From an uncultured Clostridia bacterium (lineage in GTDB: Bacteria > Bacillota > Clostridia > Christensenellales > Borkfalkiaceae): a DNA stretch of 41,314 nt. Positions 1 to 41,314 of this stretch are shown here, piece by piece. Below the pieces are notes generated by a model, which saw nothing but the letters and a program-made list of their open reading frames with translations, was not told the origin of the DNA and searched no databases. The translations under genes were made by a program, and so were the position numbers. Each line of letters opens with the position of its first letter. The stretch's first letter is position 1. The stretch is taken from NCBI GenBank assembly GCA_947625065.1, contig CANQNB010000001.1, positions 1 through 41,314 of the forward strand, in the 5' to 3' direction.

Positions 1-37
1 AATTCGATGGCAATTGCCCATATGCACGGGCAATTGC

Positions 38-303
38 TGACCGAGCGCGGGATTCTACCCGCGCGAGACAGTGGCGCGTAGCGCCGAAAGGGGTTCTGAA
101 CCCCCTCAGTCTCGCTGAGGCTCGACAGCTCCCCCAGAGGTGGAGCCAAGGGTTTACGGGTCACCCTGCCCGCGCTTCTGATTACGTCACCCTGAGCCTG
201 TCGAAGGGTGTCCGCATTATAAAAATAAGGACATGTTTCGACTACGCTACTTCGCCTACGGCTCGTGTCGACCTTAGTCTACAATAGAAGCCTCGGTCGG
301 GCA
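38..303. repeat. Composite intergenic repeat element, copy A
   Basis: It shares modules in the same order with 2846-3144. These are GACCGAGCGCGGGATTC(T/C)ACCCGCGCGAGA, ACGTCACCCTG units (2 here), a CACCCT-N11-AGGGTG hairpin, and a 71-nt core (233-303) identical by eye to 3074-3144. Confidence 0.85.
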
Positions 304-416
304 ACATGACGTAATTCAAGATGCCTCCTTCCTTTCGAGAGCTTCCACCTCGGACATGGTATGGGGCAATCACGTGAGCTTGCCCTTGCCTACCCCCAAC
401 AATTCATCAATTACAG

Positions 417-446
417 AAAAGAACGGCACCTGAGCAGGTGCCGTTC
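417..446 (-). terminator. Rho-independent terminator downstream of the XRE gene
   Basis: GAACGGCACCTG / CAGGTGCCGTTC stem at 421-446. It is followed on the minus strand by a T-run (plus-strand AAAA at 417-420). Confidence 0.75.
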
Positions 447-457
447 TTTGCGTCAAA

Positions 458-691
458 TTATCTCCTTCGTCCCTTACATTCATAGACCTTCTCTCTCTTG
501 ATCTGCAAGAGTTCGTCCGCGCTGATGTCAAAATAGACGCAGAGCGTGCGGATGGAATTGTAGTCGGGCAGCCTCCCCGCGTTGAGCCAACCGCTGATCG
601 TCGTCTTCGGGATCCCCGTGTCCCGCGACAATTTTGCCTGCGTGATACCGAATTCCGTCAATAAATTTTGCAGCAGCTCGGGAAAATTCAT
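458..691 (-). CDS. XRE-family helix-turn-helix transcriptional regulator (77 aa)
   Basis: The ORF-track protein contains a typical HTH_XRE core (ITQAKLSRDTGIPKTTISGWLNAGRLPDYNSIRTLCVYFDISADELL). It is divergent from the next gene. Confidence 0.85.
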   Translation of the reverse strand: MNFPELLQNLLTEFGITQAKLSRDTGIPKTTISGWLNAGRLPDYNSIRTLCVYFDISADELLQIKREKVYECKGRRR

Positions 692-697
692 GGAAAT

Positions 698-754
698 ATT
701 ATATGCAAAATACCTAAAAAGGTATTGACAGTACCTAATTAGGTATGCTATACT
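698..754. promoter_or_regulatory. Divergent promoter region with two palindromic operators
   Basis: O1 is ATACCT-AAAA-AGGTAT (710-725) and O2 is TACCT-AATT-AGGTA (732-745), with centres 21 bp apart. The plus-strand promoter is TTGACA (725-730), an 18-nt spacer, TATACT (749-754). A minus-strand TATAAT (plus ATTATA 698-703) lies only 6 nt upstream of the XRE ATG. Confidence 0.6.
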
Positions 755-780
755 ATATAAAAAAATTTAGGAGGGACAAA

Positions 781-2514
781 ATGGAAACTCAAAAAAGATC
801 CCGCACGTCCGCTTTGGAAGGTGGGATCACGGCAAAGACCAAGACGATCGTCCTCTCGGCGCTCACGATCGCCATGTGCGCTTCGCTCATCGCCGGCGGG
901 ACTCTCGCGCTCTTCACCGGTGAGAGCCACGTGGGCATCGAGGTCACCAGCGGTAAGGTGGATGTGACGGCGAACGTCACGGCGCTCGCAATCAATTCCG
1001 ACGCAGTAGGCGACACCGCTCTCGAAGCCATCGACGATTGGACCGAAGCAACCCCCGATGGAAGCAACTTCAGTGGATCGTTCGCAAACGGTGGGGGCGT
1101 TGAGTACAAAGCGGCGGATGGCATCGGCACACTTACGATCAACGGCATCTCCCCCGGCGACTCGGTCAAGTTCACCGTCTCCGTCGAAAACAAGAGCACC
1201 ATCCTCGTCAAATACCAGATGCGCCTTCAGGTGACGAAGGAGGACGACACGGAGAACAAGCTCTCCTCCGTTTTGGAGTGGTATTTCAACGAAAAAACGT
1301 CCGTCGGCGCCCAACAGTTGGCGACGGCGTGGTCGGATCCGTTGAACGCAGAGACGAATCCCACCTCCGCCCAAGAAGTGCGGCTGCGCCTCCCCAAGGC
1401 GATCACGGAAGACTATCAAGGCAAGACGTGCAACGTCACGCTCTCGGTCGTCGCCATCCAGAGCAACGGTTCGCCCGTGACGCTCTGCGGGGAAAACCAC
1501 TACTATGATGCAACGACCAACACGTGCATCTACTGCGGCGCAGAAAATCCTGTTAAGGGACATTTGGATCCCTCGACCGGCAACTTTGTGCTCGATAGCC
1601 TTGCCGATCCGGATGCGACGGATGTTACCATCCCCGGCACAGTGGGCGGCGCGCCCGTCTCCATTCCCGATAGTGCATTTAAGGGCAAATCGTTGGAATC
1701 CGTGACGTTGGAAGACGGCATCACCGAAATCGGCGCAAGTGCGTTTGAAGAATGCAACTCGCTTACAGACATCATCATTCCCGCCTCGGTCACAGAAATC
1801 GGCGAAGCTGCTTTTAAGGGTTGCAAAGGCCTTCAAAGCGTAACGCTTGGTGCCGGCGTCACCGAAATCAAGGGAGAAACCAACAAAGGAACATTCGAGG
1901 ATTGCAGACAGCTTAAACACGTTGAAATAAAAGGCGATGTGACCGTGATTGGCGATAGCGCTTTTCATGGATGCGATAGCTTAACAACCATTGAGCTCCC
2001 CGCCTCACTCACCAAGATCGGCATGGACGCCTTCGCCCCCGCTAGCTTCGGCAGCGGATTGACAAGCATTGATCTCAGCAAGTGCACGAATTTGACGGAG
2101 ATCGGCATGCATGCTTTCGCAAGGTCTGCTATTACGGAGATCGCGATTCCGGATTCAGTGACCACGTTGGGTAAGCAGGCATTCGCAACCTGCGCGAGTT
2201 TGCAACAAGTGACGCTTGGGACGGGAGTTACAAAACTCGAAGATAGTCTTTTTAATAAATGTTCTGCGCTGCAATCGCTCACCATTAACGGAACGTTGGA
2301 AAGCATTGGTGACAGTGTATTTATCGAATGCGGGCAGCTTGCGACCATTACATATGCCGGAAGATCGGAACAGTGGAAGCCCTTAGTCCTTGTGGAGATC
2401 TATCATACTGGTAGATATACTAATAAATTGGAGCCATGCCATGACGATTGCCGTGTGACCTGCCAAGGGGATGACGTAACGCTCGATAAGAGCGGCAACC
2501 CGGTTGGAGCCTGA
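781..2514 (+). CDS. Secreted surface protein: TasA/camelysin-like N-terminal domain with SipW-type signal peptide, fused to BspA-type leucine-rich repeats
   Basis: The start was moved to the ATG at 781, preceded by AGGAGGGAC. The N-terminus has a hydrophobic segment followed by GGTLALFTGES, as in the TasA/CalY class. The C-terminal half has about 9 repeats of the LRR_5 pattern (ITEIGxxAFxxCxxLxxVxLPxxV). Confidence 0.75.
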   Translation: METQKRSRTSALEGGITAKTKTIVLSALTIAMCASLIAGGTLALFTGESHVGIEVTSGKVDVTANVTALAINSDAVGDTALEAIDDWTEATPDGSNFSGSFANGGGVEYKAADGIGTLTINGISPGDSVKFTVSVENKSTILVKYQMRLQVTKEDDTENKLSSVLEWYFNEKTSVGAQQLATAWSDPLNAETNPTSAQEVRLRLPKAITEDYQGKTCNVTLSVVAIQSNGSPVTLCGENHYYDATTNTCIYCGAENPVKGHLDPSTGNFVLDSLADPDATDVTIPGTVGGAPVSIPDSAFKGKSLESVTLEDGITEIGASAFEECNSLTDIIIPASVTEIGEAAFKGCKGLQSVTLGAGVTEIKGETNKGTFEDCRQLKHVEIKGDVTVIGDSAFHGCDSLTTIELPASLTKIGMDAFAPASFGSGLTSIDLSKCTNLTEIGMHAFARSAITEIAIPDSVTTLGKQAFATCASLQQVTLGTGVTKLEDSLFNKCSALQSLTINGTLESIGDSVFIECGQLATITYAGRSEQWKPLVLVEIYHTGRYTNKLEPCHDDCRVTCQGDDVTLDKSGNPVGA

Positions 2515-2580
2515 CAGAAGCTCCCGATCGCCGAGGGGGCTCTCAGGGGTCCTCTGAGGAAAGTTCAGAAAGTTTCAGAA

Positions 2581-2615
2581 GAAGCCGCAGGCGTCCGCCT
2601 GCGGCTTCTTTCTCT
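2581..2615 (+). terminator. Rho-independent terminator
   Basis: GAAGCCGCAGGCG-TCC-GCCTGCGGCTTC hairpin followed by TTTCTCT. Confidence 0.8.
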
Positions 2616-2845
2616 GCCCGCCTCTGCCCTCATTCCGAACGGAGCGCAAGCGAAGTGAGCGAATCTTTAAGATACACTCGGCTTCGCCTCGGTATGAGGG
2701 TCGCCCCATCTCGCTGTCCCCTTGTACGAAGTCCGCCTCCTGCCCTCCCCCTTATACCTGAGGGTGGAGCAACGCATTCTTGCCAAAAGTTCAGTGAACT
2801 ATTGGCGCGTTGCGACATGAGTGAGCGCATCGGAAGGCGCGAACG

Positions 2846-3144
2846 ATGACCGAGCGCGGGATTCCACCCGCGCGAGAAGGGATGCCGTAAGGCAGGGAGG
2901 GGGTGCGTTCCTAATCACGTCACCCTGTCCCCGCGTTCCTAATCACGTCACCCTGTCCCGCGTTCCTAATCACGTCACCCTGTCCGCGCTTCCAATCACG
3001 TCACCCTGTCCGCGCTTCCCAAATACGTCACCCTGAGCTTGTCGAAGGGTCACCGCAGTTTTATAATAAGGTGATGTTTCGACTACGCTACTTCGCCTAC
3101 GGCTCGTGTCGACCTTAGTCTACAATAGAAGCCTCGGTCGGGCA
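2846..3144. repeat. Composite intergenic repeat element, copy B
   Basis: Same module order and orientation as 38-303. It has 5 ACGTCACCCTG units instead of 2. The 71-nt core at 3074-3144 is identical to 233-303. Confidence 0.85.
2905..3038. repeat. Tandem repeat, 5 units of 26-28 bp (GCG(C)TTCC(T)AATCACGTCACCCTGTCC)
   Basis: Unit starts read directly at 2905, 2933, 2960, 2986 and 3012. There is no unique spacer between units. Confidence 0.9.
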
Positions 3145-3293
3145 GGATGATGCGGTTAGCATGCCCCCTCCCGAGGAGGGGGTAGGGGGGCGGGTACGAA
3201 TTCTGAATACGCCCCACCTCAGTCACTACGTGACAGCTCCTCCCACGGAGGAGCCAAGGGGGGCTGCCTGCCATTCCGTCCCCGTTTCGCGCT

Positions 3294-3323
3294 ATAAGAA
3301 AAGGCACCCGACATGGGTGCCTT
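3294..3323 (-). terminator. Rho-independent terminator downstream of tRNA-Ser
   Basis: AAGGCACCC-GACAT-GGGTGCCTT hairpin (3301-3323). It is followed on the minus strand by TTTTCTT. Confidence 0.75.
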
Positions 3324-3327
3324 TCCG

Positions 3328-3419
3328 TGGCGCAGAAGGCGGGATTCGAACCCGCGCTACCTTTCACAGGTACTACTCCCTTAGCAGGGGAGCCCCTTGA
3401 GCCTCTTGGGTACTTCTGC
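3328..3419 (-). tRNA. tRNA-Ser (anticodon GCU), class II, CCA encoded
   Basis: The reverse complement folds by hand as follows. Acceptor GCAGAAG/CTTCTGC; D arm CCC-AAGAGGCTCAA-GGG; anticodon arm CTCCC-CTGCTAA-GGGAG; long variable arm; T arm GCGGG-TTCGAAT-CCCGC; discriminator G plus CCA. Confidence 0.9.
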
Positions 3420-3449
3420 AATGCGGGGGAAATTTCCGCTCGCTCTATC

Positions 3450-3478
3450 AATATACCATAAATCGGAGAGAATGTCAA
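3450..3478 (-). promoter_or_regulatory. Sigma-A-type promoter for tRNA-Ser
   Basis: Minus strand reads TTGACA (plus 3473-3478), a 17-nt spacer, then TGGTATATT (TATATT = plus 3450-3455). Confidence 0.6.
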
Positions 3479-3530
3479 AGTATATTTTTGCCGAATCGCA
3501 AAAAAATCCGAAAAAATTTATTCCCGCCCC

Positions 3531-3559
3531 TTGCGACGGCGCAGGAAATGTGGTAAAAT
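3531..3559 (+). promoter_or_regulatory. Sigma-A-type promoter for ppa
   Basis: TTGCGA, a 17-nt spacer, then TGG-TAAAAT (extended -10). It lies 22 nt upstream of the ppa ATG. Confidence 0.55.
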
Positions 3560-3580
3560 GAGAAAAACAAGGAGACATCC

Positions 3581-4111
3581 ATGAATATTTGGCACGACAT
3601 CAACGAAGAGCGCATCAAACCGAACAGCTTTGAGGCGCTCATCGAGATCCCCAAGGGGTGCAAGGCAAAATACGAACTCGACAAGGAGACGGGCATTCTC
3701 AAACTCGACCGCGTCCTCTATACGTCGACCGTCTACCCCGCGAACTATGGGTTCATTCCCCGTACGTATGCCGACGACGGCGACCCGCTCGACGTGCTCG
3801 TGCTCACCAACGAGAGCATCTTCCCCATGACGCTCGTATCGTGCTATCCCATCGGGGTCATCAAGATGATCGACGGGGGCATGCTCGACGAAAAGATCAT
3901 CGCGATCCCGCACAAGGATCCCACCTACAACAGCTATTACGACATCCACGAGCTGCCCAAGCACGTCTTCGACGAGATGATGCACTTCTTTGAGGTCTAC
4001 AAGAGCCTCGAGCACAAAAAGACGACGGTCAAGGAGATCGCCCACCGTGACGAGGCGGTCGAGATCGTGCGCAAGTGTCTCGAAAACTATCGTGCGAAAT
4101 TTCTCGGGTAA
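3581..4111 (+). CDS. ppa: Family I inorganic pyrophosphatase
   Basis: 176 aa with the typical core (KYELDKETG, YPANYGFIPRT, DGDPLDVLV). RBS AAGGAGA. Confidence 0.95.
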   Translation: MNIWHDINEERIKPNSFEALIEIPKGCKAKYELDKETGILKLDRVLYTSTVYPANYGFIPRTYADDGDPLDVLVLTNESIFPMTLVSCYPIGVIKMIDGGMLDEKIIAIPHKDPTYNSYYDIHELPKHVFDEMMHFFEVYKSLEHKKTTVKEIAHRDEAVEIVRKCLENYRAKFLG

Positions 4112-4123
4112 GGGGGAGAGACC

Positions 4124-4729
4124 ATGAAGATCATCTTTTTCGGTGACTCGGTCACCGATGCGGGCAGGGACAAATTCGATCCTGCCGACCTCGGCGCGGG
4201 CTATGTCAAGATCGCTGCCAACAAACTGCGGCTGCTCTATCCCGACCAGCCGTTCGAGATCCTCAACCGCGGCGTCGGCGGGGACCGCACCGAGCAGCTT
4301 CTTGCGCGCATGCAAGAGGACGTGCTCGCGGAGAAGCCCGACGTCGTCGTCCTCCAGGTGGGCATCAACGATGTCTGGCACCGCTTCCTCATCGGCGTTG
4401 AGGTGAAGGCGGAGGATTTCCGCGCCAACTACACGTCGATCGTGCGCGAACTCAAGGGCTCGGGGGCGAAACTCATTGCCCTGCAACCCTTTGCGCTCAG
4501 CGTGCCCGACATGCGCCGCGTGAGACCCCACCTCAACAAATTCAATGCCATCATCGGCGAGATCGTGAAGGAGGAGGGGGTCCCGCTCATCCCGATGGAC
4601 GAGATCTTTACGGGGGTGACGCAGGACATCGCGCCCGACCAGTTCGCCGCCGACGGCGTCCACCCGACCCATCGCGGCTGCCGCTACATCGCCGATCAGG
4701 TCATCAAGGAGATCCGCAAGTTCCTCTGA
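4124..4729 (+). CDS. SGNH/GDSL-family hydrolase
   Basis: N-terminal IIFFGDSVTDAG block I, a GxND block (VGINDVW) and C-terminal DGVHPT. Confidence 0.85.
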   Translation: MKIIFFGDSVTDAGRDKFDPADLGAGYVKIAANKLRLLYPDQPFEILNRGVGGDRTEQLLARMQEDVLAEKPDVVVLQVGINDVWHRFLIGVEVKAEDFRANYTSIVRELKGSGAKLIALQPFALSVPDMRRVRPHLNKFNAIIGEIVKEEGVPLIPMDEIFTGVTQDIAPDQFAADGVHPTHRGCRYIADQVIKEIRKFL

Positions 4730-4755
4730 GTACGTACAAAAAATGCACGAAAAAA

Positions 4756-4780
4756 GGGCGCCGGCATGCCGTCGGCGCCC
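4756..4780. terminator. Bidirectional terminator between convergent genes
   Basis: GGGCGCCG...CGGCGCCC stem flanked by an A-run (4750-4755) and GCGTTTT. Confidence 0.7.
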
Positions 4781-4794
4781 GCGTTTTACCGCTG

Positions 4795-5448
4795 TCAGTT
4801 AGCCGTGAGGAAGGAAACGGTCACTTCTCTCGCCTCTTCGGTCACGCGGAAGAGGGGATTTTCGTTGTCGAAGCTGCAGCCCTCGGGCCAGAAGGTCTCG
4901 ACGACGTGCACGTCATAGGTCCCCGGGGCGAGGCTCATGGAGACCTTGCCCTGCGCATCCGTCGCTTCGTCGCTGAGCACGCACACGTCGGAGGGACCGC
5001 CGCACAGCTGGACCTTGATCCCCTGAGCGGGCGTGCCGTCGGGCATGAGGACGGTCACGGTATAGACGATGGTTTCCTCTCCCTCGGGGGAGACCGTGAC
5101 GGTCGCGGTCGTGACGGCGGCAGTGACCGTCTCCGTGCTGCACACGTACCCGTCGAGGATGTCTTCAAAGTCGGGGAGGGGAGTCACGCGCACCGTGTAG
5201 ATGGCTGCGGGAAGGCTGAAATGCGCCGTGTTCTGCGTGAACGTGCCCGTCGCCGCGACGGTGCCGTCGGCAGCGACCATCTGCACCTGCAGACCGTCGG
5301 GGATGCCCGCGTCTTCGCAGACGATGTTGACCGTGTAATCCACCGTCTTGGGGGTCGGCTGCTCCGCCCCGGGATCTGCGCAGGCGGCAAACAGAGCGAG
5401 CGCGCAGACGAGCAAGAGGGCGGCGGCAAATTTTTTGAGGAATTTCAT
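4795..5448 (-). CDS. Lipoprotein with two carboxypeptidase-regulatory-like (prealbumin-fold) domains
   Basis: The start was moved to MKFLKKFAAALLLVCALALFAAC (ATG at 5448, RBS GGAGGTG). It has a signal peptide plus a lipobox Cys. Two TYxVxV / DAxGxV beta-sandwich-like segments are present. Confidence 0.7.
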   Translation of the reverse strand: MKFLKKFAAALLLVCALALFAACADPGAEQPTPKTVDYTVNIVCEDAGIPDGLQVQMVAADGTVAATGTFTQNTAHFSLPAAIYTVRVTPLPDFEDILDGYVCSTETVTAAVTTATVTVSPEGEETIVYTVTVLMPDGTPAQGIKVQLCGGPSDVCVLSDEATDAQGKVSMSLAPGTYDVHVVETFWPEGCSFDNENPLFRVTEEAREVTVSFLTAN

Positions 5449-5631
5449 CGTTACACCTCCAAATGCATCGGATACTGTCATTATATCACCGATCGAAAAA
5501 TTTTTCAACCGAATGAAGGGGGGCGCGCGCCGAAAATCACCCGATTTTCACGCTTCGGCGAAAAAGGGGCGAAATTTCACGCACCGCGGCGGAAAAATAA
5601 AGCAGCCGCAGCCCTTTTAGGGAGAGGAGAC

Positions 5632-6513
5632 ATGCAGACACCAAAAAACAAAACCGAAGAGCCGATCGCGGACATGGGTGGGGGCAACGTCGCCGAGATG
5701 GCAGAAAATTCCATCCGCAAGCGCTTCCACAGAAAGCTCTTTTCGAAGTTCGCGCAGGCGGTCGTCGCCTACGAGCTCATCCGGCCCAACGACAGGATCG
5801 CCGTCTGTATGTCGGGCGGAAAGGACTCCTTCCTCATGGCGAAGCTCTTTCAGGAGATCAAGCGGCACGACAAGTTCCCCTTTGAGCTCGTCTTCCTCGT
5901 GATGGACCCCGGCTACGCGCCCGAAAACCGCGCCGCCGTGATGCGCAACGCCGACCTGCTGAACATCCCCGTCACGGTGTTCGAGACGGACATCTTCGAG
6001 AATGTCACCGCCGTCAAAAAGTCTCCCTGCTACCTGTGCGCGCGCATGCGGCGGGGGCACCTCTACCATAAGGCGCAGGAGCTCGGCTGCAACAAGATCG
6101 CGCTCGGGCACCACTATGACGACGTCATCGAGACCATCCTCATGGGCATGCTCTACGGCGGGCAGGTGCAGACGATGATGCCCAAGCTCAAGAGCACCAA
6201 CTTCGAGGGGATGGAGCTCATCCGCCCGATGTACTTCATCCGCGAGGAGGACATCAAGGCATGGCGCGACCGGAACGGGCTGCACTTCCTCCAATGCGCC
6301 TGCCGATTTACCGCCGATTGTGCCGACACGCTCGCAACTTCCAAGCGGCAGAGGGTGAAGGAGCTCATCCGTTCTCTCCGCGCAGAGGACCCCGCGATCG
6401 AGCAGAACATCTTCAAGAGCGTCGAAAACGTCAACCTTGCGACCGTCCTCGCCTATAAGGACAAGCAGAACGTGCGGCACAACTTTCTCGACGACTACGA
6501 CCGCCCGCAATAG
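5632..6513 (+). CDS. ttcA: TtcA-family PP-loop ATPase (tRNA 2-thiocytidine synthase-like)
   Basis: The start was moved to the ATG at 5632 after GGGAGAGGAGA. It carries the SGGKDS PP-loop, CYLCARMRRG and CACRF Cys motifs. The upstream part of the track ORF (4906-) is antisense to the lipoprotein gene. Confidence 0.8.
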   Translation: MQTPKNKTEEPIADMGGGNVAEMAENSIRKRFHRKLFSKFAQAVVAYELIRPNDRIAVCMSGGKDSFLMAKLFQEIKRHDKFPFELVFLVMDPGYAPENRAAVMRNADLLNIPVTVFETDIFENVTAVKKSPCYLCARMRRGHLYHKAQELGCNKIALGHHYDDVIETILMGMLYGGQVQTMMPKLKSTNFEGMELIRPMYFIREEDIKAWRDRNGLHFLQCACRFTADCADTLATSKRQRVKELIRSLRAEDPAIEQNIFKSVENVNLATVLAYKDKQNVRHNFLDDYDRPQ

Positions 6514-6526
6514 AAAAAGGGCGCGA

Positions 6527-6559
6527 GACGTCTCCCCTGCGGGAGGCGTTCTATTTTTG
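6527..6559 (+). terminator. Rho-independent terminator after ttcA
   Basis: ACGTCTCCC-CTGC-GGGAGGCGT hairpin followed by TCTATTTTTG. Confidence 0.7.
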
Positions 6560-6583
6560 TCTGCACGGTCATACCATATCCCT

Positions 6584-9214
6584 ATGGAACAACAGTATCG
6601 GCATCCGGCGGAGGAGGTCTTGCGCGACCTCAGGAGCGGCGAGGGCGGGCTGAGCAGCGAAGAGGCAGCGCTCCGCCAAAAGCAGTGGGGCGCGAACGCC
6701 CTGAAAGAGGGGAAAAAGAAGAGCGTGCTCGGGCTGTTCTTTGCCCAGTTCAAGGATCTGATGACCCTCATCCTCATCGCGGCGGCGGTGCTCTCGGGGG
6801 TGCTCGCCTTCCTCACGCGCGACACTGCCGAGCTCGTGGATACGGGCATCCTTCTGCTCATCATCGTGCTCAATGCCGTCGTCGGCTTTTTACAGGAGTA
6901 CCGCGCCGATTCCGCGCTGGAGAAGCTCAAAAAGCTCTCGGCGTGTGAGGCGAAGGTCATCCGCGACGGAAAGGTGGGGCGCATCGACGCCGAACAGCTC
7001 GTGCCGGGCGACGTCATCGAACTCGGGGAGGGGGACCGCATCCCCGCCGATTGCCGCATCCTGCGCAGTGAGGACTTCCGCTGCGACGAATCCTCCCTCA
7101 CGGGGGAATCCAAGCCCGTCAAAAAGTACGACTGCACGGTCACGGGTTCCGCGCTCGCCGCGCGGCACAACACGGCGTTTTCCTCCACGTTCTGCGTCAA
7201 GGGCAGTGCGCGGTGCGTGGTCGTGGAGACGGGCATGAACACAGAGACGGGCAAGATCGCCCGTCTTTTGAAGGAACAGAAGCCCGATCCCTCCCCCCTC
7301 GACAGGACGATCGCGCGGCTCGGCAAGATCATCACGGCGACCGTGCTCTGCGTGGCGGCGGTATTGTTCGTCGGCGGACTGCTTGCCAAGCGGGTGAGCT
7401 TGCTCGAAAACCTCATGTCCGCCGTTGCCGTCGCGGTCGCGGCGATCCCCGAGGGCATGGGCGCCGTCGTCACCGTCATCCTCGCGATGGGGGTGCGGCG
7501 GATGGCGAAGCGGCGCGCCGTCATGAGAAAGCTCTCCGCCGTCGAGGCGCTCGGCAGCTGCACCGTCATCTGTTCGGACAAGACGGGCACCCTCACCAAA
7601 AACCGCATGACGGTGGAGGAGATCGCGCCCTGCACGGAGGCGGCGAGGGGGGAGCTGCTCTGTTGCATCCGCGCTTGCCATACCGTCAAGGGGAGCGCGG
7701 GCGGCTATCTCGGGGACGCGACGGAGATCGCTCTCTTGGAGTATGCCGACCGCTGCGGTCACCGCTTTTCCCCCACCCATGTCGGGGGTACTCCCTTCAC
7801 GTCTGAACGAAAAATGATGAGCGTCTACGTGGAGAGCGAGGGCAGGCGCCGCCTGTATGCGAAGGGAGGCGCGGACATTCTCCTCAAAAAATGCACGCGG
7901 ATCCTGTCGGACGGCGGCGTGCGTCCCATCACGGAGGGGGACAGGCGGGCGGCGGAAAAAATCTGCCGCGCCTATGCCTCCGGGGCGATGCGGGTGCTCG
8001 CGTTCGCCTACGGCGATGAGGCGGAGGAGAGGGACCTCGTCTATTTGGGGGTCGCCGCCATGCTCGATCCGCCCAAGGAAGGGGTGAAGGAGGCGGTCGC
8101 TGCCTGCAAGCGGGCAGGGGTGCGCACCGTCATGATCACGGGCGACAGCCCCGACACAGCGTTTGCCATCGCCGCCCGCCTCGGCATTGCGGGGCGGAGG
8201 GAGGAGGTCGTCACGGGGGAGGAGATCGACCGCATGGGCGGGGAGGCATTTGCCGCGCGTGCGGAGGGATATGCGGTGTATGCCCGCGTCTCCCCGGGGC
8301 ACAAGTCGCAGATCGTGCGCGCCTTAAAGGGGAAGGGGGAGGTTGTCGCCATGACGGGGGACGGTGTGAACGACGCACCCGCCCTGCGCGCCGCGGACAT
8401 CGGTATCGCCATGGGCTCGGGGACGGACGTCACCAAAAACGCCTCCGACATCGTGCTCGCCGACGACAATTTCTCTACGATGGTCGGCGCCATCGAGGAG
8501 GGGCGCAACGTCTTTTTCAACATCAAAAAGACGGTCGACTTTTTCCTCGCGACCAACCTCGCCGAGGTGCTGTGCGTGCTCATCGTCTCCCTCTTCTTCC
8601 CGCGGTACGCCTTTCTCACCTCCACGCAGCTGCTCTGGATCAACCTCATCACCGACTCCCTGCCCGTCCTCGCCCTCGGTAGGGAACGCACCCGCGGGGC
8701 GATGGAGCGACCCCCGGTCGGCATCGACGAGATCTTTAGCAGGCGCTCGCTCGTAAAGATCGCCCTGTTCGGCGCCGTGCAGACGGGCATCCTCGTCGGC
8801 ATGTTCGCCGTGGCAAACGCGCTGTGCGGGAACGCGGTGGCGAGCACGATGGTCTTTGTCTCCCTCTCTCTGATGGAGCTGTTCTACGCCTTCAACGTGC
8901 GAAACGAGGGTACCATGTCCAAGATGAAGGACTTCTTTTCGAACAAAACCCTGCTTTTGACCGTTGCGGTCGGCATCGCGCTCACCGTCCTTCTCGTCGT
9001 CACGCCCCTGCGCGGACTGTTCGCTCTCGCTGCGCTCTCTCCCCTCGAATGGCTCGCTGCCCTCCTCCTTCCCATGCTCATCCTTCCGCTCGGGGAGGCG
9101 TATAAGGGGTGTCTGCTCGCGGCGGAAAAATTCGCCAAAAAACGGGGCGCCTCTGCGAAAAAGCGGGACAGAAAAAATGTGCGCGCGGGGACGCGCATGC
9201 GGGAGACATCGTAA
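6584..9214 (+). CDS. P-type (P2) cation-transporting ATPase, Ca2+-ATPase-like
   Basis: DKTGTLT phosphorylation site, TGES, MITGD, TGDGVNDAPAL and 10-TM-like hydrophobic segments. Start chosen at MEQQYRHPAEEVL (6584); there is no strong RBS, so the start is uncertain. Confidence 0.9.
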   Translation: MEQQYRHPAEEVLRDLRSGEGGLSSEEAALRQKQWGANALKEGKKKSVLGLFFAQFKDLMTLILIAAAVLSGVLAFLTRDTAELVDTGILLLIIVLNAVVGFLQEYRADSALEKLKKLSACEAKVIRDGKVGRIDAEQLVPGDVIELGEGDRIPADCRILRSEDFRCDESSLTGESKPVKKYDCTVTGSALAARHNTAFSSTFCVKGSARCVVVETGMNTETGKIARLLKEQKPDPSPLDRTIARLGKIITATVLCVAAVLFVGGLLAKRVSLLENLMSAVAVAVAAIPEGMGAVVTVILAMGVRRMAKRRAVMRKLSAVEALGSCTVICSDKTGTLTKNRMTVEEIAPCTEAARGELLCCIRACHTVKGSAGGYLGDATEIALLEYADRCGHRFSPTHVGGTPFTSERKMMSVYVESEGRRRLYAKGGADILLKKCTRILSDGGVRPITEGDRRAAEKICRAYASGAMRVLAFAYGDEAEERDLVYLGVAAMLDPPKEGVKEAVAACKRAGVRTVMITGDSPDTAFAIAARLGIAGRREEVVTGEEIDRMGGEAFAARAEGYAVYARVSPGHKSQIVRALKGKGEVVAMTGDGVNDAPALRAADIGIAMGSGTDVTKNASDIVLADDNFSTMVGAIEEGRNVFFNIKKTVDFFLATNLAEVLCVLIVSLFFPRYAFLTSTQLLWINLITDSLPVLALGRERTRGAMERPPVGIDEIFSRRSLVKIALFGAVQTGILVGMFAVANALCGNAVASTMVFVSLSLMELFYAFNVRNEGTMSKMKDFFSNKTLLLTVAVGIALTVLLVVTPLRGLFALAALSPLEWLAALLLPMLILPLGEAYKGCLLAAEKFAKKRGASAKKRDRKNVRAGTRMRETS

Positions 9215-9220
9215 AATAAG

Positions 9221-9248
9221 GCGCCGCGCGGCAAGTGCCGCGCGGCGC
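9221..9248. terminator. GC-rich hairpin between convergent ATPase and deacetylase genes
   Basis: GCGCCGCGCGGCA / TGCCGCGCGGCGC stem. A T-run is present only on the minus-strand side (plus AAAATAA at 9213-9219). Confidence 0.5.
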
Positions 9249-9272
9249 GCTGCGTATCGGAACACAAAAATC

Positions 9273-9983
9273 TTAAAGGGACTTGAAGACGTACCCCTCG
9301 TCGCGGAAATGCTCGATGATCTTGGGGAGCGCCTCGGCGGTCGCCTTGTGCGGCGCGGAGTCGTGCAGCAACAGGACGACCTTTTTCTTGCCCTTCGCCG
9401 TCTCGATCGCCCGCCGTTCGAGGGTCGCGGCATCGGCGTGGGGGATCTCCTCGTCTCCGCAGACGGCGTTCCACAGGACGGTCTCATACCCCATCTCCCG
9501 GAGCAGCGCTTCAAAGCGGTCATGCCGCCCGCCGCCGGGGAAGCGGTACAGCTTCGGCTTCTCGCCCGTGACCTTTTCGATGATCTCCGCGCACTTTCTC
9601 ACGTCCTCCAAAAAGGCGCGGTCGGAGGAATAGATGGCGTCGTACCTGTGCGAGTAGGTGTGGACGCCGATGGCGTGTCCCTCGTCATGGATGCGCCGCA
9701 GCACCTCTTCCCGCCCGAAGACCCGCTCGCCCGTGATAAAGAAGGTCGCGGGCACCCCCTCCTTGAGGAGGATGTCGAGGATGCGCCCCGTCACCACGGT
9801 GCTCGGTCCGTCGTCGAAGGTGAGGTAGATCTCGCGCGGCTGCGCCTTGGGGGAACCCTCCGTCTCCTCTTCGGAGGCAAATCCGAAGACGGGAGCGGCG
9901 AGATCGCGCCCGTACAGATGGGCAAAGAGCATGAGAACGAGCGCAAGACAAAAGATGACGATGGGAATGTATCTTTTTTGCAT
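9273..9983 (-). CDS. Polysaccharide deacetylase (NodB homology domain), membrane anchored
   Basis: Start at MQKRYIPIVIFCLALVLMLF (ATG at 9983), with TFDDGP and HTYSH motifs. The rest of the 613-aa track ORF is antisense to galM. Confidence 0.85.
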   Translation of the reverse strand: MQKRYIPIVIFCLALVLMLFAHLYGRDLAAPVFGFASEEETEGSPKAQPREIYLTFDDGPSTVVTGRILDILLKEGVPATFFITGERVFGREEVLRRIHDEGHAIGVHTYSHRYDAIYSSDRAFLEDVRKCAEIIEKVTGEKPKLYRFPGGGRHDRFEALLREMGYETVLWNAVCGDEEIPHADAATLERRAIETAKGKKKVVLLLHDSAPHKATAEALPKIIEHFRDEGYVFKSL

Positions 9984-10014
9984 GCAACAAGCATGTGGAA
10001 TTTCCGCAAAAATA

Positions 10015-10043
10015 TTTACATTTCGTGGGCGGCATGGTATAAT
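10015..10043 (+). promoter_or_regulatory. Sigma-A-type promoter for galM
   Basis: TTTACA, a 17-nt spacer, then TGGTATAAT. Confidence 0.55.
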
Positions 10044-10064
10044 GAAACCATCAAGGAGGAAATC

Positions 10065-11102
10065 ATGATCACTACATCCAAATTCGGCTACACCAAGGAC
10101 GGGAGGGAGGTCCTCGCCTTCACCATCACGGAGGGGGACAGCTTCGTCACACTGCTCAACTACGGCGGCATCGTGCAGAGCCTCGTCGTGCCCGCATCGA
10201 ACGGCGAACCGGTGGACGTCATCCTCGGGTATAACGACGTCGCGAGCTACGAGGACAACGGCGGCTATCTCGGGGCGCTCATCGGGCGGTTCGGCAACCG
10301 CATCGGCGAGGGAAAGCTCACGATCGACGGTGTCCGATACGACCTCTTCAACAACGACCGCGGCAACCACCTGCACGGCGGGAAGGCGGGCTTCAACAAA
10401 AAGATCTGGGCGCACGAGATCGTCGACGACGCGACCGTGGCGCTTTCCATCGTCTCCCCCGACGGAGAGGAGAACTATCCGGGCACGCTGACGGTGCGCG
10501 TGGAGTACACTTTCAGACATGGTACCCTCAAAATTCATTACCATGCCACGACGGACAAGAAGACGGCGGTCAATCTCACCAATCACGCGTACTTCAATCT
10601 GAACGGTGAGGGAGATGGCTCCATCCTCGACAACGTTCTCTGGATCGACTGCGACGAGATCACGCCGACCAACCCCACGATGATCCCCGTGGGCGGGTTC
10701 CGCAAGGTCGCGGGCACCCCCTTCGACTTCCGCTCCCCCAAGGCGATCGGGCAGGACATCGGGGCGGACGACGTCGACCTGAAACAGGGCAACGGCTACG
10801 ACCACTGCCACGTCCTCAAAAAGCAAAAGGGCAAGTATGCGAAATACGCCATCGTCACGAGCCTGAAGACGGGCATCACGATGACCTGCTACACCGACAT
10901 GCCCGCGGTGCAGTTCTATTCGGGCAACGGGCTCGCGCAGGAGGGGAAGACGGTCTACTACGGCAAGCGCGCGGGGTTCTGCCTGGAGACGCAGGCGATC
11001 CCCAACAACGTGAACGTGCCCGAGTACGCCGCCCTCGGGAGCTCCCTGCTCGACGCGGGCGAGGAGTACGACTTCACCGCGGCATACGAATTCAGATCGT
11101 GA
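10065..11102 (+). CDS. galM: Aldose 1-epimerase (galactose mutarotase)
   Basis: Start at the ATG at 10065 after AAGGAGGAAATC. GalM-type blocks are present (GNRIGEGKLTIDGVRYDL, NHLHGG, TNHAYFNL, FCLETQ). Confidence 0.9.
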   Translation: MITTSKFGYTKDGREVLAFTITEGDSFVTLLNYGGIVQSLVVPASNGEPVDVILGYNDVASYEDNGGYLGALIGRFGNRIGEGKLTIDGVRYDLFNNDRGNHLHGGKAGFNKKIWAHEIVDDATVALSIVSPDGEENYPGTLTVRVEYTFRHGTLKIHYHATTDKKTAVNLTNHAYFNLNGEGDGSILDNVLWIDCDEITPTNPTMIPVGGFRKVAGTPFDFRSPKAIGQDIGADDVDLKQGNGYDHCHVLKKQKGKYAKYAIVTSLKTGITMTCYTDMPAVQFYSGNGLAQEGKTVYYGKRAGFCLETQAIPNNVNVPEYAALGSSLLDAGEEYDFTAAYEFRS

Positions 11103-11129
11103 CCAATGTCTCATGTGTAAAGCGAAGAG

Positions 11130-11155
11130 CGGACGGACCCCGTCCGTTTTTCTTT
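11130..11155 (+). terminator. Rho-independent terminator after galM
   Basis: CGGACGG-ACC-CCGTCCG followed by TTTTTCTTTTT. Confidence 0.8.
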
Positions 11156-11156
11156 T

Positions 11157-11345
11157 TGCGAAGGGGCTCCCTTGCCTCCCCCCTTTTACCAGAGGGGGGA
11201 GGAAGACGCGGCATAGCCGCGTCAGGTAGGGGGTGCCATAAAGCGGATCGCGACACCCCTTCCGTCACCTTCGGTGACACCCACCCCTCAAGGGGTGGGC
11301 AAGATGGCTCTCTCGTCCTCCTCTCCCCCGCGGTGGGCAAGGGGG
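11157..11345. repeat. Modular hairpin repeat element (short colinear copy of 35324-35566)
   Basis: CCCCCC-TTTTACCAGA-GGGGGG (11178-11199), GACGCGGCATAGCCGCGTCAGGTAGGGGGTG (11204-11234), GACACCCCTTCCGTC (11252-11266), CCTCAAGGGGTGGGCAAG (11286-11303). Confidence 0.8.
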
Positions 11346-11397
11346 GAGGGTGCGGCATAGGATGAAGTGTACGCACTTTCACGAGAGGAACTTACAA

Positions 11398-12165
11398 ATG
11401 CAATGGTTTTTATCGCTCGAAACATGGGTGCAGGCGCTTCTCGCCTCCCTCATGACCTACTCCGCCACGGCACTGGGCGCCTCCCTCGTCTTCTTCTCCA
11501 AAAGATTGCACCGCACGGCGCTCACCGCGCTCACGGGCGGGGCGGCGGGCATCATGATCGCGGCGAGCTTCTTCTCCCTCCTCCTGCCCGCCATGGAGTA
11601 CGCCACAGCCCTCCCCGTCTGGCTCACCGTCACTCTCGGCTTTTTGCTCGGCGGCGCCTTCATCGTCGGGAGCGACTTTTTGCTCACCAAAAAGCGCATC
11701 GCCTTCCGCACTCTCGGGCGGAGGAACGGGCTGCTCTACGTCGCCGTGACCCTCCACAACATCCCCGAAGGCATGGCGGTGGGCGTCGCGTTTGCCGCCG
11801 CGGCAGGGATGCAGGGGGTGTTCGCCGCCCTCCTCTTTGCGGTGGGCATCGCCGTGCAGAACTTCCCCGAAGGGGCTTGCGTCGCCTTTCCCCTGCGCGC
11901 GGAGGGAATGTCTGCGGGCAAGGCGTTTGCGTTCTCGCAGGGGTCGGGGCTCGTGGAGATCCCCGCCTGCGTGCTGGGCGCCGTCGCCGCCACCTTCATC
12001 ACGGGGCTGATGCCGTGGGCGCTCGCCTTCTCCGCGGGGGCGATGATCGCCGTCGTCTGCTCCGAGCTCATCCCCGAATGTTTTGCGGGGAACAAGACGG
12101 TCGCATCGTTCGGCGTGGTCGCAGGATTCTGCCTGATGATGATCCTCGATCTCGCCCTCGGCTGA
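11398..12165 (+). CDS. ZIP-family divalent metal (zinc) transporter
   Basis: Multi-TM protein with HNIPEGMAVG and QNFPEG signature segments. Start at the ATG at 11398. Confidence 0.85.
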   Translation: MQWFLSLETWVQALLASLMTYSATALGASLVFFSKRLHRTALTALTGGAAGIMIAASFFSLLLPAMEYATALPVWLTVTLGFLLGGAFIVGSDFLLTKKRIAFRTLGRRNGLLYVAVTLHNIPEGMAVGVAFAAAAGMQGVFAALLFAVGIAVQNFPEGACVAFPLRAEGMSAGKAFAFSQGSGLVEIPACVLGAVAATFITGLMPWALAFSAGAMIAVVCSELIPECFAGNKTVASFGVVAGFCLMMILDLALG

Positions 12166-12168
12166 CCG

Positions 12169-13140
12169 ATGGAAGGGGCGCATAAAATCTTCCGCCTTTC
12201 CCATACTTTGGGTATGAAAACGCAAACAAAGAGCGCGGAGACCGCGCAACAGACGCCGCCCGCAGCAGAGGAGACGGCAGGCAAGGCGGCAGGGGAGAAG
12301 ACGCCGCCTGCGGGCAAGATGAGCGAAAACGAGCATACCATGTCCGCGAGACGCACCGCTGTGATCGTCGGCGCGTCGTCGGGGATCGGGCGGGAGACGG
12401 CGCTCCGTCTTCTCGCGCGGGGGTTCCGCGTCTACAACATTTCCCGCACCCCCTTCAAGGGCGAGCGCGTCAAAACGATCGCCGCCGATGCCGCCATGGA
12501 GGGGGAGGTCGCTTCCGCCGTGAAGAGGGCGGGGGAGGAGTCGGGCGCCATCGACCTGTTCGTCTATTCCGCGGGGTTTTCCATGGCTGCACCCATCGAA
12601 TACGCCAAGAGCGGCGACTACCGCTACCTGTTTGAGGTCAACTATTTCGGCGCGGTGGAGGGGCTGCGCGCGGCGGCGCCCTTCCTCAAACGCCGCGGCG
12701 GGAGGGCGGTGCTCGTCGGCTCGATCGGGGGCGACGTGCCCATTCCCTACGACAGCTTCTATTCCTCCTCCAAGGCGGCGCTCGGCATGCTCGCGCGGGA
12801 AGCCGATCTCGAACTCCGCCCGCACGGGGTGCGCGTCTCTGCCCTTCTGCCCGGAGGAACGGCGACCGATTTCACCTATGCGCGGCGGGTGTACGGGGAA
12901 GAGGAGAGCCTCGTCTATGCCCCCTCCGTCAAGAAGGCGTCTGCCGCCCTCGCCAACATGGAGCAGGGCGGGATGAACCCCTCCCTCGTCGCCGATGCCA
13001 TCCTCAAACTCGCCGAAAAGAGGAACCCGCCGCCCGTGTCTGCCGTCGGAGGGAGGAACGGCTTCGTCCGCTATATGAGCAAGATGCTGCCCGAGCGCGT
13101 CACCGATTGGTTCGTGCGCAAAAAATTCAATCAGAGATAG
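12169..13140 (+). CDS. Short-chain dehydrogenase/reductase (SDR) family oxidoreductase
   Basis: TAVIVGASSGIGRE Rossmann motif and YSSSKAAL catalytic motif. The start is uncertain (ATGs at 12169, 12214, 12319, 12340). The first roughly 55 residues are low-complexity. Confidence 0.8.
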   Translation: MEGAHKIFRLSHTLGMKTQTKSAETAQQTPPAAEETAGKAAGEKTPPAGKMSENEHTMSARRTAVIVGASSGIGRETALRLLARGFRVYNISRTPFKGERVKTIAADAAMEGEVASAVKRAGEESGAIDLFVYSAGFSMAAPIEYAKSGDYRYLFEVNYFGAVEGLRAAAPFLKRRGGRAVLVGSIGGDVPIPYDSFYSSSKAALGMLAREADLELRPHGVRVSALLPGGTATDFTYARRVYGEEESLVYAPSVKKASAALANMEQGGMNPSLVADAILKLAEKRNPPPVSAVGGRNGFVRYMSKMLPERVTDWFVRKKFNQR

Positions 13141-13161
13141 AAAGGTTTTCGCGCCGATCGC

Positions 13162-13190
13162 TTGACGGGGAAGGGGGGAACGGCTATAAT
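13162..13190 (+). promoter_or_regulatory. Sigma-A-type promoter for fhs
   Basis: TTGACG, a 17-nt spacer, then TATAAT. This leaves a leader of about 170 nt before the fhs ATG. Confidence 0.5.
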
Positions 13191-13364
13191 AATGTTGACA
13201 GGGGTCAGTGACCCCCCCAAAGGGCGCGACGAACGGAGTATCCGAACGGAAAGGCAAGTTTTTTCTGCGCGAAAAAATTTGTCTTTTCTTTTTCGGAGCT
13301 TCGTGCGGGCGCGCAAGAGACTGCGGAAAGACCGGTCTGCCCCGGTCCAATCGAGGAGCGCATC

Positions 13365-15029
13365 ATGAAGACGGACATTGAGATCGCACGGGAAGCGAAG
13401 AAACAGCCCATCGCCGCCATCGCGGCAAAGCTCGGCATCGGCGAGGAGCATCTCGAATCTTACGGAAAGTACAAGGCGAAGCTCTCGCCCTCCGCTCTCG
13501 AAGGCAGGGAGAGGAGGGGGAAGCTCATCCTCGTGACGGCGATCACCCCGACGCCCGCGGGAGAGGGGAAGACGACGACCACCATCGGGCTTGCGGACGG
13601 TCTCACGCGCATCGGAAAGAGGGCGGTCGTCGCCCTGCGCGAACCCTCCCTCGGACCTGTGTTCGGCATCAAGGGGGGCGCCGCAGGCGGCGGATACGCA
13701 CAGGTCGTCCCCATGGAGGACATTAACCTCCACTTCACGGGGGATTTCCATGCCGTCGGCGCGGCGAACAACCTGCTCGCCGCCATGCTCGACAACCACA
13801 TCTTTCAAGGGAACGCCCTGCACATCGACTCGGAGCGCATCACGTGGAAGCGGTGCGTCGACATGAACGACCGCCAGCTCCGCTACATCGAAGACGGTCT
13901 CGGTGGCGCCAAGTCGGGCGTTCCGAGGAGGGACGGCTTCGACATCACGGTGGCGAGCGAAGTGATGGCAGCGCTCTGCCTCGCGACCTCCCTCTCCGAC
14001 CTGAAAGCGCGGCTCTCCCGCCTCATCGTGGGCTACGACGAGGGGGGCATGCCCGTGACGGCGGGGGACTTGAAGGCTGCGGGAGCGATGTGCGCTCTCT
14101 TGAAGGACGCCATCAAACCCAACCTCGTGCAGACCCTCGAGGGGACGCCCGCGCTTGTGCACGGCGGTCCCTTTGCGAACATCGCGCACGGGTGCAATTC
14201 CGTCGCCGCGACCGACGCGGCGCTCAAACTCGGCGACTATGTCGTCACGGAGGCAGGCTTCGGCGCCGATTTGGGGGCGGAGAAGTTCTTCGACATCAAG
14301 TGCCGCATCGCGGGGCTCAAACCGAGTGCGGTCGTCGTCGTCGCCACCGTCCGCGCCCTCAAAATGCACGGCGGCCTCCCCAAGACGGAGCTCGCGAAGG
14401 AGGACCTCTCCGCTCTCGAAGGGGGGCTCCCCAACCTGCTGCGCCATCTCTCCAATATTCAAAATGTCTATGGACTTCCCGCGGTCGTTGCCGTCAACCG
14501 CTTCCCGACGGACACCGATGCAGAGATCGCCCTCGTCGTCGAGCGTTGCAAGGCGCTCGGCGTGAACGTGCGGCTCTCCACCGTCTGGGCGGAAGGGGGC
14601 AGAGGGGGCGAAGAGCTCGCCCGCGAGGTCGTGCGGCTGTGCGAAGAGGAGAGCGACTTTCGGTACTGCTACGATACGGCGCTCCCCATCAGGGAAAAGA
14701 TCGGGGCGATCGTCACAAAAATTTACGGCGGCGCGGGAGCGGTCTACACCCCCGAGGCGGAGGAGGAGATCGCGCGGCTCGAGGAGCTCGGCTTCGGCAA
14801 GCTCCCCGTCTGCATGGCGAAGACGCAATATTCCTTCTCCGACGACCCGTCCAAGCTCGGTGCGCCGCGCGGCTTTACGGTGACGGTGCGCTCGGCGAAG
14901 GTCTCGGCGGGCGCAGGCTTCGTCGTCGCCCTCACGGGCAGCATCATGACGATGCCGGGGCTCCCCAAGATCCCCGCGGCGGAGAACATCGACGTCGACG
15001 AAGACGGGAACATCACGGGGCTCTTCTGA
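13365..15029 (+). CDS. fhs: Formate--tetrahydrofolate ligase
   Basis: 554 aa with full-length FTHFS signatures ([44 protein letters not shown]-like). Confidence 0.97.
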
Positions 15030-16042
15030 TGGACGAACAGGAGATGCTGCGGGCGGCGATCCCTCCCCTGCTCGCGTGGTTTCACCAAAACAAGAGGGAG
15101 CTGCCGTGGAGGACAGGCCGCACGCCCTATACCGCGCTCGTCGCCGAGCTCATGCTCCAGCAGACGCGGGTGGAGGCGGTGAAGGAGCGCTACGTCCTCT
15201 TTTTGGAGCGCTTCCCCACGGCGGAATCGCTCGCCGCGGCAGACGAGGAGGAAGTCCTCAAATTCTGGGAGGGGCTCGGCTATTATTCCCGCGCGCGCAA
15301 CCTGCATAAGGCGGCGAAGATCATCGCGCGTGAGGGCTTCCCTCAGACATGGGTGGGTTTGAGAGCGTTGCCGGGAGTTGGGGACTACACCGCAGGCGCG
15401 GTCGCCTCCATCGCGCTCGGGCTGCCTGCGCCCGCTGTCGACGGCAATGTGCTGCGCATTTTGACGCGCTTTTTCGCCGACGGGCGGAACATCGCGCAGG
15501 ACGGGACGAAAAAGTACTTTTCCCGCCTCCTCGAGGGGGTCTATCCCCCCGAGACAGCCGATTTCACCGAGGCGCTCATGGAGCTCGGCGCGACCGTCTG
15601 CGTACCCAACGGACCCCCGACGTGCGGGGCATGTCCGTGGTCTGACCGTTGCAAAGCCCATCTCGCGGGGGAAGAGGAGCGGTATCCCGTGCGCACGGAA
15701 AAGCGGGCGCGGCGGGTGGAGCGCCTCCTCGTGTATGTGCTCAGGCAGGGGAAAAAATACGCCATCCGCAAGCGCCCCGCGAAGGGGCTGCTCGCAGGGC
15801 TGTGGGAGTTCCCCAACGAACCCGCGGAGGGCGCAAGTTCCCCGCAGGGTGCGGGCACGGTCGTCGCCGTGCGGGAGGCGAAGCACATCTTCACCCACGT
15901 CGAGTGGCACATGACGGGCTATCTCATCGAGGTCGGTCCTTCGCAGGCGCAGGAGGGGCTCGTCTGGGCGACGGCGGAGGAGGTGCGGACGCGCTATGCT
16001 CTTCCCTCCGCATTCAAGGCATTCATGGAGTGGATCGAATGA
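15029..16042 (+). CDS. mutY: A/G-specific adenine DNA glycosylase
   Basis: The start ATG overlaps the fhs stop (TGATG). It has an HhH-GPD region (LMLQQTRVEAV, LPGVGDYTAGAV), an Fe-S cluster loop (CxxxxxxCxxCxxxxxC) and a NUDIX-like C-terminus. Confidence 0.9.
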   Translation: MDEQEMLRAAIPPLLAWFHQNKRELPWRTGRTPYTALVAELMLQQTRVEAVKERYVLFLERFPTAESLAAADEEEVLKFWEGLGYYSRARNLHKAAKIIAREGFPQTWVGLRALPGVGDYTAGAVASIALGLPAPAVDGNVLRILTRFFADGRNIAQDGTKKYFSRLLEGVYPPETADFTEALMELGATVCVPNGPPTCGACPWSDRCKAHLAGEEERYPVRTEKRARRVERLLVYVLRQGKKYAIRKRPAKGLLAGLWEFPNEPAEGASSPQGAGTVVAVREAKHIFTHVEWHMTGYLIEVGPSQAQEGLVWATAEEVRTRYALPSAFKAFMEWIE

Positions 16043-16049
16043 AATCGCG

Positions 16050-16078
16050 TTGACAACGGCGCGGTTTCTTGGTATAAT
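16050..16078 (+). promoter_or_regulatory. Sigma-A-type promoter for the tmk-rimM-trmD cluster
   Basis: TTGACA, a 17-nt spacer, then TGGTATAAT. Confidence 0.6.
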
Positions 16079-16124
16079 ATTGGTACGATAGATGTCACAG
16101 GAAAAAGGCACAGAGGGGACGAAG

Positions 16125-16757
16125 ATGAACAGAGGCAAATTCATCGTATTCGAAGGGACGGACGGCAGCGGGAAGTCCACACAGATGAAACTTCTCGGGA
16201 GCTACCTTGCTTCGCGCGGGGTGGCGGTCTATCATACGCACGAGCCGACCGGCTCCCCCTTCGGCGCCCTTCTCCACGACTGCATGACGGGGAAGATCGA
16301 CACCGACGAGAGGGCGATCGCGGCGCTCTTTGCCGTCGACCGCATCGACCACATCGAAAACCCGGTCAGCGGCATCCGCGCCAAACTCGAGCAGGGCGTC
16401 ACCGTGCTCTGCGATCGCTACTATTTTTCCTCCTTTGCCTACAACGGCGGGTTCGTTCCCCTCGACTGGGTCATCGAACTCAACCGCCCCGCCATCGAGG
16501 GCATGCGCCCCGACATGGTCATCTTCCTCGACCTCCCTGCCGAGGACGGGATGAGGCGTCTCTCCCGCCGCAGCGAAAGGGAGCGCTACGAGAGCCTCGA
16601 ACGGCAAACGCTCATCCGCGAAAAGTACTTCGAGGTGTTCGAGCGGTTCAAGGGGGAGGAGAACATCCACATCGTCAAGAGCGAGGAGGACAGCATGCAG
16701 ACGCAGGTGCGCATCCGCCGTCTTGCCGATGAGCTCTTTTTCGGAGGGAACGCATGA
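16125..16757 (+). CDS. tmk: Thymidylate kinase
   Basis: Start at MNRGKFIVFEGTDGSGKSTQ (ATG at 16125, RBS GAGGGG), with a P-loop and a DRY motif (CDRYYFSS). Confidence 0.92.
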   Translation: MNRGKFIVFEGTDGSGKSTQMKLLGSYLASRGVAVYHTHEPTGSPFGALLHDCMTGKIDTDERAIAALFAVDRIDHIENPVSGIRAKLEQGVTVLCDRYYFSSFAYNGGFVPLDWVIELNRPAIEGMRPDMVIFLDLPAEDGMRRLSRRSERERYESLERQTLIREKYFEVFERFKGEENIHIVKSEEDSMQTQVRIRRLADELFFGGNA

Positions 16758-17251
16758 ACAGCCTTGTCGTCGGGACCGTCCTCAAACCGCAGGGCATCCG
16801 CGGTGAGATCAAGATCAAACCGTTCACAGACAGCGCGGAGACCTTCCGCGCCTTCAAGCGCGTCTTTCTCGGCGGGGAGGAATACAAGGTCCTCTCGGTG
16901 CGGACGGGGGACGGTTTTGTCTACCTCGGACTGCGCGGGGTTCCCGACCGCAATGCGGCGGAACTTCTCCGCGGAAGGGAGGTTACCATTCTGCGCGAAG
17001 AGGCGCCCGCCCTCCCCGAGGGGAGCTATTACATCGCGGATCTTCTCGGCAGCGAGATCGTCACCGAGACGGGAGAAGTGCTCGGGACGCTCACCGGCAT
17101 CACACAGGCGAGCACCGACGTGTATACCATGTCCGCGAACGGGCGCGAAATTCTCTTCCCCGCAGCCAAGGGTGTCGTGCAGCAGGTGGACGTCGAAAAC
17201 AAAAAGATCACCGTCGACCGCAAGCGGTTCTTTGAGGTCGCCGTCCTGTGA
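16754..17251 (+). CDS. rimM: 16S rRNA processing protein RimM
   Basis: VGTVLKPQGIRGEIKI N-terminus plus a PRC-barrel C-terminus. ATGA overlap with tmk. Confidence 0.9.
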   Translation: MNSLVVGTVLKPQGIRGEIKIKPFTDSAETFRAFKRVFLGGEEYKVLSVRTGDGFVYLGLRGVPDRNAAELLRGREVTILREEAPALPEGSYYIADLLGSEIVTETGEVLGTLTGITQASTDVYTMSANGREILFPAAKGVVQQVDVENKKITVDRKRFFEVAVL

Positions 17252-17310
17252 CCGCCTCCACCGGGCGGCAGGGCGCGCCTAAATAAGTTTGAACAAAGGG
17301 GGATCCGACC

Positions 17311-17976
17311 GTGAAGATCACCATTCTGACCCTCTTTCCCGAGATGTTTTCTGCCCTCTCTGCGAGCATTTTAGGGCGCGCACAGCGGGCGGGGAAGCTT
17401 GAGATCGAGGTCGTCGACATCCGTTCCTATACCGAGGACAAGCACCTCAAATGCGACGATTACCCCTTCGGCGGAGGGGCGGGCATGGTCATGATGGCGC
17501 AGCCCGTCGGAAGCGCGATCGAGGGGGTCGACCCCGGACATGGTGCCCGCCGGATCTATCTCTCCCCCAAGGGAAAGACGCTTCGGCAGGAGCAGGTCTA
17601 TTCCCTCTGCGAGGAGGAACATCTCGTCCTCCTCTGCGGGCATTACGAGGGGGTGGACCAGCGCGCGATCGACCTCTTCATCGACGAGGAGATCAGCATC
17701 GGCGACTATGTCCTCACGGGGGGCGAGCTCCCCGCGATGGTGCTCGTTGACTGCGTCGCGCGCTACATCGACGGCGTCCTCTCGCCCGAGTCGCTCGTCG
17801 ACGAGAGCTTTTCCGACGGCTTGCTCGAATACCCGCAGTACACCCGTCCCGTGGAATACCGCGGGCTCACCGTGCCCGAAGTGCTCCGCAGCGGCAACCA
17901 CGCCGAGATCGACAAGTGGCGCCGCGAGCAGGCGCTCGAGATCACAAAGAAGAACCGTCCCGATCTGTTGAAGTGA
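17311..17976 (+). CDS. trmD: tRNA (guanine37-N1)-methyltransferase
   Basis: GTG start after AAAGGGGGA. ILTLFPEMF, DDYPFGGGAGMVM and GHYEGVDQR motifs. Confidence 0.93.
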   Translation: MKITILTLFPEMFSALSASILGRAQRAGKLEIEVVDIRSYTEDKHLKCDDYPFGGGAGMVMMAQPVGSAIEGVDPGHGARRIYLSPKGKTLRQEQVYSLCEEEHLVLLCGHYEGVDQRAIDLFIDEEISIGDYVLTGGELPAMVLVDCVARYIDGVLSPESLVDESFSDGLLEYPQYTRPVEYRGLTVPEVLRSGNHAEIDKWRREQALEITKKNRPDLLK

Positions 17977-18049
17977 GGGATGACCTCGTTGCCCATACCC
18001 ATGTCCGCGATCGGGTGCAACGAAAGCGAAAAATAAGGAGGTCCGCGCC

Positions 18050-18928
18050 GTGAAAGTCATCCAATGGTACCCCGGGCACATGGCAAAAGCCATGCGCATG
18101 ATGGAGGAAAACGTGAAGCTGTGCGACGCGGTGCTCTTCGTGCTCGACGCCCGCTGCCCCGCCGCGAGTTTCAACGCCCGCCTGCTTGCTCTCACGGGGA
18201 GCAAGCCCGTCCTCTACGTGCTCAACAAGTGCGATCTCGCCGATTCCGCCGCAGTCGAGCTCTTCGCCCGGCGGATGAAGGAGAGCGGACGGCAGACGGT
18301 CAGGATCTCCGCGACCAATGCGCAGTCGATGCGCGTCCTCAAAGCCGCCATGACCGAGCTCCTCGCCGAAAAGATCGCGCATAACAGGGAGAGGGGGGTC
18401 AAAAAGCCCCTCCGCTGCATGGTCGCGGGCATCCCCAACACGGGCAAGAGCACGGTCATCAACTTGCTCGCGGGGGAGCGCAAGGCGCAGGCGGGGGACA
18501 GGGCGGGCGTCACCCGCGCCAAACAGTGGGTGAAGTGCGCGGGATTCGAACTGCTCGACACCCCCGGCACCATGCCCCCTGCGTGCGAAAACCAGCGCCT
18601 CGCGCGGCGGCTCGCCTACGTCGGGAGCATCAACGACGACATCCTCGCGGTGGACGAGATCGCCCTCTCCCTCCTCGAGGAGATGAAAGAGAGGTACCCC
18701 ATGTCCTTAATGGAGCGTTACGAAATCCAAGGGGAGCTCACTGCGGCGGAGATGCTCGCCTGCGTCTGCAAGAAGCGCGGCTTGCTCCTGCGGGGCGGGG
18801 ACTATGACTTCGAACGCGGCGAACGCGCCCTTCTCGACGACTTGCGCAAGGGGAAACTCGGCAGGGTCACCTTCGACGGCGAAGAGGACCTCACGGAGGC
18901 GGGGCTCATCACGCCCGGCGCGCCGTAA
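18050..18928 (+). CDS. rbgA: Ribosome biogenesis GTPase A (YlqF/RbgA)
   Basis: GTG start after AAGGAGG. IQWYPGHMAKA, circularly permuted G motifs (NKCDL ... GIPNTGKST ... DTPG). Confidence 0.92.
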   Translation: MKVIQWYPGHMAKAMRMMEENVKLCDAVLFVLDARCPAASFNARLLALTGSKPVLYVLNKCDLADSAAVELFARRMKESGRQTVRISATNAQSMRVLKAAMTELLAEKIAHNRERGVKKPLRCMVAGIPNTGKSTVINLLAGERKAQAGDRAGVTRAKQWVKCAGFELLDTPGTMPPACENQRLARRLAYVGSINDDILAVDEIALSLLEEMKERYPMSLMERYEIQGELTAAEMLACVCKKRGLLLRGGDYDFERGERALLDDLRKGKLGRVTFDGEEDLTEAGLITPGAP

Positions 18929-18972
18929 CGACGGAAAAACGACCGTATAACGATTGGAAAAACGAAAATATC

Positions 18973-19593
18973 ATGCAAGAACCGACATACGAAAGAGAAT
19001 ACGCAGCCCGCGGCTTTCATGCCGTTGCGGGCGTCGATGAGGCGGGGCGGGGACCGCTTGCAGGTCCCGTCGTCTGCGCCGCGGTCATCATGCCCCTCGA
19101 GGACGACCTGCTCGTCGCGGGGGTGGACGACAGCAAAAAGCTCTCCGCAAAAAAGAGGGAAAAGCTCGCGGAGGAGATCAAGCGGGTCGCCCGCGCCTAT
19201 GCCATCGTGGAGATCGACGAGGGCACGATCGACGAGATCAACATCCTACAGGCGACCCGTCTCGGAATGAAGCGCGCCGTCGAATCGTTGGGGGTACCCG
19301 CGGACATGGTACTCACCGACGGCACCATGACCCTCGACATCGAGGCTCCGCAGCGGAGCATCATCAAGGGGGACGCGCTCGTCTATTCCATCGGGGCGGC
19401 GAGCATTCTCGCCAAGGTCTACCGCGATGCGCTCATGAAGCAGTGCGCCTTGGAGTTTCCCGCCTACGGCTTCGAGCGCAACGCCGGCTACGGCACAGAG
19501 GCGCACATCCGCGCCATCAGGGAGGTGGGCATATGCAGAATTCACCGGAGGACCTTCGTAAAAAAATTCTGGGACGGAAGGGAGAGGACCTGA
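18973..19593 (+). CDS. rnhB: Ribonuclease HII
   Basis: GVDEAGRGPLAGPVV active-site block, DDSKKL and ASILAKV. Confidence 0.93.
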   Translation: MQEPTYEREYAARGFHAVAGVDEAGRGPLAGPVVCAAVIMPLEDDLLVAGVDDSKKLSAKKREKLAEEIKRVARAYAIVEIDEGTIDEINILQATRLGMKRAVESLGVPADMVLTDGTMTLDIEAPQRSIIKGDALVYSIGAASILAKVYRDALMKQCALEFPAYGFERNAGYGTEAHIRAIREVGICRIHRRTFVKKFWDGRERT

Positions 19594-19895
19594 CGGCGAA
19601 ATATCTCAAAAAGCACGGGTATAAGGTGCTCGAACGCAACCTGCGCACCCCCTTCGGGGAGGCGGACATCGTCGCCCTCAGCCCCGACGGCTACACCTGC
19701 TTCGTCGAGGTGAAGACGCGCGAGACGGCGGAGTACGGCGAGCCGAGCGAGGCGGTCAACTACGCCAAACGGCAGCGCTACCGCAAGATGGCGGGCTACT
19801 GGTGCATGAAGAAGGGGGAGGAGCTGCCCGTCCGCTTCGACATCGCCTCCATCTGCCGCGGCGAGCTCGAATATTTCGAGAACGCCTACATCTGA
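19533..19895 (+). CDS. yraN: YraN-family (UPF0102) PD-(D/E)xK endonuclease
   Basis: Start at the ATG at 19533 after GGGAGGTGG. GEDLTAKYLKKHGYKVLERNLRTPFGEADIVA ... FVEVKTR motif. It overlaps the rnhB 3' end by 61 nt in another frame. Confidence 0.85.
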   Translation: MQNSPEDLRKKILGRKGEDLTAKYLKKHGYKVLERNLRTPFGEADIVALSPDGYTCFVEVKTRETAEYGEPSEAVNYAKRQRYRKMAGYWCMKKGEELPVRFDIASICRGELEYFENAYI

Positions 19896-19927
19896 CCTGA
19901 AAATTTTCTTTGCGGAAGTTTCGCAAA

Positions 19928-19961
19928 GGGGTGCGGCGCGCGGGCTTGCGCGCCGCACCCC
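19928..19961 (+). terminator. Strong GC-rich terminator hairpin after yraN
   Basis: GGGGTGCGGCGCGC-GGGCTT-GCGCGCCGCACCCC followed by TTATTCACAAAAAA. Confidence 0.7.
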
Positions 19962-20026
19962 TTATTCACAAAAAAGAGGAATTTTGGGCAAATCCCGAAA
20001 ATTTTTCGATAGCGATGTCCGCGCGT

Positions 20027-20055
20027 TTGCATTTCTTCCGATAAAATGGTATAAT
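20027..20055 (+). promoter_or_regulatory. Sigma-A-type promoter of the large helicase gene
   Basis: TTGCAT, a 17-nt spacer, then TGG-TATAAT (extended -10). It lies about 95 nt upstream of the ATG at 20151. Confidence 0.6.
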
Positions 20056-20150
20056 ATGTTCGCTTGCAAAACCGCCTTCGCGCATCATCCGAGCGCAATG
20101 CATCCGGCCGCGCACAGCTTGTTGCGGTCGCAAACTCCAAAGGAGCAAGT

Positions 20151-23100
20151 ATGGCAGCCAAAAAAAGAAAACTGACGAACGAAAAGATCACCCTCGATCT
20201 GCGGTTCCCCCAATATGTCGGGTATGCGGACTATTTCCTTCAGACGCCAGCCCGGATCCGCGTGAGGAGCACCTTCGAGGAACTCACCTCTCTCACCGTC
20301 ACGGCGACCGCGACAGACGGTCTTCTCGCCGTGCCCTACGAGGCGCAGATCGAGATCCCCTTCGAGAGCACCGTCGAACTGACGGCGGAAAATCTTTTCT
20401 CGCCCGTCCTCCTCGCCGAGGCGACGGCGCTGCACAAGGCGACCGTCACCGTCTCCGCGCGGCACGACGGGAAGGAGGTCGCAAACGCCACTGCCGAGAT
20501 CACCGTCCTTCCCTTCGACTGGTGGGAGGGGCTCTCGGGCAATGCCGAGCGCATCGCGGCATTCGTGCGTCCGCGCACCCGCGACTGCTCCCTCATCTTG
20601 GAGGAAGCGGGCAAACGGCTCAAAAAGTGGAACGAGAGCGCCGAATATTACGGCTATGCGGGCGCCGACAAGAACGCCGTCCGCGCGATCATCGCGGCGG
20701 TCTTTGCCTCCGTCAAGGCGGTTGGCATCGAACCCGAAGAGGAGGACGACCTCATTGCCCCCTCAGCCGCCGTGCGCGAAAATTCCATCCTCAAAGACAA
20801 AAAAGCGACGCCCTTCCAGCTCGCTGTATTTGTATGCGCCTGTCTCGAAGCGGCGCATCTCCACCCCGTGCTCGCCGTGGGGAGGAGCGGGCTCGGCGTC
20901 GGCGTCTGGCTGTATGAGAGCTGCTTCCTCGACACCGTGACCGACGACGGCGACATCGTGTCGAAGTACATCTCCGAGGGCATCAACAACATGAGCTTTT
21001 TCGATGTCGATGACCTCTATGCCGACAGGAACGTCGCCTACACCCCCTCCGAGCGCCACTTTGCGCAAAAACTCTCGGCGGGATTTTACGAATGTTTCGT
21101 CGACATCCGCCGTTGCCGCATGGGCGGGATCGGCGTCTGTCCCACCCGCGGACGGGGGCTCAAAGGGTATGAGATCTACCGCGAAGAGGAGACCTCCCCC
21201 GAGAACGCCCCTGCGCCCCTGCCCGTCTTCAAAGACCTCAAGCTGGACGTCAAACAGCCCAAAAACAAGCAATGGGAGAGGCGCCTGCTCGACCTCACTT
21301 CCAAAAACGCCCTCCTCAACTTTACGGGGAAGAACGCGCTGCACCTCTCCGAGGCGGACCCCGACCTCGTCTATGCCGTCCTCGCAGAGCAGGGGAGCAT
21401 GAAGCTGCAGGCGGGGGGCAAGGAAGACGCTCCCTTCGGCGCGGCGATCAGCCCGCAGAAGCGCGACCTCGTTGCGCTCGAACAGAAAAAGGGGGTGCTG
21501 CGTGCCCTCAGCGAGGCACGCACCGTGCAGGAGACGGCGGGCAAGCTCGTCCGCAAGAACCGTGAGGCGGCGGAGGAAGCGGGCACCAAGATCTTATACC
21601 TCGCGCTCGGCTTTCTGCGCTATGTGAGCAAGGAGGACGGCAAGCCCAAATATGCGCCCGTCGTGCTCGCCCCCGTCGGTCTCGGCAAGGCAAAGGGGAA
21701 CGAAGATTTCTCCGTGACGGCGGGCGAAGAGGGGTATTCGGTCAACGCTACCCTCCTCGAATTCCTCAAACAGGAGTTCAACATCGACATCCGCGGTCTC
21801 GGCGGGGACGTCTCCGCCCTCAAGATCTCCGAGATCATGGCGATGGTGCGCGCCGAGACGGCGACCATGAAGGGGTGGGACGTCGTGTCCGATACCTATC
21901 TCGCCGCGTTCAGCTTCCAGAACTTCATGCTCTGGAACGACGTGCGCACGCAGATCGACGAATTCAAGAAGAACGCCACCGTCGCAGCCCTCCTTTCGGG
22001 GCGCGCCGAGAAGAGGGATTTCCCTGCCCCGCAGGAGGAGGACACCGCCCTCCCCGAGGACGTTCTCCTGCCCCTTCCCTCCGACAGTTCGCAGTTTTCT
22101 GCGGTGTCTCTCTCGGGCACGGGTGCCTCGTTTGTCCTCCACGGTCCTCCGGGAACGGGCAAGAGCCAGACGATCGCGAACATCATCGCCAACGCCCTCG
22201 CCGACGGGAAGCGGGTGCTCTTCGTCGCCGAAAAGCGCGCCGCGCTCGACGTCGTCAAAAAGAGGCTCTCGGACGTCGGCATCGGCGAATTCTGCCTCGA
22301 ACTCCACTCCAACAAGACGGACAAGGCGGGATTTCTGCACCGCCTCGAGGACACCCTCGCCCTTGCGGGGACGGCACAGCCCGTCAGCTTCGGCGAGAGG
22401 TCGCGCGAACTCGTCGCCCTGCGCGAGGAGCTCAAAGAGCCCATGGTCGCCCTGCACAAGAAGCGCCGCCTCGGGATCTCCGTCTACCGCGCCATCCTCG
22501 AATATCTCAAAAATAAGGACGCCCCCGACATCCTCGACATCGAGAGCTCCTTCTACGACACCCTCACCGAGCAGAAGCTCTATCTGTGCAAGAGCATGAT
22601 CCTGAGCGCGGCGGCAGCCGCCAAGGACTGCGGCGGCGTCTTCAATTCTCCCTTCGAGAACGTCAACCTCGCCGAGTATTCGCAGGAACTGCGCGACCGC
22701 GTCTTCTGCGCCTGCGAGGTCATCCTCGCCGAGATCAAGCATCTCAAATCCTTCCTCGGGCTCTTCCTCGAATTTTACCGCCAGCGCATCTCCACCCTTA
22801 CCAGAAAGAAGATGCTCCTCATCTGCGACATCGCGCGCAGCCTCTCTGCGGGCAAATATAAGAAGTATTTCTCGGGCGTCAAGGAGGATGCATTCTACGC
22901 CTTCTACAACGCCAACCGCCGCCTCGACGCCTGCCTCACCTACTACTCCAAGCACTTCAAGTCGCTCATCGACCTCGACGAGTGTCCGAAGGTGGCAAAG
23001 TACATCGAGATGGGCAACGACTGGCACTATCTGAGGGAAGCGAACAGCCTTCTCAAAAAGCTCACGCGCGTCGCCCTCCATCCCATCGCGGAGGAAGACG

Positions 23101-25760
23101 TCCCCAAGTTTTTGCAGACGGTGTGCGACATCGACGGCGCCATGCGGCGGGTCGCAGCGAACACCGCGCTCGCCAAAAACTTCTGCGACCGTGCGGGGCG
23201 CATCGTGTTCAAAAAGCGCGCCGAGTACCTCACCGACCTCTATGATCTGCACACCTCCTGCGCGCAGGCGTTCATGGATTACAACCCCGACGCCTTCAAC
23301 GGAATGTGCATCCGCGCATCAAACGGCTATACCATGCCCGTGATCGAGGGCCTTTTGAAGGCTGCCGACAGCTATTTTGCGGCGGAGGAGAGCTTCCTTT
23401 CCGTCACCAATGCCGACCGCACCAAACTGCGCGACGAAGATCTGCTCGACTACTTCTCCGCGAAGGCGTCCGCGCTCATCGACAACATCGACATGCTCCC
23501 CAACTGGTGCATGTACCGCGCGACGGCGCGCAAGCTCGCGGGCTACGGGCTCACCTTCATCACCGATTCCCTCGAGAGCGGGCGGCTCAAAGTGGAGAAC
23601 ATCCTCTCGGGCTTCGAAAAGAACGTCTACAAGAACTTCCTCGAGATCACCATCCCCGCCGACCCTGCGCTCTCCCGCATGACGGTGGGCACCCTCGAGG
23701 AGACCATCGAAAAGTTCCGCCTCGCGTGGGAACAGTTCGGAAAGGTCACCCGCGACTATCTGCGCGCCGAGCTCATCTCCCGCCTGCCCAAGGCGGACAC
23801 CGACGGCAATTTCGCGTTGGAACTCGCGGCATTTGCGCGCATCTCCAAGTCCAACCTGCGCGGCGCGGGCATCCGCAGCCTTCTCTCCGAGATCCCGACC
23901 CTCGCCTCCGTCGTCTGCCCCTGCCTGCTCATGAGCCCCACGACGGTGGCGCAGTACCTGCAGCCCGTCGCCAACCAGTTCGACCTCGTCATCTTCGACG
24001 AAGCGTCCCAGATGTCGACGGCGGAGGCGATCGGCTCCATCGCGCGCGCCAAGGCGGCGGTCATCGTCGGAGACCCCAAACAGCTTCCGCCCACGGCGTT
24101 CTTCCACTCGGCATATGTGGATGAGGACAATCTGGAGGCGGAGGACCTCGAAAGCGTCCTCGACGACTGCCTCGCCCTCGGCATGCCCGAGCGGCACCTC
24201 CGCTGGCACTACCGCAGCAAGCACGAGTCGCTCATCGCCTTTTCCAACAGCATGTATTACGACAACCGCCTGTGCACCTTCCCCTCTCCCGATGCGCTCG
24301 AGAGCAAGGTGAAGCTCGTGCTCGTCGACGGCGTGTATGACCGCGGGTTCACCAAGCGCAACCAAAAGGAGGCGGAGGCGCTCGTCAAAGAGGTCATCCG
24401 CCGCCTCTCCGACCCCGTCCTCTCCCGCTCGAGCATGGGCATCGTCACCTTCTCGAGCATCCAGCGGGACGACATCGAACGCCGCCTTGCCAAGGAGATC
24501 GCGGCGAGAAAGCTCGATGCCGTCGCCTACGACAGGGAGGAGCCCATCTTCGTCAAGAACCTCGAAAACGTGCAGGGGGACGAGCGCGACGTCATCCTCT
24601 TCTCCGTCTGCTACGGACCCGACAGGACGGGCAGGGTCTCCCTCAACTTCGGACCGCTCAACCAAGCGGGCGGCTGGCGGCGGCTCAACGTCGCCGTGTC
24701 CCGTGCGCGTGAGGAGATGCTCGTCTTCTCCACCATGACCGCGCCCATGATCGACCTCGCCAAGACCTCGTCGAAGGGGGTCGCGGGGCTCAAAGCCTTC
24801 CTTGAATTCGCCGAGAGGGGACGCACGACGCTCGCCGTCAAGTCCAACGTCGTCAAGACGGAGGAGGGCATCGGCAAGTTCATCGCCGCCGAGCTCTCGG
24901 GGTACGGATTCGACTGCCGCTGCGACGTGGGCGTCTCCGACTTCAAGCTCGACGTCGCCGTGGTCGACCCGCGCAACCGTCACCGCTTCGTGCTCGGCAT
25001 TATCTGCGACGGCAACGATCGCTTCTCCGTCAAGGACCGCAACATCCTCCAGCCGCAGACCCTCAAACGGGGGAACTGGAACGTGCTGCGCATCAACTGC
25101 GTCAATTACTACAACAATCCCAAGCGGGAACTCAAACGGGTCAAGGACGTCCTCGACCGCCTCACGGGCGCAGACCGCCGCGCCGACTCGTGGCTCACCA
25201 AGTACCGCAAGCCCTACCGCTCCGTCAAGACGGCGGAATCGGAGACGGCGGCATTCATCACGGGCGGCGAGAACGACGCGCGCATCATGGCGCGCCTCAA
25301 AGAGATCGTTGCGGCGGAGGAGCCCATCTCCCGCGCCTTCCTGCGCAAGCGCTGCCTTGCCACCTTCGGCATCCAGAAGACGGGCACGCGGGTGGACGCC
25401 CGTCTCGACGCCCTCATCGACGGCTGTGCCTTCGGGCGGGACCGCGTCATGGGCGTGGATTACTTCTATAAGAATCCCAAGGCGATCCTGCTCGGCAAAT
25501 TCCGCGTAGAGGAGAATTCTCCCGCGCTGCGCCGCGAGCCGGAGGACTTCACCGTCTATGAGATCGTCTCCCTCGTGAAGGGGGCGCTCGAGAGCCGCGT
25601 CGCCCTGTATATGGACGAGCTCATCGCCCTGATCGGCGGCGTCTTTAGCGATTTGCGCGTGAGCGAACGGTTCTCTTCCTACCTGCGCGACTGCATCGCC
25701 TATGGTGAGGAGAAGGGCATCTTCGTCCGCTCCGTCTCCGACAGGATCTCCCTCGCCTGA
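20151..25760 (+). CDS. DUF4011 / Upf1-like SF1 helicase (AAA_11 + AAA_12) / PD-(D/E)xK REase-like domain / DUF3320 multidomain protein (1869 aa)
   Basis: Start at the ATG at 20151 after AAAGGAG. DUF4011-type LLDLTSKNALLNF and LYLALGFLRY...APVVLAPV. Walker A GPPGTGKS (22143-22166), Walker B IFDEASQ (about 23991-24011), VGDPKQLPPT, HYRSKHESLI, QGDERDVILFS, RRLNVAVSRAR. REase-like DFKLDVAVVD...GIICDG (about 24900-25080), then a DUF3320-like C-terminus. Confidence 0.85.
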   Translation: MAAKKRKLTNEKITLDLRFPQYVGYADYFLQTPARIRVRSTFEELTSLTVTATATDGLLAVPYEAQIEIPFESTVELTAENLFSPVLLAEATALHKATVTVSARHDGKEVANATAEITVLPFDWWEGLSGNAERIAAFVRPRTRDCSLILEEAGKRLKKWNESAEYYGYAGADKNAVRAIIAAVFASVKAVGIEPEEEDDLIAPSAAVRENSILKDKKATPFQLAVFVCACLEAAHLHPVLAVGRSGLGVGVWLYESCFLDTVTDDGDIVSKYISEGINNMSFFDVDDLYADRNVAYTPSERHFAQKLSAGFYECFVDIRRCRMGGIGVCPTRGRGLKGYEIYREEETSPENAPAPLPVFKDLKLDVKQPKNKQWERRLLDLTSKNALLNFTGKNALHLSEADPDLVYAVLAEQGSMKLQAGGKEDAPFGAAISPQKRDLVALEQKKGVLRALSEARTVQETAGKLVRKNREAAEEAGTKILYLALGFLRYVSKEDGKPKYAPVVLAPVGLGKAKGNEDFSVTAGEEGYSVNATLLEFLKQEFNIDIRGLGGDVSALKISEIMAMVRAETATMKGWDVVSDTYLAAFSFQNFMLWNDVRTQIDEFKKNATVAALLSGRAEKRDFPAPQEEDTALPEDVLLPLPSDSSQFSAVSLSGTGASFVLHGPPGTGKSQTIANIIANALADGKRVLFVAEKRAALDVVKKRLSDVGIGEFCLELHSNKTDKAGFLHRLEDTLALAGTAQPVSFGERSRELVALREELKEPMVALHKKRRLGISVYRAILEYLKNKDAPDILDIESSFYDTLTEQKLYLCKSMILSAAAAAKDCGGVFNSPFENVNLAEYSQELRDRVFCACEVILAEIKHLKSFLGLFLEFYRQRISTLTRKKMLLICDIARSLSAGKYKKYFSGVKEDAFYAFYNANRRLDACLTYYSKHFKSLIDLDECPKVAKYIEMGNDWHYLREANSLLKKLTRVALHPIAEEDVPKFLQTVCDIDGAMRRVAANTALAKNFCDRAGRIVFKKRAEYLTDLYDLHTSCAQAFMDYNPDAFNGMCIRASNGYTMPVIEGLLKAADSYFAAEESFLSVTNADRTKLRDEDLLDYFSAKASALIDNIDMLPNWCMYRATARKLAGYGLTFITDSLESGRLKVENILSGFEKNVYKNFLEITIPADPALSRMTVGTLEETIEKFRLAWEQFGKVTRDYLRAELISRLPKADTDGNFALELAAFARISKSNLRGAGIRSLLSEIPTLASVVCPCLLMSPTTVAQYLQPVANQFDLVIFDEASQMSTAEAIGSIARAKAAVIVGDPKQLPPTAFFHSAYVDEDNLEAEDLESVLDDCLALGMPERHLRWHYRSKHESLIAFSNSMYYDNRLCTFPSPDALESKVKLVLVDGVYDRGFTKRNQKEAEALVKEVIRRLSDPVLSRSSMGIVTFSSIQRDDIERRLAKEIAARKLDAVAYDREEPIFVKNLENVQGDERDVILFSVCYGPDRTGRVSLNFGPLNQAGGWRRLNVAVSRAREEMLVFSTMTAPMIDLAKTSSKGVAGLKAFLEFAERGRTTLAVKSNVVKTEEGIGKFIAAELSGYGFDCRCDVGVSDFKLDVAVVDPRNRHRFVLGIICDGNDRFSVKDRNILQPQTLKRGNWNVLRINCVNYYNNPKRELKRVKDVLDRLTGADRRADSWLTKYRKPYRSVKTAESETAAFITGGENDARIMARLKEIVAAEEPISRAFLRKRCLATFGIQKTGTRVDARLDALIDGCAFGRDRVMGVDYFYKNPKAILLGKFRVEENSPALRREPEDFTVYEIVSLVKGALESRVALYMDELIALIGGVFSDLRVSERFSSYLRDCIAYGEEKGIFVRSVSDRISLA

Positions 25761-25843
25761 GTCGAATTCTTTCTCAAAGAGAGGGGAACGGAGGTAAAAC
25801 GGGCATACCATGTCTGAGACAGAGCCCGTCAAAACACGGAAGT

Positions 25844-27196
25844 ATGAAATTTCCCAAGATGAAAAACAGAATGAACGTGTGGGGGTATCTCTCGCTCGGC
25901 TACCTTGCGGTCATCGCCGTGGGGACGGTTCTGCTCGTTTTGCCCTTCTCCGCACGGGAGGGGAGGACGTCCTTTATCGACGCCCTGTTCACCTCCGTCT
26001 CCGCCGCCTGCGTCACGGGGCTCGTACCCTTTGAGACCAACGTGCACTGGACGGGATTCGGGCAAGCTGTCATCCTCCTCCTCATCCAGTTCGGCGGGCT
26101 CGGCTTCATGACCTTCGTCTCCATTCTCCTCATGCTCGTGAGGCGGCTCGGGCAGTTCGAGCGCAAGGCGATCACGCAGGCGGTGGGGGGCACCTTCTCT
26201 GGCGTGAGGGCGCTCGTGCGGCGCATCGTCGTCGGCACCGTCATCTTCGAATTTTTGGGCGCGGTGCTTTTGTGCATCCGCTTTGTCCCCGACTTCGGCT
26301 GGGGCGCGGGGATCTGGAGGGCGGTCTTCCACTCGGTGTCCGCCTTCTGCAATGCGGGGTTCGACATCATGGGCGGCACCATAGCGGGGACGGGCTCGAT
26401 GTCCTACTATGCGAAGGACCCTCTCGTATGCCTCACCCTGTGCGCCCTCATCATCGTGGGCGGGCTCGGCTTCTGCGTCTGGGGGGACATCTGGGAGAGC
26501 CGCGGCAACCCCAAAAAACTGCAGCTGTACACCAAGGTCATCCTCATCGTCAATACCGTGCTCATCGTCGCGGGGACGCTGCTCTTTCTGCTCTTCGAGC
26601 GCAACAGCACGGCGTATGAGGGCATGAATTTTGGGGAGCGCCTGCTCGCCTCCCTCTTCAACTCGGTGACGGCGCGCACCGCGGGGTTCTACACGACCGA
26701 TCCCTCCGCGCTCTCCGACAGCGGCAGCATCCTCATGATCATCCTCATGTTCATCGGCGGCAGCTCGGGCAGCACGGCGGGCGGCATCAAAGTGGGCACG
26801 TTTACGGTCATCATCATGGGCATGGTAGCCGCCTTTCGCGCCAAGAAGGACATCAACGTCGGGAAGCGGCGCATCGATTCCCGCCTGCTTTCCCAGGCGC
26901 TCGCCATCTTTGCGGCGTATCTTCTGCTCGCCGTGACGGCGACGGTCGTCATCTGCGCCATCGAACCCGACGGCGAGGGAACGACCCTCCGTGCGGTCTT
27001 CGAGGCGGTCTCGGCGCTCGGGACGGTGGGGCTCTCCATGGGGTACACCGAGACGCTACACTGGGCGTCCAAGCTCGTGCTCATCCTGCTCATGTATACG
27101 GGTCGGGCGGGGGTGCTCACGCTCGCCTTCGCCCTCGGGCGCAAACGGGAAACGGCAGAGATCCGCCGCCCGGTCGACACCTTCTTCATCGGCTAA
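25844..27196 (+). CDS. ktrB: TrkH/KtrB-family potassium uptake membrane subunit
   Basis: 450-aa polytopic protein with TrkH-type pore-loop repeats (SVSAACVTGL, NAGFD, RTAGF, GGSSGSTAGGIKV). Confidence 0.88.
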   Translation: MKFPKMKNRMNVWGYLSLGYLAVIAVGTVLLVLPFSAREGRTSFIDALFTSVSAACVTGLVPFETNVHWTGFGQAVILLLIQFGGLGFMTFVSILLMLVRRLGQFERKAITQAVGGTFSGVRALVRRIVVGTVIFEFLGAVLLCIRFVPDFGWGAGIWRAVFHSVSAFCNAGFDIMGGTIAGTGSMSYYAKDPLVCLTLCALIIVGGLGFCVWGDIWESRGNPKKLQLYTKVILIVNTVLIVAGTLLFLLFERNSTAYEGMNFGERLLASLFNSVTARTAGFYTTDPSALSDSGSILMIILMFIGGSSGSTAGGIKVGTFTVIIMGMVAAFRAKKDINVGKRRIDSRLLSQALAIFAAYLLLAVTATVVICAIEPDGEGTTLRAVFEAVSALGTVGLSMGYTETLHWASKLVLILLMYTGRAGVLTLAFALGRKRETAEIRRPVDTFFIG

Positions 27197-27264
27197 ACCG
27201 TGCAGCGCCGTGCGGGGAAATTCCTCGGCGCGGCAGACAGCATGTCATCAAAGGGAGAAAACTT

Positions 27265-27918
27265 ATGAAATCATTTTTGCTCATCGGCTTGGGGAAGTTC
27301 GGGCGCACGCTCGGTCAGCGTCTGCTCGACTTCGGCGACGAGGTCACGATCGTCGATAAAAACGAGGACATCGTCAACTCGCTCGCCTCCCGCTACACCA
27401 ACGCGTTCATTGCGAACTGCATGAACATCGACAACCTGCGCGAGATGGACGTCCCCTCCTACGACGCGTGCATCGTGGCGATCAGCGACGACTTTCAGGC
27501 GTCCCTCGAGATCACGGCGAACCTCAAGGATCTGAAGGCGAAAAAGGTGATCTCCCGCGCTGCGACCGAGATCCAGAACAAGTTTCTGCTGCGCGTGGGC
27601 GGGGACGAAGTCATCTACCCCGACCGCGACATCGCAGAGAAGCTCGCCCTGCGGCTCAATTCGACCAACGTCATCAATTACATCGACCTCGACACCGATT
27701 TCTCCATCTTCGAGATCGCCTGCCCCAAGAAGTGGGCGGGGCACAAGCTGGTCGACGTCAATCCCCGCAAAAAGTACGGCATGAACATCCTCACCGTCAA
27801 GAACGGGCAGGAGGTGCTCTATACCCTCGAACCCGACTATATCTTCCGCGCGGAGGACCAGCTCGTCGTCTTCGGGAAGTCCGATCCCATTCTCAAATTC
27901 GTCAACAAGACCAAGTGA
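27265..27918 (+). CDS. ktrA: TrkA/KtrA potassium uptake regulatory subunit (RCK N and C domains)
   Basis: The [16 protein letters not shown] Rossmann motif is followed by a TrkA-C-like C-terminus. RBS AAGGGAGA. Confidence 0.88.
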
Positions 27919-27983
27919 GCGCCCTTTCTGCCCGCAGAAAGCCGTTCGACAAAGTTTGCGGCAGGAAAATTCCGGCAAAAATG

Positions 27984-28012
27984 TTGACGCCCGCCGCAAA
28001 GCGTGGTATAAT
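27984..28012 (+). promoter_or_regulatory. Sigma-A-type promoter for gap
   Basis: TTGACG, a 17-nt spacer, then TGGTATAAT. Confidence 0.6.
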
Positions 28013-28066
28013 AGACATCGGAAATCAGGCGCGGATCGCGCCAAAAGTATTCGGAGGAATGTAAAA

Positions 28067-29089
28067 ATGGCAAACGTAAAAGTTGCAATCAACGGCTTCG
28101 GGCGCATCGGACGCCTCGCTTTCAGGCAGATGTTCGGCGCCGAAGGGTATGAGATCGTCGCGATCAACGACCTGACCAGCCCCAAGATGCTCGCCCACCT
28201 GTTGAAGTATGACAGTGCGCAGGGCAGATATGCTCTTGCCGACACCGTCTTTGCGGACGACGAAGCGGGCACCCTCACCGTGGACGGCAAGACCATCCGC
28301 ATTTATGCGGAAAAGGACGCCGCAAACCTTCCTTGGGGGGAACTCGGCGTGGACGTCGTGCTTGAATGCACGGGCTTCTACACCTCGAAGGCGAAGTCGG
28401 AAGCGCACCTCAAGGCAGGCGCCAAGAAGGTCGTCATCTCCGCTCCCGCGGGCAACGATCTGCCCACCATCGTCTTCGGCGTCAACGAAAAGACGCTCAA
28501 AGCAGAGGACACCATCATCTCTGCCGCATCCTGCACCACGAACTGCCTCGCTCCCATGGCATTCGCGCTCAACAACGCCTATCCCATCGTCTCGGGCATC
28601 ATGACGACCGTCCACGCCTTCACGGGCGACCAGATGGTGCTTGACGGACCTCACCGCAAGGGTGACCTCCGCCGTGCCCGCGCCGCTGCGATCAACATCG
28701 TTCCCAACTCCACGGGCGCAGCGAAGGCGATCGGTCTCGTCATCCCCGAACTCAACGGTAAGCTCATCGGCAGCGCACAGCGCGTTCCCGTTCCCACCGG
28801 CTCCACGACCATCCTCGTCGCCGTCGTCAAGGGGAAGGACGTCACCAAGGCTTCGATCAATGCCGCGATGAAGGCGGCGGCTTCCGCTTCCTTCGGCTAC
28901 ACCGAGGAAGAGCTCGTCTCCTCCGACATCATCGGCATCACCTACGGTTCGCTGTTCGATGCAACGCAGACGATGGTCACAAAGATCGACGACGACACCT
29001 ATCAGGTACAGGTCGTTTCGTGGTACGACAACGAGAACAGCTACACCTCCCAGATGGTGCGCACGATCAAGTATTTCGCAGAGCTCTGA
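28067..29089 (+). CDS. gap: Type I glyceraldehyde-3-phosphate dehydrogenase
   Basis: Start at [16 protein letters not shown] (ATG at 28067, RBS GGAGGAA), with the [10 protein letters not shown] active site and WYDNE. Confidence 0.96.
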
Positions 29090-29138
29090 TCTTACGCTCA
29101 AAAGGAAAAACTTGCGGGGCACTCCCCGCGGAAAAGAA

Positions 29139-29165
29139 GGGACGGCTTCGGTCGTCCCTTTTCTC
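29139..29165 (+). terminator. Rho-independent terminator after gap
   Basis: GGGACG-GCTTCGGT-CGTCCC followed by TTTTCTCTT. It is preceded by a second small hairpin, GCGGGG-CACT-CCCCGC. Confidence 0.7.
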
Positions 29166-29179
29166 TTGCGCTTTCCCTT

Positions 29180-29273
29180 GGCTCCACCTTTGGGGGAGCT
29201 CCGCCGCAGGCGGTGAGGGGGTTCCGCCGCTCATCGAATACACCTCATCGGAGGGGGGCATGTCCGAGGCATG
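29180..29273. repeat. Modules of the intergenic hairpin repeat family
   Basis: GGCTCCACCTTTGGGGGAGCT (29180-29200) is the inverse of 127-147. GGGGGCATGTCCGAGGCATG (29254-29273) is related to 35233-35255. Confidence 0.65.
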
Positions 29274-29305
29274 ACTTCACATTCTTCTGCATACAATAAG
29301 AAGAA

Positions 29306-29560
29306 ATGAAACTCGGGGCAGAGATTCTCAAGCGATTGGGCGGAGAGGACCCGTCGCACATCACCTACACGGTCACCGACGGCGGGGGCGGGTATTTTTG
29401 CAACGTCAGGCGGGTCGCCGAGCTCTCCCCTGCGCGCATCGTCGTGCGGGGGAAGAAGGGCGGGCTCGCCGTCGAGGGGGAGGGGCTCGCGCTCGGCAGG
29501 TACGACGAGGGCGACCTCGAAGTGCGGGGGAGCATCTTCCTCGTGAAGAGGGAGGGCTGA
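29306..29560 (+). CDS. yqfC: YabP/YqfC-family sporulation protein
   Basis: 84 aa with a YabP-like pattern (ITY...G..F.NV.RV.E.S...I........L.V.G..L.......GDLEV.G.I). It sits immediately upstream of yqfD-phoH, as in Bacillus. Confidence 0.6.
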   Translation: MKLGAEILKRLGGEDPSHITYTVTDGGGGYFCNVRRVAELSPARIVVRGKKGGLAVEGEGLALGRYDEGDLEVRGSIFLVKREG

Positions 29561-29561
29561 C

Positions 29562-30434
29562 ATGCGCGCTTTTCCCTTCGGGAAGGTCGTCTTCACGGTG
29601 AGGAGCCTCTCCGCCTCCCGTGCCCCCGAACGGCTCGCAAAGGGCGGGGTCGGCGTGCTCGGCGCGCGGGAACTGCAAAAAAATGCGGTAGAAGTGACGA
29701 TCCGCGCCAAAGATATGAAAAAAGCCTTTGCAATTTTGCAAAGTTCATGTTATAATATAGAAAATATTCGTTACCGTGGCAGTGCGCGGGCGGCGCAGCG
29801 GGCGCTTGCCTCCGCGGGGCTGCTCGCGGGCGCCCTGCTCTTTTGCGCGGTCTCCCTGTTCGCTTCGACGCGCGTGCTCAAAGTGGAAGTCCAGGGGAGC
29901 GGCGCCTACTACGAGCGGGAGGTGCTCGCCATCCTCCGCGAAGAGGGGGTCACGCCCTTTTCGGCGATGCCCCGCGACACGGGCGGCTGCACGGCGCGCA
30001 TCCTCTCCCTCCCCGGGGTGGAATTCTGCTCCTTCAAACGGGAGGGCAGCATCCTCGTCGTAGAGGTGCAATGCGCCCAAAGCGAAGCCCCGATCGCGGG
30101 CATGCCCCTCACGTCGCCCGTCTCGGGTGTGGTGGAGGAGCTCATCGTCATCCGCGGGACGGCGCTCGTTTTTGAGGGGGAAGAGGTCGCCGCGGGAGAC
30201 ACCGTCATCGCCGATTATGTCCTTCGCGGCGAGAAGAAGATCCCCGTCGCCGTGATCGGTTCGGTCACCGTGCGGAGCGAATTTTCCAAGGAATACGAGG
30301 GCACCGAGGCGGAGGCGGTCGCGCAGGCGATGCTCGACTTCGGCTCGCCCGCCGAGATACATACCCGAAAAACAGAGCGGGGTTGGCTCGTGGAGGGCGT
30401 CGCGAAGACGTCGGTCTCCCTCAACCTCGGTTAG
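29562..30434 (+). CDS. yqfD: YqfD-family sporulation protein
   Basis: 290 aa with a central TM segment (LLAGALLFCAVSLFA). Its position between yqfC and phoH matches conserved synteny. Confidence 0.6.
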   Translation: MRAFPFGKVVFTVRSLSASRAPERLAKGGVGVLGARELQKNAVEVTIRAKDMKKAFAILQSSCYNIENIRYRGSARAAQRALASAGLLAGALLFCAVSLFASTRVLKVEVQGSGAYYEREVLAILREEGVTPFSAMPRDTGGCTARILSLPGVEFCSFKREGSILVVEVQCAQSEAPIAGMPLTSPVSGVVEELIVIRGTALVFEGEEVAAGDTVIADYVLRGEKKIPVAVIGSVTVRSEFSKEYEGTEAEAVAQAMLDFGSPAEIHTRKTERGWLVEGVAKTSVSLNLG

Positions 30435-30442
30435 GAGGCAAT

Positions 30443-31414
30443 TTGCAAGTTACGGTCGATACGGGGTCGCTCGATCTCCTCACGCAGGTCATCGGCGTCT
30501 TCGACGAAAATCTCAACACCGTCGCGCGGGAGCTCGGGCTCCTCACCCGTCTCGAGGGGACAAGCATCATCCTCGAGGGGGATGCGGAGGCGGCGCACAT
30601 CGGCGGGGAGGTCATCAAGAGCCTGCTCGTCACCGCCGAAGCGGGGGAAGCCATCGACAAGACCCGCCTTCTCTACTGCATTGAGCTCGCACGGGAGGGG
30701 CATGCCCGGGACATCGAGGGCATTATGCACGACGTCATCGCCGTTTCCTCGCGCGGAAAGCCTGTCAAGTGCAAGACGGTGGGGCAAAAGCAATACGTCC
30801 AAGCCGTGCGCAGTCACACAGTGACCTTCGGCGTCGGACCCGCGGGCACGGGCAAGACCTACCTCGCCGTCTGCCTCGCCGTCGCCGCCTACAAGGGCAA
30901 GGAGGTCGAAAAGATCATCCTCACCCGTCCCGCCGTGGAGGCGGGCGAGAAGTTGGGCTTTCTGCCGGGGGACCTGCAGACCAAGGTCGATCCCTATCTC
31001 CGTCCCCTGTACGACGCTTTGCAGGAGATGTTCGGCATGGAGACCTATCAGCGCCTCATGGAAAAGGGGGCGATCGAGGTCGCGCCCCTCGCCTATATGC
31101 GCGGCAGAACGCTGTCCGACGCCTTTGTCATCCTCGATGAGGCGCAGAACGCGACCTGCGAGCAGATGAAGATGTTTCTGACCCGCCTCGGGGAGGGGAG
31201 CAAGATGGTCGTCACGGGCGACCTCACGCAGACCGATCTTCCCGCGGGGAAGACGAGCGGGCTCCGCCAAGCCGTGCGCATCCTCGACGGTGTCGAAGAC
31301 ATCGCCGTCTGCCGTCTCACGGAAAAGGACGTCGTGCGCCATCCCCTCGTCACGCGCATCGTCCGTGCGTATGAAAAAGAGGAGAACAAACGAAGAAAGG
31401 GAGGGAATCCATGA
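30443..31414 (+). CDS. phoH: PhoH-family ATPase
   Basis: GVGPAGTGKTYLAV Walker A, ILDEAQN Walker B and a PhoH C-terminal block. A TTG start at 30443 just after AGGAGG is preferred over the ATG at 30383, which would overlap yqfD by 52 nt. Confidence 0.88.
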   Translation: MQVTVDTGSLDLLTQVIGVFDENLNTVARELGLLTRLEGTSIILEGDAEAAHIGGEVIKSLLVTAEAGEAIDKTRLLYCIELAREGHARDIEGIMHDVIAVSSRGKPVKCKTVGQKQYVQAVRSHTVTFGVGPAGTGKTYLAVCLAVAAYKGKEVEKIILTRPAVEAGEKLGFLPGDLQTKVDPYLRPLYDALQEMFGMETYQRLMEKGAIEVAPLAYMRGRTLSDAFVILDEAQNATCEQMKMFLTRLGEGSKMVVTGDLTQTDLPAGKTSGLRQAVRILDGVEDIAVCRLTEKDVVRHPLVTRIVRAYEKEENKRRKGGNP

Positions 31415-32925
31415 AAGAGAAACAGAACGCAAAGCCGACGGTGGGGCGCAAGCTGGGTGCGAGCGTCGCCGTCTTTTTCGGCTGCTATTTCATCATGCTC
31501 CTCATCGTCTTCCTGATGACGGTCGTCAACGACCCCAAGCATTGGTATGCCTACCTTGCGGGGCACTCCTCCGAGTCGCTCACCCTCGTTGTGACCATCT
31601 TCTTCCTGTTCGCGATCGTCTTCTTCTATTATCTGTTTGAGGACTTCAAGACGCTGCTCAAAGTCAAAGACCTCTTCCTCATCTTCACCCTGCTCTTTAT
31701 TTCGACGATCATCTGCTACATCTTTGGGCGGTTCATCCATTTTTACTCCCGCCCCCTCGCCATGTTCGCCATCCTCGCCATCTGTCTGCTCAACCGCAGG
31801 CAGGCGATCTTCCTCAACTTCATCTTCGGGTTGCTGCTCTTCGTCATCGACCTGTGCACCAACACCCTCGCGACCTCGGGGCTCGCCGCCTCTGGCATCT
31901 CGGCGCAGATCTTTTCCTCCTTTCTTTTGACCTTCCTGTCGGGCACCTTCGGCGTGTTCTTTGCGGGAAGCGCCAAGACGCGCGGAAGCCTTCTCCTCAC
32001 CGGCGTGTTCACCGCCGTGCCGACGGTCATCGTCGTCCTTCTCTTCAATCTGCCCGAGATCACGAGCGATTGGATCGATTACGTCTCCGCCGTCGGGTTC
32101 CGCATCCTCGCCTGCATCCTCTCGGGCGTGCTCGCGCTCGCGCTGCTGCCCTTCTTCGAATGGGCGTTCAACCGCCTCACCGTTTTCCGCCTCAGGGAAC
32201 TGACGAGTACGGACGCCGCGCTTCTCGTGCGCCTCAAAAAGGAGGCGCCCGGGACCTTCAACCACTCCCTCATCGTTGCGCAGCTCGCAGAATCGTGCGC
32301 TGTCGCGATCGGGGAGAACGCCGAGCTCGCGAGGGCGGCGGCATACTACCACGACGTCGGCAAGCTCAAGGAGCCCGAGGGCTTCACCGAGAACCAGACC
32401 GACTACAACCTGCACGACGAGATCACCCCCGAGCTCTCGGCAGACATCATCCGCTCGCACACCAAGAACGGCTACGATTTGCTTATCGCGAACCACCTGC
32501 CCAAGGAGATCGCGTGCGTCGCGCTCGAACATCACGGCACCCTGCCCATCAAGTACTTCTACGACAAGGCGGTGCGCTATTCGGGCGACGCGGACCTGCG
32601 CGACTTCTCCTACTTCGGACCCCTTCCGCAGTCGAAGATCTCGGCGATCATCATGGTATCCGATGCGGTGGAGGCGGCAGTCCGTGCGATGGCAGACCGT
32701 TCCCCCGAACAGGTCGAAAAGGTGTGCCGCAGCATCATCGAGGAGCGCATGGACCTCGGGCAGTTCGACGAGTGCGACATCACGATGAAGGAACTCACTA
32801 TCATCAAGCTCACCCTCGTCGAGGCACTCTCGGGCGTCCATCACCACCGCGTCAAGTACCCCAACATCCAGTTCAACCGCGACCGCGAGGCGGTCAGTAC
32901 AGAAGAGGGAAAGGACAATGGCTGA
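31411..32925 (+). CDS. pgpH: 7TM-HD membrane phosphohydrolase (PgpH/YqfF family, HDIG domain)
   Basis: N-terminal multi-TM region followed by an HD domain (HSLIVAQLAE, AAYYHDVGK, LEHHG). ATGA overlap with phoH. Confidence 0.85.
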   Translation: MKEKQNAKPTVGRKLGASVAVFFGCYFIMLLIVFLMTVVNDPKHWYAYLAGHSSESLTLVVTIFFLFAIVFFYYLFEDFKTLLKVKDLFLIFTLLFISTIICYIFGRFIHFYSRPLAMFAILAICLLNRRQAIFLNFIFGLLLFVIDLCTNTLATSGLAASGISAQIFSSFLLTFLSGTFGVFFAGSAKTRGSLLLTGVFTAVPTVIVVLLFNLPEITSDWIDYVSAVGFRILACILSGVLALALLPFFEWAFNRLTVFRLRELTSTDAALLVRLKKEAPGTFNHSLIVAQLAESCAVAIGENAELARAAAYYHDVGKLKEPEGFTENQTDYNLHDEITPELSADIIRSHTKNGYDLLIANHLPKEIACVALEHHGTLPIKYFYDKAVRYSGDADLRDFSYFGPLPQSKISAIIMVSDAVEAAVRAMADRSPEQVEKVCRSIIEERMDLGQFDECDITMKELTIIKLTLVEALSGVHHHRVKYPNIQFNRDREAVSTEEGKDNG

Positions 32926-33406
32926 GTTTATCATCGACGAAGATTCCCTCAAGGGCGAGGAGGTCGCAGCCCTGCAAAATGCGCTTTCCGAAGCGGCCGA
33001 TTCGGACATGCCCCTCGTGCTTGAGCTCTTGTTCGTCTCCGAGGAGGAGATCCGCAGCCTCAACGCGAGGGAGCGGAACATCGACCGCGTGACCGATGTT
33101 CTGAGCTTCCCCGCCATGGAACTTGTCCCCGGCGAGCCGATCTGTTCGGAGGAACACGGCGAGTGCATCGAGAGCGTGGAGGAGGGCGAACGGCTCTACC
33201 TCGGCAGCGTCGTCATCTGCACCAAGCGGGCAGAGGAGCAGGCGGAAGAGTACGGGCATTCGCTCGCGCGGGAGATCGGCTATCTCGCGGTGCACGGCGC
33301 CCTGCATTGCCTCGGCTACGACCACGAACGGGAGGAAGACCGCACCGTGATGCGGCAGAAAGAGGAAGAGATCATGGAGCATCTCGGACTGGGGAGAAAG
33401 GCATGA
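32918..33406 (+). CDS. ybeY: rRNA maturation RNase YbeY
   Basis: HGALHCLGYDH zinc-binding motif. It overlaps pgpH by 8 nt. Confidence 0.92.
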   Translation: MAEFIIDEDSLKGEEVAALQNALSEAADSDMPLVLELLFVSEEEIRSLNARERNIDRVTDVLSFPAMELVPGEPICSEEHGECIESVEEGERLYLGSVVICTKRAEEQAEEYGHSLAREIGYLAVHGALHCLGYDHEREEDRTVMRQKEEEIMEHLGLGRKA

Positions 33407-34293
33407 AGAGCGGAACGGTCGCCGTCATCGGCAAGGCAAACGCGGGGAAATCCACCCTCATCAACGTACTCGTCGGCGAAAAGGTCGCCATCGTCTCCCC
33501 CAAACCGCAGACCACGCGCGACCGCATCCTCGGCATTTCCACGCACGAGAACTATCAGATCGTGTTCGTGGACACGCCCGGCATCTACAGACAGCGCAAC
33601 GCGCTCACCGAGCTCATGATGAAGCGGACGGAGACGACCTCGAAGGACGTCGACGCCATCCTCTTCGTCCACGACGGGCACGCTGGGCTCAAAGAGGACG
33701 ACGTCGCCCTCATGAAAAAATATACCTCGCTCGGGGTGCCCGCCATCATCGCCTACACCAAGATCGACATCATGCCAAGGGAGAACATCCCTGCCGACGT
33801 CAAGATGCTGTTCGAGGCGGGCGTGACCGCGGACGTGTACCCCGTGTCCGCGAGGAAGGGCATTCATCTCAAAAAATTGGAACAGGCGATCGTGGACATG
33901 CTCCCCGAGGGCGACCCCCTCTACGGCGACGATGTCGTCTCCGACCGCAGCGAAAAGTTTATGGTCGGCGAGCTCATGCGCGAGAAGATCCTCCTCAAAT
34001 ACCGGAAGGAGATCCCGCACGGTGTGGCGATCGTCGTCAACAAATTCGAGAAGCAGGAGAACGGGGTGTACGACGTCGATCTCGACGTCGTCTGCGAGAA
34101 AAAGAATCACAAGTCCATCCTCATCGGCAAGCAGGGGCAGGCGCTCAAGGAGGTCGCCTCCTTCGCCCGCAAGGACATGGAGAAGCTCCTCGGCGCCAAA
34201 GTTTTCCTTACCGTCTACGTCAAGGTGAAGGAGGACTGGCGGGACAAGCGCACCCTGATGAAGGAGCTCGGCTACCGCCCAGACGACCTGTAA
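33403..34293 (+). CDS. era: GTPase Era
   Basis: Start at MKSGTVAVIGKANAGKSTL (ATGA overlap with ybeY), with DTPG, TKID and a KH domain C-terminus. Confidence 0.93.
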   Translation: MKSGTVAVIGKANAGKSTLINVLVGEKVAIVSPKPQTTRDRILGISTHENYQIVFVDTPGIYRQRNALTELMMKRTETTSKDVDAILFVHDGHAGLKEDDVALMKKYTSLGVPAIIAYTKIDIMPRENIPADVKMLFEAGVTADVYPVSARKGIHLKKLEQAIVDMLPEGDPLYGDDVVSDRSEKFMVGELMREKILLKYRKEIPHGVAIVVNKFEKQENGVYDVDLDVVCEKKNHKSILIGKQGQALKEVASFARKDMEKLLGAKVFLTVYVKVKEDWRDKRTLMKELGYRPDDL

Positions 34294-34343
34294 GATTCGC
34301 CCCTTGACGCATAACGTGGCACCCATGTCCGCATACTGGGGGT

Positions 34344-34451
34344 ATGGAAAAGGACGAAACGAGAAAGAAGGACGCAAAACAGATCGCGTGGAAGCTCTTC
34401 GAAGAGACGGGCAATTTCAGCTATTACATGCTGTACAAGCGATTGAAGTGA
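34344..34451 (+). CDS. yqzL: YqzL-family small protein (35 aa), not on the ORF track
   Basis: Hand translation gives MEKDETRKKDAKQIAWKLFEETGNFSYYMLYKRLK*. The W-x-x-F-x-x-TG-x-x-x-Y-x-L-x-K pattern and the position between era and recO match Bacillus yqzL. Confidence 0.55.
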   Translation: MEKDETRKKDAKQIAWKLFEETGNFSYYMLYKRLK

Positions 34452-34482
34452 CGGTCGCCGCCGCAGGCGGGAGGGCGCGGAG

Positions 34483-35214
34483 ATGGAATACAAGGCGGAC
34501 GCGCTCGTGCTGCGGGCGGCGGACTATGGCGAAAACGACAGAATGGTGACCCTGCTCACTGCCGGGCGCGGCAAGATCGGCGCGGGCATGAAGGGGGTGA
34601 GAAAGGCGGGCGCGAAGCTCAATTTTGCGTCGCAGCCTTTTTGTTTTGCCGAGTATGTCCTCGCCGAGCGGGGCGGCAGATACACGGTGACGCAGGCGGC
34701 TCTGCACGAGGGATTTTACGGGCTCCGCCTCGATCTTGCAAAATTCTACGCGGGCGCGGGCGTGCTCGAAACGTGTGACGCCTTCTCCGCCGAGGGGATG
34801 CCGTGCGGCGAGCTCCTCGTCTCTGCCGTGGAGGCGCTCTCGGGCATTGAGACGGCAAACGGGGCACCCATGTCCGCGCTTCTGTCCTTTCTTTTGCGGG
34901 CGGTGGAACTGGCGGGCTACCCCGTGACGGCGGGGGACTGCGCCGTCTGCGGGGGGAAGATGGCGGGGCGCCGCCGCTTCGACATGGCGAGCGGCCGTTT
35001 CACCTGCGCGGGCTGCGGAAACGGCGTTCCCGTGAGCGGCGTGACGTATGATGCCATCTGCGCCGCCGTTGAGCGGAGGACGGGGCGCTGCGAAGGGGAG
35101 GGGCATCCGAGCTGCCTTGACGGCGAGACGCGCGCCGTCCGCCTCCTCAAAGCGTACATCGCCTACCACACCGATGCCGAGCTCACTGCGCTCACCGATC
35201 TCCTTTCTCTGTGA
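34483..35214 (+). CDS. recO: DNA repair protein RecO
   Basis: N-terminal OB-fold block (ALVLRAADYGENDRMVTLLTAGRGK) and a C-terminal CxxC...CxxC zinc motif (CAVCGG...CAGCG). Confidence 0.9.
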   Translation: MEYKADALVLRAADYGENDRMVTLLTAGRGKIGAGMKGVRKAGAKLNFASQPFCFAEYVLAERGGRYTVTQAALHEGFYGLRLDLAKFYAGAGVLETCDAFSAEGMPCGELLVSAVEALSGIETANGAPMSALLSFLLRAVELAGYPVTAGDCAVCGGKMAGRRRFDMASGRFTCAGCGNGVPVSGVTYDAICAAVERRTGRCEGEGHPSCLDGETRAVRLLKAYIAYHTDAELTALTDLLSL

Positions 35215-35235
35215 ACTTTGACCGCAAACGATGGG

Positions 35236-35264
35236 GGCATGTCCGAGGACATGCCTCTTTTTTT
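35236..35264 (+). terminator. Rho-independent terminator after recO (also a module of the repeat family)
   Basis: GGCATGTC-CGAG-GACATGCC followed by TCTTTTTTT. Confidence 0.75.
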
Positions 35265-35269
35265 ATACT

Positions 35270-35570
35270 CTCGCCTCCCCCTTGAGGGGGAGCTGTCACG
35301 TAGTGACTGAGGGGGTACTGCCGCCCCCCTTATACGTGAGGGGGGAGGATGTCGCGGCTTTACCGCGACAGGTAGGGGGTGTATGATTTGAATGACACCC
35401 CTTCCGTCTCGCCGCAAGACGGCGAGCCACCCTTTCGGGCAAGTAGAATCTTGCCCTCGGTCACCGTTTGCGCGGCGAATGCGCTCATTCACCGCAAAAT
35501 GCCGCCCACAGCCCACCGGGCTGATGTGCGAGAATGCGTTTTGCGACCCTCGAGGGGTGGGCAAGGGAAT
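35270..35570. repeat. Modular hairpin repeat element (long copy)
   Basis: CCCCC-TTGA-GGGGG (35277-35290); GAGCTGTCACGTAGTGACTGAG (inverse of 3219-3240); CCCCCC-TTATACGTGA-GGGGGG (35324-35345); GTCGCGGCTTTACCGCGACAGGTAGGGGGTG; GACACCCCTTCCGTC (35394-35408); CCTCGAGGGGTGGGCAAG (35548-35565). Confidence 0.8.
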
Positions 35571-35727
35571 GCGATCCCCAAACTCCTTTCGCGTTTATTT
35601 CCTATTGTACGCGCGCGAAAGAGTCCACCGCGGCGGGGGACAATAAGCAAACTGAATAAATTCACACTTTTCGTGAAATACTTCATAAAAAGACAAAAGA
35701 AAGGCGCATTTTTTTTACAAAAACTTA

Positions 35728-35756
35728 TTGACACCTATCTTTTTTTGGTGTAGAAT
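35728..35756 (+). promoter_or_regulatory. Sigma-A-type promoter of the large lipoprotein gene
   Basis: TTGACA, a 17-nt spacer, then TAGAAT, within an AT-rich stretch. Confidence 0.55.
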
Positions 35757-35815
35757 AGGAATGCTATCGTCTACATAGCAAAATATTATTATTTCAAGGG
35801 GAGGACAAACAAGAC

Positions 35816-38800
35816 ATGAAAAAGCTCAGAATTGCGCTCATTGTGCTGTTTTCGGTGTTGATGTCGTTGGCTCTCTTCGCATGCGGTGGTGGCAATCACA
35901 CGCACGTCGACGAAAGTCCCAAAGACGGCAACTGCGACGAATGCGGCGAACGCATGAAAGAAGCTGTCGGCACGCTCGACTCGATCACCTTCGAAAAGTC
36001 GATCGAGATCACCGATGCGAGCGCACAGGCGGACGCGGAGTCCCAGCTCAACGGCATGAAGATCACGGCGAACTATGCCGACGGTGTTGAGAGCAAGCAG
36101 CTGACTTCCGCAGAGTACACGGTGGATTGGTCGGGCGTCAAATTCGGCACCTACGGCACCTATACCGCCGTCGTCACGCCCACCGAGAACAACTATTTCT
36201 CGTTCTCGGGCTCGGTTACGGTCAACATCGCGCACGACCTCAAAGAGGGCGAGGCGGGTGTCCGTACTTGCTCCGTCTGCGGTGCAACGCAGCGTGAAAG
36301 CGACATCAACGACACGTTCAGGATCGAAGGCTGGGGGGACGGCGTTGCGCTTGGCGACAGCAATGAGATCGTCAAATACGATTCCCGTCTCGGCAACAAC
36401 ACTTCCGTTGTCGCCCGTCTCGACAAGGGCATGAGCATCACCCTCGAGGGCTATGTTTATTCCTTGAAGGAGAAGGCAAACAGCTACTTCTATCCCATCC
36501 TCGGCTTCGCGAACATTGAGGAAAACGGCTCCGTCATTCAGCGTAACGACGACTGGTCGATCTACGGTGCAATGAACGGCGTTCTCAACGCTTGGGCGGG
36601 CAACCCGTTCTCCGATCAGAACGCGACGGTTGCAGAGTTCCCCGGCGCAGAGAGCGCGGCAGATCTTCAGGTTTACGTCTCCGGCCCCTGGACGAGCAGC
36701 GACGACCTCGACGGCGTCAATGCAGATGGCGAAAAGGACAACACTTTCTACTATAAGACCGCAGACGGGAAGTACGAAATGACCCAATCCGAGGGCAGCA
36801 CCCTTGTCGGCGTTCCCGTAAAGCTCACGTGGTCCTATTCCGAAGACTGCGTCGCCACCATGACGTGGTTCTACCCCGAACTCGACAAAGATTCGGGCGG
36901 TCGTACCCGTACCGCTACCGTGAAGATGCCCGAGCGTCCCTTCTACAACGCCATCCTTCACGGCGAGCAGGTCAACATCACCTTCACGAAGATGACGAGC
37001 GTCCAGAACCTCAAGCTCGATCATATCGACACGCCTACCGTCAAGGAGGGTGCAAACTTCCTTGAAAACACCATGATCGATACGAACATCATCGATGTTG
37101 GGCTCCATTATGTCGGTATCGAGAAGACGGACAAGGCGGACGGCGGCATCATCAACCTCTACGCGCACACCGACGAAACCATCACCCTCCCCGAGGATAA
37201 CGAGGAGAAGGGCGGCAGAACGTATGCGGGCGAAGGCAAGGAGCCTTGGATCGACCTCGAGAGCACCAAGCTCAGCTCGACCTATAAGGCATTCAAGGTC
37301 CGCGTGCAGATCGGCGACGACTGGGAAGAGGTCATCCTCTCCAAGGCAGAAGCCGAAAAGATCAAGATCATCGCGAGCGCGACCGATCACACCGGCGAGA
37401 AGGATGTCACCTATAAGGGCGCGACCTTCCTTGCGACCGGTCTCGATGCAGTCGAATTCGCTCAGACGAGCGACGCCAAGGTGGGCATCACCCTCAGCGG
37501 TACCGCCGTCACCCTCACCGAAGCGCAGAAGACCGCGCTCGGTGCGACCGGCTACACCTCTTACGTCAACTTCACCCTCTTCCACAACGGCGGCGCAGGC
37601 GCGACGACGTTCAGCGGCACCCCGACCTTCAAGAGCGGCGACACCACCGTCCCCGGCGGCTATGTCGTCAGTGAAGACGGCGAGAGCGTCAGCTTCGTCC
37701 TTCCGCTCAACGCGACTGTGGTTGAGAACGGCATCACGATCAGCGGCGTGAACGGCGCAGACATCGTCGTCTCCTTCGGCGACCTCATCGGTCTCGAAGT
37801 CACGAGCACGATCACCGCGAACACCCTCAAGCTCAATGAGCCGACGGACATCACCATCGTCTACGAACTCGGCGCTCTTGCACCCGCGTCGCAGGCAGAC
37901 CTCAGCGATACCTTCCAGATCGCGATCGGCGCAACGACCTTCTTCTTCAACGATGCAGGTACGGGCGCTTCGAACAGCACGTTCAGAGGATACCCCGGAC
38001 TCACGCTCGAGTCCTCCCTCTCCGGCAGCAAACTCACGATGAAGTATCACGTTCCCACGTTCAACGCGGCGAGCCCCTCCGATTACAAGTTCGGTCTCGT
38101 CTCCATGGATACGGGCGCGACCCTCGTGAGCGACACCGTTTACTACACCACCGAGTTCAAGACGGGCGACAATGCGCTCAAGGGCGACTACTATGTCTCC
38201 GTTGACGGCACCAAGCTCTATATCACGAAGGCTTACACCGGCGACAACATCACCAACACGATGCTCACCGAGCAGAACCTTCTCTTCTCGGCGAACATGG
38301 GCAACAAGACCGCAGAAGAATACAAGAGATACGAATATCTCAGAACGTTCGACTTCGGTTACTCCGTCAATGAGGCGGGCGTTGCGTCCTTCGCGAACTC
38401 CGTCAGAGCGGGCGATAGCGATCTCGCGACCGTTACCGCTTACGTCTTCGGCACGATCAACAACGACACCGATGTCGACCGCGGCGCACTTGTCGTCGTG
38501 ACCGTCGACCTCACCAAGCTCGGCATCAGATCGACCGACAGGACCGAAGGCTTCGCGTTCAACGTCAACTCGAATGCCGAGGATCCCGACTACTGGTATG
38601 CAACGGTTACCGAAAGCACCGTCGGCACGAACAACCAGGTCACCGAATTCGGCAACGAAGAAAAGATCCACACGGGCGACTGCCTCACCGCAAACGAATA
38701 TGCTTCTCTCGCCGGCAACGGTGCGTTCTATGCGAAGGCAGAGCAGAGATTCGAGAACGATCACAACTGGACGCTCGACAGCAAGAACCAGGGTTGGGAA

Positions 38801-40138
38801 GTCTGCTCCGCGTGCGGCGCAGGTCGTAACTACAACATCGATAATGATGGTGAGAACAAGGTCGCCTTTGGCAACGGTCTCATCACCGCAGACCAGATCA
38901 AGGCTGCTCTTCCCGAGGGCAAGACCCTTGTCGAGACCGGTCTCATGGTCTCCTTCGAAGTCGGTGCCGTCACGGGCGGCGACTGGAACACCAGATTCCT
39001 CGCTACCGGGAAGGGTGACCTCCGCGTCACCGCTCCTAACCTCGATGCACACTGGCATTCCGTCGATAAGGATGTCCCGGATCTCTCCGAGCGCGAAGCA
39101 GCTCTTGCAACGCAGTTCATTTGGGGCGGCTCCGTCAATCCTTGGCCCGATTCCGGCGATGCATTCAGAAACGGCACTACCAGCTACGACGAATTCCTGT
39201 CCGGCTACTGCTATGTTACGATCACGATGTCGGTGGAGCAGGGCGTCCGCTACTACAAGAACGGTGTCCTTGTTTACGAGTACACGCGTGACAAGATGCT
39301 CGGCGGCGGTTCCGTTGCAGAGTTCGTCGAATTCTTCCTTCTCATCGCGCAGAAGACGGGCGTCAGAGTTTGCGACTCGCAGGCGCTTTCCGAGAATGCA
39401 CCCGAAGGCAGCGCGGCAGGTACGCCGACCGATGCTTACAACGTGATGTATGCGGCTTCCGCAAACGTTGCGGCAGACGTCCTCTACACGAGATACACCG
39501 AGCAGTTCGGTCAGCCCACTCCTCCCGCATTCATCACGGTTCCTGCCCAGGCAGAGAATACGGAAGAACTCCAGGATACGTGGACGGAACAAGTTGAGAT
39601 CGCTTCTGCCGGTTACAGTGTCGGTAAGGCATGGTACATCAAGCGCGGTCAGAAAGTGGTCGTCACGGGCACCCTCACGGGTATCGCAGCGGATGCTCCC
39701 AACAACTGGACTGGCGGCGGCGTGATCTTCGACCGTGTCTTGAAGCCCGTGGATGATGCTATCCCGAACAACGGACGTATCGACAACTGGGAAAACGGCA
39801 GCGTCGTTGGTTGGCTCGTTGAGATGAATCCCGTTGCAACGGAAGCAAACGGCGATCCTGCCGATGATTGGGTCGCTAAGATGAAAGTGCTTCGCTCCAC
39901 CGAAGGCAATGTGACGGTCTTTACCTTTGACTACACGGATGCTTCCAAGCTCGTTGTCACAATGCAGATCTCGGTTGACGGCGTCGGCTCCTTCACGCAG
40001 ACCTACACCGCCACCCCGCTTGAAAATGCGCAGAACGCAGACGGCTCAGCGTACAGCCTTGATCCTTGGCTCCTCATCGGTATCACCGTAGACGGGAACG
40101 GCTTCAACGGTACGGCAGTCGCAACGATGGCGGAATGA
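35816..40138 (+). CDS. Very large (1440 aa) surface lipoprotein of unknown function
   Basis: RBS AGGGGAGGA. Signal peptide with lipobox (LALFAC, Cys23). Thr/Gly/Asp-rich, beta-rich composition. Three H-x(n)-CxxCG knuckles (35933-35947, 36269-36283, 38803-38817). I could not assign any catalytic motif. Confidence 0.8.
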   Translation: MKKLRIALIVLFSVLMSLALFACGGGNHTHVDESPKDGNCDECGERMKEAVGTLDSITFEKSIEITDASAQADAESQLNGMKITANYADGVESKQLTSAEYTVDWSGVKFGTYGTYTAVVTPTENNYFSFSGSVTVNIAHDLKEGEAGVRTCSVCGATQRESDINDTFRIEGWGDGVALGDSNEIVKYDSRLGNNTSVVARLDKGMSITLEGYVYSLKEKANSYFYPILGFANIEENGSVIQRNDDWSIYGAMNGVLNAWAGNPFSDQNATVAEFPGAESAADLQVYVSGPWTSSDDLDGVNADGEKDNTFYYKTADGKYEMTQSEGSTLVGVPVKLTWSYSEDCVATMTWFYPELDKDSGGRTRTATVKMPERPFYNAILHGEQVNITFTKMTSVQNLKLDHIDTPTVKEGANFLENTMIDTNIIDVGLHYVGIEKTDKADGGIINLYAHTDETITLPEDNEEKGGRTYAGEGKEPWIDLESTKLSSTYKAFKVRVQIGDDWEEVILSKAEAEKIKIIASATDHTGEKDVTYKGATFLATGLDAVEFAQTSDAKVGITLSGTAVTLTEAQKTALGATGYTSYVNFTLFHNGGAGATTFSGTPTFKSGDTTVPGGYVVSEDGESVSFVLPLNATVVENGITISGVNGADIVVSFGDLIGLEVTSTITANTLKLNEPTDITIVYELGALAPASQADLSDTFQIAIGATTFFFNDAGTGASNSTFRGYPGLTLESSLSGSKLTMKYHVPTFNAASPSDYKFGLVSMDTGATLVSDTVYYTTEFKTGDNALKGDYYVSVDGTKLYITKAYTGDNITNTMLTEQNLLFSANMGNKTAEEYKRYEYLRTFDFGYSVNEAGVASFANSVRAGDSDLATVTAYVFGTINNDTDVDRGALVVVTVDLTKLGIRSTDRTEGFAFNVNSNAEDPDYWYATVTESTVGTNNQVTEFGNEEKIHTGDCLTANEYASLAGNGAFYAKAEQRFENDHNWTLDSKNQGWEVCSACGAGRNYNIDNDGENKVAFGNGLITADQIKAALPEGKTLVETGLMVSFEVGAVTGGDWNTRFLATGKGDLRVTAPNLDAHWHSVDKDVPDLSEREAALATQFIWGGSVNPWPDSGDAFRNGTTSYDEFLSGYCYVTITMSVEQGVRYYKNGVLVYEYTRDKMLGGGSVAEFVEFFLLIAQKTGVRVCDSQALSENAPEGSAAGTPTDAYNVMYAASANVAADVLYTRYTEQFGQPTPPAFITVPAQAENTEELQDTWTEQVEIASAGYSVGKAWYIKRGQKVVVTGTLTGIAADAPNNWTGGGVIFDRVLKPVDDAIPNNGRIDNWENGSVVGWLVEMNPVATEANGDPADDWVAKMKVLRSTEGNVTVFTFDYTDASKLVVTMQISVDGVGSFTQTYTATPLENAQNADGSAYSLDPWLLIGITVDGNGFNGTAVATMAE

Positions 40139-40240
40139 TCGGATGAATTCCCCGAAATGCGTGGCGCCGGGCAAACCGGTGCGCGCGCGGGGAAAAGCCG
40201 AAAGTAACCAAACAACGCACGGCTCTTTCAGAGCGAACCA

Positions 40241-40267
40241 AAAAAGGACCCCCACGGGTCCTTTTTT
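40241..40267 (+). terminator. Rho-independent terminator after the large lipoprotein gene
   Basis: AAAAAGGACCC-CAC-GGGTCCTTTTTT. Confidence 0.85.
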
Positions 40268-40311
40268 CTCGCCTTCTTTTGTGCGCCCCTCGGCTCCACC
40301 CTTGGGGGACG

Positions 40312-40401
40312 GACAGAGCGTGGAGCCTCCGCCCTTATACCCGAGTGGAGCGACAGAGCGTGGAGCCTCCCCCTGAGGGACGGATAGAGCGTGGAGCCTC
40401 C
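40312..40401. repeat. Three direct copies of GA(C/T)AGAGCGTGGAGCCTCC
   Basis: The copies start at 40312, 40352 and 40383. Each is followed by a degenerate or intact CCCCC...GGGGG hairpin module. Confidence 0.8.
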
Positions 40402-40827
40402 CCCCTTATACTTGAGGGGGGAGGATGTCACGGCACCGCCGTGACAGGTGGGGGGTGCGTTCTTTACAGGTAGGGAGCGAGTTTTATGAGCGATGATAGA
40501 GGTGAGAGAGTAGTGCCCCCCACCCTACCCTCCCCCCCATTTGTTTTGCAAATGGGGGGAGGCGGCAGTGCTGTTTCCCCTGCCTCCCCCCTTATACTTG
40601 AGGGGGGAGGATGTCACGGCACCGCCGTGACAGGTGGGGGGTGGGTTCTTTACAGGTAGGGAGCGTGTTTTATGAGCGATGATAGTGGTGAAAGAGTAGT
40701 TGCCCCCCACCCTACCCTCCCCCCATTTGTTTTGCAAATGGGGGGAGGCGGCAGTGCTGTTTCCCATGCCTCCCCCCTTATACTTGAGGGGGGAGGATGT
40801 CGCGGCACCGCCGTGACAGGTGGGGGG
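40400..40827. repeat. Tandem array of a 186-bp multi-hairpin unit (2 full units plus the 5' part of a third)
   Basis: The CCCCCCTTATACTTGAGGGGGG module recurs at 40400, 40586 and 40772 (period 186). Each unit also holds GTCACGGC-ACC-GCCGTGAC and CCCCCATTTG-TTTT-CAAATGGGGG hairpins. Only a few mismatches separate the units. Confidence 0.92.
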
Positions 40828-40847
40828 CGCTTTTTTCTTCAAAAGTA

Positions 40848-40876
40848 TTGCAAAAAGCGAAAAAGAGTATTAAAAT
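40848..40876 (+). promoter_or_regulatory. Putative promoter of the DUF559 gene (leaderless geometry)
   Basis: TTGCAA, a 17-nt spacer, then TAAAAT. The -10 ends 6 nt before the ATG at 40883 and there is no RBS. Confidence 0.45.
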
Positions 40877-40882
40877 ATTTCC

Positions 40883-41236
40883 ATGAGAAGAATCCACAAT
40901 GCGGAGTTATTGCCATTTGCGAGGGAGCTGCGTAAAAATCCGACGAAGCAGGAGCGAAAACTGTGGTACGAATTTTTGTATTCGTTGCCAGTGCGTTTTA
41001 CGAGGCAGAAAATCATCGGGAGATATATTGTTGACTTTTGCTGTACCTCCCAAAAGGTCATTATCGAACTTGACGGTGCCCAGCATTATGAGGGGGATGC
41101 ACCCGATTACGACCGTCGGCGCGATGAATTTCTGCGGGGCAAGGGCTATACTGTGCTGCGATATACCGACAAAGAGTTTGAAAGGAACTTTCGCGGTGTT
41201 TGCGAGGACATATGGAATCATCTCGGAATAGAGTAG
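40883..41236 (+). CDS. DUF559 (Vsr-like) endonuclease domain protein, 117 aa
   Basis: Typical DUF559 pattern: ARELRKNPTKQERKLWYEFL ... RFTRQKIIGRYIVDFCC ... VIIELDGAQH ... DRRRDEFLRGKGYTVLRY. It is visibly AT-richer than the flanking DNA. Confidence 0.88.
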   Translation: MRRIHNAELLPFARELRKNPTKQERKLWYEFLYSLPVRFTRQKIIGRYIVDFCCTSQKVIIELDGAQHYEGDAPDYDRRRDEFLRGKGYTVLRYTDKEFERNFRGVCEDIWNHLGIE

Positions 41237-41314
41237 TTGCCCCCCACCCTACCCTCCCCCCATTTGTTTTGCAAATGGGGGGAGGCGGCAGTGCTGTTTC
41301 CCATGCCTCCCCCC
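41231..41314. repeat. 3' part of the interrupted 186-bp unit, continuing to the window edge
   Basis: GAGTAGTTGCCCCCCACCCTACCCTCCCCCCATTTGTTTTGCAAATGGGGGGAGGCGGCAGTGCTGTTTCCCATGCCTCCCCCC matches 40695-40777 of the previous unit. A new unit begins at 41309. Confidence 0.9.

Follow-up and report, generated by a model that had tools for sequence, protein, structure and literature searches.

Why should a small nuclease gene sit inside one unit of a tandem hairpin repeat whose neighbouring units carry no gene? The locus that raises this question closes the window, a 41,314-nt stretch of DNA from an uncultured Clostridia bacterium, and this 41 kb is our whole view of the source genome. Tandem units of 186 bp extend across positions 40396 to 41314, and the repeat is real, with the unit length, arm coordinates and gap lengths all as the preliminary description had reported them. 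Tandem Repeats Finder gives a period of 186 bp at 40396 to 40827 (2.3 copies, 96% matches), and past the gene-bearing third unit the repeat restarts at 41305. The left arm GGTGGGGGG lies at 40447-40455, 40633-40641 and 40819-40827 and the right arm CCCCCCACC at 40516-40524, 40703-40711 and 41240-41248, leaving a gap of 60 nt in unit 1, 61 nt in unit 2 and 412 nt in unit 3, where the segment between the arms contains an intact 117-aa DUF559 gene. Because the hairpin motifs are expected to match shuffled sequence 0 times and a single unit folds into four hairpins at -52.8 kcal/mol (z=-7.9), the hairpin repeats of the array are not a product of chance.

The array begins directly downstream of a terminator-like hairpin at the end of a 1440-aa gene (inverted repeat AAAAAAGGACCC/GGGTCCTTTTTT, 40240 to 40267, plus strand), and its left fringe holds three degenerate copies of a hairpin-A-like module (GACAGAGCGTGGAGCCTCC..., 40280 to 40395, plus strand). 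Unit 1 (40396 to 40581, plus strand), which carries no gene, is composed of a left triplex motif (40396-40455) with hairpin A (40397-40424), hairpin B (40426-40446) and a mirror G block (40447-40455), followed by a filler (40456-40515), a right triplex motif on the minus strand (40516-40562) and a spacer (40563-40581). Unit 2 (40582 to 40767, plus strand), also without a gene, repeats this order with its left motif at 40582-40641, filler at 40642-40702, right motif at 40703-40748 and spacer at 40749-40767. Unit 3 opens with a left end (40768 to 40827, plus strand) made of a C block, loop, G block, hairpin B and the mirror G block GGTGGGGGG, and closes behind the gene with a right end (41240 to 41285, minus strand), a class-II triplex motif that reads CCTCCCCCC-loop-GGGGGGAGGG-TA-GGGTGGGGGG on the minus strand and is 100% identical to the right end of unit 2. 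A spacer and the beginning of unit 4 follow (41286 to 41314, plus strand), and the contig terminates within the array.

Gene-less relatives of these units are also dispersed in the window, as an intergenic pair of left motif, 16-nt filler and right motif (3164 to 3253), as a copy behind a terminator (11138 to 11348) in which hairpin A and hairpin B are followed by GGTAGGGGGTG..CACCCC and the right side differs, and as a copy behind the recO terminator (35275 to 35381, plus strand). Rfam 15 covariance models at gathering score found one tRNA and no repeat family in the window, and gave no match in seven related loci.

The gene of unit 3 (40883 to 41236, plus strand) encodes a DUF559, or Vsr-like, nuclease that matches Pfam DUF559 (PF04480) with 110.3 bits (cut-off 20.6, E=5.8e-32). 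D51, E62 and Q67 are invariant and D64 and H68 nearly invariant in 56 homologues, and the window protein has all five of these residues, which from knowledge of the family we take to be the catalytic positions. Its AF2 model (pLDDT 88) assumes a Vsr-type α/β nuclease fold, with 3HRL, 3R3P (I-Bth0305I) and 1CW0 (Vsr) as the best Foldseek matches, and the nuclease fold is intact as far as the model shows it. An exact-protein look-up returned no record of this protein, and defence-system models produced only faint DpdF and HEase matches.

A promoter-like TTGCAA-17-TAAAAT (40848-40876, plus strand) ends 6 nt ahead of the ATG, in an AT-rich insert that is missing in most relatives and confined to the window's lineage. 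In most relatives the ORF instead abuts the G-rich third block with its Shine-Dalgarno-like sequence, which is present within this block in 57 of 86 genes. A -10/N6/ATG spacing identical to that of the DUF559 gene is seen at the window's XRE gene and at ruvC in one related locus (L001), where a promoter scan called none ahead of the gene. A start context common to the DUF559 and XRE genes had been pointed out before, and indeed ATATTTCCATGA is found only at 688-699 on the minus strand and 40875-40886 on the plus strand. The leaderless geometry of the DUF559 gene is real; a leaderless mRNA is a prediction from it.

The gene-less units had been interpreted as internal-deletion remnants of a gene-bearing element, with a similarity between filler and cassette around ATGAG. 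This similarity is not significant, and the interior of the filler is unrelated to the cassette (p ~0.45), the common part being limited to the 3' GAA(T)AGAGTAGTTG beside the right arm. The fillers of other genomes are likewise unrelated. Lacking interior similarity, the filler is not recognizable as a deletion remnant of the cassette, and the change between gene-bearing and gene-less units may have been either deletion or homing.

Each unit consists of two class-II "intrastrand triplex motifs" in inverted orientation, and in each motif a C block is followed by its complementary G block and then by a mirror G block. With the criterion of a C-rich block, a complementary G-rich block and a G-rich mirror of the second block (T allowed for A), the motif detector found a match with 10-nt blocks at both ends of every unit. 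In 28 cases the third block mirrors the G block, compared with 4 in which it copies it directly, and hairpin B shows double changes at four of its five pairs, being 96% paired compared with 42-51% in a slid register. Selection acts on both the hairpin and the mirror, a structure compatible with a triplex. At the right end in the window, loop 2 is TA/CTA and loop 1 measures 15 nt, or 5 nt with the stem extended, and the left end has a loop 2 of 22 nt, which is hairpin B itself; the loop criteria are 1-6 nt for ITxF and, for TMECO, 3-6 nt in loop 1 and 3 nt in loop 2.

The BoxC, PIT (potential intrastrand triplex) and TMECO repeats known from E. coli and other bacteria (Holder et al. 2015, PMC4666352, citing Bergler 1992 and Hoyne 2000) have the same C block, complementary G block, mirror G block and short TA/TTA second loop, are likewise intergenic, often form inverted pairs of two subtypes and, like the window repeats, have no known transposase. 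In contrast to TMECO, the window repeats reside in a Clostridium-type host, form a 186-bp tandem array with one gene-holding unit, carry an additional covarying 22-nt hairpin (hairpin B) within the second loop of the left end and have blocks (CCTCCCCCC/GGGGGGAGG/GGTGGGGGG) that do not match the TMECO pattern CCCTCNCCC-N3-6-GGGNGAGGG-N3-GGGNGAGGG. Judged by these blocks, the two are separate sequence families with a common architecture, and triplex formation has been demonstrated for TMECO oligonucleotides only (PMC4666352). The dedicated repeat family of the preliminary description is not new as a repeat type, its architecture being the known BoxC/PIT/TM one (PMC4666352), and what holds is its link to DUF559. 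Published work on BoxC/PIT/TMECO reports no associated gene, and according to its authors a mobility function was never found nearby (PMC4666352).

That link generalizes in Clostridia, where the triplex motif lies within 250 nt of the gene in 83 of 87 DUF559 homologues and motif density is 2.03/kb near DUF559 genes versus 0.151/kb elsewhere. Inverted-repeat flanks scoring at least 30 surround 56% of 85 Clostridial DUF559 genes but only 1% of 486 control ORFs drawn from the same loci. A class-II motif occurs within 100 nt upstream of 50/85 DUF559 genes versus 3/370 controls; the corresponding counts for a minus-strand motif at the stop are 41/85 and 1/392. The controls that scored high are unrelated; they comprise four-helix-bundle genes that belong to a different hairpin array, as well as genes next to DUF559. 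Among the 486 control ORFs, none represented a further gene family enclosed by such ends. The nesting of the gene between the ends is specific to DUF559. The possibility that the motifs are a general feature of the intergenic DNA of these genomes is ruled out by the control ORFs and by the motif density.

The proteins fall into three clades, each with its own arm type, and protein clade and arm sequence co-diverge. The left arm of clade C stops 2 nt short of the ATG, and the right arm begins within the ORF, 24 nt upstream of where the stop codon ends. Gene-less left-filler-right elements lie near the genes and solo ends also occur, and coding and noncoding forms have terminal inverted repeats in common in L022 (992-1363 versus 4072-4245), in L029 and in the window units. 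A dedicated tie between DUF559 and a hairpin repeat, with gene-less units that share its ends, is thus strongly supported beyond the locus for which it was suggested, and the bracketing of DUF559 genes by such arms is consistent in Clostridia and across four phyla. Units can also differ between strains, since one unit at one locus is present in one strain and missing in the other. Some MAGs hold several diverged DUF559 copies, and two loci (L026 and L039) represent a common locus in related species. Most homologue contigs are tiny, as expected if assemblies break at repeats. The upstream neighbour is co-oriented with the DUF559 gene in 58/78 cases, which is unremarkable for Firmicutes. Among metagenomic loci with the exact clade-A motif, a DUF559 gene is nearby in 1/80.

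Altogether, the pairing of DUF559 with the repeats was observed for 97 genes in four bacterial phyla. Eight out of eight diverse plasmid or chromosomal genes, from Deinococcus, Azospirillum, Synechocystis, Sphingomonas, Pseudanabaena, Sinorhizobium, Neisseria and Photobacterium, are flanked by motifs, and a metagenomic DUF559 gene (L090), whose ATG abuts GGGTGGGGGGG, displays the same pairing. The arrangement varies, with the third blocks lying outside in Deinococcus. Escherichia coli YcjD and Neisseria gonorrhoeae NGO0050 (3HRL) belong to the family of the window protein (E=3.6e-13 to 3HRL; NCBIfam PRK09767), to which they are 32-45% identical, and their genes are triplex-motif-flanked as well, although by direct repeats in Neisseria and by a hairpin plus a downstream motif in E. 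coli. The ycjD gene adjoins TMECO no. 9 (PMC4666352 Table 1), with a remnant second 3' end.

In our E. coli sample, ycjD-positive genomes contain 10-27 motif copies and all genomes with 1-3 copies lack ycjD. These counts favour a copy number that tracks DUF559, but some ycjD-minus strains, O157 and O55 types among them, retain ~12 motifs, and the correlation is confounded by phylogeny. The gene is single-copy and missing from 38% of E. coli. It is not a simple insertion polymorphism, since in ycjD-minus strains a larger stretch is replaced, up to ~40 nt past the motif.

The DUF559 gene of unit 3 is best explained as the protein-coding member of the array's own element family. By analogy with RAYT/REP or IS/MITE pairs, DUF559 (YcjD-like, Vsr-fold) nucleases and structured repeats probably, though by no means surely, constitute one selfish system of a nuclease and its cognate repeat. 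A gene-bearing copy consists of left end, ORF and right end, and the commoner gene-less copy, dispersed and in tandem, of left end, short unrelated filler and right end. The nuclease would recognize its cognate folded ends and nick or cut them close to the third block's inner edge, after which repair or template switching would copy units to other motif sites or duplicate them in tandem. DUF559 nucleases may in this way be the enzymes that maintain or spread triplex-motif repeats.

As in REP/REPIN-RAYT, a small nuclease gene lies between inverted copies of a structured repeat that the same genome also carries in dispersed, gene-less form, protein and repeat co-diverge, and clusters and arrays are formed as in BIMEs. 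The DUF559 system differs in its hydrolytic Vsr-fold PD-(D/E)XK nuclease, in ends that are triplex-type mirrors and not simple REP hairpins, and in the several diverged gene copies per genome of some MAGs. It is an analogue and not a member of REP/REPIN-RAYT because its gene is DUF559 and not an HUH/Y1 (IS200/IS605-like) transposase. With IS/MITE it has in common autonomous and nonautonomous forms with shared ~50-nt composite terminal inverted repeats and unrelated filler; unlike IS/MITE, it has no recognized transposase, no target-site duplication visible at element edges of the loci inspected and no bursts of identical copies, with no near-identical dispersed DUF559 copies found and a best within-genome pair of 87%. 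A hydrolytic PD-(D/E)XK nuclease alone cannot rejoin DNA, which counts against joining nuclease and repeat in one system. Also counted against it are the absence of target-site duplications, of near-identical dispersed gene copies and of filled and empty alleles at one site, a source genome of which 41 kb is in view, the varied arrangement, the filler that is not cassette-derived, the scarcity of DUF559 genes at clade-A motif loci and the motif-bearing E. coli without ycjD.

The predicted fold is close to that of the EDxHD, Vsr-like homing endonuclease I-Bth0305I (3R3P) and of Vsr (1CW0), and the gene is small and selfish-looking as in these systems. In a rival reading, the repeats could arise and spread independently, through replication slippage, recombination or another enzyme, and DUF559 could be a free-standing homing endonuclease, with inverted motif pairs as insertion targets and break repair copying the gene in by using the ends as homology arms. 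In favour of this reading, the fold resembles that of I-Bth0305I, the gene occupies the exact position of the unrelated filler in gene-less units, motifs far outnumber genes, and ycjD-minus E. coli retain motifs. Unlike I-Bth0305I, the gene stands free in a repeat and not in an intron or intein, and its 117-aa product has no long DNA-binding region; unlike for Vsr, no T:G mismatch or methyltransferase context is evident. Homing alone is nonetheless unlikely. Without a nuclease that reads the arms as well, it leaves the long-term co-divergence of arm and protein clade unexplained, and the gene copies of a single genome have diverged from one another. A chromosomal site with both filled and empty alleles was not found either, the comparison available being that of the paralogous units 2 and 3.

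The relationship of the family to Vsr, together with a Caulobacter DUF559 protein that is a Vsr-like repair factor (PMC12907096) and PIT elements that block polymerase in vitro (cited in PMC4666352), would also fit a vertically inherited, host-serving nuclease that processes repeats blocking replication. The gene would then lie inside the motif pair for autoregulation, the Shine-Dalgarno-like sequence seen in many third blocks being sequestered by pairing, and the single copy in E. coli and the locus shared by related species agree with this. We find such a role doubtful given the several diverged copies in some MAGs, the nesting of the gene within tandem arrays, its patchy presence in E. coli and the ends common to dispersed gene-less copies.

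Motif pairs might instead passively trap DNA or provide a ribosome binding site and terminator in cis, with a nuclease that does not act on the repeats and gene-less copies that are unrelated or decayed relics. E. coli motif loci are prone to rearrangement (PMC4666352) and the third block does provide a Shine-Dalgarno-like sequence, but passive capture is quite improbable in view of the absence of other gene families between such ends among the control ORFs, the association in four phyla, the clade-matched arm types and the precise abutment. An integron-like cassette array with hairpin units as attC sites, suggested by the tandem structured repeats and one small, mostly promoterless ORF, is scarcely conceivable, as the window has no integrase or any recombinase and all its remaining genes are housekeeping, the units are inverted G/C-block triplex motifs and not attC R''-L''/L'-R' sites, and single copies are dispersed behind terminators.

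Catalogues of BoxC/PIT/triplex-motif repeats go back to the 1990s and cover E. coli, cyanobacteria and hundreds of further genomes, and the repeats have been tied to genomic instability. The DUF559 family is very large, and a structure has been solved for it. In the open-access literature on DUF559, ycjD, intrastrand triplex and PIT, we found no link of the nuclease to repeats; one paper reports DUF559 genes to be 14-fold enriched among predicted inversion targets and gives no interpretation. In practical terms, the elements break short-read assemblies and cause spurious C-terminal extensions in annotated DUF559 proteins. The cross-phylum nesting gives a testable function to both the repeats and the small YcjD-type proteins, with E. 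coli ycjD as a ready genetic model. We tentatively propose, as a possibility that falls short of an even chance, that YcjD-like DUF559 is the missing enzyme of BoxC/PIT/TM repeats bacteria-wide and defines a new selfish class with triplex/hairpin ends and a Vsr-fold hydrolase. If true, this would explain the origin of the repeats, their organization in inverted pairs and their genomic instability, and should the nuclease prove to read folded DNA of the triplex or hairpin type, it would represent a structure-guided nuclease and mobile element of a new kind.

The window ends in a 0.9-kb array of head-to-tail repeats with a period of 186 bp, and Tandem Repeats Finder reports 40396-40827 as a tandem repeat with 96% matches. 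Unit alignment places unit 1 at 40396-40581, unit 2 at 40582-40767, and unit 3, which is 537 bp long, at 40768-41304; the contig stops 10 nt into unit 4. The inverted arms lie exactly where the preliminary description had put them, with gaps of 60, 61, and 412 nt. Within the 412-nt segment lie an ORF of 117 aa (40883-41236), with a Pfam match to DUF559 (E=5.8e-32), and a promoter-like TTGCAA-17-TAAAAT whose 3' end is 6 nt upstream of the ATG. In shuffled sequence the chance expectation for the hairpin motifs of the array is zero, and one unit, as single-stranded DNA, folds into hairpin A, hairpin B, a long-range stem, and hairpin A' (-52.8 kcal/mol, z=-7.9). An array with a DUF559 gene nested in one unit was thus confirmed by repeat finding, unit alignment, Pfam, shuffles, and folding. 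Directly 5' of the array, 35816-40138 (+) encodes a secreted-looking protein of 1440 aa without a Pfam match.

In each unit end, a loop separates a C block from its complementary G block, and beyond a second loop lies another G block that mirrors the first, with T for A. The sequence is CCTCCCCCC-N10-GGGGGGAGG-[hairpin B]-GGTGGGGGG at the left end and, on the minus strand, CCTCCCCCC-N15-GGGGGGAGGG-TA-GGGTGGGGGG at the right end. This is the architecture of the Escherichia coli "intrastrand triplex motif" (BoxC/PIT/TMECO), with the consensus CCCTCGCCCC-TTT-GGGGAGAGGG-TTA-GGGTGAGGGG; MG1655 carries 23 copies, among them five inverted pairs that always combine one subtype with the other, and according to the authors no nearby mobility gene has come to light (PMC4666352). 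Because the ends share this architecture, the window unit can be described as an inverted pair of triplex motifs plus filler, the arms being the third blocks of its two motifs. Hairpin B varies in sequence while keeping its pairing, with compensatory changes in four of five pairs and 96% of positions paired, versus 42-51% in slid controls. The third block mirrors the G block in 28 cases and copies it directly in 4, a bias that fits a DNA triplex constraint. In sequence, the window repeats form a new family, of the known BoxC/PIT/TM kind.

Homologues at 73, 67, and 63% identity all lie within G/C-block hairpin repeats despite unrelated neighborhoods. Most homologue contigs measure just 0.5-2.5 kb, a length expected of assemblies that break at repeats. 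The idea that inverted arms bracket DUF559 genes was borne out in 80 loci from ∼78 Clostridial species, most of them from MAGs: inverted-repeat flanks scoring ≥30 surround 56% of 85 DUF559 genes versus 1% of 486 control ORFs, crude calls from the same loci. With a triplex-motif detector custom-made for this analysis, a class-II motif was found ≤100 nt upstream of 50/85 DUF559 genes versus 3/370 controls and, on the opposite strand, at the stop of 41/85 versus 1/392. A motif lies ≤250 nt from 83 of 87 DUF559 genes, and motif density is 2.03/kb ≤400 nt from these genes versus 0.151/kb elsewhere. The protein tree has three clades with one arm type each, GGTGGGGG/CCCCCACC in the window's clade and GATGAGGT/ACCTCATC or GGAGGGATT/AATCCCTC in the others, and no gene family besides DUF559 was found between such ends in the Clostridial loci. 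Members of the largest clade have a left arm that stops 2 nt 5' of the ATG and a right arm that starts 24 nt ahead of the stop codon's end, which makes the last codons (..QSLSQLR*) arm-encoded. Many database DUF559 proteins (including homologues P0021 and P0040) have odd C-terminal tails, ..PSPGGEGAP or ..QSLSQLR, which are translated right-end repeat outside the conserved fold. A second pairing of small genes with hairpin arrays occurs in these genomes: genes at L057 122-487 (-) and L035 3425-3778 (+), two comparison loci, lie within arrays of another short hairpin repeat (GTGAATTG... / CATGATTTGCAA...) and encode putative four-helix-bundle proteins resembling those of 23S rRNA intervening sequences.

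Between the end of the third block and the ATG downstream of it, the median distance is 5.5 nt. This G-rich block is 2-14 nt away from the start codon in most relatives, with a Shine-Dalgarno-like GGAGG or GAGG within it in 57/86 genes; the promoter-like insert between left arm and ATG is limited to the window's lineage. As had been noted, an identical ATATTTCCATGA occurs at the DUF559 gene, 40875-40886 (+), and at the XRE gene, 688-699 (-). The -10/N6/ATG geometry is common to the window DUF559 gene, the XRE repressor gene at 691, and ruvC of a related organism (L001, 526-563: TTGACA-17-TAAAAT-aaacgt-ATG). A leaderless DUF559 mRNA is therefore plausible from the geometry, whose recurrence at the three genes suggests that such mRNAs may be common in this lineage.

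The Clostridial loci also contain gene-less elements (for example, L022 4072-4245 and L029 3020-3400 and 8620-9000), in which matching ends, left and right, enclose an unrelated filler of 45-270 nt; solo ends occur as well. Units also vary in presence, one 90-nt gene-less unit being the exact difference between two samples at one clade-A locus. The preliminary description had suggested that gene-less units are internally deleted, MITE-like derivatives of a DUF559 element. "MITE-like" holds for the ends, which gene-less and gene-bearing forms share, whereas "internal deletion" fails for the filler, whose interior in the window is not significantly similar to the cassette (p ∼0.45). Only GAA(T)AGAGTAGTTG, beside the right arm, is common to both, and it includes the conserved ...IE-stop end of the DUF559 gene.

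The window, the 41 kb from which the source genome is known here, is otherwise an ordinary Clostridia-type chromosome (FTHFS, Tmk, RimM, TrmD, RNase HII, GAPDH, YqfD, PhoH, YbeY, Era, and RecO). Relatives of the unit's left half at 11174-11348 and 35275-35381 and a compact pair at 3164-3253 are all intergenic, just 3' of a terminator. A separate repeat family comprises a 27-nt tandem repeat, GCGTTCCTAATCACGTCACCCTGTCC, at 2905-3035 (4.8 copies), leading into a ∼135-nt stretch (gattacgtcaccctgag...ctacaatagaagcctcggtcgggca) at 3010-3145 that recurs at 170-305, near the window start; a tRNA (3331-3419, -) adjoins. A BspA-type LRR protein is encoded at 745-2514 (+). No integrase or transposase is encoded in the window, and an integron reading was rejected since an integrase is lacking.

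The association extends beyond Clostridia. Triplex motifs flank DUF559 in 8/8 loci fetched from Deinococcus, Azospirillum, Synechocystis, Sphingomonas, Pseudanabaena, Sinorhizobium, Neisseria, and Photobacterium, in differing arrangements. On Deinococcus proteolyticus pDEIPR03 (L210, 330-800), a ∼45-nt inverted repeat brackets DUF559 with the third blocks outward, a nesting opposite to that in Clostridia. The start of the 117-aa DUF559 gene ycjD of E. coli K-12 falls within a perfect 16-bp hairpin, in its 3' arm; the hairpin ends in GAATGAGGTG, and its final 3 nt are the annotated GTG (L089, 1351204-1351830). A duplicated remnant of the DUF559 3' end follows, and then TMECO no. 9 (PMC4666352, Table 1); in ycjD-minus strains, homology restarts ∼40 nt past the motif. 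The gene is present in 3378/5426 complete E. coli genomes. In a spread sample, in which phylogeny confounds the comparison, chromosomes with ycjD have 10-27 motif matches (median, 16) versus 1-23 (median, 3) without (Mann-Whitney p 1.3e-7). The motif-poor genomes of this sample all lack ycjD, yet O157- and O55-type strains, also without it, retain ∼12 motifs. A clade-A motif scan of metagenomes returned >120 loci. Most are gene-less perfect palindromes; at one, a DUF559 ORF is present, its ATG abutting GGGTGGGGGGG. In L098, L100, L112, and ∼25 more of the metagenome loci, on soil contigs, the palindromes read CCCCCACCCTACCCTCCCCC-N6-GGGGGAGGGTAGGGTGGGGG, each being two triplex motifs with a single hairpin in common and no DUF559 gene nearby.

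The AF2 model of the window protein (pLDDT 88) matches Neisseria gonorrhoeae NGO0050 (3HRL), the catalytic domain of the homing endonuclease I-Bth0305I (3R3P), and Vsr, and the conserved D51, E62, D64, Q67, and H68 are all intact. We found no defense-system membership for this protein. The window encodes one more Vsr-type nuclease domain, the restriction-endonuclease-like, DUF559-related MTES_1575 domain of a 1898-aa protein (20064-25760, +), which also has DUF4011, an SF1 helicase (AAA_11/AAA_12), and DUF3320.

Given the likeness to I-Bth0305I, DUF559 may be a homing parasite exploiting repeats that spread independently; it may also be a host repair nuclease, of a fold shared with Vsr, that processes triplex blocks. 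Passive capture of a nuclease gene may also have occurred; against it speaks that DUF559 is the only gene family found between such ends in the Clostridial loci. The compared elements showed no target-site duplications, nor were identical dispersed gene copies seen, the best within-genome pair being 87% identical. We found no report of a DUF559-repeat link in the open-access literature, where the closest hint is the enrichment of DUF559 genes among predicted inversion targets. On the best-supported reading, DUF559 genes evolve together with the structured repeats as a single unit, whose gene-bearing and gene-less forms have their ends in common, and the nuclease probably acts on the folded ends cognate to it.
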